A stretch of 64,000 nucleotides of DNA. Source: Candidatus Delongbacteria bacterium (GTDB taxonomy: Bacteria; CAIWAD01). The notes under the pieces were generated by a model. That model was not told where the DNA came from. It did not search any database and saw only the letters and a program-made list of their open reading frames with translations. The position numbers and the translations under genes are program-made. The stretch is taken from contig JBAYTZ010000014.1 in the NCBI GenBank assembly GCA_041675285.1, positions 22,891-86,890 on the forward strand, in the 5' to 3' direction. How positions within the stretch are numbered: position 1 is the first letter of the stretch; each line of letters starts with the position of its first letter. Of the stretch, positions 1 to 64,000 are shown piece by piece.

Positions 1-4
1 GTCC

Positions 5-391
5 GTGGGCGAACTGCTGGACAAGATGTCCATCCTGCGCATCAAGCTGGTGGAGATCCAGGATCCGGCCAAGCGCCAGAATGTCCGCCGCGAGCTGGAC
101 GAGCTGGAGGCCGTGGCCCGGACGCATGGCCTTGCCCATCCGGAGCTGGAGCAGGGGCTGGACGAGGTGAACGCGGAACTCTGGCGCATCGAGGACGAGC
201 TGCGGGTGCTGGAGCGCGAGCAACGCTTCGACGCGCGCTTCATCGAGCTGGCCCGCGCCGTGTATTACACCAACGACCGGCGCGCCCGGCTGAAGCGTGA
301 ACTCAACGCGCACTTCGGCTCCGCGCTGGTGGAGGAGAAGCAGTACGTGGAGTACGGCGGGCCGGTCCCGCCGGGGTCCTCCGGTCCATGA
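5..391 (+). CDS. conserved hypothetical protein, possibly 5'-truncated by the window edge; coiled-coil and charged, first gene of the LPS-core operon
   Basis: ORF-track protein with real-protein composition (MSILRIKLVEIQD...). Overlaps the downstream heptosyltransferase start by 4 nt (ATGA), indicating translational coupling. No recognisable catalytic motif. Confidence 0.5.
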   Translation: MGELLDKMSILRIKLVEIQDPAKRQNVRRELDELEAVARTHGLAHPELEQGLDEVNAELWRIEDELRVLEREQRFDARFIELARAVYYTNDRRARLKRELNAHFGSALVEEKQYVEYGGPVPPGSSGP

Positions 392-1482
392 TTCGCATCC
401 TGGTCATCCAACTGCGGCGCCTTGGCGACGTGCTCATGACCACGCCGCTGCTGCGCAGCCTGCGCGGCAACTTCCCCGACGCGCGGCTGGACTTCCTCTG
501 CGAACCCGGCAGCCGTCAGGTGCTGGAGCACAATTCCCTGGTGGATGAGATCCGGCTGCTGAGCGAGCGGCCCACGGGCGTGGACCTGCTGGACCTGGCC
601 ATGGAATTGCGACGGGCCCGTTACGATTGGGTGATCGACTGCCAGGGCCTGGCCAAGACGGGCCTGCTGGCGCGGCTGAGCGGCGCGCCCGTGCGGCTGG
701 GATACGGCGGCCGCTGGTGGAGGCCGCTGGTCTACAGCACGCGCTACGTGAGACACAACGCCGATTACAGCGCCCTGGACAAGCTGCGGCTGCTGGGGCG
801 GCTGCTGGACGAGGCCCACGCCCCCGATCCCCGCGACCTGGAGCTGGAGTTTCCCGTGGCGCCCCAGGCCCGCCAGGAGGCGGAGCTGTTCTGCCGCGCC
901 ACTTTCCAGGGCACGGCCAGCCTGCCCCCCGCCCGCCCGGGCGGACCCGCGCGCTGGCCCGTGGCGGCCCTGTTCGGCGTCAGTCGGCAACCCTACAAGG
1001 TCTGGCCGGCGGAGGCGCTGGCGGAGGTGGGCCGGCGGCTGGCTGCGGCGGGGCTGCGGCCCTTCCTGGTGCACGGGCCGGGCGAGGAGGAGGCGGCCCG
1101 GCGGGTGGCGGAGCGCATCGGCCCCGCGGCCCTGGTGGACTACCCCCTGCCCTCCTTTCCCGTGCTGAAGGAGATCCTGGCCCGCTGCGCGCTCTTCGTG
1201 GGCAACGACGGCGGACCCAAGCACCTGGCGGCCCTCTCCGGCATTCCCAGCGTGGCCGTCTTCGGCCGCGTGCACCCCGAGAGCTGGACGCGCCCGGGGG
1301 ACGCCACCCAGCGCTGGGTGGCCACGGCCTCGGAGACGCGCCGCCTGCCCACCCGCGGGCCCTGCGAGACGGCCCGCAGCCTGGAGGAGATTCCGGCGGA
1401 GAGCGTCTGGCGCGAAGTGGAGTCCCTGCTGCGCGGCCAGCCCCGCCTGTTCCAGTCCCAACGGGGAGCGCGGCGGCCATGA
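388..1482 (+). CDS. ADP-heptose:LPS heptosyltransferase (glycosyltransferase family 9)
   Basis: N-terminus MIRILVIQLRRLGDVLMTTPLLRSL is the hallmark GT9 (WaaC/WaaF-like) motif. C-terminal GNDGGPKHLAAL...VAVFG block. 364 aa. Stop overlaps the next start (ATGA). Confidence 0.85.
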   Translation: MIRILVIQLRRLGDVLMTTPLLRSLRGNFPDARLDFLCEPGSRQVLEHNSLVDEIRLLSERPTGVDLLDLAMELRRARYDWVIDCQGLAKTGLLARLSGAPVRLGYGGRWWRPLVYSTRYVRHNADYSALDKLRLLGRLLDEAHAPDPRDLELEFPVAPQARQEAELFCRATFQGTASLPPARPGGPARWPVAALFGVSRQPYKVWPAEALAEVGRRLAAAGLRPFLVHGPGEEEAARRVAERIGPAALVDYPLPSFPVLKEILARCALFVGNDGGPKHLAALSGIPSVAVFGRVHPESWTRPGDATQRWVATASETRRLPTRGPCETARSLEEIPAESVWREVESLLRGQPRLFQSQRGARRP

Positions 1483-2546
1483 GGATCCTCTACGTCAACA
1501 GCACGCGTCGCTGGGGCGGCGTCAAGAGCTGGTGCCTGCGGAGTGCCCGCAGCCTGCAGCAGCGCGGTCACGAACTGTGGGTGGCCGGCCGGACGGGCGA
1601 CCCCTTCCTGGACGCCTGCCGGGACGCGGACCTGAGCATCCTGCCGCTGGCCTTCGGCATGAGCTGGTCGCCCCTGCTGATCCTGCGCCTGCACGGCCTG
1701 ATCCGCCGCCTGGGCATTGAGGTAACGGTCTGCAACACGGGCCGCGACTTGTCCACCGCGGGAGTGGCCAGCCGGCTGGCCGGCGTGCCCGTGGTGCACC
1801 GGGTGGGCTCGGGCAGCGACTTCCCCGACAGCTGGGTCCGGCGCCGCACGCACCACCTGCTGGGAACGCGCCTGCTGGCCCCCGCCCAGGTGGTCAGGGA
1901 CGAACTGCTAACGAACTACAGCTGGCTGCGTCCCGAGGACGTGGCGGTGTCCTGGAACGGCGCGCTGGCCCCGGCGCGGCCCGCCCTGCCCGGACCGGCG
2001 GACCGGCTGGTCTGCCTGTCGCGGCTGGCGGCGGGCAAGGGCCTGGAGCCGCTGCTGCAAGCCGTGGACCAACTCCAGCGCGCGGGCCGGGTCCTGCAAC
2101 TGGATCTGGTGGGCGAGGGCCCGCTGGAGGCCGAGTTGAAGTCCCGCAGCCGGGAGCTGGGTCTGGACGAGAGCGTGCGCTTCCCCGGCTTCGTCCGCCC
2201 CGCGGCCGGCGTGCTGTCGCTGGCGGGAATCGGCGTGCTGCCTTCCCTGCGCGAGGGTTTTCCCAACACCCTGCTTGAATACTGGGCCGCCGGGCTGGCC
2301 GTGGTGGCCAGCGACCTGCCCGGCGTGCGCGAGGCCCTGGATGGGAGCGGCGCGGCCCTGCTGGTGCCGCCCGGCGACCCGGGCGCGCTGGCTCAGGCCC
2401 TGGGCCGCCTGCTGGACGACGACGGCTTGCGGCGGGAAACGGCCGCGGCCGGGCAGGCCCGGCTGGCCGAGCGCTTCACCAGCGTGCGCGAGGCCGAGCG
2501 CCTGGAGGCCTTCTACCAGGGCCTGATCGCCGAGCGTCACCCATGA
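1479..2546 (+). CDS. glycosyltransferase family 4 (GT-B fold)
   Basis: True start MRILYVNSTRRWGGV at 1479, in frame inside the longer track ORF 627..2546. C-terminal EGFPNTLLEYWAAGLAVVASDLPGVRE is the GT4 E-x7-E region. Confidence 0.8.
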   Translation: MRILYVNSTRRWGGVKSWCLRSARSLQQRGHELWVAGRTGDPFLDACRDADLSILPLAFGMSWSPLLILRLHGLIRRLGIEVTVCNTGRDLSTAGVASRLAGVPVVHRVGSGSDFPDSWVRRRTHHLLGTRLLAPAQVVRDELLTNYSWLRPEDVAVSWNGALAPARPALPGPADRLVCLSRLAAGKGLEPLLQAVDQLQRAGRVLQLDLVGEGPLEAELKSRSRELGLDESVRFPGFVRPAAGVLSLAGIGVLPSLREGFPNTLLEYWAAGLAVVASDLPGVREALDGSGAALLVPPGDPGALAQALGRLLDDDGLRRETAAAGQARLAERFTSVREAERLEAFYQGLIAERHP

Positions 2547-3778
2547 CGGATCCGGTGGCGCCGCGGCAGCTGGTCATCCTCTGCTACGTCCGCCTGGACC
2601 GCCCCGGCGGCGCCGCCTGGTCCCGCCTGTTGAATTACGCCCGGGCCTTCGTGGCGGCCACCGGCGGCCACGTCCACATTTTTTCCTCGCGCTGCCTGGA
2701 CCTGGGCGCGCCGCCCCTCGAGACGGGGGTGGCGGGCTGCCTGGCCCAGGGCCGAACCCTGCCTCCGCTCGCCTGGTGGGAACAGGGGTGGCCGCGCCGG
2801 CGCCTCCGCCGGTGGCTGCGGGAGGTGCTGGAGCGGATCCGCGCGCTGGGGGGCGAGTGCTCCGTGCTGGTGGTGCCCAACAACCACGAGCTGTGGGAGA
2901 ACCGGCTGACCCGGCGCACGCTGCAGGAGGCCGGGCTGGCCGTCTATCTGGAGAAGAACGAACTCGAGCTGGGCCTGGCCCTGCACCTGCGGGGCTTCCA
3001 GTGGAACCGGCTGGGCGACTGCCTGCGCGACTGGCTGCTCTTTCCCTATCAATTGCTCAAGGCCGCGCTGCTGGACCGGCAGATCTCCCGCTACCAGGGC
3101 GTGGTGGTGATTTCCCGCCGCCTGGAGGCCTGGGTCGCGCCGCGCAATCCCAACCTGGTGCGCGTGCCCGTGCTGATGGACGAGCCGGCGCCGCACGCTG
3201 CCGACCCGCCGCCCCCCGGCTTCCAGATCGGCTTCACGGGCAGCGTGAGCCAGCGCAAGGAAGGCTTGGGCCGCTTCATCCGGGTCCTGGGCGAATTGCG
3301 CGGACAACTGCCCGACGCCGAGCTGCAGATCTACGGCAAGTGGCAGACGCCGGAGGGGCGCCGGCTGCGTGCTTTGGTCCGCCGGCTGGACCTGGAGGCG
3401 CGCGTGCATTTCCACGGCGAGCGCTCCCTCTGCGAAATCCAGCGCGTGCTGGGAGCCCACCACCTGCTGATCCTGCCGCGGCCCCGCACGCTGCAGAACG
3501 AGTACGGCTTCTCCACCAAGCTGGCCGGCTACCTGGGCTCCGGCGTAGCCACCCTGGCCACGGCGGTCAGCGACAATGCCGACTACCTCCAGGACGGCGT
3601 GAACGGCTTTCTGCTGCCGTCGGACCGGCCGGAGCGCCTGCGCGCCAAGCTGCTGGAGATCTACGGGCGGCGTGGCGAGCTGGCGGCCATCGGCGAGCGG
3701 GGTCGGCAAACAGCGTTGCAGCACTTCCATTTTTCCCGCCACGGCGAACGCCTGGCGGGCCTGTTGCGGGGTCGTTGA
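2543..3778 (+). CDS. glycosyltransferase (GT4-like)
   Basis: 411 aa. C-terminal half FQIGFTGSVSQRKEGL...FSTKLAGYLGSGVATLATAVSDNADYLQDGVNGFLLP resembles the GT4/GT1 donor-binding domain. Start overlaps the previous stop. Confidence 0.7.
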   Translation: MTDPVAPRQLVILCYVRLDRPGGAAWSRLLNYARAFVAATGGHVHIFSSRCLDLGAPPLETGVAGCLAQGRTLPPLAWWEQGWPRRRLRRWLREVLERIRALGGECSVLVVPNNHELWENRLTRRTLQEAGLAVYLEKNELELGLALHLRGFQWNRLGDCLRDWLLFPYQLLKAALLDRQISRYQGVVVISRRLEAWVAPRNPNLVRVPVLMDEPAPHAADPPPPGFQIGFTGSVSQRKEGLGRFIRVLGELRGQLPDAELQIYGKWQTPEGRRLRALVRRLDLEARVHFHGERSLCEIQRVLGAHHLLILPRPRTLQNEYGFSTKLAGYLGSGVATLATAVSDNADYLQDGVNGFLLPSDRPERLRAKLLEIYGRRGELAAIGERGRQTALQHFHFSRHGERLAGLLRGR

Positions 3779-3819
3779 GCGGGCGGACCGCCGCTGACAG
3801 CCCGCCCGCTGGAGACCCG

Positions 3820-4710
3820 CTACTCGTCCTGCGGCCAGAAGTGCTGGATCACGTCCACCAGCGCCCCGGCCAGCGAGGCAACCGCCACGCCCTGCCAGTT
3901 CTGCGTCCGCTGCAGGGCGGTCAGATCGGCGAACACGCCCCACGAGCAATCTTCCCCCACATCCTGGCTGAACTCGAACCACCAGGCGACGGAGGCCGCC
4001 ATGCACGAGGCGCTCCAGTATTCGCGCAGATCGCTGTTGGCCTTGGAATCGGCGAAGTCCTGCCACTTCCGCACCTCGGCGGCGGCGATGCCGTTCTCCA
4101 GATCGCGCAGCAGGGCCGGCAGCTCCTTGTCGTGTGCGAAGGCCCCGCGGGTCGGCCGGTCCTGCCAGGTCCGCATGAGGTCGGCGTGGGTGGGCATGTC
4201 CTGCGGCGACAACTCGCCGTCCAGCAAGCGCTTGAACAGGTTGAGACAGACCTCCCGGTCCTGCCGGGAGAACTGGTCGGCCACGCCGCAGGCCGCGGCG
4301 GCCTCCTCCATGGCGCGAAGCAGGCCCTCGGGGTTGCGCTCGGCGTGGCGCCAGGCGCTCAGACTGGCGTTGTGGAAGGCCGCCCAGGCCGGCACGTCCG
4401 CCCGCTTGACGCTGAAGTTCGGCCCGCCCCAGTAGTAGAGGTCTCCCAGGGGATCCTCCGGCAGCTCGGGCTGGCACCAGCGCGGGAACCAGATGCAGAA
4501 CCACTTGGCGGAGAGGTCCTTGGCGAAGTCGGTATCGGAGCCTTGGGAATCCCAGCTCCCGCTGAGGGGCGTGGCGGCCTCTCCTTCGAAGGAGGGCGGA
4601 CAGCCGCCCACGGGCGCGAGATCGCAACTGGTGACGAGCACCAGCACGAGGCAGCTGATGAGCAGGAGGCCGGCGGCCACCAGAGTGGGTGTGCGTCGAT
4701 GGAAGCGCAT
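3820..4710 (-). CDS. hypothetical lipoprotein
   Basis: N-terminal signal peptide with lipobox-like LISC followed by a Cys-rich secreted domain. High-GC native composition. Confidence 0.5.
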   Translation of the reverse strand: MRFHRRTPTLVAAGLLLISCLVLVLVTSCDLAPVGGCPPSFEGEAATPLSGSWDSQGSDTDFAKDLSAKWFCIWFPRWCQPELPEDPLGDLYYWGGPNFSVKRADVPAWAAFHNASLSAWRHAERNPEGLLRAMEEAAAACGVADQFSRQDREVCLNLFKRLLDGELSPQDMPTHADLMRTWQDRPTRGAFAHDKELPALLRDLENGIAAAEVRKWQDFADSKANSDLREYWSASCMAASVAWWFEFSQDVGEDCSWGVFADLTALQRTQNWQGVAVASLAGALVDVIQHFWPQDE

Positions 4711-5001
4711 GATCAGTCCTCCGGAATGGGCAGCCGGAATCCACCCGGAAGGCAGTCCGGCTGCAGTACACGTGTCGCGGATGAGGGCCGCAAAGCGGCC
4801 TCGGAGGTTGGCCGGCCGGGAGTCGAGGGCCCGGGCGCGTCGAAGTCAGGGCCCGTTCAACGGCGGGTCCCACCGGGAGTTCCGGCCGGACTGCGCCGTC
4901 TGCAGCGGGCTGCGCGGAGTGTCGATGGGACGGGACAGTCGCCGGAAGCGCCGGTGTTGGTGGGGGCTGCCGGCGGCGCGCAGGCCGGATGGTAAAAACA
5001 G

Positions 5002-5033
5002 AGGGAGCCCCCAAAAGGGGTCCCTCTGCTTGT
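5002..5033 (-). terminator. stem-loop (CAGAGGGAGCCCC-loop-GGGGTCCCTCTG) with a T-run on the minus strand; sits exactly at the GC-content boundary of the island
   Basis: Near-perfect 12-13 bp inverted repeat seen directly. Minus-strand reading gives stem + TTTTTACC. No such U-run on the plus strand. Confidence 0.5.
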
Positions 5034-5189
5034 CACTGGAACAATTGGCTTTCATCCCTTCGTTGCAGCTAAATGCTTGATAGTCAAAAGGTTGAGTGTT
5101 TCATTCTTGTGACAATTTTGACCCGTCAAACGCCGGTCAAATGGGTCCTATCCCGGTCTGATATTTGAAGGGTAACGAGCGAGGTGAGG

Positions 5190-6353
5190 ATGCTGAGGAT
5201 TCGATTCACGAAAGCGGCCCTGGAGGCCCTGCAGGGGGATGGTGCGAAGCGCACGTGGGTGTTCGACGATCAGGTGCCCGCGCTGGCCTGCATGGTGACC
5301 CCCGCGGGCGGGAAGTCCTTCTACGTGGTGAAGCACCGCAAAGGGCGCACACACCAGGTGCGCCTCGGCAGCGTGCAAGAATTGGCGGTGGATCGCGCCA
5401 GGCGCATGGCCATCGACATGGTGATGGAGATTCTAGCGGGCAGGGGGCCCGCGCCGGCGCGCCAAGTTGTGGAGGACGTGCCAGCCGAGCTCACGCTGAT
5501 GGAGGCATTTGAGGAATACATGGCGCACGCGGCCACCCGGCGGCGAGACGTGACGCTGGCAGAGTACCGGCGTGCCTGGGACATGCACCTGAGCACGTTG
5601 CAGGGGCGCCCTGTGCGCGAGCTGCGGCGGAAGGACGTGGAGGCCCTGCATCAGCGAATTGGGAAGGACAACGGCCGTATCGCTGCCAACCGCCTGGTGG
5701 CCACGCTGAAGGCTGTCCTGCATCGCGCCATTGCCGTGCACGAACTGGGCATTCCCAACCCCGCTGCGCGCATCGAGTTCTTTGAAGAACAGGAGCGCAC
5801 GCGACGGCTGGAAGCCCACGAGCTGCCGGCGTTCCTGAAGGCAATAGACGAGGATCCCAGCCGCGACCTGCGTGACTTCATCTTGCTCCTGCTCTTCACG
5901 GGAGTGCGCAAGACCAACCTGCTCGCCATGCGTTGGGAGCATGTATCACGCGAGAAGGCGCTCTGGACGATCCCAGGTGGGGAGTCGAAGACCCACCGCG
6001 AACTCCATGTGGTCCTATCCTCTCACGCCATGGCCATCCTGGAGCAGCGCGCGGCTGGGCATGCTGGGCCTTTCGTGTTCCCTGGACGCCAGAAGGGACA
6101 CATGGCATCACCGCAGAACGGCTGGGACCGCATTTGCGTGCGGGCCGGCCTCACCGACCTTCACATGCACGACCTGCGCCGCAGCCTGGCTTCCTTTCAG
6201 ATCGACACAGGCACGCCGCTGGAGGTGATCCAAAAGACGCTGGGTCATGAGTCCAAGGTGACTACGGAGATCTACGCCAGACTGGCGCTCGATCCCGTGC
6301 GGGCGAGTGTGGAGCGGGCGACGGAAGAGATGCTGCGGGCGAAGAAGGACTAA
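5190..6353 (+). CDS. int: tyrosine site-specific integrase, P4-type (N-terminal arm-binding DUF4102-like domain + catalytic domain)
   Basis: N-terminus KAALEALQGDGAKRTWVFDDQVPALACMVTPAGGKSFYVVKHRKGRTHQVRLGS is typical of P4-like integrases. C-terminal catalytic motifs HDLRRSLASF...LGHESKVTTEIYARL (H-x-x-R ... Y). RBS GAGG upstream of ATG 5190 (the track used an upstream GTG at 5184). Confidence 0.9.
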   Translation: MLRIRFTKAALEALQGDGAKRTWVFDDQVPALACMVTPAGGKSFYVVKHRKGRTHQVRLGSVQELAVDRARRMAIDMVMEILAGRGPAPARQVVEDVPAELTLMEAFEEYMAHAATRRRDVTLAEYRRAWDMHLSTLQGRPVRELRRKDVEALHQRIGKDNGRIAANRLVATLKAVLHRAIAVHELGIPNPAARIEFFEEQERTRRLEAHELPAFLKAIDEDPSRDLRDFILLLLFTGVRKTNLLAMRWEHVSREKALWTIPGGESKTHRELHVVLSSHAMAILEQRAAGHAGPFVFPGRQKGHMASPQNGWDRICVRAGLTDLHMHDLRRSLASFQIDTGTPLEVIQKTLGHESKVTTEIYARLALDPVRASVERATEEMLRAKKD

Positions 6354-6376
6354 GGCCACCGCACAACTGGCGGTGC

Positions 6377-6502
6377 AGCCTGGCTCACTTCCAGATTGAC
6401 GCCAGAACGCCGCTTGAGGCGGTTTAGAAGGAGCTGGGGCACGAGTCCAAGACGACCACTGAGATCTATGCCAGGATGGCACCGGAACCCCGTTCGGGCT
6501 AA
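6377..6502 (+). pseudogene. degenerate duplicate of the integrase 3' end (integrase C-terminal fragment with an in-frame stop)
   Basis: Translation SLAHFQIDARTPLEAV*KELGHESKTTTEIYARMAPEP parallels the intact Int C-terminus SLASFQIDTGTPLEVIQKTLGHESKVTTEIYARLALDP. Roughly 75-80% nucleotide identity by eye. Confidence 0.6.
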
Positions 6503-6877
6503 TCATGAGCAAACGATAGAGCATGTTCGAATTCCAAAGGAGTAGTAGCTTCCTTGGTCTGATGCATCATCCGAATTGCCGGACTGCAATCGGGGCAAGA
6601 ATTCCGTTGCGTCCAATGTGTCTCTAATCTGATGCCCCGGTCCGTGCTCGGTTCGTACTTACATCCGAGGCAATGGCGGAATATGACAGAGCAAGTCTTG
6701 ACAAGTCCCCCCTCTCAATCCGTCTCGATAGCGAACCCGCGTAGGTCGCATAAAGCCTATCTCGTTATACTGCGCGCAGCGTGCTTTTTCTCTGACGGGT
6801 CAAGGGGATGCGCCAGTCACATAAGATCCTGCGGGGTTTTATCTAGACTGTCTAATTCTTAGTTATGCCGAAGCAAA

Positions 6878-7822
6878 TTGAAATGTGAGAACTGGAACAT
6901 GTCTGATACGAAGTTTAGGGAACTTAAATTCAGATTACGGCTTTGGACGAACCGAATGCGATTTCAGATTTTGCGTAGTAAGAGAGGAATGCCGCTGAGA
7001 CTATACCTTGATCTTAGGTATAGGAGATTTGTACGGTGGACTATTTGGATGTTGGCAATGACAGGTCTATTGTCATCGTTCATTTCTTTTCAATCAGTAG
7101 TTGTGGCGTTTGTCTTTGGTTTGGTATTGTTTATCCTTGGTAAGGTTTTTGAGTTTTTCGCCTTTGCGCATCCTGCCGCATTTCTCCACGCACTTCCTAC
7201 ATTTGATATTGATCCAGCAAAGTGGACGGGCATGGTGTTTGGATATGCTTGTCCACCTGACAAATCGATTCCTGATGTTCCACTTGTGGGAATGGCTATC
7301 TCCGATCATAGTTATGCGAGGCAGCTGTCAGAACTCTTATTAGTTTGGTCGGACCAAGAAAAAGACGACAAGGATGGTTGCATTGTGGTAAGAGTAATTA
7401 TTCTCAATGAATCTGAGTATATGATCATCTGCAGACCTGGGATAAATAGAAAGAGAGCGAAAGATTTTTTTGACTTGCAGCGCCAGAATCTCAGCAAAGT
7501 GTCATTGATGGATATCGTTGTCGAACACCATGGAATGATTGTGTTTGGAAAGCGATGTGTGATCACAGCAAGCTCGTTCTTCCCCAAGTTTCGCGAAAAG
7601 TATAAAGATGGGACACCGGTTATATTTGGCTTCTTTGACGCGGACCGTCCAGAACTGGGCTTCATTGATGCTCTACCGCAGTTTAGGTTGTCTTCGTTTT
7701 CAATTGTCCGAAAAAATGAGCTGACAAGGCATGACCCGGAATATGATTTGCTGCCGCTTTGGGAAACTGGTGGAGTTTGGCAAGGCCCAGGTGAGCCGCC
7801 TACTCGGAAATCTTCGGCATAA
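6878..7822 (+). CDS. cassette 1: hypothetical membrane protein (2 N-terminal TM helices + cytosolic domain)
   Basis: 314 aa. Hydrophobic stretches LAMTGLLSSFISF and VVVAFVFGLVLFILG. No recognisable catalytic motif. Confidence 0.5.
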   Translation: MKCENWNMSDTKFRELKFRLRLWTNRMRFQILRSKRGMPLRLYLDLRYRRFVRWTIWMLAMTGLLSSFISFQSVVVAFVFGLVLFILGKVFEFFAFAHPAAFLHALPTFDIDPAKWTGMVFGYACPPDKSIPDVPLVGMAISDHSYARQLSELLLVWSDQEKDDKDGCIVVRVIILNESEYMIICRPGINRKRAKDFFDLQRQNLSKVSLMDIVVEHHGMIVFGKRCVITASSFFPKFREKYKDGTPVIFGFFDADRPELGFIDALPQFRLSSFSIVRKNELTRHDPEYDLLPLWETGGVWQGPGEPPTRKSSA

Positions 7823-7944
7823 CATGTGCTTGCAGCCGACTTTGCGCCTGTCACGGCGCTTGCGAGAAGTGAGCGAAGAGGAAGACAAAGAAAGCTAAGG
7901 CAAGCGCCGCGCCAGGCGCGCCGCGGCTGAAGCCAACGTTATGT
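7817..7944 (+). repeat. attC-like site 1 (GCATAAC ... GTTATGT)
   Basis: Inverse core overlaps the TAA stop. Internal inverted repeat GCGCCTGTCACGGCGCTTGC / GCAAGCGCCGCGCCAGGCGC. Shares a conserved family sequence with sites 3 and 5. Confidence 0.6.
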
Positions 7945-7976
7945 GCAGTTGAAGTTGTCATGCAAAGGAACATAAA

Positions 7977-9671
7977 ATGACACCCGCAGAATTTGAGCAA
8001 TCCGTTGATAAAGCTGTTGAGCGACTGCAGATATTCGGTCTTCCCTCAAAGTGCATATTCGGTGCTGTGTTCGGTGTGATTGATAATTTGTTTAACGGTA
8101 AGAGATTTAGTGAAAACATCGAGCCAAGAATCGATGCAGGCTGCGCACTGATTGGTCGACTCTCCTATATGGCACCACTGTTACTTACATGCGATAGTAC
8201 GCAGATAGGTAGTAGCGCACTTGACACACAACAGGCTTACTTCTCCGTCGATTCAGATGGAGAACAGTTAAAGCTATTGCAAGCATATGGCCATTTCTGT
8301 GAGATAATGCCTGAAGTACATCGTGGATACTACAAGGTCATAGAATGCACTACAAACCGGTTGCGACTCGAACATAGCAGCCCTGAATTCAGGCACTCTG
8401 AATCGCTAGATATCATACTATCAGATTTAGCGTTGCCCTACCTTGTTCGTGTTCCTACAAACTACATGAATATGTTTGATAGGCAGGCAGAGCAATTACC
8501 AAAAGGAGACAGTGAGTTTCTAAACAAGACACTGGAAATTCTGTTTAATCATCACGCTACTCACACATTTGAAGTGCCAATATTATCATCCACAGGCTTT
8601 CTTTCGGGAGTTGGTGTATCCTATGAGGAATTTAAGCGTTTCCGTGCTGCATGGTTTGCATTCGCAGACTATTGTTTAGGAATGGCAGCAGCGATATCTC
8701 GATTAGGTGTAAACGACCCTAGCAGACAAGAGCAGTTGTTGCCTGAGCTATTCGAATGGCAGACCATAAACTTTAAAGAATATTTCTGCAAAGATCTAAT
8801 TATAAAAATCTCCAATATCCATCCCGATTCATATGAGAAGATTCTCAGCTTGTACTCATTCTACACTAATAATGAGGAATCTGACATGCGGTTCGGAGAT
8901 GGTTTTTTTCCGCCATTTATTCGGTACAAAGAATCTATCTGCTTCAATCCAAATACTCTTCAAATCATGCTTTCAGAAAGAAACATTCCCTATGTATTGA
9001 ACAAAATTGATCGAAAAAGATTTGATGGTGAGATATCAGAATACATGGAACCCCAGTTGATAAGTATTGCTGTAAAGCTGTTGAAGGCAATTGGCAATTG
9101 GGTGATAGTTGAGAACAAAGCCTGGGCGGGGGGTGAATTCGATATTCTGGTATATGCCCAACATGAAAACGTTGTACTGCATATCCAAGCAAAATCGGCC
9201 ATACCAGCACAAGGCGCAAGAATGATCAAGGCAAATGAAAGCCGCATCAAAGAAGGATTAAGGCAACTAAGAGTTTTCAGAGAAAAGCCTCAATCTTTTC
9301 AGGACTCGATCCTATCTAAGGCATTGGGCTTGAAAGTCTGCAACGCTTTAGTTTTAGATTCAGTACTTAGTCGTTCCAGTTTTGGAACTCATAACCTATG
9401 GTCAGAACTTGATAACACAATTCCATTGTCACCGACAATACTGTTGCACCTAGTGAGGAAGTACAAAGACTCAACACAACAAATTTTATTAACGGATATT
9501 AAGAATGAGATTGAGAGTTTCTTCGAGTTTATTTTGGATGATATGTGTCCGATATGGTCGGAAGCAATACTTGAAATTTCCGATAAGCAAGTTCTCTTTC
9601 CGCTGCTTGAGTTTGATGCAAACAATCTATCAAAACTGCGCGAAAGACTATGGAACTACTACGCAGTTTAA
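7977..9671 (+). CDS. cassette 2: hypothetical protein with a possible C-terminal PD-(D/E)xK nuclease-like motif
   Basis: 564 aa. Segment WAGGEFDILVYAQHENVVLHIQAKS fits D ... (E/Q)xK. Otherwise no similarity I can assign. Confidence 0.5.
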   Translation: MTPAEFEQSVDKAVERLQIFGLPSKCIFGAVFGVIDNLFNGKRFSENIEPRIDAGCALIGRLSYMAPLLLTCDSTQIGSSALDTQQAYFSVDSDGEQLKLLQAYGHFCEIMPEVHRGYYKVIECTTNRLRLEHSSPEFRHSESLDIILSDLALPYLVRVPTNYMNMFDRQAEQLPKGDSEFLNKTLEILFNHHATHTFEVPILSSTGFLSGVGVSYEEFKRFRAAWFAFADYCLGMAAAISRLGVNDPSRQEQLLPELFEWQTINFKEYFCKDLIIKISNIHPDSYEKILSLYSFYTNNEESDMRFGDGFFPPFIRYKESICFNPNTLQIMLSERNIPYVLNKIDRKRFDGEISEYMEPQLISIAVKLLKAIGNWVIVENKAWAGGEFDILVYAQHENVVLHIQAKSAIPAQGARMIKANESRIKEGLRQLRVFREKPQSFQDSILSKALGLKVCNALVLDSVLSRSSFGTHNLWSELDNTIPLSPTILLHLVRKYKDSTQQILLTDIKNEIESFFEFILDDMCPIWSEAILEISDKQVLFPLLEFDANNLSKLRERLWNYYAV

Positions 9672-9691
9672 TGGGAATCTAAATTGTAATA

Positions 9692-9822
9692 GCACATAAC
9701 AACTGCATGAAGCTGATGCCTCGCCTTGTCGCGGCCTTTGCCCTGGCAGATGACGCCTGCGCGTCAGGCTTGACGAGCAAAGCCCGCGCCAAGCCGGTCA
9801 CAGCTTATGCAGAACGTTATGC
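9692..9822 (+). repeat. attC-like site 2 (GCACATAAC ... GTTATGC)
   Basis: Inverted repeats GGCCTTTGC/GCAAAGCCC and CTGCATGAAGCTGATGCC/GGTCACAGCTTATGCAG. Ends 15 bp before the cassette 3 start (RBS AAGGAG + TTG). Confidence 0.55.
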
Positions 9823-9836
9823 ACAAGGAGCAGTAG

Positions 9837-10517
9837 TTGTCTAATCAAGAGATTGAAGAAACGACAGGCGATAGGCTGTCTCAGGCTAAGATCTACTTCG
9901 CATTTGTCAACGATCATGCCTCTTCACTTGATGACAAGGCGCGTACTCTTTTAACGATCGTATCATTACTAATCGGAACAGGGGTTCTGACTTTTTTCAA
10001 AGCGACTTTTGACAGTCAAGCAACCCTTAGCATTCGTCTAGCTTTTGTGGTGCTTGAATTGTCTCTATTGGCAACCTCAGCTGTTGCATTCTTCAAAATT
10101 CTGAACGTTTTGCGACTTCACGGATATAAGGGACCGCCTGATGCAAAAGGATTCCTGGAAAAGTTCAGAACAGAAGATGCCAAGACGACGAGGGAATCAC
10201 TGGCGCATTATTATGCTGCTGCGGCGGCAGAAAATTCAGAGCAAGTAAACACGATGGCCTCATGTTTGAAGGAGGCTTTCATTTGGACAAAAGTCGCATT
10301 CGGGGTGTTTCTGTTGTCAATCGTTACGTTAACACTCGCAATGTCATTTGGTGGAGAGCCAAAAATGTCAAACCAGAATGAAGCTCCAAAAAATCCCGCA
10401 AGCGGGACAACATCAGGTCAAGGATCGCAACCAACTCAACCGGCATCATCAGCACCGCCTGAACCTAAGCCAGTTCCGGGAACTCGAATTGAAAAGAGCG
10501 ATACACCTGGCAAGTAG
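9837..10517 (+). CDS. cassette 3: small 3-TM membrane protein with a low-complexity S/P/T-rich C-terminal tail
   Basis: 226 aa. TM segments LLTIVSLLIGTGVLTFF, LAFVVLELSLLATSAVAFF and VAFGVFLLSIVTLTLAMSF. Resembles small membrane effector/sensor proteins of defence systems (SLATT-like topology), but this is only topology-level similarity. Confidence 0.5.
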   Translation: MSNQEIEETTGDRLSQAKIYFAFVNDHASSLDDKARTLLTIVSLLIGTGVLTFFKATFDSQATLSIRLAFVVLELSLLATSAVAFFKILNVLRLHGYKGPPDAKGFLEKFRTEDAKTTRESLAHYYAAAAAENSEQVNTMASCLKEAFIWTKVAFGVFLLSIVTLTLAMSFGGEPKMSNQNEAPKNPASGTTSGQGSQPTQPASSAPPEPKPVPGTRIEKSDTPGK

Positions 10518-10527
10518 AAGTACGTAT

Positions 10528-10653
10528 GCATAACATGCCGTGCAGCCGACTATGCGCTTGTCACAGTGCTTACAGAACTTGACACAAAGAAACGTCGGTA
10601 AGACGAGGCAAGCGCCGCGCCAAGCGCGACGCGGCTGACGCCAGCCGTTAGGC
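10528..10653 (+). repeat. attC-like site 3 (GCATAAC ... GTTAGGC)
   Basis: Same sequence family as site 1 (TGCAGCCGACT.TGCGC.TGTCAC ... GCAAGCGCCGCGCCA.GCGCG.CGCGGCTGA.GCC). Confidence 0.6.
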
Positions 10654-10666
10654 ATTTGGGGGAAAG

Positions 10667-11674
10667 ATGATCAGAACAGCAGCGCAAGAAATCGAAAAAG
10701 TGGAAATGGGTAGACCGCACTTAGTCATTCTTGGCGCAGGGGCAAGTTACGCATCTACACCAACTGGCGATCGATTCGGAAAGCATCTCCCGCTGATGTC
10801 GAATTTGATTGAAATCCTTGAACTTGATGACATCGTTTCGAAATCTGGAATTGACTGTAGCAAGGGCAATTTTGAAACATTCTATTCGGAGCTTTACTTG
10901 CGAAAGGATATGGAATCGCAACGGAGAGAGCTCGAAGAGCGCATTCATCGCTACTTTAGCAGTTTGGAGTTACCGGAAGAACCCACTATCTACGACCATC
11001 TTGTTCTCAGTCTGCGCGAGAAAGACTATGTAGCGACATTCAATTGGGATCCTTTCCTGGTTCAGGCAATAAAGCGAAATGGCCGACGCTTCCCAATGCC
11101 CCGTCCACTTTTTCTCCATGGAAATGTAGCTGTCGGCTATTGTCGTCATGGGCATTCAATGGGTGACATTGGAAGTTGTTGCTCTAAATGTGGCGAGAGC
11201 TTTGTTCCGACAAGGATTCTGTACCCTGTTGCAGAGAAGAACTATCAAAACACTGAATTCATAGATCGGCAGTGGAGGGCAATCCAGGCAATTCTAAATG
11301 ATACATTTATGGTCACAGTTTTTGGCTATGGTGCCCCAGCCACAGATGCGAGTGCGGTTGAATTGCTGAAAACTGCCTGGGGTGGCGGCGACACTCGGGT
11401 TATGGAAGAGATTGAGATCATCGATATTCGCGATGATAATGAGTTAGAAGATCTTTGGTCACCGTTCATACATTCACATCATTACCGAGTGCACAGCTCC
11501 TTCTACGATTCGTGGATCTCAAAACATCCCCGCAGAACGGGCGAGGCCTATATCGATCAGTTCATCGATGCGATGTTCATCGAAGACAATCCTATTCCAC
11601 GTGGTTTGAGTTTTACCGGACTCTGGGATTGGTTTCAACCTTTGTCAGATGTAGAATTTGAGGCAAATGTCTGA
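10667..11674 (+). CDS. cassette 4: SIR2-like (SIR2_2 family) NAD-binding/NADase-type protein with an internal Cys/His Zn-ribbon-like insert
   Basis: Four SIR2_2 motifs in the same order as in ThsA-type SIR2 domains: LVILGAGAS (GAGxS), ATFNWDPF (TTNYD-like), LFLHGNV (catalytic HG), VFGYGAPATD (FVGFSFxD-like). Insert CRHGHSMGDIGSCCSKCGE resembles the sirtuin Zn module. Confidence 0.7.
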   Translation: MIRTAAQEIEKVEMGRPHLVILGAGASYASTPTGDRFGKHLPLMSNLIEILELDDIVSKSGIDCSKGNFETFYSELYLRKDMESQRRELEERIHRYFSSLELPEEPTIYDHLVLSLREKDYVATFNWDPFLVQAIKRNGRRFPMPRPLFLHGNVAVGYCRHGHSMGDIGSCCSKCGESFVPTRILYPVAEKNYQNTEFIDRQWRAIQAILNDTFMVTVFGYGAPATDASAVELLKTAWGGGDTRVMEEIEIIDIRDDNELEDLWSPFIHSHHYRVHSSFYDSWISKHPRRTGEAYIDQFIDAMFIEDNPIPRGLSFTGLWDWFQPLSDVEFEANV

Positions 11675-11795
11675 CAAGAACTTGCAATTGCCCCGCCCAG
11701 CGTCACGCCGCTTGCGTTGGACGCGACGCTAATCTTGGACGGAAATGTTCGCAAGCGGCGCGCCTCTGGGTGGGCAATTGAAGTCAACGTTAGGT
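11674..11795 (+). repeat. attC-like site 4 (... GTTAGGT)
   Basis: Inverted repeats GCAATTGCCCCGCCCAGCGTCACGCCGCTTGCG / CGCAAGCGGCGCGCCTCTGGGTGGGCAATTG. 3' core GTTAGGT lies 25 bp before the cassette 5 ATG. The 5' inverse core is poorly matched (CAAGAAC). Confidence 0.5.
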
Positions 11796-11819
11796 TCACA
11801 AGGAACTGAAGTGACGTAA

Positions 11820-12704
11820 ATGAAGATATTCCCTGATCCACCGCGCTTTGCTGATGAAGTCATCAGGTCATGTAAGCGAACGAATGATTATAGACCTATA
11901 ATATTCGAGTGGTATCAACACGTAATGATGCTTGCTAATGAGGTTTCCCTAATAAGCTTTGAATCACCTTCGGTTAGACAATTGAATAGATTGCAACATA
12001 TTGTTCTAGCTGGACTTCTATTTAGATGCAGTAGACTCATGAACTCGGTAGCATTAATTTCACGGAATGGCGAGTTTGGTGAAACTACAGCTATTCTGGA
12101 TCGATGTATATTTGAATCTTCAATAAAAGTTGTTTGGTTATGTCGAAGCGGGACTTATGACAAGTTTGTGCGATTCATGGCCAATGGTCTGAAAGCCGAT
12201 GTTTGTTTGAAGAATGAAATCGAAAAGGAGATCAAATCGCGAGGAGGAGCAGTACTGGAGATCGAAAATCGAATGCTGAAGTCAATTGAGAATTTCTTAG
12301 AGATTTCAAATCTTAGTGAAGAGGATGTAAGAGATTGTAAATGTCTTCCTCGTTTTGATATCATGATGCGTGAAATTGGGGAAAGTGATCTTGGTTATAT
12401 AGTAGGACAGAAGATTAACTCACACTTTGTTCACGGAACATGGTCTGGAATGCTACATCATTGTCTGAAGGTTGGTGATGATGGACTGTTGCATGTGGGA
12501 AGAAGTAGATGTCAAACGCACTTCAGTCAGTATTTAGGTACGGCGCTACAGGTTGTCGTTGCGGTATATGCTTATTGTGAATGGATGTTTGATCAGTCAA
12601 CTGCAAAAGTTTTCAAGGATGCTCTTCAGTTTGTTTATGATGAAGTGCTCAAGGTGGAACAGTCTGCAATGGGACGAGATTTTGACGAGGTGAATGGAAC
12701 CTAA
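11820..12704 (+). CDS. cassette 5: hypothetical protein
   Basis: 294 aa, low-GC ORF with plausible protein composition. No assignable motif. Confidence 0.5.
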   Translation: MKIFPDPPRFADEVIRSCKRTNDYRPIIFEWYQHVMMLANEVSLISFESPSVRQLNRLQHIVLAGLLFRCSRLMNSVALISRNGEFGETTAILDRCIFESSIKVVWLCRSGTYDKFVRFMANGLKADVCLKNEIEKEIKSRGGAVLEIENRMLKSIENFLEISNLSEEDVRDCKCLPRFDIMMREIGESDLGYIVGQKINSHFVHGTWSGMLHHCLKVGDDGLLHVGRSRCQTHFSQYLGTALQVVVAVYAYCEWMFDQSTAKVFKDALQFVYDEVLKVEQSAMGRDFDEVNGT

Positions 12705-12830
12705 CAACAGCTTGCAGCCGACTTTGCGCCTGTCACGGCGCTTGCAGGCTGGATTTGAAGAAACGTCGGTAGGAAAAAGCAAGCGACGCGCCAGACGCGT
12801 CGCGGCTGAAGCCGCGGAGCCAAAGTCCTC
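12700..12830 (+). repeat. attC-like site 5 (ACCTAAC ...; conserved family body but no canonical GTTRRRY 3' core)
   Basis: Same family body as sites 1 and 3 up to GCGGCTGAAGCC, then diverges (GCGGAGCCAAAG). A lone GCCTAAC occurs about 60 bp downstream (12888-12894). Confidence 0.45.
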
Positions 12831-13425
12831 GCCAAATTCTTCTTCAGTGCTGACGAATGGAATCGCGGCGTTCGACTCAGCACGGTCGCCTAACCACTTG
12901 ATCCCATTGAAAATTGACGTCGCTAAGGCGGCAAACCCACTGCTGGAGCGGGCTGAAGGCCAAACAGAGAACAGTTTGCCGAAGACTTGCCTCGGATCCC
13001 CAAGCCCCGCAATGGGGCACTCAACCCATGTACCAGACCCGCTTATCTTGGCTCCCGTGTCTCACGTTGCACGGTTACCTCGGAGTGGATCATGTCCCGG
13101 CTTACATACATCGCGGCCCTCACCATCGCCCGTCCCATTCACCACTGCGCCCTCTCCCGTTCCATTCTGCTGACCCTCAAGTAGCCCGGAGCGACAGTCC
13201 AGGCCTGGTTGATCACCAGGTCTAACGCGGACCGTTCGGCCCGGGCATTCCTGTGCTCATCCCATTTCCGTGTGACACACGGATCGGGTGATCTCTGCCT
13301 ACAGGTCGCCAGGGCGAACTCTGCCCAGTTCATCACCTGTCGGCTCCGGCGCGCACCCAGCGCCCGGGCCTTGATCCCGCTCTCCGGCGAAGCCGCGCCG
13401 GCGCTGACGCAGCGCTGGAGCGGCC

Positions 13426-14124
13426 ATGCTACCCACCAAACGCACCGATGCCCTCACCCCCCAGTCCGTCGCGGACTACTTGACCCTGGCCGCGGAAAAT
13501 GCCGCGCTGCCGGCGACGCTGGAGGCGTTCCTGGCCCTCCTCGGCCCGGAGGGAAAGGACAAGAATGAAGAACGCAAGGCGGCCCTGGCGACGGTCCTCC
13601 AGAAGTTGCAGACAGGGCATCCGGCGCGTGCCAGCATCCAGCTCTGGCTGCTGGTCGCCTATGCCCCCCTGCTCCGAGGGCTTGCCGGCCGCTATTCGCG
13701 AAATGGCAACGAGCAGGCGGATGTCGAGAGCACTGTCGTGGTCGCATTCCTGGAGACCATCCAAGGCACCCCTGAAGCGCGGCTGAAGGATGCCTTTCTG
13801 CAGAAGCGGGTCTTGGACGACACCAAGGACCGGGTCCGAGTTCACCTGGGTCTGCGAGACTACCAGCAAGACAACCGCATCGAGCTCGTGGCGGACGACG
13901 CAGTGCAGGAGGACCGCGCACCGGACGAGCGGGTGGATGGATACGAGTCGCTGCTGGCCCAGATCAATGAGCTGCCCATCGCCGCCAGCGACCGCGACCT
14001 CTTGGTGGGGATCTATGTCTACGGCTACAGCATGGCCGAGCTGGCCGAGAGGTGGCACATCCCCCACGACACCGTCAAGAAGCGCTACCAGCGGCTGCTG
14101 CGGCGCCTGAAGGAAAAACTCTGA
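13426..14124 (+). CDS. sigma-70 family (ECF-like) RNA polymerase sigma factor
   Basis: Region-2-like LWLLVAYAPLLRGLAGRYSR and region-4 HTH YSMAELAERWHIPHDTVKKRYQRLLRRLKE. 232 aa. Confidence 0.65.
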   Translation: MLPTKRTDALTPQSVADYLTLAAENAALPATLEAFLALLGPEGKDKNEERKAALATVLQKLQTGHPARASIQLWLLVAYAPLLRGLAGRYSRNGNEQADVESTVVVAFLETIQGTPEARLKDAFLQKRVLDDTKDRVRVHLGLRDYQQDNRIELVADDAVQEDRAPDERVDGYESLLAQINELPIAASDRDLLVGIYVYGYSMAELAERWHIPHDTVKKRYQRLLRRLKEKL

Positions 14125-14179
14125 CCCCTGTCCCCTTTGGCCTGATTTCCCGCCCTCTTCTAAGGAAACGACCAAGGAG
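14124..14179 (+). promoter_or_regulatory. 56-bp conserved promoter/leader element, copy 1 (ACCCCTGTCCCCTTTGGCCTGATTTCCCGCCCTCTTCTAAGGAAACGACCAAGGAG)
   Basis: Near-identical second copy at 24748-24804. Both end in RBS AAGGAG 6-8 nt before an ATG. Lies immediately downstream of the sigma-factor gene. Confidence 0.55.
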
Positions 14180-14185
14180 ACCCGG

Positions 14186-14473
14186 ATGACCCAGACCGCC
14201 ACCCTGCCCACCACCGCAGACGCCGAAGAGGTCGCCAGCCGCGTCAAGGGAGCTTTCCTCATCCTGACGCTGGAGTTCGGCGGCATCGCTGCGGAGCACA
14301 ACCTCGACACCATCGTGACGGAGCGCGTGTCCGCCTCCATCGAGACGGCCCTCCGTGCCTGTCTGGAGCCCCTGGAAAGCCTGCGCACCAAGCCCGTGCT
14401 CGGGGCAACCCTCAACCTCAGACCCTACCCAGCCATAGCCCGCCTTCTGGGCGTCATCCGTGACACGCAGTAA
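14186..14473 (+). CDS. hypothetical protein
   Basis: 95 aa. ATG preceded by AAGGAG within the conserved leader. Confidence 0.45.
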   Translation: MTQTATLPTTADAEEVASRVKGAFLILTLEFGGIAAEHNLDTIVTERVSASIETALRACLEPLESLRTKPVLGATLNLRPYPAIARLLGVIRDTQ

Positions 14474-14498
14474 TCCACATCAATCTGGAGGTCCCACC

Positions 14499-15269
14499 AT
14501 GGGCCGATTCGACGACATGAACAAGCGCCACGAGCAGCACACCCTGGAGAGTGGCCGCTTCCTCAAATTCGACGACGGAGACAAGCACCTGCTGGTCTTC
14601 CTGGGCTTCCCCCACATCCGCGAGGTGTACTGGGACGGCACCAACTACCACGACTGGAAAGACGGCTGCGGCAAGGAGAAAAGCCTGAAGACCTCGATGA
14701 ACGTGGCCATCATCGAGCTGGTTGGCGGCAGATACATCTTCAAGGCCCTCAAGGTCCTGGAGAACTCCAAGACGTTCTTCAAGCAGGTCAACAAGATGGA
14801 TGTCAAGTACGGCGTCGACAACGAGATCTTCGAAGTTGAGCGCACGGGCCAGAAGGCCAAGGACACCACCTACACGATCCTTCCTGAGGCCCCCATCAGT
14901 CCCGAGCTGCGCGCCCAGCTGGACGCTCTGGAACTCAACGACCTCACCAAGGATCGCGACGACGACGACCAGAAGGGCGGCAGTGGCGGCAGCACCACCA
15001 AGCAGCCCGATCCCCCGGCCATCATCACCCAGGACGAGGGAAACGCCATCATCGAGCGGCTCAAGGCCCTCAAGGCCGCGCTGGGCGACGCCCAGGGCGC
15101 GCAGATGATGGCCGATTTCCTGGCCAAGTTCGGCATCAAGCAGATCCGCCAGCTCCCAGCGGCCAGGCTCAAGGAAGCCCAGCAGTGGATCGCGGGAGAG
15201 GAGGAGAACCTGCGTCACGCCAAGAATGATGGCGGCGTGGGTGCGGCCGAGGCCGACCCCTTCTCCTGA
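14499..15269 (+). CDS. hypothetical protein, possibly an SSB-like ssDNA-binding protein (Gly-rich linker + acidic C-terminal tip ...EADPFS)
   Basis: Start MGRFDD with GGAGG RBS. GGSGGSTT linker. Terminal DPFS resembles SSB C-terminal tips (DIPF). Weak. Confidence 0.4.
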   Translation: MGRFDDMNKRHEQHTLESGRFLKFDDGDKHLLVFLGFPHIREVYWDGTNYHDWKDGCGKEKSLKTSMNVAIIELVGGRYIFKALKVLENSKTFFKQVNKMDVKYGVDNEIFEVERTGQKAKDTTYTILPEAPISPELRAQLDALELNDLTKDRDDDDQKGGSGGSTTKQPDPPAIITQDEGNAIIERLKALKAALGDAQGAQMMADFLAKFGIKQIRQLPAARLKEAQQWIAGEEENLRHAKNDGGVGAAEADPFS

Positions 15270-15348
15270 TCCCGTTCCCCAGGGCCCGGTCGACTTCCTC
15301 ACGTGCTTGTCGACCGGGCCTCACTTCCACCCCAGCAGAGAGCCAATC

Positions 15349-17367
15349 ATGCACCTTTCGGATTCCACTCCCTGGCCGGTGCTGCCAGAGGACCTGCTCA
15401 CCCTGCCCGGCGACCCGGAGATGCAGGAGCCCATTGTCACGGCTGAAGAGGTCTTCGGCCCTGGTGGCCTTCTGTCTCAGCGGCTGCCCGACTACCAACC
15501 CAGGGCCAGTCAACTCATCATGGCCCAGGAAGTGGAGCAGGCCCTAACGGATGGCCGGAGTCTGATGGTTGAAGCGCCGACAGGCACGGGAAAGAGCCTC
15601 GCCTATTCCGTGCCGGCCATCCAGCACGCCCTAATCACTGGGCAGCGGGTGCTCATCGCTACGGCCAACATCGCCCTGCAGGAGCAGCTCACCCAGAAAG
15701 ACCTGCCCTTCCTGCAGCGAGTGCTGCCCGGCCCCTTTCGATTCGCGCTCCTCAAGGGCCGAGGGAACTTTTTATGCAGCAGCCTCCTCCTGGAACAGCG
15801 GAGCATGCTCTTCGCTGGAGTCTCCGGCGAAGACCAGGACGAGTTCGACCGCGTTCTCGACTGGACGAATCGGACCAGCACGGGCGATGCAGGCGAGCTT
15901 CCCTTCAGAGTTAAGCCCCGGGTATGGCGCCACTTCGCCGTCGGTGATACAAGCGAGTGTGCCGGCTGCACGCTGAAGTGCTACCACAAGGCCGCCATGG
16001 TCGAGGCCGAGGATGCCCAGGTGGTGGTCTGCAACTACCACCTGCTCTTTGCCCACCTGAAGGTCCAGGCGGCCACGTGCGGCATGGCCGGCGTGCTGCC
16101 GACCTTTGACGCCCTCATCTGCGACGAGGCCCACGAGGTCCCGGACATCGGCAGCGACTTTGCCGGTGAAGAGATCGGCCGCTGGAGCTTCCGTGGTTTC
16201 AAACGCCACCTCTCACGCGGTGGGTTCGAGGCACTAGACCGCGCCGCCGATGGCCTGTCCAAGGCCATCAAACTGATGGCGTTCCGGCACGCTGCGGCTG
16301 GATCGAACCGCATCAAGCTCCCCGGTCTCATCGACGAGGAACCCATTCTGGAGGCCCTACGCCACGCCTGGCTGGAGCTGCGCGCCCTGCAGGCCCAGTA
16401 CGAGGCGGAAACCAAAGAGCACGCCCAACTGGAACGCCAGAAGGAGCAGTGTCGCCAGCTGGCCCAGCTGGTCCATCGCCTGATCTGGCAGGAGTTCTCG
16501 GATTGGGTCTACTGGGTGGAGCGCCAGGAATCTCACATTGGCGAGAGCTGGAAGCTCAAGGGCAAGCCGGTTTCCATCGCACCCTTCCTGCAACAGGCTC
16601 TCTTGCCCTGGGTTCCGTTGATCGCCACCAGCGCGACGCTGACCACCACCCATGAGGACTTCACCTTCATCCGCGAGCGCATCGGCCTGGACGCTGCAAC
16701 GCGTCAGGTCGTCTTGCCCAGCCCCTTTGACTTCAGCAGCGCGGCCCTCCTGGTGGTGCCTGAAGGGCTTCCTGAGCCCAACGATCCTGCCCACCGCGAC
16801 CGCGTGCAGGGTGAGCTCCACGAAGCCGTGCAGCAGAGCGGTGGCCGGGCCCTCCTGCTCTTCACGTCCAGCCAAGCGCTGAAGGCTGCTCACAGCCTGC
16901 TGGCCCCGGAGTTCGAACGCATGAACTACGCCTGCCACTGCCAAGGCGATGCCCCCTCCACTAAGCTCATCACCCGCTTCAAGGAGGACGTGTCCAGTGT
17001 CCTCTTTGCCACGCGGACTTTCTTCCAGGGCGTGGACGTACCCGGGGAGAGCCTGTCCCTCGTGGCCCTGGACCGCTTGCCCTTCCCCTCGCCAGCGGAC
17101 CCGGTGATGGACTACATCGCCGAGCACGACCCCAAGGGCTGGTTCTTCAAGCACAGCCTGCCCATCGCCCTGATCACCTGGAAGCAAATCTTCGGTCGCC
17201 TGATCCGCCGGCACGACGACCGCGGCGTGGTGCTGCTGCTGGATGGCCGGGTGGGCACGAAGAAGTACGGCAAACAGTTCTTGAAAGCCATCCCGGGCGG
17301 CATGTTGAGCCGCGAGGTGGCGGCCATTGGGTCCTTCCTGGCCGACCCGGAGGACCCTTTCGCATGA
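15349..17367 (+). CDS. DinG/XPD-family (Rad3-like) ATP-dependent DNA helicase with an Fe-S cysteine cluster
   Basis: Walker A MVEAPTGTGKSLAY, DEAH box LICDEAHE, Cys cluster SECAGCTLKCY between the motifs. Ends ...PEDPFA. Confidence 0.8.
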   Translation: MHLSDSTPWPVLPEDLLTLPGDPEMQEPIVTAEEVFGPGGLLSQRLPDYQPRASQLIMAQEVEQALTDGRSLMVEAPTGTGKSLAYSVPAIQHALITGQRVLIATANIALQEQLTQKDLPFLQRVLPGPFRFALLKGRGNFLCSSLLLEQRSMLFAGVSGEDQDEFDRVLDWTNRTSTGDAGELPFRVKPRVWRHFAVGDTSECAGCTLKCYHKAAMVEAEDAQVVVCNYHLLFAHLKVQAATCGMAGVLPTFDALICDEAHEVPDIGSDFAGEEIGRWSFRGFKRHLSRGGFEALDRAADGLSKAIKLMAFRHAAAGSNRIKLPGLIDEEPILEALRHAWLELRALQAQYEAETKEHAQLERQKEQCRQLAQLVHRLIWQEFSDWVYWVERQESHIGESWKLKGKPVSIAPFLQQALLPWVPLIATSATLTTTHEDFTFIRERIGLDAATRQVVLPSPFDFSSAALLVVPEGLPEPNDPAHRDRVQGELHEAVQQSGGRALLLFTSSQALKAAHSLLAPEFERMNYACHCQGDAPSTKLITRFKEDVSSVLFATRTFFQGVDVPGESLSLVALDRLPFPSPADPVMDYIAEHDPKGWFFKHSLPIALITWKQIFGRLIRRHDDRGVVLLLDGRVGTKKYGKQFLKAIPGGMLSREVAAIGSFLADPEDPFA

Positions 17368-19418
17368 GCGCGCCCATCCTGGTGGACAGCCTGATTCGGA
17401 TCCCACTGCGAGACCTTTCCCCACGCGAGCGGGAGATCCTGGAGAGGGCCCTGTCCTACCCCAACCCCGCCTACCAACAGGCCAAGGCCCGGGGAGTGCA
17501 AACCCCGCGCGAGAAGGTGGACGGCGTCTGGCGCGAGATCCCCAAGCGCCTGGACGGCTTCCTGCTGGACGGGCAGGGCCGCTGGTGCATGCCCCGTGGT
17601 GCAGTAGCACTCCTGCGCAAGCACCTTCCAGCCTGGCCGGGCACAGAGGATCGGCGCAGCCGAGCACCCTTGGCGCCCAGCACACTGCCCGCCATGCGTA
17701 TCGAACTACGCCCCTACCAGCTGGCCGCCAAGGAAGCCATGGTCACCCGAACCCAGGGCGTGGTGGTGATCCCCGCCGGCGGCGGAAAGACCGTCACGGC
17801 CCTGGCCGCCTTGGTGGAGATCGGGCAGCGCACGCTGGTTCTGGTCCACACACTAGACCTGAAGGAGCAGTGGGAAGAGGAGCTGGAGGAGCACCTGGGC
17901 GTGGCGCCCGGGAAGATCGCGCCGGTGCAAGTGGCCACGGTGCAGACCCTGGCCAAGATGCATGCGGACGCTCTGACCCGGTACCTGACCGGTTTCGGCT
18001 GCCTGATTCTTGACGAAGGCCACCACGCCCCGGCCAGCACATTCGACCGCGTGGTGGCGTCCTGCCCGGCTACCTGGCGCCTGGCACTGACGGCCACTCC
18101 CGACCGGGAAGACGGCCTGACACCCAAGCTCCTGCACACCTTCGGCCCCATCCTGCACGAGACCCGCCAAGAGGACCTGCTGGCCGCCGGCTACCTGGTG
18201 CCAGCCGTCATCCACGAGGTCCACACGAGCTTCACCTTCCCCTACCAGGGCGCCGAGGACTACCAGGCCTTGGCCGAAGCATTGGCCCGGGACGAGGAGC
18301 GCAGGCGGCTGGTGCTGGACACGCTGGAGGCCCTCTACCAGGACGAGGAGCGCGTGATTCTGGTGCTATCCACCCGCGTGGAGGACCACCTGGTCCCGCT
18401 CTTCGAAGCGGCCAAGGCCCGAGGCATCCAGGGCGAGCTCCTGGCCGGGAAGGTGAAGAAGGACGCCCGGCGGCTCATCCGGCGTGCTGTGCGTGAAGGC
18501 CATGTGCGCGTGCTCTTCGCCTCGACTGTCGCAGACGAGGGCCTCAACATTCCCGAGCTGAACACCCTGCTCCTGACCTTCCCCGCCAAGGCCGAAGGCC
18601 GAGTTGAGCAGCGCGTGGGCCGGGTGATGCGCGCGTCGCCAGGCAAGACCAAGGGCGATGTCTACGACTTCATCGACAGCGCCGTGACCCATGTGGCCAC
18701 GGACGCCAAGCCCTTCCTGCGCCAGTATGCCAAGCGTCGGGCCGCCTACAAGAAGCTCCGGGCCAGCATCGTGAGGGCCGCTCCTGCGGCCCAGGCCGCC
18801 AACAGCGCCCTTGATGCCGGGCTGCTGCATCCCGTGCTCGCCCCGGCGATCCTGAAGCCCCACGCGGGCCGACGGCTGGTGGTGGGCATGGATCCTTCCT
18901 TCACCCACTTCGCTCTGGTAGCCGTGGACGTCGACCTCTGGTGGCCCGTGGCCATGACCACGCTCACCACCGCGCCCAGCGACAAGAAGCTGGGCATCCG
19001 CAAGGCCGACGATGACGGGCGTCGGTTGGAGATCCTGGCACTGGGCATCCGCGACTTCCTGGCCCGATTCCGCCCGGACCTACTCTGCTGCGAAACCCCG
19101 TCCTCCGGCGCCCAAAGCGCCGCGGCCTTGAAGGGCCTGGCCTATGCCAAGGCCCTCCTGGTGACGGCCAAGGTCTACCACGAAACGCCCACCATCTGGC
19201 TCCTGCCCGGGGACATCAAAGAGCGGGTGGGCGGCGGCCTCATTGCCACCAAGCAGCGAGTGGCCCAGTCCGCCCAGGCCTGCCGCGCCAGGGACGGCAG
19301 GCCGTGGTCGGAGGCCGGCTGGGACGCCACCAAGGACAAGAGCGAGCACCAGTTCGACGCCGCGGCGGCCATCCTGGCCAGCGTGAACGAGGACCTGTTC
19401 CAGGCCGTGATTCGATAG
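17364..19418 (+). CDS. SF2 helicase (DEAD/DEAH, type III res-subunit-like) fused to a C-terminal RuvC-like Holliday-junction resolvase domain
   Basis: VVVIPAGGGKTVTALAA (motif I), LILDEGHHAP (motif II), VLFASTVADEGLNIPELN and RVGRVMR (motifs V/VI). C-terminal 170 aa align to RuvC: VVGMDPSF (D), LLCCETPSS (E), DAAAAILAS (DAxDA). Confidence 0.7.
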   Translation: MSAPILVDSLIRIPLRDLSPREREILERALSYPNPAYQQAKARGVQTPREKVDGVWREIPKRLDGFLLDGQGRWCMPRGAVALLRKHLPAWPGTEDRRSRAPLAPSTLPAMRIELRPYQLAAKEAMVTRTQGVVVIPAGGGKTVTALAALVEIGQRTLVLVHTLDLKEQWEEELEEHLGVAPGKIAPVQVATVQTLAKMHADALTRYLTGFGCLILDEGHHAPASTFDRVVASCPATWRLALTATPDREDGLTPKLLHTFGPILHETRQEDLLAAGYLVPAVIHEVHTSFTFPYQGAEDYQALAEALARDEERRRLVLDTLEALYQDEERVILVLSTRVEDHLVPLFEAAKARGIQGELLAGKVKKDARRLIRRAVREGHVRVLFASTVADEGLNIPELNTLLLTFPAKAEGRVEQRVGRVMRASPGKTKGDVYDFIDSAVTHVATDAKPFLRQYAKRRAAYKKLRASIVRAAPAAQAANSALDAGLLHPVLAPAILKPHAGRRLVVGMDPSFTHFALVAVDVDLWWPVAMTTLTTAPSDKKLGIRKADDDGRRLEILALGIRDFLARFRPDLLCCETPSSGAQSAAALKGLAYAKALLVTAKVYHETPTIWLLPGDIKERVGGGLIATKQRVAQSAQACRARDGRPWSEAGWDATKDKSEHQFDAAAAILASVNEDLFQAVIR

Positions 19419-19429
19419 GGAGACTGTCC

Positions 19430-22312
19430 GTGGGGTATCTGGATCTGGTGGAGCGCATCAAGCGCGAGTTGACGATGGACGAGCTGGTCCCGCACCACAC
19501 GGGACGGAAGCCCATCCGCTGCCCGCTCCCCGGCCACGAGGACAAGGACGGGTCCTTCCTGGTCTACCAGGAGACCAACTCCTGGTGGTGTCCCAGCCAT
19601 CCCCACACACGCTGCGGTGGCAGCCCCATCGACTACATCATGCTGGAGCAGCACCTCGACTTCAAGGGTGCCGTTAGGCATGCCGCCGCCCTCAAAGGCT
19701 GGGACCTTGCGCCGCCGTCCGAAGAGGATCGCATCGCAGAAGAGGCCCGCCACAAGCGTGAGGAGACACTCAGCGCCCTGGTGCGCTATGCCCATGGACA
19801 GCTCCTCGCCGACACGGATGTGGCCAAGGAGGCGCGCGAGTATCTGGCAGCCCGAGGCTTCCACGAGAAGCTGCTGGAATACCACCAGGTGGGTCTGCTG
19901 AGCTTGGAGAAGCTCTACCAGGTGCGTGGCACCCACCCCCTCCTGGCGGACTTCAACCAGGCGGATTTCGAAGAGGCCGGTTTGCGAGGGGCGACGGGCA
20001 GCCTCCTCTTCCGGGACACGCGCATCGCCTTCCCCTTGCTGATCCGCCAGCGCGCTGTGGGCATGACCTTTCGCGCCATTCCGGGCTCCAGCGACAAGCG
20101 GAAGTTCGTCCACCTGGCCGGCCAGCCGGCCGGCTTGTGGAACCAGGACGCGCTGTTCAACAAGGACCGAGAGGTGACCGTCGGCGAGGGCGTCCCGGAT
20201 GCCGCCACGCTGGCCGGGTGGGAGATCCCAGCGGTGGGCAACCTGGGCCTGGAGGTGGCCAAGAACGCCCACCTCTTTGCCCACCTACGCGTGGTCACTC
20301 TCGTCTGGGACAACGACAAGGCCGGGCGCAGCCGGGTGGTGAACGCGGGCCGGGCCATCCAGGCCGCCCTGCGCGACGGGGAGGTGCGGATCCTCCACAT
20401 GCCTGGCGAGAAGGACATCAACGACTGGGCGCGAGCCGGGGGAACCAAGGAGGAGTTCCTGACCCTTCTGTGTGGGGCCCCGGATCTCTTGACCTACCAG
20501 GTGCAGCTGCTGCCAGACGTGAAGGCCGGCGAGCGCATGACGCGCGATGCACAGGCCGCGCTGCATGAGCTCCTGGCCGACGTCAAGGGGCTAGACGAGA
20601 ACTTACAGGACGTCTACCTGAAGAGGATTGCAGCCCGGGTCGATTCCAAGCCGCTGACCCTGAAAGGCATGATCCGGGCACAGGGAAAGAAGACAGCCGG
20701 GTCTGGAGCCGACGTGGGTGACTCGACAACACCCACGCTGGTGGCCTCTCAGGCCCCTGCCCTGGGGGCCGTATTCAAGGACGAAATCCCCTACCGGGCA
20801 GCCCTTGGGTTCCAGTTCAACGAGGCCCCCACCGCCAACATCGGCGTCTGGCTCAGGCCGAAGGATGACGAGCCTCTCGCCCCTTTCCTCATCGAGTCAG
20901 TGATCCAGGACGGGAAACCGTCCATCTCCTTGGTCCCCTATGCGGCACGCAGCAGGAAGGCCAAGGGCAAGATCAGCTTCCCCAATGAAGACCTACCCCG
21001 CTGGACAAAGGGCGATGCGCCCTACAGCATGGAGAGCTTGCTGACCGCCCCCGAGGCCAACACGCCGAATGCCGCCCACGTCTTCACGAGGATGCGTAGC
21101 CTGATCAAGCGATTCATCTGGTACCCCGCCGACCACGAATACGACGTCGTGACCATCTGGATCATGATGACCTACTTCTTCCCCGTCTTTGGTCGCGTGG
21201 GCTATCTGCACTTCAACGGCGGGTCGGGATCAGGCAAGAGCCTCAGCCTTCGCTTCATCGAGGCCCTGGCCTTCAACGCACTCAAGACCGCCAACATCAG
21301 CGACGCAGCCCTCTACCGCATTGTCGACGGATCCCGCTCCACCCTCCTGATGGACGAGGCCGAGCGTCTGAGCTTTCCCAAGGCCGGCACGCTGGAGGCC
21401 ATCATCCGCTCCCTCTTTCTGGACTCCTATGCCGAGGGGGCGGTGGTCTATCGGATGAACATGGAGACCGAGCGCCCCGAGCCTTTTGATGCTTTCGGCC
21501 CCAAATGCATGGGCAGCATCAACAAGATCGACCCTGTGTTGAACAACCGTTGCATCACCATCCACTGCCTGCGAAAGGAAAAGGGCGTCCACCTCGCCCA
21601 CCATGCCCAGATGGCTGAGGAGTTTTCACGTCTAGCTTCGCAGCTCCGGGACATGATGCACTGCATGGTGCTGACCCGGTTCCACGATGTCAGGCGAATC
21701 TTCACGGTTGACTTGATGGGGGCCTACACCGAGATCGAGAACCGCGAGTACGAGATCTGGATTTCCCTGATCGCCATGGCCCGCCTGGTGGACCAGGACG
21801 CGGAGTGGGATGAGACGCAGTCCCTGACGGACATCATCCTGAAAGCCCAGCACAGCAAAGAAGTCGAGCGGGAGGAGGAGGCCCGCAGAGAAAGCGTCGA
21901 CATCCTCATCCTGCAGACGCTGCTGAACATCATCACCGGCGATGACCAGGACACGTACGAGGTGCGCGGCGACGCCTGGAAGTACGTAAGCCACAAGCTC
22001 GCCGAGGGCATTCATTCCGAGCTCAACCAGGATGGCACGTGGCCCTTTGAGAAGCCGCTCACAAGCAACCGCCTGACCAACCTGCTGAAAACCCAGCACG
22101 TCATCGAGGAGGCCGATGTCAGCCGGCCCTTCATAGGCGGCAAGCGCGTGCGAGCCCTCAAGATCCGCCACGATAACCTTCGCAAGGCGCTGCAGCGCAT
22201 GCACGGCCTGAGCGCTGAAGACGAGGCTGCGCTTCCTACCGCCACCGAAGACCAAGCAACCCCGCCCCACCCCATGCCAACCCAAACCAAGCAGGACGAC
22301 CTGCCCTTTTGA
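19430..22312 (+). CDS. DNA primase (CHC2 zinc finger + TOPRIM) with a C-terminal P-loop (primase-helicase/D5-like) domain
   Basis: CPLPGHEDKDGSFLVY...WWCPSH zinc finger. TOPRIM EVTVGEGVPDA ... VWDNDKAGRS. Walker A HFNGGSGSGKS. Start GTG 19430 with GGGAGA RBS directly after the upstream stop. Confidence 0.8.
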   Translation: MGYLDLVERIKRELTMDELVPHHTGRKPIRCPLPGHEDKDGSFLVYQETNSWWCPSHPHTRCGGSPIDYIMLEQHLDFKGAVRHAAALKGWDLAPPSEEDRIAEEARHKREETLSALVRYAHGQLLADTDVAKEAREYLAARGFHEKLLEYHQVGLLSLEKLYQVRGTHPLLADFNQADFEEAGLRGATGSLLFRDTRIAFPLLIRQRAVGMTFRAIPGSSDKRKFVHLAGQPAGLWNQDALFNKDREVTVGEGVPDAATLAGWEIPAVGNLGLEVAKNAHLFAHLRVVTLVWDNDKAGRSRVVNAGRAIQAALRDGEVRILHMPGEKDINDWARAGGTKEEFLTLLCGAPDLLTYQVQLLPDVKAGERMTRDAQAALHELLADVKGLDENLQDVYLKRIAARVDSKPLTLKGMIRAQGKKTAGSGADVGDSTTPTLVASQAPALGAVFKDEIPYRAALGFQFNEAPTANIGVWLRPKDDEPLAPFLIESVIQDGKPSISLVPYAARSRKAKGKISFPNEDLPRWTKGDAPYSMESLLTAPEANTPNAAHVFTRMRSLIKRFIWYPADHEYDVVTIWIMMTYFFPVFGRVGYLHFNGGSGSGKSLSLRFIEALAFNALKTANISDAALYRIVDGSRSTLLMDEAERLSFPKAGTLEAIIRSLFLDSYAEGAVVYRMNMETERPEPFDAFGPKCMGSINKIDPVLNNRCITIHCLRKEKGVHLAHHAQMAEEFSRLASQLRDMMHCMVLTRFHDVRRIFTVDLMGAYTEIENREYEIWISLIAMARLVDQDAEWDETQSLTDIILKAQHSKEVEREEEARRESVDILILQTLLNIITGDDQDTYEVRGDAWKYVSHKLAEGIHSELNQDGTWPFEKPLTSNRLTNLLKTQHVIEEADVSRPFIGGKRVRALKIRHDNLRKALQRMHGLSAEDEAALPTATEDQATPPHPMPTQTKQDDLPF

Positions 22313-22323
22313 GAGGATCCATC

Positions 22324-23688
22324 ATGGCTGAGAAGAAACCCCACCAGCTCGCCGACAGCTACCGGCTCATCGGGCTGTCAGCCGAGAACTTCCTGCGGCT
22401 GAAGGCTGTGCGCATCGCCTTCGACCCGAAGGCCAACGCGGCCGAGCTCTCCGGCGAGAACGGCCAGGGCAAGTCCAGTGTCATCAAAGCCATCTGGACG
22501 GCGCTGGGTGGCGCCAAGGTGCTGGAGGACGAGCGCGTGCCGGTCCATGAGGATGCGGACAAGGCCAGCATCACCCTGGACCTGGCGCCGGCCGATGATG
22601 CCCGTGCCGGCAGCCCGCGGCGGATCCGCATTACGCGGACTATCAGCGCCGACGGTGGCTGGGGCCTCAAGATCTGGACCCCGGACAAGGGCAGCTTTCC
22701 CAGCCCCCAAGCCATCCTGGACACCTTCTTCCACACCCTGTGCTTCGACCCCAGCGAGTTCGTGCGCATGGACCAGAAGAAGCGCAACAAGGTCATGATC
22801 GACCTGGCCGGCGTGGGCGACCGCATCACCCCGCTGAAGGTGAAGCGGCAGGGCATCTACGACGAGCGCACGGGGATCAACCGCGACCTGAAGAACGCCC
22901 AGGCGCGCCTGGACGAGATGGAGCCACCGGATCTGGACGTCCCCGCCGAGGTCAGCCTGACCGAGCTGAATCGCCAGATCGATGAAGCCCGTCGGAAGGA
23001 GGAAGCCAATGAGCATGTGCGACGCGAGCTGCAGGGCCTCTACGACGCGCACGCCGAGGCCAAGCAGCTGGTGGCCGACCTGGAGGCCCGGCTTACCACA
23101 GCGCGCGACCGGGTGGAGGAGTTGGTGGCGCTGGGCCAGGAGAAGAAGAAGTCCGTGCTGGCGCTGGTGGACCCAGGCCTGCAGGCCCTGCGCGACAAAC
23201 TGCAGACGGCCGAGACCGACAACGAGCAGGCCCGCACCGCACGCAAGTACGCCGAGGAGACGACCGAAGTCGAGCGCCTGCAGGGCAGGAGCGAAGAGCT
23301 CACGAGCCGGATCGACGCCGTGAATGACGAGATCGCCCAGGTGCTGCTTTCGGCCACGTTCCCCATCCCCGACCTGGCCATCACCGAAGAGGGCGACGTG
23401 GTGTACCGCGGGAAGCTATTTGAGCAGGCGTCCGACGCCGAGCGCCTGGAGGTGTCCCTGGCCATGGGCGCGGCCATGAACCCGCGTCTGCGCTTCCTGG
23501 CCCTGCGCGAGGCATCTATGATGACCGAACGGACGCGGGACCGCGTGAAGGCCTGGGCGGCCGAGCACGACGTCCTGGTCCTCTTTGAGCTGGCCACCAG
23601 CCAGCACATCGGGATCCACATCGAGGATGGCGAGGTGGCGGGCCAGGCTGCAGAAGGCGAGCAGCAGGAGGAAAGCCATGCGGCCTGA
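22324..23688 (+). CDS. RecF/RecN/SbcC-like (SMC-head) AAA ATPase
   Basis: Walker A GENGQGKSSVIKAI, long coiled-coil middle, C-terminal LRFLALREASMMTERTRDRVKAWAAEHDVLVLFE (signature / Walker B-like). Confidence 0.6.
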   Translation: MAEKKPHQLADSYRLIGLSAENFLRLKAVRIAFDPKANAAELSGENGQGKSSVIKAIWTALGGAKVLEDERVPVHEDADKASITLDLAPADDARAGSPRRIRITRTISADGGWGLKIWTPDKGSFPSPQAILDTFFHTLCFDPSEFVRMDQKKRNKVMIDLAGVGDRITPLKVKRQGIYDERTGINRDLKNAQARLDEMEPPDLDVPAEVSLTELNRQIDEARRKEEANEHVRRELQGLYDAHAEAKQLVADLEARLTTARDRVEELVALGQEKKKSVLALVDPGLQALRDKLQTAETDNEQARTARKYAEETTEVERLQGRSEELTSRIDAVNDEIAQVLLSATFPIPDLAITEEGDVVYRGKLFEQASDAERLEVSLAMGAAMNPRLRFLALREASMMTERTRDRVKAWAAEHDVLVLFELATSQHIGIHIEDGEVAGQAAEGEQQEESHAA

Positions 23689-24304
23689 TGGCCTTCGAAG
23701 CCAGCCGGTCACCGGCGGCACCCTCTACCACGAAACCCCTGCGGCCTGGGAGATCCTGGCCATCCTGGGCCGGAAGCTGCTGCCCATGGAAAAGCTGCTG
23801 GAGCTGCTGGCAGGCTTCCATTCGAGCGATCTGCACGCGGCCTATTGGCTGACACGCCGACGCGCCGAACTGGTGCGCCGGGACCTTTTAGTGGACGGTG
23901 AGGACGCCGGTCGGGGCGCCCGCATCCGGGCCCGAAACATCCTGGCCAGGGCGAGCCGCCAGAGCATGTTGGTCGAGCAGACCATGCTGCTTGAAGAGGA
24001 TCTGCGCGCCGTGCGAGAGGAGATTCGGGGCAGCCCGCCGGCAAATATCGGGACCCACCTTCGGTCCAGCCTCCAGGTCTTGGTCCTGGCAGGATCCGCG
24101 CAGCCGCTGTCCGTGCGGCTGCGCCGGCTCTTAGCCATGCACCCGGATCGGCTTGAGGCCGCACGCCTTCGCATGCTGACCCTGCCGGACAATGCATGGC
24201 TTCGAAAGGGCTGGCCCAGCAGGCTGGAGCGCCCCCACATGCGCAGGGTGCTGGAGCTGGCCTCGCAACTCCAGCGTGAGCTGTTTGCCAACCGGGAGAC
24301 GTGA
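23678..24304 (+). CDS. hypothetical protein
   Basis: ATG with GGAGGAAAG RBS, in frame within the longer track ORF 23585..24304. Confidence 0.4.
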   Translation: MRPDGLRSQPVTGGTLYHETPAAWEILAILGRKLLPMEKLLELLAGFHSSDLHAAYWLTRRRAELVRRDLLVDGEDAGRGARIRARNILARASRQSMLVEQTMLLEEDLRAVREEIRGSPPANIGTHLRSSLQVLVLAGSAQPLSVRLRRLLAMHPDRLEAARLRMLTLPDNAWLRKGWPSRLERPHMRRVLELASQLQRELFANRET

Positions 24305-24721
24305 GTGGCGTCGGCCAAGAAGAAACGTGGACCCGGAACACCCCCCCGGGAAGAGCGGAACCTGGACCCCCACTGGACGAACTGGGAGGTACTGGCCGCC
24401 TTTGGCGAGGATGAGCGTGGTGACACCTACCTCGACGCCGTCAAGCGTTTCTGCTGTCTGCCCAGCGAGGAGGACGTCTGGCTGGACGAATTGGTGCGTG
24501 CTGCCCATCGAGCCCACGACCGTGCCGGCTCCTGCCAGACGGGCCGCATGGCGGCGTGGCGCGTTTTCCGCCGGGCCGGCATGATCCTGCTGCATGACTT
24601 CATGGAAGACCTGCAGGTTGAGACCGGGAGGCTTAAGCCCCGGGCCGCGTTTTACTGGCCAGCCAAAGCCATGACCGTGGTTATCACCACGAACTGGCGG
24701 GTGGACACCGATGTGAAGTAG
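24305..24721 (+). CDS. hypothetical protein
   Basis: 138 aa. GTG start immediately after the upstream stop. Confidence 0.4.
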   Translation: MASAKKKRGPGTPPREERNLDPHWTNWEVLAAFGEDERGDTYLDAVKRFCCLPSEEDVWLDELVRAAHRAHDRAGSCQTGRMAAWRVFRRAGMILLHDFMEDLQVETGRLKPRAAFYWPAKAMTVVITTNWRVDTDVK

Positions 24722-24747
24722 CCCCCAGGTTCCTGCCTTTTTCTTCC

Positions 24748-24804
24748 ACCCCTGTCCCCTTTGGCCTGATTTCCCGCCCCCTTCTAAGGAAACGACCAAG
24801 GAGG
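24748..24804 (+). promoter_or_regulatory. 56-bp conserved promoter/leader element, copy 2
   Basis: Identical to copy 1 except 1-2 nt. Followed by AAGGAG and ATG 24813. Confidence 0.55.
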
Positions 24805-24812
24805 CGGCAGCC

Positions 24813-24947
24813 ATGCCCAATCATTCCAAACGCCACCCGCGCTTCTACCTCGCCCACCTCCTCCGGGCCACCACCCTGGGCATCGTAGAACTCAGCAACC
24901 AGGCCGCATTCCAGAAGGCCCCTTGCGTCGAGGACGCAATCGCATGA
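24813..24947 (+). CDS. small ORF (44 aa) driven by the conserved leader
   Basis: AAGGAG-N8-ATG. Not in the ORF track (short). Stop overlaps the next start (ATGA). Confidence 0.35.
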   Translation: MPNHSKRHPRFYLAHLLRATTLGIVELSNQAAFQKAPCVEDAIA

Positions 24948-25216
24948 GCCGCGCATTGACGCCCGTACAGCCGCAATCGGTGGACGAGATAGTGGTTGAA
25001 ATCCACAGACAGCTCGGCTACTCGGTCAGGCCACCCGCGCTCTTGACAGCCAGCGAAGTGGGCAGCGTCCTGCGCATCAAGGAGGCGACCCTACGCAACT
25101 GGCGATCTGCCCAGCGACCAGGTCTGCCGTTCACACGCATTGGGAACTCGCCCATGTATCGCCCCCGCGACGTCGCTGCCTTCATCCTGTCCTGCACCGA
25201 AGGAGCCTCCCAATGA
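24944..25216 (+). CDS. AlpA/excisionase-family helix-turn-helix DNA-binding protein
   Basis: LLTASEVGSVLRIKEATLRNWRS...LPFTRIGNSPMYRPRDVAAFI matches the AlpA/Xis-type HTH pattern. Confidence 0.5.
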   Translation: MSRALTPVQPQSVDEIVVEIHRQLGYSVRPPALLTASEVGSVLRIKEATLRNWRSAQRPGLPFTRIGNSPMYRPRDVAAFILSCTEGASQ

Positions 25217-25677
25217 ACACCGCCCTGTTTGCCGTGACTGCTGCTTGCGCCGCAGTTGCCTGGTACGGGCACCGCACCCGCATCGCCCGTGCCCTGTGCG
25301 AGGACCGCACACTATGGCGCGCCAACCTGACCCGCGGGCTGGCGGAGGCATCTCAGGCCATCGCCCAGACATCGGAGGCCGCGGCCGCCGCTCTCAAGCT
25401 GGTGGCCGAGGCAATTCAAGGCACCGGGGAGATGGGCGTCCTGGAGTCCAGCGTCCTGGCCGAGCGCGTGGCCGAAGGGGCCAGCCTGGACACGCGGGCG
25501 GCCCAGGCCCCCAGTGTCGCGCGGGCCTTGGTGATGCTGCAGGAGATCGCCGCAGCGCGCGAGCTCATCCGCATGATGGAGCCCACCGGCGCCCGGGACA
25601 CCACCCTGCAGGACGACGCCATCCAGCACCTGGACGCCGCCACGGCGGCCTTCCTGTGCACGCCCAGGACCAACTGA
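25213..25677 (+). CDS. hypothetical protein
   Basis: 154 aa, Ala-rich; translationally coupled. Confidence 0.4.
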   Translation: MNTALFAVTAACAAVAWYGHRTRIARALCEDRTLWRANLTRGLAEASQAIAQTSEAAAAALKLVAEAIQGTGEMGVLESSVLAERVAEGASLDTRAAQAPSVARALVMLQEIAAARELIRMMEPTGARDTTLQDDAIQHLDAATAAFLCTPRTN

Positions 25678-25705
25678 CCACATCCCAATTCCAATCGGAG
25701 GATCC

Positions 25706-26326
25706 ATGCGCCGAGGCAAGAATGACATCGAGGGCCAGGTGGTTCCACTGAATCAGGTGACCACCCCTACCACGGGCAAGGACCGCAAGGGCGGTCCCAC
25801 CGACATCGATTGCAGGGCCTATGACCGGCTGATCCACGAGGTGCAGCATCTGGAGGAGCTCACAGGCTGCGCCGGCTGGGGCCGCTTCTTCGGTGGGCTC
25901 TTGCGCGAGGCCGACGAGGCTCGCACCCAGCTGGAGTTCGCCGAGAAGCCCCGCGACGTAATCAAGCTGCAGGCCACCATCGCCCTGGTGAAAAGCCAGC
26001 TCAAGAAGCTGCACCAGCCGGTGGAGGACTTAAGCGCCATGCGCACCAAGTGGCCACTGTTCACGGGCGAGATGCCCTGGCGCGCGGACTTCGATGAGCC
26101 CACCGGTCGCGTGACGCTGAACTGGGCTGGGCAGGGCCCCGCGCCAGAGAGTTATCACCCCATCACAGATCCCGAGGACGGTGAGGACGCGCCCGCAGGG
26201 GACCAGCCCGCGGAGCCGGCCGCCCTACCCAGTCGGCCCTGCCTCGACGAGGACGACCCGGACGAGGAAGAGGACCTGGACACCACCGGCCCCGGTCCCG
26301 AGCCAGACGACCCCTTCGGGAACTGA
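25706..26326 (+). CDS. hypothetical protein (acidic C-terminal tail ending DDPFGN)
   Basis: 206 aa. Confidence 0.4.
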   Translation: MRRGKNDIEGQVVPLNQVTTPTTGKDRKGGPTDIDCRAYDRLIHEVQHLEELTGCAGWGRFFGGLLREADEARTQLEFAEKPRDVIKLQATIALVKSQLKKLHQPVEDLSAMRTKWPLFTGEMPWRADFDEPTGRVTLNWAGQGPAPESYHPITDPEDGEDAPAGDQPAEPAALPSRPCLDEDDPDEEEDLDTTGPGPEPDDPFGN

Positions 26327-26329
26327 CCC

Positions 26330-26677
26330 ATGACCACCCAGGACATCGTCACCCAGCTGCGCACCCTCCATGGCTACACCGACCTCGACGCCAAGCGCGC
26401 CGTGCGTGACACGCTGGACGTGCTGCGCCACATGCTGGACGAGCTGGACGCGGGCGAGGGCTTGACGCTTCCCGGGATTGGCCGCTGGCTGTGCCGGGTG
26501 AAGGCCAGGCCCCATGGCGCGCATGGACTGGAGATCGTCTGGAACAACAGCCGGCAGATCAGCGAGGGGATGGCAGCGCGCACCCTGCCCGCGGATGACC
26601 CCAGGGTGGTCAAGGCGCTGAAGAAGAAGAATGGGCCCTGGCGCCCGTGGGGCCAGGACTGGAGCCCGGGAGAATGA
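26330..26677 (+). CDS. possible HU/IHF-like DNA-binding protein
   Basis: GEGLTLPGIGRWLCRVKARPHG parallels the HU arm (G.V.L.GFG.F.VR.R.AR). Weak. Confidence 0.35.
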   Translation: MTTQDIVTQLRTLHGYTDLDAKRAVRDTLDVLRHMLDELDAGEGLTLPGIGRWLCRVKARPHGAHGLEIVWNNSRQISEGMAARTLPADDPRVVKALKKKNGPWRPWGQDWSPGE

Positions 26678-27108
26678 GCATGCACCGGCACCCAGCGCCC
26701 CTCAGCCCCACCGCCGCCGAGCACCTGGCCCTGATCGCCGACGCCCTGCACGTCCCACGCGACACGCCTGGGCATGAATTGGTCCAGCTGGTTTCCGTGC
26801 GCTGCAGGCCCATGGACAGGCAGCACCTGGACCGGCTGGTCACGGGAAGCCTCAAGAGCGCCATTCACGCCCATGGCCCAATCACCCACGAAGGCATCTG
26901 CAGCACGGCCAGACGCATGTCCGGCCAGATCCACGCAGTCCTTTGCGCCCAACACATGGGCCTGGACGACCCCGGGCAGGAGCTGCCAAGCGGGCCCGCA
27001 GCCATGCCGAACCCCCCAGAGGATGCGCCGCCCTACAGCCCGACTTGGTTGTCGGCAACGGCCAGCTCCATCAACACGCCACCCCACAACGAGAGGACCA
27101 CACCATGA
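26674..27108 (+). CDS. hypothetical protein
   Basis: ATGA-coupled to neighbours. Confidence 0.3.
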   Translation: MSMHRHPAPLSPTAAEHLALIADALHVPRDTPGHELVQLVSVRCRPMDRQHLDRLVTGSLKSAIHAHGPITHEGICSTARRMSGQIHAVLCAQHMGLDDPGQELPSGPAAMPNPPEDAPPYSPTWLSATASSINTPPHNERTTP

Positions 27109-28526
27109 GTGTTGAGCCCGTTTCCCAGGAGATGGCCACCCAGGCCGCCGGCGCCTGGCTGGCGCGCTTGCCCGAATCTCAAGCCGCCGGTCGGGCAGGC
27201 GTCACCGTCTTGGAGACGATGGATCTGGACGACGACCACCCAGGCTTCCACGTCGTTTCCAGCGGCATCACCACCGTCCTTGTCGCTGGCGACCTGCAGG
27301 CCCAACCGATCCTGGGCTGGGCGGATCATGGCGACCTGCAGGGCCTGGGCGAAGACATCCCGGAAGGCCTGCGCGAGCTTCTCGCCGCCTGGGGCCAGCA
27401 GATCCTCATCACCCGGCAGGCACCGCCGGAGCGCGCTGGCGGAGACAACCCCAACCGCGCCAAATGGGAGCACCTCCTGGACACAAGTGGGCGCGCCCAG
27501 GAGGAAGAGCAAGTCAAGGTGATCCCGCCGCTCCTGACCGCGCGCTGGGGCCAGGGCGCAGGCTGGAACGCCCACTGTCCCATCGATGCGGCCGGCCCCG
27601 CGGGGCGCGCCTATGCGGGCTGCGTGGCCACGGCCATGGGCCAGGTGCTGCATCACCATCACCACCCTTGGCGGGGACGAAACATCCAGTCCTACGAGCA
27701 CGACAAGTACGGCGAAATCAGCTTGGATTTTCTTGAGGAGACGCCGGCCTGGAAGGCGCTGGCCGACCAGGGTGCCACAGACGCTGCAGCGCGCCTGCTC
27801 TTCATGGCCGGCGTTGCCGCGCGCATGAACTACGGCTACCGGAGTTCCACGGCCAGCTCCAGCAACATCCCCGTCGCCTTGCGCGGCTTCCTGCGCTTCG
27901 CCGACACCACCCGTCTGGTGTGGCGGGCGAGCACGCCGCCGGAGATTTGGGAGGAGCTGATTCGGGAAGAGCTTGATGCCGGTCGCCCCATCATCCACCG
28001 CGGCCAAGGGGCCCAGGGTGGGCACGCCTTCAACCTGGACGGCTGGCGGTCGGACGGGTTCAAGCACGTGAACTTCGGCTGGAACGGGTCCTACAACGGC
28101 TGGTACACCTTGGATGACATCACCCCGGGCAACTGGAGCTTCACCAGCACGCAGGGCATGGTGGTGGGCATCCAGCCGCGCGAGGAGGAGCTGCTTGCCC
28201 CACCCGATGGTGAGCATGGCGTGCCGTCCGGCGGCATCACGCTGCGCTGGCGCCCGCAGCCAGGCATGGCGCGCGTGGAGTTGGATGTCTCCACCAACGC
28301 CCAGTTCACACCTGTCATCCGCCGGGCCGTACTCCCGGGCGGCATCACCAAACACTTTCTGACCGGCCTTGCGCCAAGCGCGCGCCACTTCTGGCGTCTC
28401 ACCTGGGTAGACAAGGTGGGCAACCGCCGCACCACGCAGGCGTGCAGTTTCGTCACCGGATCCCAGCCTACCACCGGCAGACCCGGTCAGCACTCCACAA
28501 CCATCAAGCCGGAGATCCTGCCATGA
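27105..28526 (+). CDS. peptidase C10 (streptopain/SpeB-like cysteine protease) with a propeptide and a C-terminal beta-rich (Ig/FN3-like) domain
   Basis: Catalytic Cys block YAGCVATAMGQVLHHH (SpeB GCVATATAQIMKYH). His block GGHAFNLDGWRSDGFKHVNFGWNG (SpeB [24 protein letters not shown]). RBS GAGAGGA before ATG 27105. Confidence 0.85.
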   Translation: MSVEPVSQEMATQAAGAWLARLPESQAAGRAGVTVLETMDLDDDHPGFHVVSSGITTVLVAGDLQAQPILGWADHGDLQGLGEDIPEGLRELLAAWGQQILITRQAPPERAGGDNPNRAKWEHLLDTSGRAQEEEQVKVIPPLLTARWGQGAGWNAHCPIDAAGPAGRAYAGCVATAMGQVLHHHHHPWRGRNIQSYEHDKYGEISLDFLEETPAWKALADQGATDAAARLLFMAGVAARMNYGYRSSTASSSNIPVALRGFLRFADTTRLVWRASTPPEIWEELIREELDAGRPIIHRGQGAQGGHAFNLDGWRSDGFKHVNFGWNGSYNGWYTLDDITPGNWSFTSTQGMVVGIQPREEELLAPPDGEHGVPSGGITLRWRPQPGMARVELDVSTNAQFTPVIRRAVLPGGITKHFLTGLAPSARHFWRLTWVDKVGNRRTTQACSFVTGSQPTTGRPGQHSTTIKPEILP

Positions 28527-28912
28527 AGCACGCCATCCGCACCGCTCTGCTCCTCTTGGTCCTGGTCGGAACCAGCGCCGCCTGGGACGCGCCCGAGCTC
28601 ATCACGCCCATGCTGGGCCAGCGCCACGTCCCCACTCAGGGCACGCTCTTCGCATGGGTGCCCAAGGCCGGTTACCACACCTGGATCTTGCAGGTGGCCG
28701 ACAACCAGGGCCTGCTCCACCCCTTTGTGGATGTGGAGACCCATGCCACCAACATGCACTGCCCGACGCCCTTGCCCGCTGCCGCCCACCTTTACTGGCG
28801 GGTCCTCTACGTCAACGACGAGGGTCAGGTCTACTGGTCCGGCACGGGGCACTTCTGGACCACGCCGGTCATGCCTCGACACATCCCGGCCACCAGCCTG
28901 AGCATGGACTGA
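28523..28912 (+). CDS. secreted hypothetical protein (signal peptide); possible partner or inhibitor of the C10 protease
   Basis: MKHAIRTALLLLVLVGTSAAWDAPE signal peptide. ATGA overlap with the protease stop. Confidence 0.45.
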   Translation: MKHAIRTALLLLVLVGTSAAWDAPELITPMLGQRHVPTQGTLFAWVPKAGYHTWILQVADNQGLLHPFVDVETHATNMHCPTPLPAAAHLYWRVLYVNDEGQVYWSGTGHFWTTPVMPRHIPATSLSMD

Positions 28913-28996
28913 CCGCCGCGCCGTGAATCGGCTCATCTGGGGCAGCCGGCCCTGTCCCAACCACCCCTCATCCTGACCCAGCACGAAAGGACCCCA

Positions 28997-29590
28997 ATGC
29001 TCCACCATTTCATGATCGACATCGAGACCTGGGACACGGCGCCCACGGCCGTCATCCGCGCCATCGCCATCGTGGGTTTCAACCTGAACGGCACACTCAA
29101 TGAGATGACACTCGTCGACTGCCGGCGAACCGTGGATGAGCAGATCCAGGCCGGTCGGACCACCAGCGCCGAAACCGTGGACTGGTGGGCCAAGCAGTCG
29201 TTCGGGCTGGGCGACCTGCTGGTGGACACGCGCCATCACGCCACTGACACGGGGATCTACCAGACGGAGATCGTCGAGCCGCGCTGCTTGGCTGACGTGG
29301 TGAGAAACGTCGAGGACGGCCTGATGGCCGAGGACGGCGAAATCCGCGTCTGGAGCCGTGGCCACTTCGACATCACCATCCTGGAGAACCTGCTGCAGGC
29401 CCAAGGCGATCCGGTCCCCTGGCGCTACAGCCAGGTGCGCGATGTGCGCACCCTTGACGAGATCATCCCACCCGACATGGCCCAGTGGGAGCATCACCCG
29501 CTCTCCGATTGTCTGGCGCAAATCCGGCAAGTGTGCATGGCAATGCGCATGGCCAAGGCCGCCGCCAGCGAAGCGTTCAACACCCATTGA
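28997..29590 (+). CDS. DEDDh-type 3'-5' exonuclease
   Basis: MIDIETWDT (D-x-E) and H-x4-D (HHPLSD) motifs. Confidence 0.55.
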   Translation: MLHHFMIDIETWDTAPTAVIRAIAIVGFNLNGTLNEMTLVDCRRTVDEQIQAGRTTSAETVDWWAKQSFGLGDLLVDTRHHATDTGIYQTEIVEPRCLADVVRNVEDGLMAEDGEIRVWSRGHFDITILENLLQAQGDPVPWRYSQVRDVRTLDEIIPPDMAQWEHHPLSDCLAQIRQVCMAMRMAKAAASEAFNTH

Positions 29591-29604
29591 AAACCGGAGC
29601 GACC

Positions 29605-30036
29605 ATGAGCACCACCCAACCCATCAAAGACATCTGCGCGGCCCACAGCGCGGGGCGCGAACAAGGCCTCGTCATCGAGGAGGCGGACACCCTGGCAGCC
29701 AAGGAAATGGCAAGCCTCATATACGTCAACGACGAACTCCGGCGAGCCTATGTCCTGGGGATCGAATGGGGCCAGGCTGTCCGCCAGCGGGCCATGGCAC
29801 GCGACGCGGCCAATCCCCTCAAGGCGCTGGTGGACGCGCGGAAGGCGCTGGCCGATGCAGACATCTCCATCCTCTGCCCGGGCGAAGGTGATGTCGAGCT
29901 CGCCAGCGTGGCCGATTCCATCACCCGGATGGCCACGGCACTCCGCAAGGCCCACCAAGAGATTGCAGCAGCCCACCAGGTCCTGGATGCCGCCGGCGTG
30001 CCGCATGTCATGCCCTGCCAGGCCAGCCAGAACTGA
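29605..30036 (+). CDS. hypothetical protein
   Basis: ATG in frame within track ORF 29485..30036. Confidence 0.4.
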   Translation: MSTTQPIKDICAAHSAGREQGLVIEEADTLAAKEMASLIYVNDELRRAYVLGIEWGQAVRQRAMARDAANPLKALVDARKALADADISILCPGEGDVELASVADSITRMATALRKAHQEIAAAHQVLDAAGVPHVMPCQASQN

Positions 30037-30050
30037 AAGGGCGGACAAGT

Positions 30051-30272
30051 ATGCGATTCGACATCCCCTACTGGTTGAACGACGAACAGCGTGACACGCT
30101 GCTGGAGAATTGGGATCGCTACCAGGCCATCGTGGTCGCACTCTTAAGCCCGGCCACATCAAGATCAACCCCCATCGATGATGCCGTGCGCTTGACGCTC
30201 TCCGAGGCGGCATGGAAGAAGGATCTGCTGCAGCGGCAGGCTGCGCGCACCACTTCAGGCGGGACTTCATGA
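30051..30272 (+). CDS. hypothetical protein
   Basis: 73 aa. Confidence 0.3.
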   Translation: MRFDIPYWLNDEQRDTLLENWDRYQAIVVALLSPATSRSTPIDDAVRLTLSEAAWKKDLLQRQAARTTSGGTS

Positions 30273-30739
30273 GCGACACCAAGGCCCAGATGGCCAGGCT
30301 CAACGAGCGCATGGACAAGGCTGCCGAGTTCATGCGCGAGTTCAAGATTGAAGTCCTGGAACGCATTGAGCGCCTGGAACAGCGCGTCACAACGATCGAA
30401 CAGGCCCTGGGCGACCACCTTCGCGAGCACCAAGCCCGGGACGCGGCCAGCCCGCCGCCCAGGCCGCGGGCGCCGCGCGTCGTGCGCACGCCTGGCGGGA
30501 AGATCCGGGATCCCCTACTGGCAGCACTCAGCGCGCGGAAGGCGGACATCGGGCTCAACACCAGGCAGTTGGCCGGGCTGCTGGGCTACCCCCGGAACAC
30601 AGTTTCGAATTGGCTGAATCGAGTCAATGCGCCGACTCACCCGGGTGACCGCGCGCGCATCCACGAGTGGGTCAGCCTGGCAGAAAACGCGCCGGCGCGT
30701 TTGATCCGCGAGTGGCGAGAGGAGACAGACCGTGGATGA
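30269..30739 (+). CDS. hypothetical coiled-coil protein with a C-terminal HTH-like segment
   Basis: RQLAGLLGYPRNTVSNWLNR. ATGA coupling. Confidence 0.4.
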   Translation: MSDTKAQMARLNERMDKAAEFMREFKIEVLERIERLEQRVTTIEQALGDHLREHQARDAASPPPRPRAPRVVRTPGGKIRDPLLAALSARKADIGLNTRQLAGLLGYPRNTVSNWLNRVNAPTHPGDRARIHEWVSLAENAPARLIREWREETDRG

Positions 30740-31276
30740 ACCATGGACCCGAATTCTGGACGTGCCCGATCGCAAACCCGGGCAGTCGGGCAGAAATGGA
30801 GATTCCGTGATACAAACTGACAGGAGTATTTTGCCCGACTGCCCGAGTTTGCCTTCGGGCAGTTCGAATACAGGCAACCAACGTGTAGCTTTGAAAAAGC
30901 CCGAAGTCCTGCCCAAAGTACATCCCATGGGGGTGTCACCCCCCCCTGAGAAATCAAAAAACCTACCCGCGGGACTCCGCCCGCACGAACTCAGTTTTTT
31001 TCTCCTTTTAAGAAGTAAATGCCAGTGCGGGCAGAGTCCCGCGGGAAGTCGCTTTTTCGTCTTACAGACCCAAGGTGACACCCCTGGGAAAACAGGTTTG
31101 GGCGGTCTTTGGTCTAACACCTCAGGGTGGGAGATTCGTCACTCCCAAGGCGAACGCCGCAATTCCGCCCTAACCGCCGGTCTTCCTCCTGTCCCCCCAT
31201 GCCGCCGCCGCGCGGCCGCAGGCGCGCCCCACCACGCCGCGAACGCCATCAGCCGAACCCACGGAAGGATCCTCCC
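30740..31276. promoter_or_regulatory. 0.5-kb structured non-coding region: several hairpins including a 21-bp-stem hairpin (30966-30986 / 31025-31045, 38-nt loop with T7 run) flanked by inverted GGGGTGTCACCCC / GGTGACACCCC motifs
   Basis: Inverted repeats read directly from the sequence. No credible ORF. Lies between the regulatory/replication genes and the nuclease gene. Confidence 0.5.
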
Positions 31277-32665
31277 ATGACGACGCCACACGCGGCGCCT
31301 CTGACGCCCTGCTGCCCTAACCTGCCCCTCCTGGACCCCAAGCTCCCCGATGGCTTCCAGGTCCACAACGAGCACTGGTCCTTCTCCCGGCTGGACACCT
31401 ACGCCAGGTGCCCCCTCGCCTACAAGGCCAGGTACCTCGACCCCCAGATCTACGGCGCCGACTACGTCAAGCCCTTGCCAGACCCCAGTAGCCCGGCCGT
31501 CCTCGGCACCCTCTGCCACCGGACGCTGGAACTCGCCGGACTGACTCTCAAGCAAGCACGCCACATGGGCAGGCTCTTCCGCCAACAGAAGCTCATCCTC
31601 GACTGCCTCCACCAGGCCTTCCAAGAGAAGCCCGAAAAAGGCGACGTCATCCACACCGGCCAGGTCCTGGCCGATGCCCAGGCCATCCTTGTTGAGTACC
31701 TGAAGAACGGCGACTTCTACGCCGACCAGATCCTCGGCCTGGAGTGGCCCTTTGACTTCGTCATCGAAGACCCCCTGGGAGACATCCGCATCATCGGCTT
31801 CATCGACCGCCTGGAAATGACGCCCGAAGGCGTAGTGCGCCTCAAGGATTACAAGACCAACCGCATGCTCTACACCAAGGACGAGCTCAGGCAGTCCCTC
31901 CAGGCCTCCATCTACGAGCTGGCCGTCCGCGACAGCGAAGCCCTGGCCGTCACACCCGACACGCCCGTCGACTTCGAGTTCGTCCTCTTGCGCCATGGCC
32001 TGTCCCAGCGAACCACGCGCTCGGAGAGCGACCTGCAGCTGGCCGTCCACCAGATCACCTGCCTCGTCCACCGCTGCGAAGGGTCGCGCACCTTTCCCGC
32101 TCAGCTGAACAAATACTGCGCCTACTGCGACCACAAGGTCCAGTGCCCCTTTTGGCGGGAAGTGGTCGCACGCGGCCTGCCCCAGGCCCACGTCGGCGCC
32201 AGCGATCTGTCCGCCATCGCCGTCGAATACGAACGCATGACCGACGCCGCCAAGGTCCTCTACGCCCGGAAGGAGGAGATGGCCGACCTCATGAAGATCC
32301 ACCTCATCGGAAGCGAGCAGATCGAGACGCCCACACACCTCTTCCGCACCAGCGCCAACAATGAGACCACCTTCAGCGATCCCTTCCGCGTCGCCAAGCT
32401 CCTCGCCCAGGTCTACCACCGGCCCGTCAGTCAGGTCCTGCGACGCATCGGCCGCATCTCCAAGACTGAGTTCGACGCCGTCATGAAAGACGCCGAGCAG
32501 CGCGTGACCGCCACGGCCCTTGCCGAACTGAAGACGGAGCTGGAACCGCTCATCGAGACCATGCCCAACCCCAAACTCCAGGCCTACAAGCGCCCCGTGG
32601 AGGCGGAAGGGCAGCCGGCCAAACGGGTGAAGCGGCCCCAGGTGAAGCGCAGGCTGAAGGTTTGA
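31277..32665 (+). CDS. PD-(D/E)xK nuclease, Cas4/RecB-family, with C-terminal Fe-S cysteine cluster
   Basis: HWSFSRLDTYARCPLAYKARYLD (N-terminal Cys), IIGFIDRLE...VRLKDYKT (D...ExK), CAYCDHKVQCPF (three C-terminal Cys). RBS GGAAGGA. Confidence 0.7.
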   Translation: MTTPHAAPLTPCCPNLPLLDPKLPDGFQVHNEHWSFSRLDTYARCPLAYKARYLDPQIYGADYVKPLPDPSSPAVLGTLCHRTLELAGLTLKQARHMGRLFRQQKLILDCLHQAFQEKPEKGDVIHTGQVLADAQAILVEYLKNGDFYADQILGLEWPFDFVIEDPLGDIRIIGFIDRLEMTPEGVVRLKDYKTNRMLYTKDELRQSLQASIYELAVRDSEALAVTPDTPVDFEFVLLRHGLSQRTTRSESDLQLAVHQITCLVHRCEGSRTFPAQLNKYCAYCDHKVQCPFWREVVARGLPQAHVGASDLSAIAVEYERMTDAAKVLYARKEEMADLMKIHLIGSEQIETPTHLFRTSANNETTFSDPFRVAKLLAQVYHRPVSQVLRRIGRISKTEFDAVMKDAEQRVTATALAELKTELEPLIETMPNPKLQAYKRPVEAEGQPAKRVKRPQVKRRLKV

Positions 32666-32848
32666 ACGCGGTCTGAGGGTACTGACAATTGAACCTGACA
32701 AGACCTCAAGTTGATGTCAGATCAAGAAAATTGAGCGGAAAATGAAGCTAGAAACGGTTGGGGATACGCAGCGTGAGCCCGCCGGCCCTGGATGCCCCGG
32801 CCGGCCTGTCTGGAGCTGGGGCAGCTTGACTTCAACGCGGAGGCCAGC

Positions 32849-33562
32849 ATGAAGCCGGAACCGGGGAAAGTGGACACGGGAACCCGCGGGGGATTCGGCC
32901 GGTCCCCGCGCTGCAACCGGGAGCTGGAGGACGGCCGGCTTTGCCGCCAGCCGGTCCCGATGGCGGGCATGCGCTGCTACCTGCACCAAGCCAAGCCGGA
33001 GGACCTGGTCCCGGCGCCGGACTTGCCCGCGGGCGTGGTTGTCCCGTCCCTCTTCCAGGACCCGGCTTGGCAGTTGTCCCTGGTCGGGTTCGTGGCTGAC
33101 ATTTACCGCGACTACGCCGGGCTCAATAAAGGCGCGGACCTGCGCCAGATCCTGGCGGCCGGCGCGGCCCACGTGCGGCTGACCTACGGCATGGAGGCTC
33201 TGGAGCCGAAGGACATTGAGCTGCTGTCCAGGGTGGTGGACAGGCACCTGCGCAACCTGCGGGCGACGCCCAAGGAACAGGAGGCCGGCCGGGCCGGGAA
33301 GGACGGCAAGGGTGCCCTGGGTGCCTTGGCTGCCGGCGTCCAGGTGGGCGCCTTGCTGGAACGCGTCCGTGGGGCGCTGTCGCCGGCCCAGCGACGCGCG
33401 CTGGCCGCGGGCCGGCCCATCGCCGGCGCGGAGGTCCTGCAGGCAAACGCGCCGGCTGTGGCCCCGGACGAGGCTGAGGTCTTGGACGACGAGGACGACC
33501 TTGGCGTGCCCAGACCCATCGGCCTGGCGGGCGAGGACCTTCCGCCGGACCCGTTTGCCTGA
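32849..33562 (+). CDS. hypothetical protein with an N-terminal C/H-rich segment (ends ...PPDPFA)
   Basis: Plausible composition, whereas the overlapping minus-strand ORF is R/G/Q-rich. Start uncertain (32792 or 32849). Confidence 0.4.
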   Translation: MKPEPGKVDTGTRGGFGRSPRCNRELEDGRLCRQPVPMAGMRCYLHQAKPEDLVPAPDLPAGVVVPSLFQDPAWQLSLVGFVADIYRDYAGLNKGADLRQILAAGAAHVRLTYGMEALEPKDIELLSRVVDRHLRNLRATPKEQEAGRAGKDGKGALGALAAGVQVGALLERVRGALSPAQRRALAAGRPIAGAEVLQANAPAVAPDEAEVLDDEDDLGVPRPIGLAGEDLPPDPFA

Positions 33563-33883
33563 AAACCGCGAAAAAACGTCCAGGATCATGCCGCCCCGCC
33601 TTGGGGCGGCATTTGTGTGTCAAAGGGATCGCCCACCAGGTGCGTGCGAAAATGTCCGAGAATGGCTGTTCCCGGACGTTGGCGCGGGCATAGAGTGCGT
33701 ACATCACCTGCCGGCAGCCTGGCAAACGGGTGGGCCGGGGGGTGGTCTGGCGCAAAGCGGCAGGCCCCGCCGGGGCATCTTGGCTGTAAGGGGTGCTTTT
33801 GCGCACGCGTAGCTGGCCTATATGCAGAAGCTCCAGTGCTATACTCTTCCACCAATCTTGTTGCCTATTCAAGCAGGAAAGCT

Positions 33884-36800
33884 ATGAGCGACTCCACATC
33901 AGGGCGAAGCCTTTTCATTGTTGACAACAGCGTCTCCAACTGGACTGGAATCCGATATCTAGATGAATGGGCCGGCATCGCCAAATCCTTCGACGTGGCG
34001 ACCGGCTACTTCGAGATCGGCGCCCTTTTGGCCCTGGATGGCAAGTGGCAAGGATTGGACAAGCTGCGCATCCTCATGGGGGCGGAAACCACTCAACGCA
34101 CGCGCCAGGCGCTGCGCGAGGCGGTCACTTCGCGAGCGACGAATCGGCTGGACAACAGCCTGGAGGAGGAGAAGGATGCCAACCCTTTCCTCCGCGGCGT
34201 GCCGGCGATTCTCGATGCCCTGCGGCGCGGCCAGATTGATGTCCGGGTCTACGACAAGGACAAGTTCCACGCCAAGGCCTACATCACACACGCCAAACTG
34301 GAAGTCGTCGGTTCCCAGGCCCTGGTTGGCTCCAGCAACTTCACTCGACCAGGCCTGACCAAGAACATCGAGTTGAACATCCAGGTCCAGAGCGCGCGGG
34401 AAGTGGCGCAGCTCCAGGAGTGGTTTGAAATCCACTGGAATGACGCCCGTGAGGTGACAGACGCGGTCATTCGCATCATCGAGCGCCAAACGCAGGAGTA
34501 TGCCCCATTCGAGATCTATGCCAAGGCCCTTCAGGAGTATTTCCGCGGACATGAGCTGACGGACACTGAGTGGGAAGATGGGCAGTCGCGCATGTTTCCC
34601 GTGTTGGATCGTTACCAGAAAGAGGCCTATTGGAAGCTGCAAAAGATTGCCCATGCCCATGGTGGGGCCTTCCTCTGCGACGGGGTGGGTTTGGGTAAGA
34701 CTTTCGTGGGACTGATGCTCATTGAGCGCTTGATCCTGCACGAGGGCAAGCGGGTGGTGCTCTTCGCGCCCAAGACCGCCAAGGAAGGGGTCTGGGAGCG
34801 GGACCTGAAGCGCTATCTGCCTCACATCGGCGGCATTAGCGGCGGCGCGGATTTCAGCAATCTGGCCGTCTTCAGTCACTCGGACTTGGGACGCAAAGGA
34901 GATTTCCCCGAGCGCTTCCGGCGAATGACGGAGTTGGCCGATGTGGTGATCGTGGATGAGGCGCATCACTTTCGCAACCCCGGCACCCCAGGGGACGCGG
35001 ATGCAGAAGTGGAGCCCTCCCGCTACTTCCAGCTCTTCAACCTCCTCGACAACACGCAACGATCCAAGACGCTCTACATGCTGACGGCCACGCCCATCAA
35101 CAACAGCTTGCATGATTTCCGGCACATGGTGGAGCTGTTCTCGCGTCGCCAGGAGGATTGGTTCAAGTCCCTGGGCATCCACAACCTGCGTGCCCACGTC
35201 AACAAGCTGGAGCGGGACCTGCGCCAGCGCATGGCGAGTGCAGCTGTGGCAAAAACCCAGTCGACGGAAGTCGCCCTGGGCGAACTGACGACGGAGCTGC
35301 AGGAAGTCCTCGCCGCGGATCCGCTGATCGGTGAGTTGGTGGTCCAGCGCAGTCGCTCCTATGTGCGGGAGAGCCAGTTGCGTGAGCATGGCAAGGCGGC
35401 GGTCTTCCCCGTGCGCAGGCCCCCCCAGGTGGCGGACTACAGCATCCGCAAGAGTTACGGACGCTTGCTGGAGATCTTTGAGCTGGCCTTCCGCAAGGAA
35501 CACCCGCTGTTTTCGCTGCCCATGTACTACCCCTTGGCCTTTCCTCGGGTTGAGGATGGCAGCGTGGATCCTTTCGAGGAGAGCCGACAGAAGGAGGTGG
35601 TGGGGCTCATCCGCACCCAGTTCCTGAAGCGCTTCGAAAGCTCGGTGGCGTCCTTTGAGATTTCCTGCGACCGGCTGTTGAAGAAGCTGCTCGCTTTCCT
35701 GGAGATCCATTGCGAGACGGAGCGGGAGCGCAGGTTGCTGGAGCGCTGCCTCCTGCAGCACAAAGACGTGCTGGGCTTTGTCCATTCCCGGCAGAGCGAG
35801 ATCTGGGAGAGCGAGGCCGGTGAAGAGGGCGAGAGCGACTTGATACCACCCGAGTTCCTGGCCCGGGTGACCAAGCTGGATCGCGCCGAGTACCGCGTGG
35901 AAGACATGATCCAGGAGACCCTGCAAGATGTGAACCAGATCGCGGCCTTCTTGGAGGAAGCCAGGCATTTCCAGCCCAAGCATGACGACAAGCTGCGTCG
36001 GCTGGTGCGCCTGCTGAAGTCCAAGGAACTGGCGGGACAGAAGGTGCTGGTGTTCACCGAGTACGCCGACACGGCCCGCTACCTGAAGCGCCAATTGCGT
36101 GCGGAGGGCATTGAAGGCGTCGGTGAGGTGGACGGCGGCACGCCGGGCAGCCGCGCCCAGGTGATTGCCCGGTTCGCGCCCTATTACAACGGACACAGCT
36201 CTGCTGAGATGGAGGCGGAAGGAGGCGAGATCAGGGTGTTGATTTCCACCGACGTCCTGTCGGAAGGCCTCAACCTCCAGGACGCGTCACGGATGATCAA
36301 CTACGACATCCACTGGAACCCCGTGCGCTTGATGCAGCGCATCGGCCGTGTGGACCGCCGCTTGAATCCGGAAGTGGAGGCGCGCCTTCTGGCGGACCAT
36401 CCCGAGCTGAAGGGCTCGCGCGGCATCGTCCACTACTGGAATTTCCTCCCGCCCGATGAGCTGAACCAGTTGCTTAGTCTCTACACCATCGTCACGCGCA
36501 AGACTCTGCTGATCTCGCGGACTCTGGGCATTGAAGGCGGCAAGCTGCTTCGGCCGGAGGACATGTACGACGACCTCAAGGTCCTCAATGCCCATGACGC
36601 GGCCTACGAGGGCTCGCGCACCGTGGTCGAGGACTTGCACTTGGAATACCAGGCCTTGCTGGCTGCGATGCCGGAGCTGGAGGCGAAGTTGAAAGCGCTA
36701 CCGGGGGCTGTGTTCAGTGGCCGGGAGGCAGTGACAGCAGGTCTACGCGGCGTGTTTTTCTGCTACGCCCTGCCTGCTCTGGACCTGGAGACCGGCGAGT

Positions 36801-37054
36801 TCAGCCTGACGGCCGGCCCCACCCGCTGGTACTTGGCCGACCTGGAGCAAAACCGCATCCTGGAAGAGCCGGGCGAGATCGTCGAGCATGTGCGCAGCAC
36901 GCCGGAGACGGCGCGGCGCTGCCAAATGGATGAGGTCCTGCTAAAGGACTGGCGCGGGCGCGTCGAGAAGCACATCAAGAACACCTACCTCAAGCGCGTG
37001 GACGCTCCCATCGGCGTCAAGCCGGCTCTGCGTTGCTGGATGGAGGTCAATTGA
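33884..37054 (+). CDS. PLD-nuclease (HKD) domain fused to an SNF2-family helicase (SNF2_N + Helicase_C)
   Basis: HKD motif FHAKAYITHAKLEVVGSQALVGSSNF. Helicase motifs LCDGVGLGKTF (I), VIVDEAHHFRN (II), LISTDVLSEGLNLQD (V), QRIGRVDRR (VI). AGGAAAG RBS. Confidence 0.85.
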   Translation: MSDSTSGRSLFIVDNSVSNWTGIRYLDEWAGIAKSFDVATGYFEIGALLALDGKWQGLDKLRILMGAETTQRTRQALREAVTSRATNRLDNSLEEEKDANPFLRGVPAILDALRRGQIDVRVYDKDKFHAKAYITHAKLEVVGSQALVGSSNFTRPGLTKNIELNIQVQSAREVAQLQEWFEIHWNDAREVTDAVIRIIERQTQEYAPFEIYAKALQEYFRGHELTDTEWEDGQSRMFPVLDRYQKEAYWKLQKIAHAHGGAFLCDGVGLGKTFVGLMLIERLILHEGKRVVLFAPKTAKEGVWERDLKRYLPHIGGISGGADFSNLAVFSHSDLGRKGDFPERFRRMTELADVVIVDEAHHFRNPGTPGDADAEVEPSRYFQLFNLLDNTQRSKTLYMLTATPINNSLHDFRHMVELFSRRQEDWFKSLGIHNLRAHVNKLERDLRQRMASAAVAKTQSTEVALGELTTELQEVLAADPLIGELVVQRSRSYVRESQLREHGKAAVFPVRRPPQVADYSIRKSYGRLLEIFELAFRKEHPLFSLPMYYPLAFPRVEDGSVDPFEESRQKEVVGLIRTQFLKRFESSVASFEISCDRLLKKLLAFLEIHCETERERRLLERCLLQHKDVLGFVHSRQSEIWESEAGEEGESDLIPPEFLARVTKLDRAEYRVEDMIQETLQDVNQIAAFLEEARHFQPKHDDKLRRLVRLLKSKELAGQKVLVFTEYADTARYLKRQLRAEGIEGVGEVDGGTPGSRAQVIARFAPYYNGHSSAEMEAEGGEIRVLISTDVLSEGLNLQDASRMINYDIHWNPVRLMQRIGRVDRRLNPEVEARLLADHPELKGSRGIVHYWNFLPPDELNQLLSLYTIVTRKTLLISRTLGIEGGKLLRPEDMYDDLKVLNAHDAAYEGSRTVVEDLHLEYQALLAAMPELEAKLKALPGAVFSGREAVTAGLRGVFFCYALPALDLETGEFSLTAGPTRWYLADLEQNRILEEPGEIVEHVRSTPETARRCQMDEVLLKDWRGRVEKHIKNTYLKRVDAPIGVKPALRCWMEVN

Positions 37055-37923
37055 TGCCCCGCAAGAAGCAGGATGCCGATCCGCCGACCCTGGGTCGCGG
37101 AGGAGAGATCGTCCTGTTCCAGGAAGGTGGCGTGGGGCGTCTGGAAGTCAGGCTGCAGGGGGAGACCCTCTGGCTGAGCCTGCAGCAGCTGGCCGATCTC
37201 TATCAGCGCGACAAGTCGGTCATTTCCCGCCATCTGCGAAGCATCCTCGCCACGGGGGAGTTGGAGCGTGAGGTAGTTGTTGCAAAAAACGCAACAACTG
37301 CCGCCGACGGCAAGACCTATCAGGTGGACTTCTACAACCTGGACATGATCATCTCCGTCGGTTACCGCGTTCACTCCTTGCGCGGCACCCAATTCCGCAT
37401 CTGGGCCACCCGCACCCTGAAGGACACTTTGGTGCGCGGCTACACGTTGAACGAGAGTCGCCTGCAAGCCCAGGTGGAACGCCTGGAGGGCCTGCTGGCC
37501 GCCGTCCAATTGGTGGGGCGCGTCGCCACGGAGCGCTCCCTGAGCAGCGGCGAGGCCAAGGGCCTGCTCAAGGTCGTGGGCGACTTCTCGCTGGCGCTGG
37601 ACCTGCTGGACCAGTATGACCACGGCCGCCTCTCTCTACGAAGCACGACGGCCAGCGCGGGCCGCGTCCTGGAAGAAACCCGCAGACGCAGGCCCGCGCC
37701 CCGCTGCGCCCTGGTGCTGGGCCGGGTGGACGCCAAGCGGACGCCGGACCGCGCCGCGCCGGTTCTTGCTGGCCGGGGCCTTTGGGCTGCCCGTCCTAAC
37801 CGTCCGCCAAGACGCCCAGCTGGCCACGGCTTTGGGGGTTGGATATGTCCCGTCCGCATCCAGCCGGGGGGCGCGGAAGACCTGGAAGCCGTGGCAAAGT
37901 GGATTGATGGAGGAAAACCGTGA
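37054..37923 (+). CDS. RhuM-family (virulence protein RhuM-like) protein; C-terminal ~90 aa atypical and possibly degenerate
   Basis: LFQEGGVGRLEVRLQGETLWLSLQQLADLYQRDKSVISRHLRSI...DFYNLDMIISVGYRVHSLRGTQFRIWATRTLKD is the RhuM signature. Distal part is R/P/G-rich. Start overlaps the upstream stop. Confidence 0.65.
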   Translation: MPRKKQDADPPTLGRGGEIVLFQEGGVGRLEVRLQGETLWLSLQQLADLYQRDKSVISRHLRSILATGELEREVVVAKNATTAADGKTYQVDFYNLDMIISVGYRVHSLRGTQFRIWATRTLKDTLVRGYTLNESRLQAQVERLEGLLAAVQLVGRVATERSLSSGEAKGLLKVVGDFSLALDLLDQYDHGRLSLRSTTASAGRVLEETRRRRPAPRCALVLGRVDAKRTPDRAAPVLAGRGLWAARPNRPPRRPAGHGFGGWICPVRIQPGGAEDLEAVAKWIDGGKP

Positions 37924-39203
37924 TGGTCGACAAGGGCTTTCCAGCCGGTTACGAGCCGCAGGGGAGCACTGAGGCTGCCGAGTGGTACCGCCTAGCCGCT
38001 GAGCAAGGGAATACAATGGCCCAGCGCAATCTGGGGGTCATGTACTACAACGGCGAGGGCGTGCTGCAAGACTACACAGAGGCTGTCAAGTGGTTTCGAC
38101 TAGCGGCTGAGCAGGGGTACGCGCCGGCTCAGTATAACCTGGGGGTTGCGTGCGCCAAGGGCCTGGGCGTGCCGCAGGACTACGTTGAGGCCGTCAAGTG
38201 GTACCGCCTGGCTGCTGAACATGGGAACGCAGGAGCCCAGTTAAATCTGGGATTCTTGTACCACAGCGGCGAGGGCGTGCCGCAGAACGGCGCTGAAGCC
38301 GTCAAGTGGTACCGCCTTGCGGCGGAGCAAGGCAATGTAAGTGCCCAGAACAACCTGGGAGTCATGTACAAGAGCGGCCAGGGTGTGCCGCAGGACTACA
38401 TTGAGGCCGTTAAGTGGTACCGCCTTGCGGCGGAGCAAGGACATGTAAGTGCCCAGAACAACCTGGGGGACATGTACAGTGGCGGCCAAGGCGTGCCGCA
38501 GGACTACGCAGAGGCCGCCAAGTGGTCCCGCCTTGCCGCGGAGCAGGGGTGCGCGCCGGCACAGTACAATCTAGGGGTTGCATGCGCCAAAGGCAGGGGC
38601 GTGCCGCATAACGACGCAGAGGCAGTCATGTGGTACCGCCTAGCCGCTGCGCAGGGGTACGCACCGGCTCAGTACAACATGGGAGTCATGTACGACGACG
38701 GCCGAGGCGTGCCGCAGGACTACGTTGAGGCTGCCAAATGGTACCGCCTAGCCGCTGAGCAGGGCCATGTAAGTGCCCAGAACAACTTGGGGGGCATATA
38801 CGGCGGCGGACAAGGCGTGCCGCAGGATGACGCAGAGGCTGCCAAGTGGTTCCGCCTAGCAGCGGAGCAAGGCCATGTAGGTTCCCAGTACAACCTGGGG
38901 GTTGCGTGCCACCTCGGCCAAGGCGTGCCTCAGAACTACGCGGAAGCAGCCAAGTGGTACCGCCTAGCCGCTGAGCATGGGTACGCACCGGCTCAGTACA
39001 ACCTGGGTGTCATGTACAACGACGGCCGAGGCGTGCCGCAGGACTATATCATGGCTCACCTGTGGTGGAACCTTGCTGCCACCAGCGGGGATGAGGACGC
39101 GGTGAGGGGTAGAGGCACTGTGGCTGGCAAGATGACCCCTGCCCAAATCGCAGAGGCGCAACGTCTCGCCCGCGAGTGGAAGCCCACACCGGAGAAGCCA
39201 TGA
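37923..39203 (+). CDS. Sel1-repeat (SLR/TPR-like) protein, ~11 tandem 36-aa repeats
   Basis: Repeating AEAVKWYRLAAEQG.A.AQ.NLG.MY..G.GVPQDY units. GGAGG RBS. Stop overlaps the methyltransferase start. Confidence 0.85.
   Translation: MVDKGFPAGYEPQGSTEAAEWYRLAAEQGNTMAQRNLGVMYYNGEGVLQDYTEAVKWFRLAAEQGYAPAQYNLGVACAKGLGVPQDYVEAVKWYRLAAEHGNAGAQLNLGFLYHSGEGVPQNGAEAVKWYRLAAEQGNVSAQNNLGVMYKSGQGVPQDYIEAVKWYRLAAEQGHVSAQNNLGDMYSGGQGVPQDYAEAAKWSRLAAEQGCAPAQYNLGVACAKGRGVPHNDAEAVMWYRLAAAQGYAPAQYNMGVMYDDGRGVPQDYVEAAKWYRLAAEQGHVSAQNNLGGIYGGGQGVPQDDAEAAKWFRLAAEQGHVGSQYNLGVACHLGQGVPQNYAEAAKWYRLAAEHGYAPAQYNLGVMYNDGRGVPQDYIMAHLWWNLAATSGDEDAVRGRGTVAGKMTPAQIAEAQRLAREWKPTPEKP
37960..39110 (+). repeat. DNA-level tandem repeat (period 108 bp) encoding the Sel1 repeats
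   Basis: Recurring ...gtggtaccgcct.gc.gc.gagca.gg... units visible in the sequence. Confidence 0.6.
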
Positions 39204-42200
39204 GCAAGACCCAAGACCGGAACTGGGAGCGCCTGCGCTCCATCAAGACGATCGAGGAGCTGCTAGCCTATTTGAGGGAGGAGCTTGACTGGCCGCTCGA
39301 AGGCGCGGACGTCGAGGACGTCGCCTTCGAATACACACCCGAGGAGCTGGGCCTGGAGCCCGCCCTGGCGGTTAAGATCGATTCCATTCACCGTCTGCGT
39401 CCGCTGAGCACGCACCAACCCTGGGGCATTTTCTTCGTCGACTTCGAGCCCAAGAATCTGCCCGTCACGGCCCTGCGCCGCATCCTGGGCCGCGTGGTCT
39501 TGAAGAAGCGCGCCAAGGGCAGCGCGCAGGCCTGGCACGCAGACGACCTGCTCTTCATCTCCACCTACGGGCAAGGGCCCAGCCGCCAGATCTGCCTGGC
39601 GCACTTCTCCGCCAGCGAGGGAGCGCGCGACCTACCCACCCTCAAGGTGCTGGGCTGGGACGAGCAGGACACGGCACTGCACCTTGCCCACGCCGCCAAC
39701 ACCCTGGTCAAGCACCTCACGTGGCCGGAAAACGAGAACGACCTGGAGATCTGGCGCAAGACTTGGAGCGCAGCCTTCACGCTGGGGCATCGGGAAGTCA
39801 TCTCCACGGCCAAGGATCTCTCCATTCGGCTGGCGGCGCTGGCGAGGGCGATTCGCCTGCGCATCACCACGGCGCTGGCGATCGAGAGCGAGAGCGGCCC
39901 GCTCACGCGTCTGATGCATGCCTTCCGCGAGGCCCTGGTCCACGACCTGACGGTGGAGAGCTTCGCCGACATGTACGCCCAGACCATCGCCTACGGCCTG
40001 CTCTCGGCGCGCATCACTGATCCACACAAGAAGACTGCTGACGATTTCGCAGGTCACTTGCGCACCAACCCCTTCCTGCGGGAGCTGATGGAGACCTTCC
40101 TGAAGGTGGGTGGACGGCAAGGGAAAGCGGGCGGGTCAGGCATCGACTTCGATGAGCTGGGCGTCTTCGATGTGGTGGAGCTGCTGGACGACGCCAACAT
40201 GGAGGCCGTCGTCCGCGACTTCGGCGACAGGAACCCACAGGAAGACCCAGTCATCCATTTCTATGAGGAGTTTCTTCGGCATTACGATCCAGGTGAGAAG
40301 AAAAAGCGTGGCGTCTTCTACACGCCGCGCCCGGTGGTAAGCTACATCGTGCGCTCGGTGGACGAGCTGCTGCGAACGGAGTTCGGCCTGGAGGACGGGC
40401 TGGCCGACACCACCACGTGGGGCGAGATGCTACAGCGACAGCCCGGCCTGCAGCTGCCCAACCTCTCAGAGGACTCCGACCACCCGCGCCTGCTGGACCC
40501 GCAGCATCCCTTCGTGCAGATCCTCGACCCGGCCACGGGCACGGGCACCTTCCTCGTTGAGGTCATCGAGATCATCCACCGCACGATGACCACCAAGTGG
40601 ACGGCCCACGGTCACAGCGAGAAGCAGATCGAGGCGCTCTGGAACGCCTATGTGCCGCGCCACCTGCTGCCGCGCCTGCACGGCTACGAGCTGCTCATGG
40701 CGCCCTACGCCATCGCCCATCTCAAGATCGGCCTCAAGCTCCATGAGACGGGCTACCACTTCGACAGCGAGGAGCGGGCACGCATCTACCTGACCAACGC
40801 CCTGGAGCCGGCCAACGACAAGCAGATCACGACGGCCATGCTGCCGGCGCTGGCGCACGAAGCTCAAGCGGTCAGCATGATTAAACGTCACCAAAGGTTC
40901 TCCGTCATCATTGGTAATCCTCCATATGCAAGAGATTCCGCAAACCGCAGTGATTATGCGGAGAATCTCGTAGCAATCTACAAGGAGGACGTGAGGAATG
41001 AACGAAACATCCAACCTCTGTCTGATGACTATGTGAAATTCATCGGGATGGCTCAAGCCGTAATGTCATCATGCGGTACAGGAATTGTTGGATTCATCAC
41101 AAATCACAGCTTTATTAAGGGAGTAATTCATCGAGGGCTAAGAAGACGTGTTTGTCAGTTCTTCCAGAGGGCATACTTTTTGGACCTTCACGGCAACTCG
41201 AACATCAACGAGCAGCCGCCAAAGGACATTGAGGACGAAAACGTCTTTGACATTCGACAAGGTGTTGCAGTCTCATTGCTGACCAGAGTTTCCGCTGTTG
41301 TTGGTTATAAAGACCAAACTAAAGTTTCTGAACTCTGGGGAAAGCGGACAGAGAAATATGAATATTTACTGAAGCAAAGACATGGTGATAATGATTGGAT
41401 TCTCGTTGAACCAAAACCGCCGGAATACGAACTCATTGTAGCCGGTGATGGATCTACTCAAGTTGAATTTGATTCGTTATTCCACCTGCATGATTGGTTT
41501 CCAACTTCAGCGACTGGATTTATCACGCACCGTGACGAATTGGTGATCGATTATGATCAGTCAAACCTTATGCGAAGGATTCACGATTTAGTGGATAAAA
41601 ATATTTCTGATGAAGAGGTTATCAAGAAATATTCCTTAGAGAGCAATTCGGACTGGAATCCAATTGATGCTAGAAAACAACTTCGGGCAGTAAAGGAGTT
41701 ACAAGAAAGAGTTGTTCGTTGCACTTATCGCCCGTTTGATAGTAGATGGTGCTGGTGGGGACGAGAACTAATGGATCGCCCGCGTCAGGAGTTATTTGAG
41801 TTTTTCGTAAAACCTAACTTGACGCTGTTATGTAAACGACAGAACAAAAGGACTCCTTTCTCTTACGCATTTGTTGCCTCTGAAATAACAGAAAGTTGCA
41901 CATTTGAGAGTGCACATGCGAATAATGTTGCGTTTCCAATCTTCGTCCACACAAATGACCTGTTGTTTGGGAAGAACATCATTCATCCAAACATTGGTGA
42001 TGAAATTGTAAGTAGAGTTCGAAGACGGCTTAATTTGAATTTAGTTTCGCTTGCTATGGGTGATTTGAAGGTGACCTGCGGGCCGCGCGATTTATTGCAC
42101 TACGTATATGCAACCATTCATGCACCTAGCTACCGGACGAGATATGAGGCGTGCCTGATTAAAAGCTTCCCGCGCATTCCGTTGACATATAATCTGGACC

Positions 42201-42715
42201 TGTTCCGCGACCTCACACTTTTTGGCGGCAGGCTCGTCGCTTTGCATCTGCTGGAGTCGCCCACCCTCGACCACTTCATCACCACCTACGCCGGCCCGCC
42301 CCAACCAGAAGTCGGGCGCGTGGGCTGGTCGGATGGCACAGTCTGGTTGGATGCCGCGGCCACCAAGAAAGGGCAGCCCGCCACGCCCGGCAGAATGGGC
42401 TTCAAGGGCGTGCCCGAGGAAGTCTGGAACTTCCACATCGGCGGCTACCAGGTCTGCGAGAAGTGGCTGAAGGACCGCAAGGGGCGGCGGCTGTCGGACG
42501 AGGACATCGCCCATTACCAGAAGATTGTCGTGGCGCTGAAGGAGACGATCCGCCTGATGGGCGAGATCGACGAGGTCATTGAGAAGCATGGCGGGTGGCC
42601 GGGGGCGTTTGCCGCAGGACCGGCGGCGGGTGCGGCGGACTATCCGACCTGCGAGACGGGGCAACGCAAGGCGGCGGAAACGGGCGACCTGTTTGGGCAA
42701 AATGCGGAGTCTTGA
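39200..42715 (+). CDS. type IIG restriction-modification / PglX-like gamma-class N6-adenine DNA methyltransferase (1171 aa), GC-mosaic
   Basis: Motif X/I GVFYTPRPVVSYIV and LDPATGTGTFLVEV, motif IV VIIGNPPYARDS, long C-terminal TRD-like region. GC drops from ~65% to ~40% between ~40860 and ~42200 within the ORF. Confidence 0.85.
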   Translation: MSKTQDRNWERLRSIKTIEELLAYLREELDWPLEGADVEDVAFEYTPEELGLEPALAVKIDSIHRLRPLSTHQPWGIFFVDFEPKNLPVTALRRILGRVVLKKRAKGSAQAWHADDLLFISTYGQGPSRQICLAHFSASEGARDLPTLKVLGWDEQDTALHLAHAANTLVKHLTWPENENDLEIWRKTWSAAFTLGHREVISTAKDLSIRLAALARAIRLRITTALAIESESGPLTRLMHAFREALVHDLTVESFADMYAQTIAYGLLSARITDPHKKTADDFAGHLRTNPFLRELMETFLKVGGRQGKAGGSGIDFDELGVFDVVELLDDANMEAVVRDFGDRNPQEDPVIHFYEEFLRHYDPGEKKKRGVFYTPRPVVSYIVRSVDELLRTEFGLEDGLADTTTWGEMLQRQPGLQLPNLSEDSDHPRLLDPQHPFVQILDPATGTGTFLVEVIEIIHRTMTTKWTAHGHSEKQIEALWNAYVPRHLLPRLHGYELLMAPYAIAHLKIGLKLHETGYHFDSEERARIYLTNALEPANDKQITTAMLPALAHEAQAVSMIKRHQRFSVIIGNPPYARDSANRSDYAENLVAIYKEDVRNERNIQPLSDDYVKFIGMAQAVMSSCGTGIVGFITNHSFIKGVIHRGLRRRVCQFFQRAYFLDLHGNSNINEQPPKDIEDENVFDIRQGVAVSLLTRVSAVVGYKDQTKVSELWGKRTEKYEYLLKQRHGDNDWILVEPKPPEYELIVAGDGSTQVEFDSLFHLHDWFPTSATGFITHRDELVIDYDQSNLMRRIHDLVDKNISDEEVIKKYSLESNSDWNPIDARKQLRAVKELQERVVRCTYRPFDSRWCWWGRELMDRPRQELFEFFVKPNLTLLCKRQNKRTPFSYAFVASEITESCTFESAHANNVAFPIFVHTNDLLFGKNIIHPNIGDEIVSRVRRRLNLNLVSLAMGDLKVTCGPRDLLHYVYATIHAPSYRTRYEACLIKSFPRIPLTYNLDLFRDLTLFGGRLVALHLLESPTLDHFITTYAGPPQPEVGRVGWSDGTVWLDAAATKKGQPATPGRMGFKGVPEEVWNFHIGGYQVCEKWLKDRKGRRLSDEDIAHYQKIVVALKETIRLMGEIDEVIEKHGGWPGAFAAGPAAGAADYPTCETGQRKAAETGDLFGQNAES

Positions 42716-42750
42716 TCGCAGCTAGGTGGGCGCCAGGCCGAGAGGTGAAC

Positions 42751-43455
42751 ATGGAACCAGGTCCGATCCGTTACCGGGACTTGCCGGATGATTTCCTGCT
42801 GCGGGCGGAATTGGTTTTTCACGCCATTGAAGATGCCGGCCTGATGGAGCGAACGGATTTCCTCGTCAACTTCCAGCGCGAGATTCATCCCATGCGGGAA
42901 TTGATGCTGTGGGAGCGGCTTGCCGTGGCCTATCGGAGCCGGTGGCGCAACCGAGCGGGCTCGGTCGCGGAGCGCAAGTCGTGGTTGACCTTGCTTCTTC
43001 TGGCATCCAGTGGCGCGACGGCACATGAAGGGGATCTGACTGGGGCACTGGAGCTGGAAGAAGCGCGCTTGGCCTTTCAGGAGGCCGCCACGGCGGGTAG
43101 AAACTGCTTGTCGAGCGCCGTTGATGCGCGTGCGGTGAAACAAAGCACCCTGGCGTTGGCGGCGATTCTGAGTCGGGACATTGGTCGTGCCATTCAATTC
43201 CACTGGAACCAGATCGACCGGCTGTTGGAATCGGAAGCATGGGAACCGGATGAGGTGGAAGCTCGGCTGCGAGAACTGCATGCCACGGTGGACGAACTGG
43301 CTGATGAACGCGAAAACCTGTCAATAGAACTCAATGACCGGTCTGATGAGCTGGAAGCCATGATCCAGGGGAAGCGCGAGATACTTGAAAGGGAGCGTCG
43401 CGAGGAGCTGCTGCGGCAATCCAGTCTGGGCAATCTATTCGGCGAGGAGAACTGA
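42751..43455 (+). CDS. hypothetical coiled-coil protein (first gene of a 3-gene operon)
   Basis: GAGGTGA RBS. 234 aa. C-terminal coiled coil (ELHATVDELADERENLSIELNDRSDELEAMIQGKREILERERREE). Confidence 0.45.
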   Translation: MEPGPIRYRDLPDDFLLRAELVFHAIEDAGLMERTDFLVNFQREIHPMRELMLWERLAVAYRSRWRNRAGSVAERKSWLTLLLLASSGATAHEGDLTGALELEEARLAFQEAATAGRNCLSSAVDARAVKQSTLALAAILSRDIGRAIQFHWNQIDRLLESEAWEPDEVEARLRELHATVDELADERENLSIELNDRSDELEAMIQGKREILERERREELLRQSSLGNLFGEEN

Positions 43456-43456
43456 G

Positions 43457-44620
43457 ATGGACGTGCTGGAACTCCAACACATCGGGCAAATCCAAAAAGC
43501 CCGAATCGAGTTTGGGGATCTCACCGTTTTGGTGGGTCCTCAAGCCACTGGCAAGAGCATAACACTACAGCTACTCAAGTTGTTGGTTGACATGCGCCAC
43601 GTTCAGGAAGACCTTCGTCGTCACGGCTTGGACTGGGGCGGCAAGCTGCCTGAGTTCCTTGACCTCATGCTTGGCGAAGGCATGCACTCCATCTGGTCTG
43701 AGAAGAGCACGATTCGCTGGCAGAACCGCGATGTGGACATGGTAGCGCGCGCCAAGCGTCGCATCAAGGCGCCTGAGCTTGGGCAAGGAGAGCAGATGTT
43801 CTTCATCCCAGCGCAACGAGTATTGACTCTGCGCGACGGCTGGCCGCGCCCCTTCACTGATTACTCCGCCGGTGATCCCTTCGCAGTGCGGGAGTTCAGC
43901 GAAAAGTTGCGCCTGCTGATGGAGCAGGAATTCGTTCAGGGTGATCAGCTCTTTCCACGCGCTAATCGGTTGAAACAAATCTATCGAGACGAGTTACGTG
44001 CTCACGTGTTCGCCGGGTTTGATTTGAAGGTGGACCGTTCCCGACCACAGAAGCGTATGGTTCTAGGTAATGCACATGGCGAACTCCCGTTTATGGTTTG
44101 GTCGGCGGGGCAACGAGAATTCATGCCGCTATTGCTCGGCCTCTATTGGTTGATGCCACCCGGGAGAATGGCAAAGCGGAAGTCCGTGGATTGGGTTGTT
44201 GTAGAAGAGCTTGAAATGGGGCTCCATCCGCGAGCTATCAGCCTGATGTTACTGCTGGTGCTGGAGTTGCTCTCACGCGGCTATAGAGTCTGTTTGTCGA
44301 CACACTCACCACAAGTCTTAGAAATGGTTTGGGCCTTGAATCACTTACGTGAGCAGAATTCCAGTGAGTCAAAGTTAGGCAGATTGTTTGACGTGCAAGC
44401 TGGCACTCAATTAAAGGCTGTTTTTCATGATACAATGAAGCGAGTGTTTAAGGTCTACTATTTCGAGCGTGATGGTGCAGTACGAAACATTTCTGGGCTT
44501 GATCCAGGTTCAACAGAGTCCTTTGTTGCAGGTTGGGGAGGCCTAACGGACTTCAGTGCAAGAGCCAATGAAGTTGTGGCATCTGCCGTGGCTGATGGGC
44601 TGCGGAGGCGCAAAGCATGA
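43457..44620 (+). CDS. ABC-type (AAA_15/AAA_21-like) ATPase of the OLD/abortive-infection type
   Basis: Walker A LVGPQATGKS. Distal D-loop/Walker B block DWVVVEELEMGLHP typical of the AAA_21 family. Start 2 nt after the upstream stop. Confidence 0.7.
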   Translation: MDVLELQHIGQIQKARIEFGDLTVLVGPQATGKSITLQLLKLLVDMRHVQEDLRRHGLDWGGKLPEFLDLMLGEGMHSIWSEKSTIRWQNRDVDMVARAKRRIKAPELGQGEQMFFIPAQRVLTLRDGWPRPFTDYSAGDPFAVREFSEKLRLLMEQEFVQGDQLFPRANRLKQIYRDELRAHVFAGFDLKVDRSRPQKRMVLGNAHGELPFMVWSAGQREFMPLLLGLYWLMPPGRMAKRKSVDWVVVEELEMGLHPRAISLMLLLVLELLSRGYRVCLSTHSPQVLEMVWALNHLREQNSSESKLGRLFDVQAGTQLKAVFHDTMKRVFKVYYFERDGAVRNISGLDPGSTESFVAGWGGLTDFSARANEVVASAVADGLRRRKA

Positions 44621-45072
44621 CTTTCACACAAGCAGTTGCAGCCTCACCTGACATTGCAAGCGCATATCAGCGAGGTTTAGGAGCATTGAAGGCTGTAGAT
44701 CGTGCTCATATTACGGTCAATAAGTCCACAAAACTCAAGGGAAGTGTTGATATTGATTCAACGTTGCAATCTAAGTGCCCAACTGAACACCGTTGGGATT
44801 ATGGGATTGGTAAGTCACAGGGTGGGAAGAAGGGTGATAAAGTCATCTGGGTTGAAATCCATCCAGCAAAAGACGGTGAAATCAATACGATGATGGACAA
44901 ATTGGCCTGGTTGAAGTCTTGGCTTCAGACATCCGCTACTGACTTGGATGCATTGTCGCGTGAATTCATATGGATATCAAGCGGAAAAACTACCATCACG
45001 CAAGGTAGCCCCGCAGCGAGAAAAATGGCCTTGGCTGGGTTGAGATTAGCGGGACATCATCTTCATCTTTGA
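44617..45072 (+). CDS. hypothetical small protein (151 aa) translationally coupled to the ATPase
   Basis: 4-nt ATGA overlap with the ATPase gene. No recognisable motif. Confidence 0.45.
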   Translation: MTFTQAVAASPDIASAYQRGLGALKAVDRAHITVNKSTKLKGSVDIDSTLQSKCPTEHRWDYGIGKSQGGKKGDKVIWVEIHPAKDGEINTMMDKLAWLKSWLQTSATDLDALSREFIWISSGKTTITQGSPAARKMALAGLRLAGHHLHL

Positions 45073-45281
45073 TGAATAGTGAGTAGCAAAGCGGATCAAA
45101 CCTGACCCGCTTCGCATAAGACGCCAGCTGACCATCAGGCCTGGGATTCCAGTGGAACCAATGTTTCCAGCCGTTCTGCCACCTACTCCACACTCTCCTA
45201 TAAGGCCTGCATCCGCCCCATCACTGTGGCCATCTGCGCTTGCAGCTCTGCGTCCTGTGTAGTTGTCGTGGGGTTGTTCTT

Positions 45282-45494
45282 TCAGCGGGTTAGGTTGGAA
45301 ATGAACTCGCCGTTCTCGTCGTAGACCTTGATGATGCAACGGCCAGAGCCGATGGGGTCGGGGACAACTGTGTAGGTCCAGCCTTCGGCCTCGCCCTTGC
45401 CCAGGTCGGTCGCGGCCTTCTCGGCTTCAGCTTCGGTGAGGAATACCCAGGTCGGGGCGTTGGTGAGGAGCAGCATGTTCATGGTCCCTTTCAT
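45282..45494 (-). CDS. hypothetical small protein
   Basis: ORF track. Part of the leftward small-gene module. Confidence 0.35.
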   Translation of the reverse strand: MKGTMNMLLLTNAPTWVFLTEAEAEKAATDLGKGEAEGWTYTVVPDPIGSGRCIIKVYDENGEFISNLTR

Positions 45495-45540
45495 AGGGCC
45501 AGAGCGGGTGTTCGAGCCGGCCCTGGCGCGCCGCTTGTTG

Positions 45541-45786
45541 TCAGGCAGCCGTCTCGTTACTGACCATCTCGGCGTTTGCAGCGGCGTCCTCGATGGCCTC
45601 TGCCAGTGCGGTGACTTGGGTGGTGATGTTGGCCAAGTCGTGCCGGAAGCGCTTGTCGGCGCCTAGCTGTGCCTCGGCCTGCGCCAGCGTTGCTCGCAGC
45701 GATTCAACCTGGGCGCTGGCGGTCCCAAGCAGGAAGAGGCCGTTCTCAAGGGGCTGGGCGGTTGTTGTCATCGTCTTGCGTGCCAT
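45541..45786 (-). CDS. hypothetical small protein (Ala-rich)
   Basis: ORF track. Confidence 0.35.
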   Translation of the reverse strand: MARKTMTTTAQPLENGLFLLGTASAQVESLRATLAQAEAQLGADKRFRHDLANITTQVTALAEAIEDAAANAEMVSNETAA

Positions 45787-45817
45787 GGTTGTCCCTCTAT
45801 GCGTTGTTGTCGGGAGT

Positions 45818-46036
45818 CTATTCAGCGGTTGGCAGAAAGAAGCTGCGGGGGCTTCTGATGGTGCGGCAGTGAATCCAGCGGGTGAAAGCCGCTACGTTCC
45901 GACGTTTCAGCTCAGTCGAGATGCTGATTGCCAGCTCGGTGTTTGATGGGTCGTTCATGGTGTATTCCCAGGTATCGATCAGCCAAGTCAGGCTCTGCGT
46001 CTTAAGGTTGTTTCCGGTGTTTGTCTCGTTCGTCAT
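45818..46036 (-). CDS. hypothetical small protein
   Basis: ORF track. Preceded on the minus strand by conserved promoter repeat copy 1. Confidence 0.4.
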   Translation of the reverse strand: MTNETNTGNNLKTQSLTWLIDTWEYTMNDPSNTELAISISTELKRRNVAAFTRWIHCRTIRSPRSFFLPTAE

Positions 46037-46048
46037 TGGTCTAACTCC

Positions 46049-46094
46049 CGTTTTGATGGGTATAATTACGCAGAGACACTTTTCATAAGCAAGT
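46049..46094 (-). promoter_or_regulatory. conserved ~45-bp promoter/operator repeat, copy 1 (plus-strand CGTTTTGATGGGTATAATTACGCAGAGACACTTTTCATAAGCAAGT)
   Basis: Three near-identical copies (46049, 47097, 48011), each immediately 5' of a minus-strand ORF. Minus-strand reading gives TTGACT/TTGCTT -N17-18- TAGTTA/TAATTA. Confidence 0.5.
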
Positions 46095-46345
46095 TAAAGG
46101 TGAGAAATATTTTGACTTATTTAAATAGCTGAGACAGTCAAGAGCTGACGGGATGCTGGTAAAGCAGAAGCGCTCCATCCGGGGCGCTTTCAGCAATTGG
46201 TTCTGTCACAGCTTTAGGGCGATGCGCCATGGGCTGCTTAGAACGACCGTTTTTATAGCGGCGATAGCTTGGCATGGGTCGATGCCTGCCGACACTTTTT
46301 AGCGACGGCGGCTTCCACGTTGTTCATGGGGTGGTACTTGGGAGT

Positions 46346-46684
46346 TTAGCTTTGGCTGCCGGTCATGTAGACGAGGCCGTACTTGTGCCGGAGACCCAGG
46401 CCTTGGGGCTTCAGGTGGCGCGCATCGAGCAGCATGCCGTCGTCGGTTGGCTTGGCTTCCGGCGTCCTGGTGACGGTCCAGTCGTTTTCCAGGTTCACTC
46501 CGCAGGCGATGTTGCCGGGTTGGTTCAGCCAGCGGCAGGCCTGCTCGACCATGTCGCACTCATGGGAGCTTGGGAAGCTGTGCAGGCCTCGGCCCAGGTG
46601 GATGGCGAAGTTGCTGGGGAAAACGTGGGCGGTGAAGTTGTGGGCGCCGGTGGCGGTGTAGGTGACCGTGTAGTTGGTAGTCAT
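46346..46684 (-). CDS. hypothetical protein
   Basis: ORF track. Confidence 0.35.
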   Translation of the reverse strand: MTTNYTVTYTATGAHNFTAHVFPSNFAIHLGRGLHSFPSSHECDMVEQACRWLNQPGNIACGVNLENDWTVTRTPEAKPTDDGMLLDARHLKPQGLGLRHKYGLVYMTGSQS

Positions 46685-46744
46685 GGGTTCGTTCCCTTGT
46701 TGGCCAGGGCTGGGCGCCTGGGCGACCCAGCCCCAGGTGGTTGC

Positions 46745-47059
46745 CTAGAAGCGGTCGCAGACGGCCCAGGCGGCCTTGCTGCCGTAACCGAGCTGGTTAC
46801 CTTCGATTAGGTAGATGATCTCGGGGTCGGTGCTGGGCTCCCTGCGCGGGCCGACCTCGTCGTCTTCCAGCTCGATGTCCAGCCCCATCAGGCGCTCGGC
46901 CTCTTGCTGGTCCTCGTCGTCGGTGATGGCGCTCTTGGTGGTGAGGCCAAGCAGGGAGTTTTCAAATGGCCAGCTCTGCTGGGTCATCAGGCGGACCTCA
47001 GCGTCCGGGTGTTCCTGGGCCAGTTCTTCCAGTCGGGCGATCAGGTCGGTGAGTAGCAT
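46745..47059 (-). CDS. hypothetical acidic protein
   Basis: ORF track. Preceded by promoter repeat copy 2. Confidence 0.4.
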   Translation of the reverse strand: MLLTDLIARLEELAQEHPDAEVRLMTQQSWPFENSLLGLTTKSAITDDEDQQEAERLMGLDIELEDDEVGPRREPSTDPEIIYLIEGNQLGYGSKAAWAVCDRF

Positions 47060-47096
47060 GTCCGTGTCTCCTGTTTTCCCGGCGGGTGTCTTGTCC

Positions 47097-47142
47097 GCCT
47101 TTTGTTGGGCATAACTACGCAGAGTGATACTCGTTAGTCAAG
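47097..47142 (-). promoter_or_regulatory. conserved ~45-bp promoter/operator repeat, copy 2
   Basis: CTTTTTGTTGGGCATAACTACGCAGAGTGATACTCGTTAGTCAAGT. Confidence 0.5.
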
Positions 47143-47289
47143 TAAAGATCGAGTAATAGTGGACTAAATAGTTGAGATAGTTTTATAGAAGTGAATTAAG
47201 AATAGATAAAGCATAAGGCGCTTTGAAGCGCCTTATGCAGCAATGAGTGTGACCTCCCAATCCGACTCCCTGTCCAGGGTCGTCGTTGG

Positions 47290-47562
47290 TCATGCCTCCT
47301 GACTGGGCGGGGCAGGCGGCAGTTTGGCTTCCAGGTTACTGGCCACCAGCTCCAGACTGCCCTTCAGCTCCTCCAGGCGGCCCATCACTGCGCCCATCTG
47401 TTGCTGCAACTCGGCGTCCTGCCCAAGCTGCAGGAATGCCTGCTGAAGGGCGACCTCCAGGCGAGTCACCCGCTTGCGCGCGCCGTCCAGATTTGTCTTG
47501 CCTTCCGCCAACTGCCCGGCCACAAAGGCCTTCACGTCCCAGTTCTGCTTTGCCATGATCAA
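47290..47562 (-). CDS. hypothetical coiled-coil protein
   Basis: ORF track. Confidence 0.35.
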   Translation of the reverse strand: MIMAKQNWDVKAFVAGQLAEGKTNLDGARKRVTRLEVALQQAFLQLGQDAELQQQMGAVMGRLEELKGSLELVASNLEAKLPPAPPSQEA

Positions 47563-47592
47563 ATCTCCCTGTTGATTGTGTGGTGATTCCGG

Positions 47593-48024
47593 TTACTTGC
47601 TGGCGCGGCCCAGCTCAAAGGCGGCGCGCAGGGCGTCCTTAAGCTGTAGGACGCTAACCTCTTGGAAATCGAGGGCGTCCATCCGGCGCTCCTTCAGCGT
47701 TTTGATCCCGAGGTGGACCTGGGCCAGGACCTCCATGCCGGCGTCAATCGTCGCGTCGTCGGCGCCAGGCTGGGCGGCGGCGGCCGGCGCCTGCCAGAGC
47801 TTTTGGGCGGCGGGGAAGCCGATCCACTCGCCGTTCGCTCCCAGGCCGCGGTTGGCCATCTCGTCGCGGGCAAGCTGGACCGTGTCCAGGGTGTCAGTTG
47901 CCATGAGCTGGATCAGGTTGGTTTTAAAGAGCTGCATGAAAGCGGCTTCGTCTTCGCCCAGCATGTTGATCAGGCCTTTGCGCGTCATCTTCGTCATGGG
48001 TCCATCTCCTCGTTTGGTGGGCAT
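47593..48024 (-). CDS. hypothetical protein
   Basis: ORF track. Preceded by promoter repeat copy 3. Confidence 0.4.
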   Translation of the reverse strand: MPTKRGDGPMTKMTRKGLINMLGEDEAAFMQLFKTNLIQLMATDTLDTVQLARDEMANRGLGANGEWIGFPAAQKLWQAPAAAAQPGADDATIDAGMEVLAQVHLGIKTLKERRMDALDFQEVSVLQLKDALRAAFELGRASK

Positions 48025-48055
48025 AACTACGCAGAGACACTTTTCTTAGTCAAGT
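48011..48055 (-). promoter_or_regulatory. conserved ~45-bp promoter/operator repeat, copy 3
   Basis: CGTTTGGTGGGCATAACTACGCAGAGACACTTTTCTTAGTCAAGT. Confidence 0.5.
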
Positions 48056-48175
48056 TGGTTTTGATAAATAGTCAGTAATTAAATTCTTCAAAAAGGTCTT
48101 TACGTGAGCACGACTTGAATCAAGAGAGGAAACGCCCCTTTCGGGGCGCTTTGGTCATGCTGATCAATTCCAAGG

Positions 48176-48625
48176 TCAAGTTCCGGGTGCCTGATCCCGC
48201 AGTTGCTCCAACTTTGTTTCCACCCATTCCGCCGGGTAGAGCAAGAGCAGCCACTCGCCAATCTGATTCAGGCACTGCAGGTAGGCACCACGGGCTCCGT
48301 ACTTGGACACGCTGCGCGTGATGACGTGGTTGTGGCCATTCACCTGCACGCGGCCTTCCCAGGCGTGGCGGACCCACACCTTCCCGGATCCCCGCACTTC
48401 CGTGCGCAGCGTGGGGTAGAGGTAGCGGCTGGTTTCGATACGAAGCTGCTCGGGGCTCTGCTGCAAGCCCAGTCGGACTTCCCGGCGCTGAGTGCGAAGC
48501 CGGCGCATGGCCAGGGCGGCAGGAGTTTGGCTATAGGGTTCTGCGCCCATGAGTTGCGATTCTGTGGACATCGTCATCTTTCTGTTTGATAGGGTTAAAG
48601 TCGTAAAAACACAAGGAATGATCAA
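48176..48625 (-). CDS. hypothetical protein
   Basis: ORF track. Immediately upstream (5') of the XerC-like recombinase gene's 3' end region. Start uncertain. Confidence 0.35.
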   Translation of the reverse strand: MIIPCVFTTLTLSNRKMTMSTESQLMGAEPYSQTPAALAMRRLRTQRREVRLGLQQSPEQLRIETSRYLYPTLRTEVRGSGKVWVRHAWEGRVQVNGHNHVITRSVSKYGARGAYLQCLNQIGEWLLLLYPAEWVETKLEQLRDQAPGT

Positions 48626-48750
48626 TAAGACCGAGTTGAACAGACATTGATCACTTCGTAAACCAACAAACCGCTCCTGTCAGGACTTCGAGTATACATC
48701 CTGTGAATGCCCCTCCAAACCTGCCACGGCTCCCGTTTGCCTCCCCATGA

Positions 48751-49599
48751 TCAGTTCCGCCTGCCCTCGATGGCGGCCCTAAGCTCCTCGTCGGCCACGT
48801 GGGCGTAGATGGCCGTGGTCTTGGGGCTTTCGTGGTCCAGGGCCAGTTGCACGAGGCGCAGGTTGCCCGTCTTCTTCAGCAGGCTGGTGGCAAAAGTGTG
48901 CCTCAGAACGTGTGGGTGGATTCCGCGAGAAATCCCGGCCAGGGCCACCCAGAAGTCCAGGAGCCGGCGGATGTGCCGGGTGCCGATGCCCTTCCCGGTC
49001 GTGCTGCGGAAAAGCGGAGCCTGCGCCGGCTGGCGCGCAACCAGCAGCTTCAGGATGTCCCGGGTTTCCACCGGCAGGAACCGGGTTCGCTGCTTGCCCC
49101 CCTTGGTGCTCACCCGAATCATCTTCTCGCTTAGTTCCACGTCGCCCACGGTCAGGGCGGCGGCCTCGGCCACACGCAGGCCTGTGTCCAAGAGCAGGCA
49201 GAAGAGAGCACGGTCCCTGGGCTGGCTGGTCACGTCTGAGCGTGTGCGTAGGGTTTTACGCAGCGCCTTCTCCTCGGCTTCGCTGAGGTAGTCGGGGGCG
49301 GCGGTATGAATGCGCGGCATGCGCATGGCGCCGACCTCAGCCGCCAGGGGGTGCTTGGCCCAGGTCAGGAACTGGTTGAGGACGGTCAACGCCCGTCGCT
49401 GAGTCAGGCTTGACCGCCCCTCTCGGACGAAGTACCGTGTGATCCGATCCATGGTCAGGGTTTTCAAGTCGGAGGACTGGCCATCCTCTTCCAGGGCTGT
49501 GGCCAGCCGGCGCAGTTCGGCCAAGTAGGGGACTCGCGTGCTGTAGGCCAGCTGCCTGGACTGGAGGTGCTCGTCGAAGCGCTGGAAGTGGGCGCGCAT
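48751..49599 (-). CDS. tyrosine recombinase/integrase (XerC/XerD-like, phage integrase family)
   Basis: C-terminal HVLRHTFATSLLKKTGNLRLVQLALDHESPKTTAIYAHV (H-x-x-R ... Y). N-terminal SAM-like core-binding domain. Start taken at MRAHFQRF (rc ATG 49597-49599). Confidence 0.8.
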   Translation of the reverse strand: MRAHFQRFDEHLQSRQLAYSTRVPYLAELRRLATALEEDGQSSDLKTLTMDRITRYFVREGRSSLTQRRALTVLNQFLTWAKHPLAAEVGAMRMPRIHTAAPDYLSEAEEKALRKTLRTRSDVTSQPRDRALFCLLLDTGLRVAEAAALTVGDVELSEKMIRVSTKGGKQRTRFLPVETRDILKLLVARQPAQAPLFRSTTGKGIGTRHIRRLLDFWVALAGISRGIHPHVLRHTFATSLLKKTGNLRLVQLALDHESPKTTAIYAHVADEELRAAIEGRRN

Positions 49600-49723
49600 G
49601 GGGTCTCCGTGGTTGGGTGGCGGCAAGGCGGGATCGCAAGGTCCCGCCCGCGCATGTCTCTGGACATGAGTCTGCACTAGTCGGGTCCGAAAGTCAAGTC
49701 TCAACCCATTGAGAGTAAACGAG

Positions 49724-51310
49724 ATGGGCATCAAGCCTCCGCGGCCAGCCAAGCTCTCCTCCGACGAGATGGCCTTTGCCCAGATCCTCTTGGATCCGGT
49801 CGCGTTCGCCGCGGCCTTTCTGACTCAGCTGGATGGAGAGACCGCCGGGCAGCCGATGGCGCTGTGGCCCCACCAGCAGGAGGACCTGCGTGAGCCAGAC
49901 CTGCAGGTGGTCCACCAGGACGGCCGGGCGGTGGGCAAGACCGTGGACATCGTGGTTCAGGTCCTTCACTACGGCGTGACCGCCCAGAACGGGCGCATGC
50001 TGGTGACGGCGCCCAACGACGGCCACGTGAACAAGGTCATCGAGGAGGTGGAGGCCCACCTTCAAAACAGCGAGTTCCTGCTGGAGATGGTGGCCATCGA
50101 CCAGAATGGCCGGCACCGGATCACGCGCAAGCCCTATTACCAGATGACCTGGAAGAACGGCACGATCATCTACTTCCGCCCCGCCGGCCCCACGGGCAAG
50201 AGCGTGCGCGGCCTCCACTGCGATCGCGTGCTGGTGGACGAGGCCGCCTGGTACCCAGAGCCTGCCTGGCGGGCCCTGCGCCGGGTCTTGAACCGCGGCG
50301 GCCAGATGCGCTGCTACTCGAACCCCAATGGCCTGCGCAACACGACGTATTACCGGATTACCCAGAAGGGCAGCGGCTGGCGGGTATTCCACTGGCCCAG
50401 TTGGATCGTGCCTGGCTGGACGGAGGACGACACCGAGCGGGAAGCCCGGTTCTACGGCGGCCGCGACACGGCAGGTTTCCAGCACGAGGTGGTGGGCGAC
50501 CACGGCGCGCCGAGCTATGCGGCCTTCAACATCCGCCAATTCCAGGCCTGCCAGCGCAAGCTGGAAAAGGCATATAAGGTGATCCGCCTGGACGGCGAGG
50601 AGTTCGAAGCTCTGCAGAGCGTGGACGAGGCCATCGACCGCATGTACGGCCTGCTCGACCAGCTCGAAGAGAATCGCGGCACCTACTGGCTGGGCGGCGA
50701 CCTCGGCTACACGAACGACCCCAGCGAGCTCACCGTCTGGCTGGACGACGAGCGCGGCCGCCTGGTGCCCGTTCTGCGCGTCCACAACGAGCGGCTGCCC
50801 TACACCTACCAGGCGGCGCTGATCGCCATCCTCGACGACCACTTCGACTTCGCCGGCCTTGGCCTTGACGCTGGCTCCAACGGCCTGGCCGTGGAGCACA
50901 TCCTCACCACCGAGGACCGCTACTCGGGCCACCAGTTCGCCTACCGCGTGGAGACCTACGACTTCGGCGGCACGCTGACCACGGGCTACGATCCCCAGGG
51001 GCGGCCCAAGAACCAGCGCACCAAGGAGTACATGACCAGCCTGATCAATGGGCGGCTGGCGGCGCGCACCATCCTTTTCCCCGCCGGCGACGCGGACCCG
51101 GACTGGGAGGACCAGTTCTGCACGCAGACCTACTCGCAGAACCAAGCGGGTCGACTGATCTATTCCAAGGGCAACGACCACATCATCGACAGCGCGCGCT
51201 GCGCAGCCCTGAGAAAGGAGCGCGAGCTCCTGAAGCAATTGGTGGACGACAACTCCTCCAGCGAGGCTGAATTCGTCATGCCGCTGGTCACCGACAACGT
51301 CTTCGTCTAG
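49724..51310 (+). CDS. terL: phage terminase large subunit
   Basis: P-loop GRAVGKT near the N-terminus. ~530 aa with an ATPase N-terminal half and a nuclease-like C-terminal half (acidic residues DGEEF...DLGYTNDPSE). Position directly upstream of the portal. Confidence 0.7.
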   Translation: MGIKPPRPAKLSSDEMAFAQILLDPVAFAAAFLTQLDGETAGQPMALWPHQQEDLREPDLQVVHQDGRAVGKTVDIVVQVLHYGVTAQNGRMLVTAPNDGHVNKVIEEVEAHLQNSEFLLEMVAIDQNGRHRITRKPYYQMTWKNGTIIYFRPAGPTGKSVRGLHCDRVLVDEAAWYPEPAWRALRRVLNRGGQMRCYSNPNGLRNTTYYRITQKGSGWRVFHWPSWIVPGWTEDDTEREARFYGGRDTAGFQHEVVGDHGAPSYAAFNIRQFQACQRKLEKAYKVIRLDGEEFEALQSVDEAIDRMYGLLDQLEENRGTYWLGGDLGYTNDPSELTVWLDDERGRLVPVLRVHNERLPYTYQAALIAILDDHFDFAGLGLDAGSNGLAVEHILTTEDRYSGHQFAYRVETYDFGGTLTTGYDPQGRPKNQRTKEYMTSLINGRLAARTILFPAGDADPDWEDQFCTQTYSQNQAGRLIYSKGNDHIIDSARCAALRKERELLKQLVDDNSSSEAEFVMPLVTDNVFV

Positions 51311-51319
51311 GAGGGCTCG

Positions 51320-52846
51320 ATGGGCTTGTTTGGCATCGGAACGCGTGCCCAGCTTGCGGCCGAAAGCGTCCACCACGTGGGAGGCGAGCTAGAGGCCCAG
51401 GCAGCCACGGTGGATCCGTTCGGCAGCGAGATGGCGGAGACGGGCATTCCCGCTGAGTGGCTGGATCGCGGCACGAAGGCATGGGAGTACTACCAGCAGG
51501 AGCCCATCGTCAACAACTGCATCAACGCCTGGCGCACGCTGGCCCTGGGCGAGGACTTCACGCTGATCGCCTCCAGCACCGAGCTGCAGAAGGACGTGGA
51601 CGCACTGAAGGAGCGGCTGGGCCTCAAGCGCTGGTTGAAGGACCAGCTCCTGCAACTGTTGACGAAGGGCGAGGCCGCGGCCTTCAAAGAGTACGGTGGC
51701 GAGAAGAAGGGCGAGACCGAGGACGGCCAGCCGCAGTACAAGGACTTCTCCCAGGTGAAGGCCCTGAACCCGCTCCTCCTGGACGTGGTCGTGGAGGACG
51801 GCAAGACGACCAAGGTGACGTCCTTCAAGCTGGATGCATCCAAGCAGCGCGTGGAGGTGGGTCCGGTCGCGATTGATCAGTTCCGGCGCTGGATGTGGGA
51901 CGCGCCTGGCTTCGCCGAGCACGGCACCAGCATGGTGCTACCAGCATTCGAGTCCATCGAGCTTCTGCGGGACTACCGGCGCGCCGAGCGCGCCATCGCC
52001 AAACGCTGGGCCATGCCCATCCGCCTAATCAAGGTGGGCGGGCAGTTCGGCAAGACTGTGGTGATGCCCAAGGCCTCAATGCTGAAGGACATCAAGAAGG
52101 TCTTTGACTCCATGAGCGCCCAACAGGGGGCGGTGGTGCCGTTCTACGTGACCATCGACACCTACGGCGCTGAGGGTGAGGCGTTGAAGGTCGAAGAGAA
52201 GGCCAAGGAGACCAAGGGCGACATCATCGTCGCCATGGGCTTCACACGGGCGTTGGTCAGTGGCGACGGGGCCAATTTCTCCACCGCCAGCCTGGGCTTC
52301 GCCAAGGTCCAGCTGATGCTCTCGGACATCCGCGACATGGCGCGCGAGATGCTGCGCTGGGTGCTGGACGACTACCTGGCCATGCGCGGGCAGGAGGGCG
52401 AGAGCGTCCACATCGCCTTCCAGGAGATCGACCTCTCCGCCGGCGCCGACCAGCGCAAGGTGCTGGTGGATCTCTACGACCGCGGGCTGATCAGCGTGCG
52501 CAGCCTGCAGGCGCTGATGGGCCTTTCGCCGGACATCGAGCACGCCCAGATCGGGCGCGAGACCAAGCAGGTGATCGCCCCGCTCTCACCGGGCGACATC
52601 GTGGGCCTGGCCCAGCAGGAGATGCTCAGCCTCGACCAGGTCTTCTACCTGCTCAACCTGGCGGAGCGGCTGAAGGGGGCGCCGGAGGCTGCGCCAGCGC
52701 CAGCGCCGCCTGAGAACGGCGCACCGCAGACCGGCGACGTGGCCGGCCTCTACCAGCAGGTGGACCAGCTCATCCGCGCCCGGGCCGTGCTGGTGGCCCG
52801 CGAACGCGTACGAGAGCTGGCCGCGGATTCCACGCCAACCGCCTGA
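51320..52846 (+). CDS. phage portal protein
   Basis: 508 aa. Located between terminase and MuF-like gene. Composition consistent with portal. Stop overlaps the next start. Confidence 0.55.
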   Translation: MGLFGIGTRAQLAAESVHHVGGELEAQAATVDPFGSEMAETGIPAEWLDRGTKAWEYYQQEPIVNNCINAWRTLALGEDFTLIASSTELQKDVDALKERLGLKRWLKDQLLQLLTKGEAAAFKEYGGEKKGETEDGQPQYKDFSQVKALNPLLLDVVVEDGKTTKVTSFKLDASKQRVEVGPVAIDQFRRWMWDAPGFAEHGTSMVLPAFESIELLRDYRRAERAIAKRWAMPIRLIKVGGQFGKTVVMPKASMLKDIKKVFDSMSAQQGAVVPFYVTIDTYGAEGEALKVEEKAKETKGDIIVAMGFTRALVSGDGANFSTASLGFAKVQLMLSDIRDMAREMLRWVLDDYLAMRGQEGESVHIAFQEIDLSAGADQRKVLVDLYDRGLISVRSLQALMGLSPDIEHAQIGRETKQVIAPLSPGDIVGLAQQEMLSLDQVFYLLNLAERLKGAPEAAPAPAPPENGAPQTGDVAGLYQQVDQLIRARAVLVARERVRELAADSTPTA

Positions 52847-55800
52847 TGCCACGCGCAGCCTGCAGCTGCGGCAGCTGGCACGCGCCCCTGCCCCGAGGAG
52901 AGCTCCACCTGGAGGTGGAGGCGCTCCTCCTGCCCCTGGGCAGCCGGGCTATCAGCTCCCACGCACTCACCCAGCGCCAGGCCATCGAGCAGGCCACGGC
53001 CCAGAGCCTGGCTCAGGCCGGGGCCTACTCGGACGAGGTGCTGGCCGGCAGCCTGAAGGCCCTGGACCGCGCGGCCAAGGACGTGAAGGCTCATGTGTTG
53101 GCGCTGGGTGACCTGTCACAGTTCGGTCCCGACGCCCAGCCGGGCAAGGCCGTGCAGCTGACTCGGCTGAAGGCCCTGGACAAGCACCTGGCCCAGACTG
53201 CCGCCCAGCTCAAGAAGGACCTGTCGCTGGTCCATCAGGACCTGACGGCCACGGCGACCAAGGCCGGCATCGAGGGCAAGCTGGCCCAGCTGGGCGCCAT
53301 GAAGGTGGGCGGCTACCAGGCCCTGGATCAGGCGGGCCGGGAGGCCTTGGCTGAGGCGGCCTTCTCCCTCGTTCCCACCGACGCCCTGGACTTCCTCTCG
53401 AACTATCAGCTGCAGCTTCTGGGCAAGCTTTCAGACGACCTGGTGGCCGGCATCAAGGGCGCCGTGCAGGTGGGCATTGCCCAGGGCGAAGGTCCGGCCA
53501 AAATCGCCCGGCGTATTGGCGGCATCGTCAAGGACCCGGACGAGTTCCGCCAGGTGGGAAAGACGGTCTTCAAGACCGTGCAGCAGCGCGCCGAACTCAT
53601 CGCGCGTAGCGAGGTGATGCGCGCCTACAACCAGGGCGCGCTGAAGTTCGAAGCGCAAGTGGGGATCAAGCGCGTGCGCTGGCTGACGGCCGGCGACGAG
53701 CGCACCTGCCCCGACTGCGGACCGCTGGACGGCAAGGAAACCAGCCTGGTAGACCTGCCGAGCCAGCCGCTACACCCCGCTTGCCGTTGCACGCATGTGC
53801 CGGCGGACATCTCCCAACTCATGACCAAGGATGTCTTGGAGTCTCAGTTGGCGGGGATGACTCTGGAGGACGCCGCTGTCAAGGAGGCGCTGAAGGACGG
53901 GGATTACAGCAAGCTCACCCAAGTCCAGCTGCGCGAGGTGGCCAAGGAGAAGGGCGTGTCCATCGCCCGCACCAAGGCCGACCGCATCGCCCTCTTGTCG
54001 AAGGCCGCGGGCCAGAGCGAGGAGTGGCTGGCTGGGCACACGCCCGCCGAGCTGGAGGCTTGGTTCAAGCAGTACAAGGTCGGTGCGCTCAAGAGCAAGG
54101 ACGAGCTGGTGGCGGCCCTGCACAAGGCCGACCACGCCACGGACGCGGCCAAGGCAGCAGCCCTCAAACAAGCCGAGGAAGCGGCCAAGCAGGCCAAGCA
54201 GGCGGCCGAGGACGCCGCTGCGAAACTGGCCAAGACGAACCAGGCCGTGGCGGACTTCCATAGCGAGCTGGGCAAGCTGAAGGCCCTGGAGACGGATCCG
54301 GGCACGTTCGGCGAGTACCACGCCCAGATCGATGTAATGGTCCAGCACCTCTTCAAGACGAAGGAGCTGCTGGGCCCCCAGCAACTGGCCGAGCTGGAAC
54401 AGTACGTGCTTACGTCGCACCACGCCTTCGCCAGCGCGGTGGAGGCCTTGCCCCAGGCCGTCCGGCGGGATATCCTCAAGGCGGCGAAGGTCAAGAACTT
54501 CCAGTGGTTCACGAAGGACGAGTCGGTCGCTTATCTGACGGACGTGACGGCCCAGACCAAGCTGGCTGAGCAGGTCGCGGCCAAGGTGGCGGCCGCCAAG
54601 GACGCGGCAAAGCTCAAGAAGGCTACGCCGCCGTCCAAGCCCACACCACCCGTGCCACAGCCCACGGCCGCGCCCGCCAGCCCCGCGGTCCAGGCCCGCA
54701 CGGCCGATGATGCCTGGCAGGAGCTCAAGGCCCGGAACCCCTTCCGCTTCCACAGCGACGCCAGCGAGCTGGGCGGCGTCCACACGAAGTACTTCTACCT
54801 GGATGAGGCCGGCGACAAATGGCTGTTCAAGCCCATCGCCGAGGACTTCCGCGCCTGGGGCGACGAGGTGGCCTACCTCATCCAGCGCGAGATCGACCCG
54901 GAAGCCATCGAGGTGCGCTGCATCGAGCTGAAGGACCTGCACGGGAAGCGGCGCCTGGGCTCGATCCAAAAGATGAAGAAGGGGCTCAGGGATCCCGCGA
55001 ACTTCGAGAAGATGGATGTGGCGGCCATTGACTCTGCGGAGCTGGTGCAGATCCAGCACGAGCAGGTGGTGGACTGGCTCATCTCCAACCACGATGGCCA
55101 CGCGGGCCAGTTCCTGCGCGCCCAGGACGGCCGGGTTTACGGTATCGACAAGGGGCAGCTCTACAAGTACTTCGGCCGCGACACGCTGTCCGTGGACTAC
55201 GCACCCAACGCCGGCGGGCGTTTCGACGAGCCGCTCTACAACAAGCTCCTGCGCACCCACCGGGATGGGAAGATCAAGCTGGACCTCCAAGCCACGGAGG
55301 AACGCATCCGCCGGGTGGAGGCGATCTCCGACGCGGCCTTCCGCGAGATGCTCATGCCCTATGCCGGCCGCCGCTTCGCCGGCCAGCCCGGCGCGCTGGA
55401 GGATTTCCTACGCGCCGCGGTGGATCGCAAGAACGCCATCCGGGCGGACTTCGAGCGCCTCTACAGCCAGATCGAATCAGCGCGCACAGGCAAGCAGGTG
55501 ACCTTCCGCTTCGGTGCCGCTGTGGCGGAACCGGCTCTTGCGAAGACTGTGGACGACGGGCTGGCCTGGGCGCGGGGCAGCCGCATCGACCTGCCAGAAG
55601 AAGTGAAGACCATCCGGGAATCCGGCTGGCAAGGGCGCTCCCTGGCGGTGGACAGGGGCGACATCGAGGACCAGAACGTGCTGGTGCGGGAGGTGGCGGG
55701 CCTGAGCGGCGAGCGGCAGACCGTGCTGCAGCTGCGGCTGCGGCCCGAGGCGGACAAGCGTGTGGTGAAGGTCTTCAAGGCCAATGTGGTGGGCGAGATT

Positions 55801-57285
55801 CCCAAGGAACTGGTGCACGAGGATGAGTTCTGGGATACGATCCTGGCTGCGGCCAAGACGGTCAACACGCACAAGGGCGATTTGGGTTACAACACGGGCA
55901 AGCTCAGCGCGGCCGAGGAGCTTCGTCCCCGGCTGCAGCGCTTGGCCAAGGGCGGCAACCCGCTGGAGCAGGCGATGGCGCGCCAGTACCTGGACGTGCT
56001 GGACGCGATTGCTCAGGCCGTGGATGCCACGCGGCAGGGCATGTCCACGGGCATGCCTCTGATCAAGCCCTACGCGCCCAGCGCGGCGGACCTGAAGGCG
56101 CTGCGGCAGGGGATGAAGGCCGCGCCCAAGACAAGCGGCCTGCGCGTGTCCACCAGCCCGGTGTGGACCGAGGACCGCCTGGCCACGCGCGGCCACGGCC
56201 TGGCCGTGGAGGCGGAGAACGTGCCCCTGTCGCGTTGGCATTCTGGTATCCACGACAAGCTGGTAGAGTACCACGCAGACCTGGGCGATGGGGTCGAGGT
56301 CGTCTACAAGCCCTGGCAGGGCACGGGCCGAGCGGAGGGCAAGAGCTACGCCCTGCAGGGCCGCATGTCGGTGCGCGTGCGCGAGGGGACCAGCGAGGCC
56401 ACTGTGGCACGGGCGATGGACAAGCTGAAAGTCCTGGGTCTGGACGCCGCGCCTGCCTCGGCCGTGGACGAGGAGCTCATGTACCTGCAGAAGGTGGCCT
56501 ATGTCGCCAAGGTGGACCAGACCCCGGCCTTTCTGGCGGCGGCGGAGGAAGCGCGCAAGGCAGGCTCGGGCGAGGCGGCCGTACGCGTCTGGCGCGAGGC
56601 CTGGAGCCGGCACCTGGGCGTCAAGGACGTGACCAAGCTCCCCGACTACAATCCCGCCGGCATCCACCAGGCCAGCACCACGGGCGCCAAGGCCGGCGCC
56701 GGCATGCGCGTGCAGTACCGCTTTGATATCCCGCGCGAAGAGCTGGCCAGGGAGCTGGAGGGTTACACGCTCATGCACCACCTGACCAAGGGCACGGTGG
56801 AGGACTTTCTGGATGCTGTGCTGCCCACCAACCGTGCCTTCGTGCCCACGGCCGACCGATTCGGCGTGGGCGTGCCGCTGGGCGGCATGAGCCCAACCCA
56901 GGACCTGAACACAGGTGGTGCCAGCTATTTCTTCACGCGGATCATCAAGGGCGCCAGCCCCTATCCCAACAGCATCCGCTTCAAGGTGGACATGCTACGG
57001 CGCGCGGACGCCATCAGCTACAGCAGCGACAAGTACGGCAAGGTGGTGGGCGATTTCGTGCGCGAAAACCGAATCTCGGACATTCCAACCTGGAAGCGAA
57101 TGCCAAACTACGGGGGCAACGAGACGATCTTCAAGGGCGCGGTCCCACTGCTGGAGCACTTGGACGCCATCGTGGTGGACAGTCAGGCCAGGCGGACGCG
57201 AGTGCTGGCCTTGTTCAAGAAGCACGGGATCACGGCGCTGCCCGACGGGCGGGGCATCGATGACGCGGTGAGGGTGAACGGATGA
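52846..57285 (+). CDS. phage head-morphogenesis (Mu F / SPP1 gp7-like) domain fused to a ~1100-aa extension (Ala/Lys coiled coil + divergent kinase-like domain + C-terminal domain)
   Basis: MuF signature ARSEVMRAYNQGALKFEAQVGIKRVRWLTAGDERTCPDCGPLDGKE (aa ~250-300). Coiled coil AAKAAALKQAEEAAKQAKQAAEDAAAKLAK. Segment WLISNHDGHAGQF...YGIDKGQ resembles a kinase catalytic loop plus DFG-like motif. Confidence 0.7.
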   Translation: MPRAACSCGSWHAPLPRGELHLEVEALLLPLGSRAISSHALTQRQAIEQATAQSLAQAGAYSDEVLAGSLKALDRAAKDVKAHVLALGDLSQFGPDAQPGKAVQLTRLKALDKHLAQTAAQLKKDLSLVHQDLTATATKAGIEGKLAQLGAMKVGGYQALDQAGREALAEAAFSLVPTDALDFLSNYQLQLLGKLSDDLVAGIKGAVQVGIAQGEGPAKIARRIGGIVKDPDEFRQVGKTVFKTVQQRAELIARSEVMRAYNQGALKFEAQVGIKRVRWLTAGDERTCPDCGPLDGKETSLVDLPSQPLHPACRCTHVPADISQLMTKDVLESQLAGMTLEDAAVKEALKDGDYSKLTQVQLREVAKEKGVSIARTKADRIALLSKAAGQSEEWLAGHTPAELEAWFKQYKVGALKSKDELVAALHKADHATDAAKAAALKQAEEAAKQAKQAAEDAAAKLAKTNQAVADFHSELGKLKALETDPGTFGEYHAQIDVMVQHLFKTKELLGPQQLAELEQYVLTSHHAFASAVEALPQAVRRDILKAAKVKNFQWFTKDESVAYLTDVTAQTKLAEQVAAKVAAAKDAAKLKKATPPSKPTPPVPQPTAAPASPAVQARTADDAWQELKARNPFRFHSDASELGGVHTKYFYLDEAGDKWLFKPIAEDFRAWGDEVAYLIQREIDPEAIEVRCIELKDLHGKRRLGSIQKMKKGLRDPANFEKMDVAAIDSAELVQIQHEQVVDWLISNHDGHAGQFLRAQDGRVYGIDKGQLYKYFGRDTLSVDYAPNAGGRFDEPLYNKLLRTHRDGKIKLDLQATEERIRRVEAISDAAFREMLMPYAGRRFAGQPGALEDFLRAAVDRKNAIRADFERLYSQIESARTGKQVTFRFGAAVAEPALAKTVDDGLAWARGSRIDLPEEVKTIRESGWQGRSLAVDRGDIEDQNVLVREVAGLSGERQTVLQLRLRPEADKRVVKVFKANVVGEIPKELVHEDEFWDTILAAAKTVNTHKGDLGYNTGKLSAAEELRPRLQRLAKGGNPLEQAMARQYLDVLDAIAQAVDATRQGMSTGMPLIKPYAPSAADLKALRQGMKAAPKTSGLRVSTSPVWTEDRLATRGHGLAVEAENVPLSRWHSGIHDKLVEYHADLGDGVEVVYKPWQGTGRAEGKSYALQGRMSVRVREGTSEATVARAMDKLKVLGLDAAPASAVDEELMYLQKVAYVAKVDQTPAFLAAAEEARKAGSGEAAVRVWREAWSRHLGVKDVTKLPDYNPAGIHQASTTGAKAGAGMRVQYRFDIPREELARELEGYTLMHHLTKGTVEDFLDAVLPTNRAFVPTADRFGVGVPLGGMSPTQDLNTGGASYFFTRIIKGASPYPNSIRFKVDMLRRADAISYSSDKYGKVVGDFVRENRISDIPTWKRMPNYGGNETIFKGAVPLLEHLDAIVVDSQARRTRVLALFKKHGITALPDGRGIDDAVRVNG

Positions 57286-57791
57286 GCGAGGACATGCGCG
57301 AGCAGCAGCGGCGAGTGTTCCAGGTCTATCTGGACCGTCTGCACGAGGACCCGGGCTGCGAGGTGGGCGTCACCTGGGTGGCGGACCGGGACACGCTGGT
57401 GTCCTTCTCAGCCGGCATGCGCGTCCTGTCTGCGACGCCACTATTCAACAGGGCGACAGGCGAGATCGAGCGCTGGCGCCACTGGCTGCTCTTCGCCGAG
57501 ATGGGCATCTTGGACACCTTCGGCGGCGGCCACCCCGTGCACTGCTTCGAATGTGAATTGCTGGAGCAGGATGCCCTGCACGTCAGGCTGCGGGAGGTAG
57601 GCGGCACCTACGAGTTCCTCATCTGCCACAACGACCCGCACGACGACGACGAGCGCCAGGCCGCGGTGTATCACGATTGGGCGCAGGCCGTGAAGGAGCT
57701 AGGCGGCGAGCCAGCGCTGCAGGCGCTGCTTGACCGCCAGGCGGAGCAGTGGACGCAGACGCTGCGGACTACGGGGGAGATGAAGCCATGA
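57282..57791 (+). CDS. hypothetical protein; candidate immunity protein for the toxin-like C-terminus of the MuF fusion
   Basis: ATGA-coupled directly downstream of the MuF-fusion gene. 169 aa, acidic. Confidence 0.4.
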   Translation: MSEDMREQQRRVFQVYLDRLHEDPGCEVGVTWVADRDTLVSFSAGMRVLSATPLFNRATGEIERWRHWLLFAEMGILDTFGGGHPVHCFECELLEQDALHVRLREVGGTYEFLICHNDPHDDDERQAAVYHDWAQAVKELGGEPALQALLDRQAEQWTQTLRTTGEMKP

Positions 57792-58204
57792 GGGTGCACT
57801 GGTTCTACGTCTTCGACCTGGAGGCTGAAGGACGCAAGAAACCCATCGGCGCGTGGATTCTCCAGGACGGTGTGCTCGATTACGTCTTCGACCCCGCCTA
57901 CCCGGACGACGAGGCGATCCCATCAGACCTCATCAATCGCATGCTAGAGGTTGGCGAAAAGGTGCTTGGCCTGGAAGGTTTGAGATACTGGCGAGAGCAC
58001 GTGGGCTATACCCATAGCGCTAGCCAGATCAAGGAAGAAGACGTGACGGATTACACCATGTGGTTCTGGGAAAGGCAGGCCGCTGTGACCGAGGGCTGTA
58101 GTTTGAGACGCGGAGGGGGGCTCGGGGCAGGCGCTGGCCAACTTCCGACGAAGAGCGCAATTGCCCAGACTGAGACCCGTTGGACGGCAATGAGTTCGAC
58201 TTAG
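57788..58204 (+). CDS. hypothetical protein
   Basis: ATGA-coupled. 138 aa. Confidence 0.35.
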   Translation: MRVHWFYVFDLEAEGRKKPIGAWILQDGVLDYVFDPAYPDDEAIPSDLINRMLEVGEKVLGLEGLRYWREHVGYTHSASQIKEEDVTDYTMWFWERQAAVTEGCSLRRGGGLGAGAGQLPTKSAIAQTETRWTAMSST

Positions 58205-58406
58205 CCGACCTGCCTTGTTTGCCTCCGCATCCACGAGCCCGTCGTCCTCAAGGTTACCCTCTTTAGGGACATACTGGAAGATCACCATGCACGCCAGGCA
58301 TTGGAGAACTTGGAGATCCAGAAAGCGCTAGAGCATCGATGACGAGTTGCAGATTCTTCTTCAGTGTAAAGAGTATTAAGTCAGAGTCTGCGCTAAATGG
58401 GTTAAA

Positions 58407-58437
58407 GTGTCAATATGATGTCAATTAGTAGTGTCAA
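58407..58437. repeat. three (G/A)TGTCAA direct repeats spaced ~one helical turn (TTGACA x3 on the minus strand) at the GC-content boundary of the low-GC island
   Basis: GTGTCAAtatgATGTCAAttagtaGTGTCAA seen directly. Confidence 0.4.
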
Positions 58438-58545
58438 CTAATTTAGTATCGGAGTTTAGTTGTCTGATATTATCACGCTTATATTTCAAGAATACACAAA
58501 TCTAGATGACTGTATGTGCAAATACGGCTGAACTTAATATTATGC

Positions 58546-59169
58546 TCACTTCTTGTCAGTGATGGCCGAGATGCCTTTGATCTGAAACCAGCTCTTTGAA
58601 GGTAGAAGCGGGGAATAGAATCTATTACCGCCAACCCTTGTAGCTGTCTGAATCAAGGCATCCATTGCGGCACCTAGTCCATCCTCCTTGTAGGCTGTTG
58701 ATCGGCTTCCATTTGTAAGGCAAGGTATACTAGGATGTTTTATGTCTGAAAGGTATGCATCGAAGGTATCACGTGCCACAGCCATGCCAAAAATGCGCCA
58801 AGCATACTTCCTTCCCAGATAGTGACCATCAGGTGCGCTATATTGAATTCGATCATCTGATTTTTGCGTTTCGAGAGCTCTACATTCCTCCCCGAGCAAG
58901 CGTGCGACGTAGTGACTCTTGTGCGGATCTACTTCGTCTGCCTTTGCAGTAGCCGATACATCAACCCAGTTCAAGCCGTTTTTAACAGTAAATCCTATAT
59001 TGTATCTCTGTCCTTCCATGAGAATTGGTTCATGATTCGCAATGAATTGGTACACCGTGGTTGTGTTTTTCGGAGAAAAGCTGTGTAAAAACTTGCCATT
59101 CGGATAGGGAATAATATTGTAGTTTGTGACAATCAAGACTGGCGTAGTATGTAACTTTCGAGACTTCAT
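58546..59169 (-). CDS. hypothetical protein (low GC) downstream of hamB
   Basis: Start MKSRKL with GAGGAG RBS (rc ATG 59167-59169). The track ORF extends further upstream in frame to 59325. No motif assigned. Confidence 0.45.
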   Translation of the reverse strand: MKSRKLHTTPVLIVTNYNIIPYPNGKFLHSFSPKNTTTVYQFIANHEPILMEGQRYNIGFTVKNGLNWVDVSATAKADEVDPHKSHYVARLLGEECRALETQKSDDRIQYSAPDGHYLGRKYAWRIFGMAVARDTFDAYLSDIKHPSIPCLTNGSRSTAYKEDGLGAAMDALIQTATRVGGNRFYSPLLPSKSWFQIKGISAITDKK

Positions 59170-59360
59170 CGGTCTGGTCTCCTCAAAGTGATTAGTAGGC
59201 TTGAGATCCTTTGGGTTGGCTCGAAGCTCTTGCGGGGCCACTCCCGGACGTGAAAGCCGTCGCCATTTCCTCCCAAAGAGAGTTTTGGAGCGAGTAATCA
59301 ACAATCCTTGACTATACTCAATCATATACCATGCCGAAACATACTTGGCGGGGTTTTTAG

Positions 59361-61664
59361 CTATTCAGGCAAATACCACTCGATTATTTCTCGTACATGA
59401 TCCGGAGCTTCACTTATGGCGTTTCGGAAGACGATATTCTCCACTGTGATCGAATCCACATATTCTGCTATCTCTTCAATGCGGTCTGGTGCGAATCCAT
59501 ATCGCATGAGCAGGATATGTTTGGCGTTGTTTGTTCCATATTTGAGAAGTTCAATCATACGATCTGCGCGATCATCAATAGTCCGCTCACTGTAGATCTT
59601 GAAGGCCGCTACGAAGGTATCTGAGAGACAGAAGGAAATAACTTGATCGAGATAGTCATAAGTGTCAAACAACACCGCATCATAGCTAACTACATTGGCC
59701 GGCGTGCCCTCAACGAATAGAGGGAATCGTCGCACTAGTGTCTTGTTTGGCAGTTGGCTAGCTGCTTGAGAGAACTCCGCCTGCCCTTGTCTTCCGAGAT
59801 TTCTTCTTGAAATGTGACTGTACCGAATTCCAACTATTTCTTTGAATGCTCGTCCTTGTATGGTGTGCAAAAATATCTGAATGGCTTGGCTAAACACCGC
59901 AACTTCGCCTTCGACGAGACACCGCCCTAGGGCGGCTTCGTAGATTTTTCTATAACAATCGCAAACATTGTGTCTGATTTCGGCCTTGTCCTCCCCCCCA
60001 ATGCTTGCTCTTATACCACGGGCATCTGCAAAAACGCTGTCGAGAATTTGACTGGCACTTTCTAGGACGATTGCGGTTGATAGTCGCTCAACTCGCGACA
60101 TCGGCAAGTTCTTATCCTCATCAAAGGTGTTTTCGCGAATAGAATTCAAGTATTCACCAGTGTCACTGTCTTCTGAGTAGTCGCCAGTCTCAATTATTGA
60201 TGCCTCATCTAGTCTCAAGGGGAAGTTCATCCGGTCAATGAAGAGCTTTGGATTTGTAGTGTACACATAACCGAAATCAAACTCGCTGCCACTCGTGAGT
60301 CTGCCAGCCCGACCAATTAGATTCTTGAAGGCCAGTGCTCGCTCCTTCTCTCTACCTGGCAGCCATGGATTCTTGAGCCATACTACGTCAAATGGCATGT
60401 TCACACCTTGGGCAAGAGTGCTTGTTGCGAAGCACATGACCGCATGGCCTCCACGAATGAAATCCTCTATGAGAAAACGAACCTCGAGTGGAACAGATCC
60501 ATGGTGAATGACGACTCCCTTTCTCAGTAGGGTTATCATGTCTGAACGATGCTCATTCTCGTTTGCACCGATGATGTCGACTATCCTACTTACAATTCTA
60601 AGAGCATCTGGCTCCTCAATTGGAGGCAGATCTGTAATGTGATCAGAGAAGTCTGTTAGATAGCTTCCATCATAGATTGATGCTTTAGATACGTAGACCA
60701 ATATGGAATGCTGCGGGGAAAGACAGAATGTCGGGAAGTCACATTCGAACTGCACGCAGTTTTTCAGATGATGCCCGTTGGTCAAGTAAGGTGAGAAGCA
60801 GTAATCTCGGCCGTTCGAGTGTCTGAAGACGCAAATCCTACCGACAGATCCGTGATCATATGAATGAGCGTATCCCCTTTCGAAATCGATTTCATGTTTG
60901 CTGAATTGAGCCTCAGGGTTGATGACAAAGGGGTGGGCAAAAACCAACTTTGCACGCGGGAAGTGCTTGATGATCCTTCGAACCGTGACATCAAACAGTA
61001 CACCCCGCGTATCATCTTCCGAGATTTGTGCTTCATCGAGAAAGAAGGTACCCACCGACTGCAACTCGCGAGATAGTCTGAACAGATCTTTCGTGCGTTC
61101 AGGGGTTAGGACGAAAATTCTGCGGGGTGCCCGAACTGTGAAAATTTGTTCAACAAAAGGACAAATCATCACATTTTTGTCGCTGCGAAAGCGATCTCTG
61201 AAAGCCCCCATGTACTCGGCGATCAGCGCTCGTGATGGCACAATGACAACGGCATCTTGCAGGTCCCGAGCTATATACTCGCGGACTGCGTAGGACTTCC
61301 CAGAACTTGTTGGCGCAGAGATTGATACATACTGCATCGAATCGATGGACCGGCTGACACTTGCCTGAATAGGTGTTAGACGCTTGCCATATTCTTGTTC
61401 ATGGGTTCTTCCGAAACCAGACATAAGAAATGAATAGAGATTGTTGTCTTCTTGTACTTTGTGAAATAGTCCTAACGCCGCCAGAATTTGACCCTCGACT
61501 CTTGTGAAGGCAAGGGAGTGGTACCGTTTATAGTAGGCGAGCGCTTCAAGGTCAGTTAGTGAGGTTGGTCCTTCACGATGCAGTCTGTCCAACAAGACCG
61601 CCAACTCCGTCGTTACATTCACGCTTGCGAGTATAGATCTAAGCGCCATGGCTGACACCGACAA
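59361..61664 (-). CDS. hamB: Hachiman HamB-like SF2 (DExH-type) helicase
   Basis: ISAPTSSGKSYAV (motif I), FFLDEAQI (motif II), ATSTLAQGVNMP (V), NLIGRAGRL (VI). 767 aa. Overlaps and follows a DUF1837-like PD-(D/E)xK gene. Low GC (~42%). Confidence 0.7.
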   Translation of the reverse strand: MSVSAMALRSILASVNVTTELAVLLDRLHREGPTSLTDLEALAYYKRYHSLAFTRVEGQILAALGLFHKVQEDNNLYSFLMSGFGRTHEQEYGKRLTPIQASVSRSIDSMQYVSISAPTSSGKSYAVREYIARDLQDAVVIVPSRALIAEYMGAFRDRFRSDKNVMICPFVEQIFTVRAPRRIFVLTPERTKDLFRLSRELQSVGTFFLDEAQISEDDTRGVLFDVTVRRIIKHFPRAKLVFAHPFVINPEAQFSKHEIDFERGYAHSYDHGSVGRICVFRHSNGRDYCFSPYLTNGHHLKNCVQFECDFPTFCLSPQHSILVYVSKASIYDGSYLTDFSDHITDLPPIEEPDALRIVSRIVDIIGANENEHRSDMITLLRKGVVIHHGSVPLEVRFLIEDFIRGGHAVMCFATSTLAQGVNMPFDVVWLKNPWLPGREKERALAFKNLIGRAGRLTSGSEFDFGYVYTTNPKLFIDRMNFPLRLDEASIIETGDYSEDSDTGEYLNSIRENTFDEDKNLPMSRVERLSTAIVLESASQILDSVFADARGIRASIGGEDKAEIRHNVCDCYRKIYEAALGRCLVEGEVAVFSQAIQIFLHTIQGRAFKEIVGIRYSHISRRNLGRQGQAEFSQAASQLPNKTLVRRFPLFVEGTPANVVSYDAVLFDTYDYLDQVISFCLSDTFVAAFKIYSERTIDDRADRMIELLKYGTNNAKHILLMRYGFAPDRIEEIAEYVDSITVENIVFRNAISEAPDHVREIIEWYLPE

Positions 61665-62376
61665 CTATGATCGCATGAGAGTTGTTGACCCGGGCAACCT
61701 GACGTGCTTGCTCAACTGCATGTCGAAGTACATTGAGAGGTCGATGCGCGTCCAGCGAGAATGCAATAACGACCCCCCATGTGTCCCTATCAAGTTCATC
61801 CATTCCTTCTGGGGCAAGGAGTTGAAGATGAGGAGTGTCTCGAAGATGCTTCTCTTCTTCAATGAAGCGATCGATCTGTTCGATTGCGTCACTGTATGGA
61901 TTGCTGTTTGAGGAGTACTTAGCTTCTCCGAAGTGGATGACGTGAGCTGGGCATATGGTGTGAAAGTCAAACCCTTCGTTCCCGCTGATCTGTGCCTTCC
62001 AAAGCTCCGCAATTGGGAGTGCCGTGTGGGAGAACACGAGTTCAATGGCCTTCGATGCGCCCATTGAAACCATCAACTCGCCGAACGCGCTGTTCACTTT
62101 ATTCGTGTCTGCTGTCTGGCGAAACAGGTCAGCGAGGCGCGTTGCGGTTTCAGCCACTGTGTGCCGATATGCACGCTGCGATCTCGGATCCAAGTCCATG
62201 ATCCAGGATGTGTCAAGGATGTCTCTAGTTAAGTACGTCGCCATTCTCTCGACGTCCGACACTTTGACATGGCAGATGAGAATGTGGGGCTGCCCGTGGT
62301 CTCCTTCGACAGCGGCCATCTCACAACCCATTTCCACTACAGGATTTATCGCCAGATACTGGTATCCGTCAGTCAC
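61639..62376 (-). CDS. hamA: Hachiman HamA-like protein (DUF1837-like PD-(D/E)xK nuclease fold)
   Basis: 245 aa. GFDFHTICPAHVIHFGEAKY fits D...ExK. 26-nt overlap with the helicase gene in the classic hamA-then-hamB order. Confidence 0.6.
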   Translation of the reverse strand: MTDGYQYLAINPVVEMGCEMAAVEGDHGQPHILICHVKVSDVERMATYLTRDILDTSWIMDLDPRSQRAYRHTVAETATRLADLFRQTADTNKVNSAFGELMVSMGASKAIELVFSHTALPIAELWKAQISGNEGFDFHTICPAHVIHFGEAKYSSNSNPYSDAIEQIDRFIEEEKHLRDTPHLQLLAPEGMDELDRDTWGVVIAFSLDAHRPLNVLRHAVEQARQVARVNNSHAIIVVGVSHGA

Positions 62377-62948
62377 GATCTCACCCGTTACGATTCTGGG
62401 TTAATCCTCTACCGAGCCACATTCAGTTTCACTCAATTCTGCGCCGCTTGATAATCATTGTCGGCCCATCGTGAGCTTCAACTGCGTTGTGCTTGCCATT
62501 GTGCCTAAACTCAAATGGCCATTGAATGCAAGTTCCGTGACAGACGTAGAGTCGGCTGCATACTGGCTTCGCTTCGGGTCCGATCTGTGTACAAAGTGTG
62601 CTTCACCCGCTCATGCGAACCCAACCGCCTTATTGCTCCAGTCCTCGACAGCAGCCTCAAGTATACACTTCGATTGTACATCTTCGAAATCTGAGTAGCT
62701 GGGCATCGTATCTCAGTTCCATTGCCTGTCGCTATGCGATGTCCATTGCCTTTTCATTGGAAAGATATTCAGAGGATAGCAAGTCGAAGGCTTGATTACC
62801 ACTCAGAAATACTAAAGAATGCAGAATTGCTTTTTCAAGCACCATCGGCCTATGCACTATCACCAACAAGTCTTGACATGCCCTCTCGGACAGGAGATCG
62901 TATCCGCGAATCCATGAACTCGCGGGGACGAGCATGCCTTTTCTAACC

Positions 62949-64000
62949 GTCGAAGCTGCCCTCTTCCCTGAGCTGACCGCCCAAGGTGCCGGCGCGCCCC
63001 AGAGCGTCGTCCAGTACATCGGGAACAAGCGCAAGCTACTAGACTGGATCCGCGAGCAGATCCCCGAGGGCGTGAAGACCGTGGTCGATGCCTTCGCTGG
63101 CGGCGGAAGCGTGAGCTACATGCTCAAGCGCGAGGGCTTCGCCGTCCATTCCAACGACAGCCTGCACTGGCCCCATCACATCGCCCGGGCCGTGGTGGTC
63201 AACCAGAGCGAGATCGTGACGGACGAGGAGATTGAGGCCCTCTGTCAGCCCAACCCCAAGGCCGGCACCTTCGTCCGGGACAACTACGCCGGCAAGTTCT
63301 GGAAGCCCGAGATCCATGGCGTCATCGACGAGGTGCGCGAGAACGTTGACGCCCTGAAGGGCTATAAGCGCGACCTCGCCCTAGCCGCCCTGGGCGCTAC
63401 CATGCTTTCGGCCCGCGGCTGGTTTCCCCAGTTCACCACCAGCAAGGTCAGCGAGGATGGATACTCGCCCGAGCAGTTCTACAAGCGTCTGGGCGAGGTC
63501 ATTCGGCGTCTCAACTCCATGGTCTTGGAGGGGCCCGCCTGCACGGCCCAGCGCTTGGACGTGCGCGAGTTCTTGCCCAAAGTGGATGCAGATCTGGCTT
63601 ACTTCGACCCCCCTTATGTGACTGAATTCAGCGCGGCCAACTACAGCGCCAACTACCACGTCGTCGACGCGGTGATGGTCAAGGGCGAGGGCCGCACTCC
63701 CAACGCCGACAGTGTCACACGGATGGAAAAGACCCAGGGCGACCTGACCAAGGCCAACATCCTGGAGTTCTTCCAAGAGGTCTTCGGGGCGTCCGAGCAC
63801 ATCCCCAACTGGCTCTTGTCCTACCGCGACCACAGCTACCCCAGCGAAGCCGAAATGCAGGAGCTCTTCGTGAAGGCCGGACGCGAGTTCCGGTTGGAGA
63901 CGAAGGACTTCTCCTACGGCAGCCTGGCCGGCAAGCGGCGGAATGAAGAGCCGGCCAAGGCCAAGGAGTACCTGTTCGTGGGCACGGCCAAGACGGCCGA
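62949..64000 (+). CDS. Dam-type (D12 class) N6-adenine DNA methyltransferase, 3'-partial at the window end
   Basis: YIGNKRKLLDWI N-terminal motif, FAGGGSV (motif I), AYFDPPYV (motif IV DPPY). High-GC gene starts exactly where the low-GC island ends. Confidence 0.8.

Follow-up and report, generated by a model that had tools for sequence, protein, structure and literature searches.

Mosaic elements among ICEs and IMEs have a common attachment site, carry integrase and cargo genes whose histories differ, and keep truncated integrase genes as scars. Where elements insert into tRNA genes and other 3'-end targets, a replacement 3' end is the classical footprint. Mosaic integrative elements, tandem accretion, and module exchange have been reviewed for ICEs and IMEs (e.g., PMC5704250, PMC5812530). 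In the myxophage Mx8, attP lies inside the int coding sequence, and int acquires another 3' end upon integration (PMC6070905). A cluster of attC sites without an integron integrase is termed a CALIN (Cury et al. 2016, PMC4889954). Cassettes can also be inserted elsewhere than at att sites (attG; Loot et al., bioRxiv 10.1101/2022.09.11.507474). CALINs possibly spread by off-site integrase activity of this sort.

We analyzed a 64-kb stretch of DNA (here called the window) from a Candidatus Delongbacteria MAG, and all of the sequences that we compared with it were metagenome assemblies. The locus of interest, an integrase gene with its surroundings (Table 1), combines known kinds, namely, a mosaic element, an integrase relic, and a CALIN, and its open point is a recurrent breakpoint. 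As in ICE and IME mosaics, the family to which the window belongs has one att site, differing int and cargo histories, and integrase scars. Unlike in those mosaics, the remnant in the window abuts the stop codon of an intact int, the breakpoint recurs at a second locus with the alleles reciprocal, and no tandem was seen. The locus resembles Mx8 and the SSV-type integrases in that the 3' end of a tyrosine integrase gene takes part in a rearrangement and in that a C-terminal int fragment can stand alone in the integrated state. However, the parts of Mx8 int lie at opposite ends of the prophage and a resident gene gains the tail, whereas the int in the window is complete beside the fragment. A degenerate direct repeat of a gene 3' end is also what islands in the 3' ends of tRNA, tmRNA, or protein genes leave, but the repeat in the window flanks no element, and its "displaced" copy is a foreign allele.

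Table 1. Features of the integrase locus and the adjoining cassette array (coordinates are those of the window)
Feature	Position	Strand	Remarks
Candidate attachment core (attL side), CTGCTTGTCACTGGAAC	5026-5042	+	After a terminator hairpin (4999-5013); the element starts directly to the right
P4-like tyrosine integrase, intact	5184-6353	+	389 aa from GTG; database version P0001 has 387 aa
Junction between int stop and fragment, GGCCACC	6354-6360	+	Alignable with the junctions of L094 (TAAAGCCCAAGCCATTG/CAC) and L015 (TGAATCATTCCACCGG/CAC); the slash marks the join
Integrase pseudogene fragment	6361-~6495	+	Codons ~329-372 of another integrase from this subfamily, termed "type F" (L015-like)
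Unique noncoding spacer	6496-6861		45-52% GC versus 65-70% around it
First cassette boundary (attI-type crossover point), GTTATGC	6862-6868	+	Preceded by CTAA..TTAG; heptamer of the type found in attC R' boxes
Cassette ORFs (n = 5)	6878-7822, 7977-9671, 9837-10517, 10667-11674, 11820-12704	+	40-46% GC
attC 1 to 4	7812-7950, 9689-9828, 10523-10659, 11664-11801	+	Covariance model
attC 5	12694-12813	+	R' box (GTTRRRY) missing; the integron-derived DNA ends here on its right side
Conserved downstream box, CACTTGATCC ... GGAGCGGGCTGAAGGC	12887-12960	+	Directly after int in relatives; the element's own cargo resumes here

A preliminary description of this DNA had reported a degenerate duplicate of the int 3' end, containing an in-frame stop and starting at 6377. 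The duplicate is real, and its start lies at 6361. In a pairwise alignment, 6361 to 6490 matched 6167 to 6296 without gaps at 74% nucleotide identity, and the fragment belongs to the same integrase subfamily. A tblastn search with int recovered residues 329 to 371 at 67% amino acid identity (E = 1.8e-12), and a DNA profile of the family matched 6362 to 6516 in nhmmer (E = 6e-28). The fragment begins about 8 nt past the int stop codon (TAA) and reads HNWRCSLAHFQIDARTPLEAV, a stop, and then KELGHESKTTTEIYARMAPEP, compared with HDLRRSLASFQIDTGTPLEVIQKTLGHESKVTTEIYARLALDP in the intact int. That stop is a TAG at 6425 to 6427, the next being a TAA at 6500 to 6502, and the second Arg of the HxxRR box has been exchanged for Cys (CGC to TGC). 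Differences from int fall at 11, 6, and 17 of the 43 first, second, and third codon positions, respectively, and at mismatches the four bases are almost equally frequent in the fragment (A, 9; G, 9; T, 8; C, 8). On the 3' side, homology to the related locus L095 stops at about 6490 to 6500; a weak extension of the fragment to 6548 is unsupported by that comparison and is probably not real. Positions 6361 to 6495 could not serve as a functional integrase, given the partial set of codons, the in-frame TAG, the Arg-to-Cys exchange, and the missing 5' part, and the fragment has no function of its own.

The copies on either side of the junction are the only ones that we detected. Alignment, tblastn, and the family profile revealed no third copy of the int 3' end in the 64-kb window or in the 5.3 kb beyond it, i.e., up to 69.3 kb. 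We detected no 5' part of a second int in the window, in the sequence up to 69.3 kb, or in the 10 kb to either side at L015, a locus with a comparable fragment, and the same three regions contained no trace of a tandem intermediate. Neither the fragment nor the left junction is directly repeated in the rest of the window. A second piece of the fragment past the cassette array (12828 to 12862) was plausible by eye and did not rise above shuffled controls. The 6-bp-stem hairpin noted in the preliminary description (CACCGC..GCGGTG) exists at the junction but is weak (z = -2.2, with 8 of 200 shuffles folding equally well) and has no U tail. Half of it consists of the first codons of the fragment, and it is missing at the equivalent junction in L015.

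The product of the intact gene matched Phage_integrase (PF00589) with an E value of 5.5e-24; against Arm-DNA-bind_3 (PF13356), it scored 26.7 bits, just below the cutoff of 27, and its homologues do carry PF13356. Its HDLRR box starts at 6168, its Tyr lies within EIYARL, and both motifs are invariant in 39 aligned family members, placing the catalytic HxxR and Tyr throughout the set. Against TIGR02249, with its cutoff of 265 bits, the two recombinases of the window scored 21.5 (the int at 5184 to 6353) and 84.9 bits. This int is a tyrosine recombinase of the P4-like phage type and no integron integrase.

The C-terminal part of the integrase is 85 to 98% identical in amino acids across the family, compared with 45 to 50% for the N part. 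Identity at 4-fold sites is 0.53 in the int 3' end and 0.45 in the remaining gene. Because synonymous sites are as saturated there as elsewhere in the gene, the conservation of the 3' end is at the protein level and does not reflect a DNA site. The saturated 4-fold sites rule out both DNA-level constraint and gene conversion as its cause. At variable residues, the 3' end of the window int has the allele states of its closest relatives (L001, L002, and L090), and it shows no sign of having been imported. Identity between the window and L095 is 97% until about 6190 in int and about 80% after it; the divergence is 2 to 4% from 5043 to about 6150, about 17 to 22% in the last 100 nt of int, and 20 to 26% in the fragment. 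Because divergence from L095 jumps to about 17 to 25% at about 6190, we conclude that the window int is a mosaic with a crossover in its conserved 3' segment.

On the left, about 140 nt ahead of int, is CTGCTTGTCACTGGAAC, which the window contains only once and which is found exactly in 11 related loci (L001 to L004 and L095 to L101) that carry different elements. As far as this 17-nt core, the chromosomal sequences of L095 and L003 are identical, but the elements that follow it differ, and the high identity between the window and L095 starts at the core. Thus, CTGCTTGTCACTGGAAC is the strongest att core candidate, and its position is upstream of int rather than within the int 3' end. No attR was detected up to 69.3 kb. 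The preliminary description had allowed for an att core inside the int 3' end, a placement with which this conserved junction core disagrees, and the fragment provides no evidence for an att site inside int. Nor does the locus have attP within int in the manner of Mx8 or SSV, as a complete int is present, about 140 nt in from the left junction. ARAGORN and Rfam detected no tRNA, tmRNA, or other RNA target beside int in the window.

We next compared the block formed by int and the fragment with its relatives. The junction between int and fragment recurs at the same chromosomal site in at least eight contigs from other samples (L094 to L101), in which the left-flank genes keep their order and the integrase is at least 90% identical. 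Window positions 5009 to 6480 are 93.5% identical to L095 over 1.5 kb, whereas the flanking glycosyltransferase genes are about 70% identical; therefore, the block moved into both hosts as part of a mobile element. Together with the element, the scar thus passes between hosts that are only 70% identical in their chromosomal flanks. The integrases of L001 and of L002 to L004 are 87% and 77% identical to that of the window, respectively, and the left flank is the same. These loci hold the same site without the fragment and without the array, and int is followed directly by a conserved box of about 70 nt, which in L001 comes directly after the stop codon. In L002, 1484 to 2714 matches window positions 12887 to 14118, and homologues of 12887 to 17000 come after the box. 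Relative to L001 and L002 to L004, window positions 6354 to about 12886 are extra DNA.

The locus L034 has cargo in common with the window from 13278 on (78 to 86% nucleotide identity), and its int is separated from this cargo by 3.3 kb of other low-GC DNA. Its int is only 54% identical in amino acids, and its left flank differs. Because L034 shares the cargo but neither int nor left flank, integrase and cargo have separate histories. In this element family, DNA is generally exchanged just past int, where other members have other foreign DNA. We considered whether the low-GC genes past int in relatives make up one common element and rejected this idea, as only a T9SS sorting domain is common to them, except in the group of L017, L090, and L094. 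Integrase copies truncated at the 5' end occur in L017 and L090, starting at residues 121 and 292, respectively, and in other metagenomes, 13 short C-terminal fragments of the family are called as ORFs. Judging from these sequences, integrase relics are common in the family. On the 40-kb contig that carries P0005, two small genes separate an intact int from a 77-aa C-terminal integrase fragment that lies 1.4 kb downstream. Breaks near int are found in many of the related contigs.

To place the fragment among the alleles of the family, we compared it with 58 members. It is 67 to 76% identical to them in amino acids and does not prefer its neighbor. At sites that differ between the window int and the L015 int, the fragment agrees with its neighbor at 10 and with L015 at 13; for the corresponding comparison with the L002 int, the counts are 9 and 11. 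Alternative family alleles account for 4 of its 14 amino acid changes (simulation P = 0.03). The fragment in L094 and L095 shares derived changes with that of the window, namely, CGC to TGC in the second Arg codon and TCC to CAC or TAC, and so the two descend from the same event. In L094, the fragment is an intact 62-codon ORF that is 91% identical in nucleotides to the 3' end of the intact L015 int, compared with 78% to its neighbor and 75 to 81% to others. Since this better-preserved L094/L095 copy is 91% identical to the L015 int, the fragment comes from the 3' end of an L015-type (F) integrase gene. The element carries it as the pseudogene tail of a paralogous integrase.

The locus L015 mirrors the window. 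It apparently belongs to the same MAG, on the basis of consecutive NCBI accessions (MFA7329739 to MFA7331997), and several paralogous integrases appear to share one genome. In L015, an intact F-type int is followed, 6 to 8 nt past its stop codon, by a decayed fragment with deletions, which has the window-type allele at 16 discriminating sites and that of its own int at 8. The window and L015 fragments are 58 to 62% alike, and each is 70 to 77% identical to intact genes. Because they resemble each other less than they resemble intact genes, they decayed independently and do not preserve a conserved functional site. The window fragment is about four to five times more diverged from the type F sequence than is that of L094. 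This difference falls outside a simple neutral clock and is unexplained; gene conversion in L094 or faster decay in the window would have to be assumed. The junction lies at nearly the same position in the window/L094 lineage and in L015, a few bases past one stop codon and at about codon 322 to 329 of the other gene, and the three junctions can be aligned with one another. Random illegitimate recombination does not predict such a recurrent position, which likewise is unexplained.

We think that the fragment is probably the dead 3' remnant of a second P4-like integrase with a different allele, left behind when two related elements recombined. The remnant would lie inside a large prophage-like integrative element that reaches from the att core at 5026 to 5042 to beyond the window. 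The integration module of one element, made up of the att site and the complete int to a few bases past its stop codon, would have been joined to the int of the other at about codon 325. The 5' five-sixths of the second int would have been discarded, with its last 62 or so codons staying as a scar. This join was probably illegitimate or microhomology mediated, for example, a deletion after tandem accretion. The scar would then have been carried with the element, its decay being visible in the stop codon, the Arg-to-Cys exchange, and about 20% substitutions. The conserved 3' segment of int is a crossover point at which integrase modules are swapped. The locus is a well-resolved example of integrase change in integrative elements, with the last 60 or so codons of int as the seam. 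Where the preliminary description had suggested serial integration at this site, the foreign-allele fragment bears out serial events in the form of recombination between related elements, and integration into the int 3' end did not hold up.

The recurrence of the junction could instead point to a site-specific origin, which we regard as unlikely. By this account, an integrase joins a site past the stop codon of one int to a look-alike within the HMHDLRR codons of another, fusing the integration module of one element to the body of a second and leaving the fragment. The site at the start of the box (CACTTGATC-like) and the site in the HMHDLRR codons (CACATGCAC) would both resemble the core CACTGGAAC. 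Consistent with this, the junction recurs both ways (window int with an F fragment and F int with a window-like fragment), apparently in one genome, and the junctions of the window, L094, and L015 are alignable. Moreover, P0131, P0132, P0134, P0136, P0137, and P0138 also begin at the HDLRR box or a few codons around it, and P0136 and P0138 have the same foreign upstream peptide and the same join codon ahead of different C-terminal allele types. However, the Met of HMHDLRR is where gene callers place ORF starts, and the apparent clustering of fragment starts is inflated as a result. The apparent resemblance of the 9-mers, judged by eye, is 6 or 7 of 9, the reciprocal product (an int 5' part with the box) was not seen, and the candidate motif near a tRNA-like scar in L015 does not fall at the junction.

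Somewhat more doubtful still is the general form of this idea, that integrases of the family repeatably recombine a site past the int stop codon with a similar sequence within the HMHDLRR codons of a paralogous int. If this were true, an element would be reequipped with a new integration module, integrase genes would act as landing sites, and a neutral pad would be left where foreign DNA, such as integron arrays, gathers. The recurrent breakpoint would be of wider interest only if it were enzymatic.

We find it improbable that the fragment arose by a local tandem duplication of the neighbor's own 3' end through unequal crossing-over, followed by neutral decay. The distribution of differences over codon positions would fit neutral decay combined with synonymous drift of the other copy, and a 7-nt microhomology (GGGATGA) is possible at the L015 junction. 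Against such a duplication, the fragment does not side with its neighbor at discriminating sites (10:13 and 9:11 in the window, 8:16 in L015), and the L094 fragment is closer to a different integrase (91%) than to its neighbor (78%). In addition, the L015-type states occur in proteins that are only 60 to 66% identical in their N parts and hence are far older than the fragment.

Slightly less probable again is the preliminary description's reading of the repeat, in which a small element entered the 3' end of a resident int, with the att core in the last 190 or so nucleotides of that gene, and supplied a replacement end, the fragment being the displaced one. Such a footprint is classical at tRNA genes and other 3'-end targets, the layout of the P0005 contig fits the geometry, and the int C terminus is unusually conserved. 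In the window, though, only about 8 nt separate the copies, and no element intervenes. The fragment is a foreign allele, the intact 3' end matches that of the closest relatives, and the candidate att core is upstream of int. Synonymous sites reveal no DNA-level constraint, and a third copy is lacking.

A chimeric join of strain or paralogue reads during assembly is very improbable. All of the data come from MAGs or metagenome contigs, paralogous integrases apparently share one genome, and the breaks of related contigs near int would be in keeping with such an artifact, but other samples yielded the same junction in at least eight independent contigs (L094 to L101), the order from int to the first cassette agrees with the NCBI annotation of the MAG (consecutive accession and locus tag numbering), and copies only 74% identical are too dissimilar to mislead an assembler. 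The template and variable repeats of a diversity-generating retroelement are matched in geometry only and are a negligible prospect, as the mismatches are even without an adenine bias, the copied region is the invariant catalytic box, and no reverse transcriptase was present among the neighboring proteins scanned.

After the recombination of two related elements that we favor, an integron remnant with an attI-like end, five cassettes, and a truncated last attC would have joined at about 6495. Compared with L094/L095 and L002, about 6.3 kb of low-GC foreign DNA is joined there in the window lineage only. These comparisons indicate that the cassette array is a later, lineage-specific addition that cut off the last 17 or so codons of the fragment. 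Three breakpoints thus fall within 350 nt: a recent homologous crossover at about 6190, the old join of int and fragment at 6354 to 6360, and the join to foreign DNA at about 6495. The GC content is 70 to 75% in the glycosyltransferase genes on the left, 65% in int, 40 to 46% from 6.9 to 12.7 kb, and about 65% beyond 13 kb. The genes beyond 13 kb include those for a helicase, a primase-like protein, nucleases, an HKD and Snf2 protein, a type IIG restriction enzyme, and PDC-M56, together with Mu-F-like or virion-type genes. The DNA from 13 kb on is a large prophage-like element, which extends past the window and is still running at 69.3 kb.

The AT-rich noncoding stretch and the cassette array of the preliminary description were both confirmed. 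The former, 6496 to 6861, has a lower GC content (52%) than the 65 to 70% around it, and the latter contains five attC sites. No homologue of the spacer was found among the loci, the rest of the window, plasmids, Rfam, or the downstream box, and an IntI-like frame or IntI remnant was absent from 6340 to 6900, as was an integron integrase from the window. The spacer is presumably what is left of an integron platform (attI region) that has lost its integrase gene, and the GTTATGC at 6862 is probably attI-like.

The five attC sites scored 110 to 130 bits each, with the + strand far above the - strand, in a covariance model built from the same five sites, so that the scores are partly circular. 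Their hairpin has 37 base pairs, 16 of which show compensatory changes. R'' ends in ATAAC, R' is GTTATGT, GTTATGC, GTTAGGC, or GTTAGGT, and GTTRRRY is present in four of the five sites, the attC type of the array being GCATAAC..GCAGCCGAC..GCGGCTGAAGCC..GTTATGC. The model found exactly five sites in the window and none in 31 related loci, and we therefore rejected attC arrays as a regular companion of the integrase family. The array is not a complete integron, as an IntI gene next to attI is absent. Because five co-oriented attC sites are spaced by ORFs without intI, the array is a CALIN.

Like described CALINs, the array has co-oriented cassettes (five) and canonical attC hairpins with no intI nearby, and it sits inside a mobile element. 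It differs in that an attI-like boundary is kept, the last attC is without R', and the left edge lies inside an integrase pseudogene. In an annotation, the fragment would be labeled a pseudogene remnant, and the array would be labeled a CALIN that is borne by a prophage-like element of a Candidatus Delongbacteria MAG. The GC content of the cassettes is about 25% lower than that of the host. Among their products, the only domains recognized were DUF5677 in cassette 5 and a weak PycTM match in cassette 3, and cassette 1 has just three homologues, all distant.

The non-coding DNA around the integrases was compared between the window and related loci that carry integrases of the window int family (positions of features are collected in the table). 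In L015, a locus with an intact F-type integrase and its own decayed integrase fragment, the 3' half of a tRNA-like sequence is present on the minus strand, some 135 nt upstream of the integrase. ARAGORN called no complete tRNA at that position. This half appears to be the displaced terminus of an RNA gene that serves as the attachment site of the F-type element. A conserved non-coding box has the layout CACTTGATCC...GGAGCGGGCTGAAGGC...GTTTGCCGAAGACTTGCC, followed by the hairpin GCCCCGCAATGGGGC, and its TGA terminates the int reading frame in L001, L002 and the L015 fragment. The box after int may terminate transcription, act as a regulatory site or mark the edge of a module. Upstream of the window int, the interval between a 296-amino-acid gene and the candidate att core contains a GC-rich non-coding segment of about 260 nt (4738-5000); this segment is missing in L095, L003 and L001, where the intergenic region is about 215 nt.

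Table. Positions of features in the window and in related loci
Feature	Position	Remarks
tRNA-like 3' half	L015 9772-9812	T arm GGTTCGACTCC and acceptor end, then its own terminator hairpin
Conserved non-coding box	window 12887-13060; L002 1484-1640; L001 1650-1720	immediately 3' of int in relatives
Low-GC T9SS (Por_Secre_tail) genes	L034 11371-14064; L090 654-2711; L017 6961-11049; L094 591-1634	
CALIN (cassette array without integron integrase)	window 6862-12813	within prophage-like element of a Delongbacteria MAG
HKD+Snf2 protein	window 33617-37054	
Type IIG / Type ISP restriction-methylase gene	window 39176-42715	low-GC patch 41001-42000
PDC-M56 A/B, two-gene candidate defence system	window 43385-45072	PADLOC, E 4e-150 and 2e-44
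Second tyrosine recombinase, XerC/D-like	window 48751-49752	Phage_integrase and SAM-like N domain

Rearranged forms of the integrase were found among the relatives. At L017 5347-6937, a head-to-head fusion joins a 281-amino-acid gene to an integrase whose first 120 codons are missing; the homologue of the 281-amino-acid gene (73% nucleotide identity) lies in the opposite orientation at the window's far right end, 63263-63982. The fusion is another rearrangement linking int to distant parts of the element family. Two database proteins, P0136 and P0138, are C-terminal pieces of integrases that differ in allele type. They have a common foreign peptide upstream (...VSAFQSPGRRRR), and in both the join falls at the same codon of the catalytic HDLRR|SLASFQ box. 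A third, P0137, has a different upstream sequence again, joined at that very codon. These joins could reflect an insertion element or a hotspot of recombination at the codon.

Low-GC genes whose products are large secreted proteins bearing a T9SS sorting domain recur directly downstream of this family's integrases, in convergent orientation. At least four paralogous integrases of the window int subfamily (P0001, P0038, P0008 and P0017; 51 to 54% amino acid identity to the window int) appear to occur in a single MAG (NCBI accessions MFA7329739-MFA7331997). Each heads a different element, that of P0008 being a tailed prophage (L007).

The integron cassettes in the window have a GC content of 40 to 46%, against about 68 to 70% for the Delongbacteria MAG. 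Of the five attC sites, four are of nearly the same type. Together, these features suggest that the cassettes were imported en bloc from a low-GC sedentary integron. The final attC is truncated precisely in front of its R' box. A weak PycTM match was obtained for cassette 3, and cassette 5 encodes a DUF5677 protein.

Farther into the element, the XerC/D-like recombinase is encoded on the minus strand, mid-element, beside Mu-F-like genes and probable genes for head proteins. Its score of 84.9 bits is far below the integron integrase cut-off of 265, and it does not belong to that class. The restriction-methylase gene has a GC content of about 60%, and the stretch for its C-terminal specificity domain drops to only 42%, suggesting that the target-recognition domain was swapped. 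The PDC-M56 A/B genes lie in a lower-GC patch.

Follow-up and report, generated by a model that had tools for sequence, protein, structure and literature searches.

Are the hairpin-separated genes beside a P4-like integrase in this bacterial genome integron cassettes, and if so, how did they come to stand there without an integron integrase (IntI)? We addressed this question in a window of 64,000 nucleotides, the whole stretch of DNA that was analysed, from whose first letter coordinates are counted. The host is an uncultured high-GC bacterium, which carries the NCBI label Candidatus Delongbacteria. A sequence-only reading had proposed an integron-type array at this locus. Our analysis supports with high confidence that the array is a CALIN, that is, five integron cassettes without an integron integrase, in an integrative island: the array is built of attC sites, IntI was not found near it, and the two tyrosine recombinases of the window, one P4-like and one Xer-like, fail the IntI model. 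The cassettes are situated at the integrase-proximal end of the island (about 5.1-48.7 kb), which is followed by a prophage.

The array begins with the left junction core GTTATGC (6862-6868, + strand) and comprises five cassettes on the + strand, each consisting of a single promoterless ORF that has a ribosome-binding site of its own, and of an attC behind it. Cassette 1 encodes a protein with membrane segments at the N-terminus (6878-7822; the TTG start gives 314 aa, the ATG at 6899 gives 307) and ends in site 1 (s1; 7817-7944, 128 nt, R'' GCATAAC, R' GTTATGT). Cassette 2 combines an ORF of 564 aa (7977-9671) with s2 (9694-9822, 129 nt, R'' ACATAAC, R' GTTATGC), and family searches gave no match for the ORFs of these first two cassettes. 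The product of the third ORF (9837-10517, 226 aa) weakly resembles PycTM, a membrane effector (PADLOC PycTM, E 3e-4; a precomputed PF18967 match is flagged weak), and s3 follows it (10528-10653, 126 nt, R'' GCATAAC, R' GTTAGGC). The fourth protein (10667-11674, 335 aa) has a SIR2-like fold; a homologue with 58% identity is the first cassette in the complete integron of Marinobacter sp. CA1 and, to judge from this match, members of this family are genuine integron cassettes there. In the attC of cassette 4, s4 (11669-11795, 127 nt), R'' is degenerate (GTCTGAC) and R' is intact (GTTAGGT). The fifth ORF (11820-12704, 294 aa) encodes a DUF5677 protein (Pfam PF18928, 54.3 bits) and leads into s5 (12699-12813, 115 nt), which possesses R'' ACCTAAC and both arms and is devoid of the R' core and crossover point. 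Since the homology of s5 to the attC family ends after GAAGCC at 12813 without an R', the array terminates in a truncated attC, and we therefore read its right end as a deletion scar. The array of five sites stood as first described; the end assigned to it, 12830, was 17 nt too far.

Start-to-start intervals between the five sites are about 1.0-1.9 kb, all below 4 kb. The ORFs are indeed co-oriented and low in GC (40-46% in the ORF parts), and each is followed by a GC-rich imperfect palindrome (58-60%), while the core genome on the left has 70-75%. The palindromes had been described as starting at the stop codon with GCATAAC or ACCTAAC. Overlap with the stop codon was found only at sites 1, 4 and 5, s2 beginning 23 nt and s3 11 nt past it; s4, with its GTCTGAC, does not begin with ACCTAAC. 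A consensus sigma-70 scan, the consensus of which may not be that of the host, gave nothing upstream of cassette 1; a 9/12 match before ORF 2 (7949-7978) and matches within ORFs were not above shuffled sequence.

Two covariance models bear on the identity of the palindromes. The first, R2, is home-made and was trained exclusively on nine genuine attC sites, taken from class 1 integrons and from the complete integron of Marinobacter sp. CA1. Its five best matches in the window are precisely s1-s5, all on the coding strand and with exact ends: s1 reached 38.5 bits (E 1e-6), s3 30.4 bits (E 8e-5), s2 28.4 bits (E 2e-4) and s4 21.6 bits (E 0.0095), so that four of the five are significant; the exception is s5 (14.5 bits), whose missing R' core accounts for the low score. 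The best background match in the 128 kb searched had 10.7 bits, and the five-site pattern is far beyond chance. The second model, R1, was built from the array's own attC family and gave 121.4 bits for s1, 106.5 for s3, 84.3 for s4 and 103.6 for s5, which was outside the training set. In a reciprocal test on class 1 integrons, R1 picked out the attC sites of dfrA1, aadA1, cmlA1 and aadB, their ends exactly placed, without any other significant match, and it located an attC after every cassette of the Marinobacter integron.

Structure and cores of the sites agree with these scores. A conserved body (families D1 and D2) is common to s1, s3 and s5, as the sequence-only reading had noticed, while s2 departs from the family in sequence and retains the structure, as seen from compensatory pairs and the fold. 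Sites s1-s3 carry both R'' (RYYYAAC) and R' (GTTRRRY); in s4 R'' is degenerate, and in s5 R' is lost. In the folded bottom (-) strands, RYYYAAC occupies the 5' end, and the opposite arm holds two extrahelical bases with a 6-bp stem between them: the 3' arm reads [T]-6 bp-[C], with these bases at positions 23 and 16 in s1 (extrahelical T23 and C16) and s2, and at 22 and 15 in s3, and s4 has an extrahelical C and an unpaired CG. Published rules for attC sites include extrahelical bases on the arm that faces the AAC to be cut, with a 6-bp stem between the outermost two, a central spacer of ~5-6 unpaired nt and a length of 57-141 bp (PMC5027507). The geometry of s1-s4 fits these rules, their lengths of 126-129 nt are inside this range, and the extrahelical bases typical of attC, a check that had been suggested for the bottom strand, are present in all four. 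The first extrahelical base is C and not the usual G, and a C at position 16 likewise occurs in the cmlA1 attC. Cassettes 1, 2, 3 and 5 each have a 5' boundary core that is fully complementary to their own R'' (7/7 positions), GTTATGC at the left junction being the reverse complement of GCATAAC in s1; in cassette 4 this complementarity is 5/7.

The same attC family was found in 45 metagenome loci, ~39 of them judged real, on lake-metagenome contigs, where its arrays have a spacing of 0.6-1.4 kb and 32 of 35 sites coincide with the end of an ORF of 60 or more codons on the same strand. Six contig pairs share an identical cassette end and diverge 3-6 nt past the G of R'; identical cassettes have differing downstream neighbours, and the sequences part immediately past the crossover point at G|TT. 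As read from these contigs, the attC family shows IntI-type shuffling at G|TT, which, together with the R2 result, the canonical bottom-strand geometry and the cassette-boundary signature, bears out the initial proposal that the repeats are attC sites. Many different cassettes use this one family, whose sites of ~125 nt combine a conserved body with a variable central part, and it is lineage-specific and of the sedentary chromosomal integron type. It is like the Vibrio cholerae repeats (VCRs) in length, conserved body, variable centre and the multitude of cassettes served, whereas the family is known here without a parent integron or IntI and from an uncultured host. The L box of the cmlA1 attC from class 1 integrons is almost the same (GCTGCAGCCGAC against GCTTGCAGCCGAC, including the extra top-strand G), and the inner stem CCTGTCACG...CGCGCCAGG is shared with the dfrA1 attC, which scores 50.4 bits with the family model; these two sites differ in being shorter (70 and 95 nt) and in residing in mobile integrons beside IntI1.

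The gene next to the array (5184-6353, + strand) encodes the tyrosine integrase of the surrounding island. It matches Pfam Phage_integrase (PF00589) with 85.3 bits and Arm-DNA-bind_3 (PF13356) with 26.7 bits, slightly below the cut-off of 27, and this predicted architecture of an arm-binding N-terminal domain and a tyrosine recombinase catalytic domain is that of a P4-type integrase. It is followed by a pseudogene with an internal stop codon (6359-6500, + strand), the C-terminal fragment of a second P4-like integrase, whose translation SLAHFQIDARTPLEAV*KELGHESKTTTEIYARM is similar to the C-terminal end of the intact protein. The Xer-like protein (48751-49752) is the second tyrosine recombinase in the window. 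We rejected both recombinases as IntI candidates: against the integron integrase model TIGR02249 (cut-off 265 bits, positive controls 406.7 and 507 bits), the P4-like integrase scored 21.5 bits and the Xer-like recombinase 84.9 bits. Moreover, 134 residues of the Xer-like protein align to residues 139-315 of IntI1, and the IntI-specific insertion is thus absent from it. Searches by tblastn with IntI1 and the Marinobacter IntI in the window, the flanks and all family loci returned only the two non-IntI recombinases, and the alignments at the pseudogene (6359-6469 for IntI1, 6362-6478 for the Marinobacter IntI) covered only the shared Tyr-recombinase motif. These results agree with the earlier claim that the window holds no intI and that the neighbouring recombinase is P4-like. 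IntI was likewise not detected in the contig flanks (9.6 kb upstream, ~5.3 kb downstream); as the search covered positions 13.3-92.2 kb of the 104.3-kb contig, this means that none lies nearby. An adjacent divergent intI with the IntI-specific extra domain, by which a complete integron is recognised, was not found at the array.

A CALIN, as defined for IntegronFinder, comprises two attC sites or more at distances below 4 kb and lacks an integron integrase within that range. The array shares with other CALINs this spacing, co-oriented single-ORF cassettes and the lack of a nearby IntI, and like 95% of the CALINs reported (bioRxiv 10.1101/2022.09.11.507474) it has no recognisable adjoining intI pseudogene. 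Nothing essential differs; peculiar to the present array are the truncated last attC, the possible attI-like head and a GC content of the cassettes 25-30 points below that of the host (~70%). CALINs, including those of prophages, have already been described, and the array therefore adds a member to a known class.

How such cassettes could move may be envisaged as follows. IntI from elsewhere in the cell would act in trans, binding the folded hairpins of the bottom (-) strand and cleaving at AA|C of R', and attC x attC recombination would then release cassettes as circles or bring in further ones. Cassettes 2 and 3, and probably also 4, have intact sites on both sides and should remain mobile, while cassette 5 would be frozen because its attC is without R'. 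Part of the array may thus be inert (s5 without R', s4 with a weak R''). The P4-like integrase would play no part in this process and would mark the end of the island, where cargo tends to gather. It seems to stand beside the array as a neighbour rather than as its partner; related arrays of the attC family in other loci adjoin quite different genes.

The array most likely arrived by IntI-mediated insertion at an attI-like or a secondary site and later suffered a deletion at its right end. An IntI acting in trans could have started the array by placing one cassette in the island at a secondary site (attG-type, GWT), with more cassettes following via attC x attC, so that an integron platform never existed there. 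We consider this capture de novo quite plausible, if short of probable. In its favour, the left junction falls precisely at G|TT, the route has been established by experiment, most CALINs are without a nearby intI pseudogene (bioRxiv 10.1101/2022.09.11.507474), and same-family cassettes entered mobile DNA at three different places, namely in the main array, in a Hachiman insertion with a decayed attC and in the two-cassette array of a related phage (L156). SALINs, or attG insertions made by IntI at GWT sites, likewise have their cassettes outside an integron platform and a precise G|TT left junction; they consist of one cassette, however, and five would be a large array by such a route. The conserved motif upstream of the junction would also be unexpected at arbitrary GWT sites, and the truncated s5 demands an extra event.

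This motif instead speaks for the remnant of a complete integron, the head of which would have kept its attI while the upstream intI was deleted, perhaps in the events that left the pseudogene at 6359-6500; we regard this origin as possible, though rather doubtful. In the head of the array (6846-6868, + strand), which is possibly an attI-like site, the motif GACTGTCTAATTCT is followed by TTA and next by the junction core G|TTATGC. The motif GACTGTCYAATTCT, then G|TTA, is common to three array heads at the same position (the window, L156 and a further locus, L140); the head motif resembles the Marinobacter attI and the L/R spacing of attI1. A prophage CALIN with its own attI is known (PMC9892861), and a deletion has plainly scarred the right end of the array. 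On the other side, the motif is a short one that was spotted post hoc, its support from shuffling is only modest (10 and 1 of 1000 shuffles), and the 360 nt between pseudogene and head hold no IntI-like remnant, nor does the DNA upstream of the L140 and L156 heads, so that the remnant reading needs three separate clean losses of intI.

It is very improbable that the P4-like integrase or the Xer-like recombinase itself recombines the hairpins as a non-IntI cassette system. Proximity would be its only argument, the array lying 0.5 kb from the P4-like gene and that of L156 0.5 kb from an Xer-like gene; the IntI signature is absent in both proteins, the L140 and L151 arrays have no recombinase gene near, and the attC sites of class 1 integrons and of Marinobacter, which these sites match, are substrates of true IntIs. 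It is scarcely conceivable that the palindromes merely look like attC and belong to a dispersed repeat of the REP/MITE type or act as transcription terminators. They are GC-rich hairpins after ORFs, and a long hairpin of no relation (30943-31070) also reached 29 bits with R1; yet R2 cleanly sets the five sites apart from all else, the sites are strand-specific with RYYYAAC/GTTRRRY cores, the boundary cores match, neighbours swap exactly at G|TT, nearly all family sites follow a same-strand ORF and no T-tract was found after the hairpins on the coding (+) strand. A dispersed repeat was ruled out by the fixed relation of the sites to gene ends and by the single decayed extra copy in the window. 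The sequence-only reading would have been contradicted by attC scores below threshold at all five sites or by REP/MITE repeats unrelated to cassette boundaries, and neither was observed.

Arrays of cassettes without IntI occur on temperate-phage and prophage DNA, among them the CALIN of Shewanella M16-3, which is headed by an attI, and phage attC sites can be used by IntI1 in trans (Front Microbiol 2023, PMC9892861). The main array differs from these in being located in a P4-integrase island, in tandem with the prophage, which itself bears only the decayed attC by the Hachiman insertion, while its relative L156 has its array elsewhere. A bolder view, which we hold to be unlikely, is that the mobile elements of this lineage (P4-integrase island and temperate phage) might serve as integrase-less docking platforms or shuttles for integron cassettes: one attC family would have entered at at least three positions, the attI-like heads would be usable by a host IntI in trans, and the cargo would be conflict- or defence-like (SIR2-fold, PycTM-like, Hachiman). 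If true, phage and island would carry a defence 'biobank' between hosts without an IntI of their own.

The Hachiman HamA/HamB insertion in the neighbouring prophage is a low-GC segment of 5 kb (57.8-63.0 kb), whose HamB matches in PADLOC. The decayed site at its edge (62464-62560, - strand), which a related viral contig lacks, is the only further copy of the attC family in the window, and it aligns to the family consensus with a score of 64, against 21.9 +/- 4.0 for shuffled sequences.

[quoted passage not shown] Five co-oriented ORFs were called on the plus strand (cassettes 1 to 5 at 6878-7822, 7977-9671, 9837-10517, 10667-11674 and 11820-12704), each with an imperfect palindrome at its 3' side on the same strand (sites 1 to 5 at 7817-7944, 9694-9822, 10528-10653, 11669-11795 and 12699-12813). 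As the sequence-only reading had stated, the ORFs are low in GC (40-46% in the window sequence) and the palindromes GC-rich (58-60%), and comparison of the sites confirmed the conserved body common to sites 1, 3 and 5. Its further claim that every palindrome starts and ends with an intact core stands only in part: site 4 opens with a degenerate inverse core (R'', GTCTGAC), and site 5 is devoid of the R' core, its family homology ending at 12813, so that the array terminates in a truncated attC.

Structure, an independent model, a reciprocal test and the cassette signature all identify the palindromes as attC sites. Folded with DNA energy parameters, the minus strand of sites 1 to 4 forms one long hairpin each, with RYYYAAC at the 5' end, GTTRRRY at the 3' end and a short unpaired spacer. 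Two extrahelical bases with a 6-bp stem between them ([T]CGGCTG[C]AAGC) sit on its 3' arm; counting from the 3' end, they occupy positions 23 and 16 of sites 1 and 2. This fold, which the earlier reading had proposed to look for, is the published bottom-strand geometry of attC (PMC5027507). The first extrahelical base, described there as 'usually G', is a C in the window sites; since the class 1 integron attC of cmlA1 shares both this L box and the extrahelical C, the difference is ordinary variation.

The independent covariance model was built from nine attC sites of complete integrons (dfrA1 and aadA1 from locus L172; aadB, cmlA1 and blaOXA-10 from L173; four Marinobacter sp. CA1 sites from L174), with pairing restricted to the R box, the L box and the 6-bp stem, and was run on the whole window with filters off. 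Its top five matches are the five sites, all on the plus strand and with exact ends, which at 38.5, 30.4, 28.4, 21.6 and 14.5 bits outrank everything else (next match 10.7 bits). Reciprocally, a family model trained on 36 metagenome sites and window sites 1 to 4 recovered the class 1 sites with exact boundaries (dfrA1 50.4, aadA1 32.2, cmlA1 25.5 and aadB 18.6 bits), gave no further significant match in 24 kb, and detected an attC 3' of every cassette in the Marinobacter array. Site 5 was absent from its training set, yet scored 103.6 bits. Rfam returned no match within the window, and a weak match to the family consensus near 45.5 kb was discarded as GC-rich noise. Scanning for consensus promoters and terminators gave no informative signal.

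Because the final six bases of each R' in a linear array are part of the following cassette, the core at the 5' boundary of a cassette is expected to be reverse-complementary to the R'' of the same cassette. This complementarity is complete (7/7) for cassettes 1 (GTTATGC at 6862, GCATAAC), 2 (GTTATGT, ACATAAC), 3 (GTTATGC, GCATAAC) and 5 (GTTAGGT, ACCTAAC), and 5/7 for cassette 4. It follows that a true recombination junction forms the array's left end; the right end is no such junction.

The attC family is also found elsewhere. Searching with 21 exact bases of the conserved attC body retrieved 45 metagenome stretches, about six of them by chance, and one viral contig; the family model places approximately 90 sites in these stretches, often co-oriented and 0.6-1.4 kb apart. 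Of 35 distinct sites with sufficient upstream sequence, 32 lie where a same-strand ORF of 60 codons or more (median 189) ends. In six contig pairs, the last 150 nt of a cassette are at least 97% identical and the sequences then become unrelated 3-6 nt past the G of R'. Such a change of neighbour just past the G is the trace left by IntI-type exchange at G|TT, the crossover point of attC recombination, and excludes the reading of the palindromes as a REP/MITE family. Two of the loci (L140 and L151) hold arrays of four sites each, beside ordinary high-GC genes and with no recombinase gene. A 16-base attC pattern gave chance matches only across the genome collection, and no homologues of the window's five cassette proteins were found in the family loci. 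The cassettes of the family have a GC content of 37-48%, compared with 65-76% for the surrounding genomes, a gap of 25-30 points (window 6862-12813; L140 9500-13400; L156, a related phage, 4750-6800), except for two 500-nt windows at one array end (~0.55-0.57); family attC sites, at ~60%, lie above their cassettes.

Clinical dfrA1 and cmlA1 attC sites resemble this environmental family in sequence, beyond structure. The dfrA1 attC (L172 5110-5204; 50.4 bits, as above) shares the inner stem CCTGTCACG/CGCGCCAGG, and the cmlA1 attC (L173 4215-4284) has the L box GCTGCAGCCGAC in common with it. Judged from this likeness, the family could point to the lineage from which those cassettes came.

No intI lies within the window, in agreement with the sequence-only reading. 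The adjoining gene (5184-6353) encodes a phage-integrase domain together with a P4-type arm-binding domain of borderline score, consistent with the P4-like assignment made before, and scores 21.5 bits on the integron-integrase model (cut-off 265; the controls IntI1 and Marinobacter IntI pass with 507 and 406.7 bits). A second, Xer-like recombinase (48751-49752, minus strand) reaches 84.9 bits and is without the ~40-residue IntI-specific insertion. Only these two recombinases were retrieved by tblastn with both true IntIs from the window, its flanks (9.6 kb upstream, ~5.3 kb downstream) and all family loci, and no IntI remnant was found at 6300-6900. The C-terminal part of another P4-like integrase, interrupted by a stop codon (6359-6500), begins 6 nt past the stop of the intact gene, which suggests that islands once lay in tandem and that a deletion followed. 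Between this fragment and the array lie 360 nt with no coding potential. As related arrays elsewhere have no recombinase gene or lie beside an Xer-like gene, the link to the P4-type integrase appears incidental, and the recurring theme is that cassettes of this family land at different places, mobile elements included.

The array could derive from an integron platform that lost its intI, or it could have been inserted into the island by IntI-mediated recombination. A motif 5' of the first cassette occupies the same position in the window (GACTGTCTAATTCTTAG|TTATGC), L156 (GACTGTCCAATTCTATATTAG) and L140 (GAGCTGCTCTAATTGTATTTAG); the window-L156 score is attained by 10 of 1000 shuffles and the L156-L140 score by one. 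In the Marinobacter integron, the attI sequence is TATCTAATTGCTG|TTACGT. By its sequence, the head motif may be an attI retained without intI, but could equally be a preferred secondary target. If it is an attI, the head of the array resembles that of a Shewanella prophage CALIN, for which an attI but no intI was reported (PMC9892861).

Flanking sequence was read from the matching metagenome contig (ENA ERZ27247358, k141_1917367, 104 kb), in which the window starts at position 22909. A second sample (Logan SRR6484325) contains the same four cassettes at 100% identity, and the cassette 4 protein is identical to MFA7331950.1, which belongs to a MAG that NCBI labels Candidatus Delongbacteria bacterium; this label is provisional, as the nearest named relatives of the host's LipA are only ~60% identical and come from mixed phyla. 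Left of 5030 lies core genome of 70-75% GC with glycosyltransferases and, further upstream, MotAB and LipA. From 5.1 to 48.7 kb extends a separate island with the P4-like integrase at its start, which encodes a sigma factor, DinG-like and XPB-like helicases, a primase, a PLD-SNF2 helicase and a Type ISP enzyme. No tRNA gene marking an attachment site was found, nor direct repeats as candidate att sites between the left end and window position 69325, and the island limits thus rest on GC content and synteny. The Type ISP restriction-modification enzyme (39176-42715) contains a sharply low-GC stretch at 41-42 kb (42% GC), and an adjacent AAA_21 ATPase and 151-aa ORF (43385-45072) are also low in GC; the former may be a swapped specificity region, the latter a further defence module. 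Between divergent island genes lie two adjacent imperfect palindromes of ~120 nt (30754-30875 and 30943-31070). They have no AAC/GTT cores and are therefore not attC, although the second scores 29 bits with the family model (no match with the nine-site model); they may be an origin or regulatory region.

A prophage begins at ~48.7 kb, as indicated by synteny with the viral contig L179, one of three related IMG/VR contigs, which sets in at the Xer-like recombinase (48.76 kb), breaks off at 57.82 kb and continues from 62.98 kb. Terminase large subunit, portal and a 1479-residue MuF-like protein are encoded at 49.7-57.3 kb. Only about the N-terminal third of the latter (52846-57285) matches head-morphogenesis families, and the unassigned remainder may be a fused cargo or toxin domain. 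Relative to L179, a 5-kb low-GC block (57821-62979) is inserted into the phage backbone, with a Hachiman pair (HamA 61639-62376; HamB 59361-61664, E 5e-51) and a 259-aa ORF (58546-59325), all on the minus strand. At its edge lies a decayed minus-strand attC of the main array's family (62464-62560; alignment score 64 vs 21.9 +/- 4.0 for shuffles). The related phage (L156, L171, L179) instead carries a two-cassette array beside its Xer-like recombinase, which ends in a truncated attC with only the R'' core (L156 4747-6783, minus strand; also L171 and L179 5999-6123; the prophage is IMG/VR UViG_3300014205_009243). In two other related viral contigs, no attC lies closer than 10 kb to the portal gene.

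CALINs are common, with 2961 in 21,105 genomes, 95% of them without a nearby intI pseudogene (bioRxiv 10.1101/2022.09.11.507474), and are already known in phages and prophages (PMC9892861). The CALIN described here is thus sound but ordinary, an element of a known kind that leaves the current understanding of integrons unchanged. What is gained is a clean, well-delimited example from a poorly known, high-GC uncultured lineage, together with a large attC family from lake metagenomes. The presence of one family's cassettes in both an integrative island and a prophage supports the idea that other mobile elements carry cassettes around outside integron platforms. The GC gap between cassettes and host (~70%), combined with the dfrA1/cmlA1 likeness, may help to trace cassette sources.

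A putative role of the cargo in defence or conflict would fit recent reports on integron cassettes (bioRxiv 10.1101/2024.07.02.601686; 10.1101/2024.07.02.601719). Cassettes 1 and 2 had no match in family searches, cassette 3 is weakly PycTM-like and cassette 5 is a DUF5677 protein; PDB sequence searches with cassettes 1, 2 and 4 yielded no useful result. Cassette 4 is a member of a large family (3955 matches) that has no Pfam domain, and its structural model (pLDDT 88.8) has matches among sirtuins (Foldseek E 2e-7, TM-score 0.34-0.54). In the integron of Marinobacter sp. CA1, the first cassette following IntI is a homologue with 58% identity. This complete chromosomal integron (CP071785.1, L174 3475-12226) has an ISL3 transposase between intI and the first cassette, and its second cassette, which follows the cassette 4 homologue, encodes a KAP NTPase.

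Follow-up and report, generated by a model that had tools for sequence, protein, structure and literature searches.

The question raised by this locus is whether a short SIR2-like protein, encoded by a single gene within an array of integron cassettes, can act on its own as an NAD+-depleting antiphage effector. The locus was analysed within a stretch of DNA of 64,000 nucleotides, referred to here as the window. The first-pass annotation had described all four SIR2_2 motifs in the product of the gene, together with a Cys/His-rich insert where sirtuins carry their zinc module. The open reading frame is real, and every quoted motif is found in the 335-aa protein: GAGAS (residues 23–27), TFNWD(PF) (124–130), LHGN (150–153) and (V)FGYGAPATD (218–227), with a Cys/His-rich run (C159, H161, H163, C171, C172, C175) right behind LHGN. 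The features of the gene are as follows.

10667..11674, plus strand: gene of the predicted SIR2-fold protein; ATG start, 335 aa, coordinates including the stop codon
10733..10747, plus strand: GAGAS loop, dinucleotide-binding glycine loop, residues 23–27; G23 and G25 invariant
11036..11050, plus strand: TFNWD, Asn-x-Asp of the putative catalytic triad, residues 124–128; N126 and D128 in 111/111 members
11114..11125, plus strand: LHGN, putative catalytic His151-Gly152, residues 150–153; both invariant in 111/111 members
11141..11191, plus strand: predicted zinc-knuckle insert, residues 159–175, C159-x2-[H/D/C]-x9-C172-x2-C175; co-conserved Cys
11321..11347, plus strand: FGYGAPATD, counterpart of the fourth SIR2_2 motif F-x-G-Y-x-x-x-D, residues 219–227; G220 invariant
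11429..11671, plus strand: family-specific C-terminal region, residues ~255–335; conserved W264, H272 and P288-R289-R290

Conservation was measured on an alignment of 111 diverse relatives that share 32–49% identity with the query. The residues G23, G25, N126, D128, H151, G152 and G220 are invariant across this alignment, and the family motifs are therefore not due to chance. The catalytic residues that had been claimed proved to be strictly conserved, since N126 and D128 of N-x-D and H151 of H-G are kept in all 111 members. In the glycine loop, A24, A26 and S27 are at least 90% conserved, as are Y221, A223, P224 and D227 of the fourth motif. The 335-aa protein contains no second Pfam domain. 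Of the 120 best relatives, almost all measure 322–375 aa, and some distant representatives reach 430–510 aa with N-terminal extensions. The C-terminal ~80 residues may have a regulatory, sensor or oligomerisation role.

The predicted structure model of the protein is confident, with its lowest confidence at FGYGAPATD (pLDDT < 50 for residues 222–226). In a Foldseek search, all 19 matches at E <= 1e-3 have the SIR2 fold, with SIR2-HerA ranked first and archaeal and bacterial sirtuins (Af1, CobB) following directly. Two independent structure comparisons gave SIR2 as every strong match, and there is a clear gap before the first non-SIR2 folds; superposition on the best SIR2 structure covers only about 237 of the 335 residues. 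In the model, the topology, with a Rossmann-type large domain and a small domain, matches that of solved SIR2 structures, and TFNWD is flanked by a strand (121–124) and a helix (130–139), as is TQNID of Sir2Tm. The GxG loop, Asn-x-Asp and His-Gly are present, and their register is backed by sequence alignments with Sir2Tm and SIR2_2; LHGNV of the query is matched to LHGNV of the sirtuin Sir2Tm by HMMER and to IHGSV of SIR2_2 by hhalign. By its predicted fold and its set of active-site residues, the protein is assigned to the SIR2/sirtuin structural superfamily.

The signals from sequence profiles were weak, though all of them pointed towards SIR2. The first-pass annotation had named SIR2_2 (PF13289) and DUF4917 as the Pfam families to look for, and this check was negative. 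The query had no SIR2, SIR2_2 or DUF4917 match in Pfam (E <= 1), NCBIfam or PADLOC, and neither SIR2_2 nor DUF4917 appeared for any of the 111 relatives in the list of the 25 Pfam families, out of 91, with the most matches. A few family members matched the Aga_SIR2, SIR2 and AbiH models. When the family profile was compared by hhalign with a genuine PF13289 profile, which was built from 42 proteins and which itself finds KomC, DSR2 and ThsA, the probability was 11–12% and E was 0.0025. Three of the four motifs were in register, with GAGAS paired with GAGvS and FGYGAPATD with VGYG in addition to the His-Gly motif. This motif-consistent alignment was obtained only under the permissive local mode and not under the global mode. 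It placed TTNYD on PTiYD at 106–110, a pairing that was rejected on secondary-structure grounds in the predicted model. An hhalign comparison with one single SIR2_2 sequence was uninformative. A PDB sequence search with a 26-sequence profile returned only junk (E >= 0.03); with the 111-sequence profile, the sole match was Sir2Tm at E 0.16. Given the negative Pfam result and the hhalign probability, the protein is regarded as SIR2-fold, yet not as a detectable member of SIR2_2.

It might be argued from these profile results that the likeness to SIR2 is superficial, and that the protein is another Rossmann-type enzyme or an inactive scaffold with coincidental motifs. The uniformly negative curated libraries, the low hhalign probability with its misplaced TTNYD, and the E of only 0.16 in the PDB search all point in this direction. 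However, both structure comparisons give SIR2 as every strong match, with a gap to other folds, and the residues that are invariant in the 111 members are those that define the sirtuin active site. Neither an assignment to a non-SIR2 Rossmann family nor a fold that lacks the HG pocket was found, either of which the first-pass annotation had named as speaking against its proposal. A superficial likeness is thus very improbable.

The Cys/His-rich run behind LHGN was likewise recovered, as a predicted metal-binding insert at the site of the sirtuin zinc module. Each of C159, C172 and C175 is present in 91% of the 111 members. The trio is complete in 99 members, wholly lost in 8 and partial in 4, and 82% of members carry H, D or C at position 162. 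The three cysteines are kept or lost together, which suggests a zinc site. In the hhalign alignment, the knuckle is a 17-residue insertion relative to SIR2_2; in the HMMER alignment, C159 lines up with the first Cys that follows LHGNV in Sir2Tm. The model has a pLDDT of 88–94 across the knuckle, zinc-ribbon Pfam matches to it are weak, and the segment behind it reads LLYPV-x2-K-[DN]-Y and not an FGE loop. What this pattern of conservation indicates is a compact metal site of three Cys plus His/Asp/Cys, directly behind the putative catalytic His.

Bacterial defence SIR2 proteins are stated to have no zinc finger, and a zinc finger and an FGE loop are listed as needed for deacetylation (PMC11472057). 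Since the zinc module that defence-type SIR2 proteins lack accompanies protein deacylation in canonical sirtuins, the knuckle argues somewhat for a protein-directed activity over plain NAD+ hydrolysis. The protein might then be an NAD+-dependent deacylase or ADP-ribosyltransferase that acts on one particular protein of the host or of a phage. The knuckle would aid substrate binding, and the role would be regulatory or defensive, without bulk depletion of NAD+. Such a reading would account for a conserved zinc site where sirtuins carry a module that is tied to deacetylase activity and missing from SIR2_2-type defence NADases. It also agrees with Af1 and CobB coming directly after SIR2-HerA in the Foldseek ranking, and with the deacetylase Sir2Tm being the only PDB sequence match of the wide profile. 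Nevertheless, the knuckle, with 9 residues between its ligand pairs, is far smaller than the sirtuin module, and LLYPV-x2-K-[DN]-Y stands in place of the FGE loop that deacetylation requires (PMC11472057). There is no Pfam SIR2 match either, and the sporadic, mobile distribution in cassettes and defence islands described below is unlike that of housekeeping CobB-type sirtuins. A protein-directed sirtuin is, for these reasons, considered rather unlikely.

The genomic setting of the gene is an array of five cassettes, each with an attC hairpin behind its gene, in which the SIR2 gene is cassette 4. The array forms an island of 41–48% GC, taken to be foreign DNA, within a genome of 65–70% GC. Its elements are listed below.

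5184..6353, plus strand: phage-type tyrosine recombinase directly upstream of the array (Pfam Phage_integrase and Arm-DNA-bind_3)
6878..7944, plus strand: cassette 1, ORF 6878..7822 (314 aa, no family) and attC 7817–7944
7977..9823, plus strand: cassette 2, ORF 7977..9671 (564 aa, no family) and attC 9694–9823
9837..10517, plus strand: cassette 3 ORF, 226-aa membrane protein, weakly PycTM-like (PADLOC PycTM E 3e-4; PF18967 match flagged weak)
10528..10653, plus strand: attC of the preceding cassette (covariance model 127 bits; arm duplex -28.6 kcal/mol; alignment and consensus fold)
11672..11795, plus strand: attC of the SIR2 cassette (ssDNA fold -34.8 kcal/mol, z -5.2; covariance model 110.7 bits)
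11820..12815, plus strand: cassette 5, DUF5677 protein 11820..12704 (Pfam E 2e-14) and terminal attC-like hairpin 12700–12815 (covariance model 116 bits)

The SIR2 cassette spans about 10648–11789. Its left boundary is GTTAGGC (10647–10653), 14 nt ahead of the ATG, and its right boundary is GTTAGGT at 11789–11795; the left core of its own attC is degenerate. For the terminal hairpin at 12700–12815, no GTTRRRY right core was found. The consensus structure of the five attC sites comprises 37 pairs, of which 16 show compensatory changes, and the covariance model made from the five sites finds exactly those five within the 64-kb window. With the same model, no further attC arrays were found in the other low-GC islands of the window. 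The ssDNA folds have z values of -5 to -9.6 in three of the five sites and of about -1.5 to -2 in the other two. A consensus scan of the array gave no promoter signal above chance. The recombinase at 5184..6353 was rejected as an integron integrase (TIGR02249 21.5 bits vs a cutoff of 265), and no IntI match at E <= 1e-15 was found anywhere in the window. As the window holds no integron integrase, the array is of the CALIN type, that is, an attC cluster without an integron integrase. The proposal that the gene is an integron cassette is supported by the attC hairpins on both sides of it; the array itself is no complete integron.

The two neighbouring open reading frames, 9837..10517 and 11820..12704, exist as the first-pass annotation had described, and it had left open whether their products are independent or are partners delivered separately. 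The idea of partners is rejected by the comparison of loci: at no other locus does a homologue of any of the four proteins from the neighbouring cassettes lie within 6 kb of the gene. The membrane protein of cassette 3 is an independent cassette and not a partner. Across 83 loci, the most frequent neighbour family is IntI, which occurs in four. Among 126 immediate neighbours (all but the 24 longest), no family occurs in more than two. The view of the gene as stand-alone is therefore upheld by the lack of a recurrent neighbour family across the 83 loci.

The family itself is large, unnamed and horizontally spreading, and it occurs sporadically across phyla and domains. At 50% identity it falls into about 1,400 clusters, and it is currently always annotated as “hypothetical”. 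Members with identities of 45–62% are carried by 580 species genomes, which range from Proteobacteria to CPR (candidate phyla radiation) and Asgard archaea. The gene recurs as a cassette in true integrons elsewhere: at loci L002, L003, L018, L019 and L040, an IntI that has the ALARKYP patch is encoded no more than 6 kb from the homologue, and attC model matches abut the homologue gene at L002, L003, L019, L023 and L040. Attachment-site-like flanks (attC-like) occur at only about 11–13% of the homologue loci vs 1–5% in controls. They were scored by an arm-duplex score, an earlier minimum-free-energy-fold heuristic having found two of five known sites; the arm-duplex score misses degenerate sites, so these cassette frequencies are lower bounds. 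Homologues are also found on plasmids and genomic islands. Beside them lie defence genes, namely a TIR_2 cassette, KAP NTPase, HepT/MNT, type I-F CRISPR-Cas, McrBC/SLATT/SIR2, Mrr, SoFic and type I R-M, and the toxin-antitoxin genes among their neighbours are HepT/MNT, ParE and YoeB/Phd. Some homologues have ordinary surroundings, such as mutS on one side and a UvrD helicase on the other, or metabolic genes nearby. The family is absent from 50,697 isolate phage genomes, and 15 viral or prophage contigs of the 2.9 million in IMG/VR carry a member; with these counts, a phage-borne origin is unsupported.

The mobility of the gene allows for a reading in which it serves the mobile element and not the host, either as a toxin-like factor of addiction or competition or by destroying NAD-derived immune signals in anti-defence or inter-element conflict. 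Its movement with integrons, plasmids and genomic islands fits this, as do the toxin-antitoxin neighbours and the 15 IMG/VR contigs. However, the 83 loci contain no recurring adjacent small gene of antitoxin type, and the gene is missing from the isolate phages and rare in IMG/VR. The strict conservation of N, D and H and the wide chromosomal spread fit a host-beneficial enzyme at least equally well. Service to the mobile element is accordingly judged improbable.

Integron cassettes have been described as banks of streamlined anti-phage genes (bioRxiv 10.1101/2024.07.02.601686; 10.1101/2024.07.02.601719). In the integron-defence literature, SIR2, sirtuins and AbiH go unmentioned in the main text of the papers searched. 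Like the defence cassettes of mobile integrons (BRiCs) and of sedentary chromosomal integrons, the gene is one compact ORF with its own attC among unrelated cassettes; its array differs in having no IntI in 64 kb and a phage-type integrase alongside.

Among known systems, the closest in structure is the SIR2 subunit of SIR2-HerA, also called Nezha (PsSIR2 8w9l/8wld, 8yhx; EcSir2 8j4u/8suw), with 337–408 aa compared with 335 here. PsSIR2, whose putative triad is N163/D165/H212 (PMC11472057), is the best structural match of the query, and the N-x-D...H set is common to both (N163/D165/H212 in PsSIR2, N226/H287 in SaSir2), whereas the identity to the query is only 11–15%. This system needs an adjacent HerA, and its Sir2 is inactive without it. 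In contrast, the query gene has no HerA partner, neither beside it in the window nor among the listed neighbour families of the 83 other loci. It also has a zinc knuckle, unlike bacterial defence SIR2, from which the zinc finger is absent (PMC11472057). The lactococcal AbiH is a single-gene Abi protein with a sirtuin-like fold (PMC13064643). AbiH (PF14253) likewise consists of one gene, for a protein of about 350 aa, on mobile elements with proposed NAD+ depletion, but the query has no PF14253 match, and 3 of the 111 relatives match weakly (best E 0.008).

The defence NADases of the SIR2_2 type (PF13289), such as ThsA, DSR2, KomC, Avs5, pAgo-associated SIR2 and FAM118, share the defence-island context with the query family, and GAGxS, HG and F-x-G-Y are in register under permissive hhalign. 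The query, however, falls below every Pfam and PADLOC threshold for families of this type. These NADases have no zinc module but do have modules that serve as sensors or partners (SLOG, STAND, pAgo, KomA/B, a large C-terminal domain). Thoeris ThsA, DSR, Avs5 and SPARSA pair or fuse SIR2 with SLOG/ThsB, a large sensor, a STAND NTPase or pAgo, whereas the query has none of these. With canonical sirtuins (Sir2Tm/CobB, Sir2-Af1, Hst2, SIRT1-7; PF02146), the query shares the same LHGNV as Sir2Tm, the place of the first zinc Cys, and a predicted metal site behind the catalytic His. It differs from them in having no Pfam SIR2 match, a zinc element cut to a 17-residue knuckle, a second ligand that is His, Asp or Cys, and no FGE loop. 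Canonical sirtuins are housekeeping proteins, whereas the query family is mobile and sporadic.

The function that we favour, with somewhat better than even confidence, is that of a self-contained NAD+-consuming effector of abortive infection with the SIR2 fold, encoded by a single gene. This function is deduced from the fold, residue conservation and genomic context. NAD+ would be bound in the cleft that the Rossmann domain forms with the small helical/zinc domain, and would be cleaved at its nicotinamide-ribose bond. The protein would be kept inactive in healthy cells and switched on by a phage-derived cue, which may be sensed by its own small domain, the zinc knuckle or the C-terminal 80 residues, and activation might proceed through oligomerisation. 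The loss of NAD+, or the ADP-ribosylation of a target, would halt the infected cell before phage progeny appear, and the outcome would be single-gene abortive infection, as has been proposed for AbiH. Against this reading stands the fact that the protein goes unrecognised by the models of PADLOC, Pfam and NCBIfam. Moreover, each of the characterised defence SIR2 NADases comes with either a partner or a domain for sensing (HerA, SLOG/ThsB, pAgo, STAND, KomA/B), and the query has only about 80 residues extra. The zinc knuckle, the small share of homologues with attC-like flanks, the homologues in ordinary surroundings and the lack of a promoter signal in the array weigh against it as well.

A more specific and decidedly tentative version of the single-gene effector is that the protein represents a previously unrecognised class of self-sufficient immune sirtuins, placed between the zinc-less SIR2_2 NADases and the zinc-containing sirtuins, in which the knuckle and the C-terminal 80 residues form a built-in phage sensor or switch. 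If this class is real, a single protein of 335 aa would both sense infection and either deplete NAD+ or ADP-ribosylate a target. Its compactness would then account for its spread, as one integron cassette, across bacteria, CPR and Asgard archaea.

The reduced zinc site of the family is relevant to the route by which SIR2_2 proteins of the NADase type are proposed to have evolved into deacylating sirtuins that depend on zinc. If single-gene defence by NAD+ depletion is true, the protein would rank with the smallest SIR2 immune effectors that are self-contained and would provide a tractable model for how a SIR2 domain is silenced and triggered without a separate sensor or partner. It would also be a widespread family to add to defence-annotation tools and a concrete, cross-phylum case of integron cassettes that store compact immune genes.

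The ORF predicted on the forward strand at 10667..11674 exists, starts with ATG, and encodes a product of 335 aa. The four motifs quoted for it are all present, namely GAGAS (aa 23-27), TFNWDPF (124-130), LHGN (150-153), and VFGYGAPATD (218-227), and a Cys/His-rich insert (C159, H161, H163, C171, C172, and C175) immediately follows LHGN. An identical protein is recorded at NCBI, labelled "hypothetical protein" and derived from a metagenome-assembled genome. The query has abundant relatives: 3,955 clusters (90% identity) match it at E <= 1e-3, and so do 1,418 representatives (50% identity) in a further search. Among the best matches listed, nearly all are 322-375 aa long, and none carries a Pfam domain or a name.

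The assignment of the query to the SIR2 fold comes from structure prediction. The sequence libraries are silent on the query: no SIR2, SIR2_2, DUF4917, or AbiH match was obtained in Pfam, NCBIfam, or PADLOC. The AlphaFold2 model, built from a 26-sequence alignment, is confident (pLDDT 82.8, pTM 0.86), and in independent Foldseek searches all 19 matches with E <= 1e-3 had the SIR2 fold. Weak sequence signals also consistently favour SIR2. The canonical sirtuin Sir2Tm is the only PDB sequence match of the wide profile; its LHGNV aligns with LHGNV of the query, and the first Cys after the motif aligns with the next Cys of the query. A few family members touch the Aga_SIR2, SIR2, and AbiH models. 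The PF13289 (SIR2_2) profile used is genuine and finds KomC, DSR2, ThsA, and FAM118B; its hhalign probability against the family is just 11-12%. A permissive hhalign comparison aligns three of the four motifs with their counterparts and treats the Cys-rich segment as a clean insertion of 17 residues. The first-pass annotation was right about the fold; membership of SIR2_2 is not supported by these comparisons. A spurious resemblance to SIR2 is unlikely.

Conservation in the family points at the putative active site. Only 12 columns are invariant among 111 diverse members, and they include G23 and G25 of the glycine loop, N126, D128, and H151-G152; the N/D/H combination occurs in 111/111. The query residues N126/D128/H151 are the same set as that assigned as catalytic in PsSIR2, a SIR2-HerA defence protein and the best structural match (N163/D165/H212; PMC11472057), the corresponding residues of SaSir2 being N226/H287.

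The insert forms a predicted zinc knuckle with the pattern C159-x2-(H/D/C)-x9-C172-x2-C175, the variable position being H in 38, D in 33, and C in 20 of the 111 members. All three cysteines are kept in 99 members and lost together in 8, with partial loss in 4, and such joint retention or loss is the behaviour expected of a real metal site. In the model, the region has short beta hairpins and pLDDT 88-94. According to published work, canonical sirtuins carry a zinc module that deacetylation requires, and neither SIR2_2-type proteins nor the SIR2 proteins of bacterial defence (PMC11472057) have one. The family therefore joins a miniature zinc element, placed as in sirtuins, to an overall fold like that of defence SIR2. 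It differs from canonical sirtuins in lacking the FGE loop, the equivalent segment being LLYPV-x2-K-[DN]-Y. The zinc site makes a protein-directed activity plausible, and a deacylase or ADP-ribosyltransferase acting on proteins is the main rival to an NAD+-consuming effector.

The gene lies in an island (~6.5-12.9 kb) of 41-48% GC, surrounded by sequence of 62-75% GC, with the following features:

5184-6353: phage-type tyrosine integrase with an arm-binding domain, just upstream of the array
6878-7822 (+): cassette 1 ORF, 314 aa
7977-9671 (+): cassette 2 ORF, 564 aa
9837-10517 (+): cassette 3 ORF, 226 aa
10667-11674 (+): cassette 4 ORF, SIR2-like gene
11820-12704 (+): cassette 5 ORF
10647-10649 to 11789-11791: SIR2 cassette, ~1.14 kb, bounded by the GTT of the preceding attC and that of its own attC

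The spacers 3' of the five consecutive cassette ORFs are mutually alignable and share a long, imperfect hairpin of 37 consensus pairs with single-base bulges in the stems; compensatory changes on both sides preserve pairing at 16/37 pairs, from five copies only. Compared with shuffles, ssDNA folding was far more stable for three of the five attC sites (z -5 to -9.6) and marginal for two (z -2.0 and -1.5), one of which is the upstream flank of the SIR2-like gene. GTTRRRY closes four of the five spacers, shortly ahead of the following start codon. A covariance model built from the five attC sites recovers those five and no other across the 64 kb. Taken together, the aligned hairpins, the GTTRRRY ends, and the covariance model make the SIR2-like gene one cassette, in agreement with the earlier integron proposal. 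The five-cassette array is an incomplete integron. No IntI-like (integron integrase) sequence was found within the window, the upstream integrase scoring 21.5 bits on the integron-integrase model against a cutoff of 265, and no promoter signal above chance was found in the array. At least cassettes 2-5 recur, in unchanged order, in a second, independent assembly.

The fifth attC (within 12700-12830) has intact left and inner arms and is missing its GTTRRRY right core. The array ends at this truncated site, right past which GC climbs to the host level. At the other end, where GC falls into the island, a degenerate repeat (6374-6483, ~74% identical) of the integrase 3' end (compare 6180-6305) directly follows the integrase stop; it resembles the remnant of a second, related integrase or the trace of an insertion that hit the integrase 3' end.

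The cassette 3 product is a weakly PycTM-like membrane protein (PADLOC E 3e-4; the precomputed PF18967 match is flagged weak) whose tail is rich in Pro, Ser, and Thr. No cyclase lies close by, and the cassette may encode a membrane effector that stands alone. PycTM is the transmembrane effector of Pycsar. Cassettes 1 and 2 gave no Pfam match, nor did cassette 1 match in NCBIfam or cassette 2 in NCBIfam and PADLOC; by eye, a segment in the C-terminal part of the cassette 2 protein (GGEFDILVY...VLHIQAKS) resembles a PD-(D/E)xK nuclease motif. The DUF5677 protein of cassette 5 (Pfam E 2e-14) belongs to a family of unknown function. Elsewhere in the window, 39176-45072 looks like a second defence cluster, with a 1,179-aa type ISP/type IIG-like restriction-methyltransferase (Type_ISP_C, N6_Mtase, Eco57I, and MmeI domains; low-GC segment at 41-42 kb within the gene) and, after it, an Abi-type ATPase (AAA_21/AAA_15; 43385-44620), the stop of which overlaps a 151-aa ORF (44617-45072). 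A low-GC island (58546-62376, reverse strand, 46-52% GC) encodes a DEAD-box helicase-domain protein of 767 aa between ORFs of 259 and 245 aa that gave no Pfam match. The island contains no attC sites and may be one more acquired module.

It had been suggested that the neighbouring cassettes could be partners delivered separately. This idea was rejected because none of the four other cassette proteins has a homologue near any other family member. When ORFs within 2.5 kb were clustered over 83 distinct loci, no neighbour family occurred in more than four, and the four-locus family was the integron integrase; among 126 immediate neighbours, no Pfam/PADLOC family occurred more than twice. The sole conserved synteny seen is a common arrangement beside very large ORFs (~1,200-1,500 aa) at three cyanobacterial loci (L016, L022, and L026), which probably reflects shared ancestry and not functional partnership.

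Integron capture is recurrent, yet confined to a minority of loci: IntI genes lie within 6 kb at five homologue loci, sites matched by the window-derived attC model abut the gene at five distinct loci, and attC-like flanks occur at 11-13% of loci versus 1-5% of controls by a conservative heuristic. The other contexts are mostly typical of defence or variable regions. Homologues neighbour a TIR_2 cassette with DUF2726, a KAP NTPase, a cluster of SIR2_2, TIR_2, and PLD, or HepT/MNT; one on the Legionella plasmid pLPL lies in a type I-F CRISPR-Cas locus context, and one on a Vibrio plasmid lies in an island with McrBC, SLATT, and SIR2. Further neighbours are Mrr, SoFic, Schlafen-AlbA_2, type I R-M specificity subunits, and ParE. 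Some loci are ordinary, e.g., the gene between mutS and a UvrD helicase. Given these mobile settings, an addiction or anti-signal factor of mobile elements can be considered, and is less likely than a defence effector.

When one genome per species was scanned, relatives turned up in 580 genomes, including those of Gammaproteobacteria, Cyanobacteria, Chlorobi, Planctomycetes, CPR (candidate phyla radiation) phyla, a methanogen, and Asgard archaea, the best 80 relatives being 45-62% identical to the query. Such a broad host range at this identity indicates frequent horizontal transfer. Genome bins of Asgard archaea (L063, L066, and L067), Methanolinea (L043), and CPR (L053, L054, and L082) hold members 46-51% identical to the query, a range that, per these bins, is unusually wide for a protein so conserved. 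No member was found in 50,697 isolate phage genomes, and IMG/VR contigs rarely carry one (15 loci).

NAD+-depleting SIR2 effectors are already known, as are AbiH (PF14253), a single-gene sirtuin-like Abi protein (PMC13064643), and defence genes in integron cassettes (bioRxiv 10.1101/2024.07.02.601686, 10.1101/2024.07.02.601719); the integron-defence papers searched make no mention of a sirtuin cassette. What is new here is best described as a solitary SIR2-fold family with a zinc knuckle, unrecognised by any curated library. Its fold, conserved pocket residues, predicted metal site, single-gene architecture, and mobility are established, and an anti-phage NAD+-consuming function is a well-motivated hypothesis. 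If it works like SIR2-HerA, ThsA, DSR2, and KomC, and as has been proposed for AbiH, the enzyme would bind and cleave NAD+, staying silent until an infection cue reaches the small domain, the zinc knuckle, or the C-terminal 80 residues; the loss of NAD+ would then abort infection.
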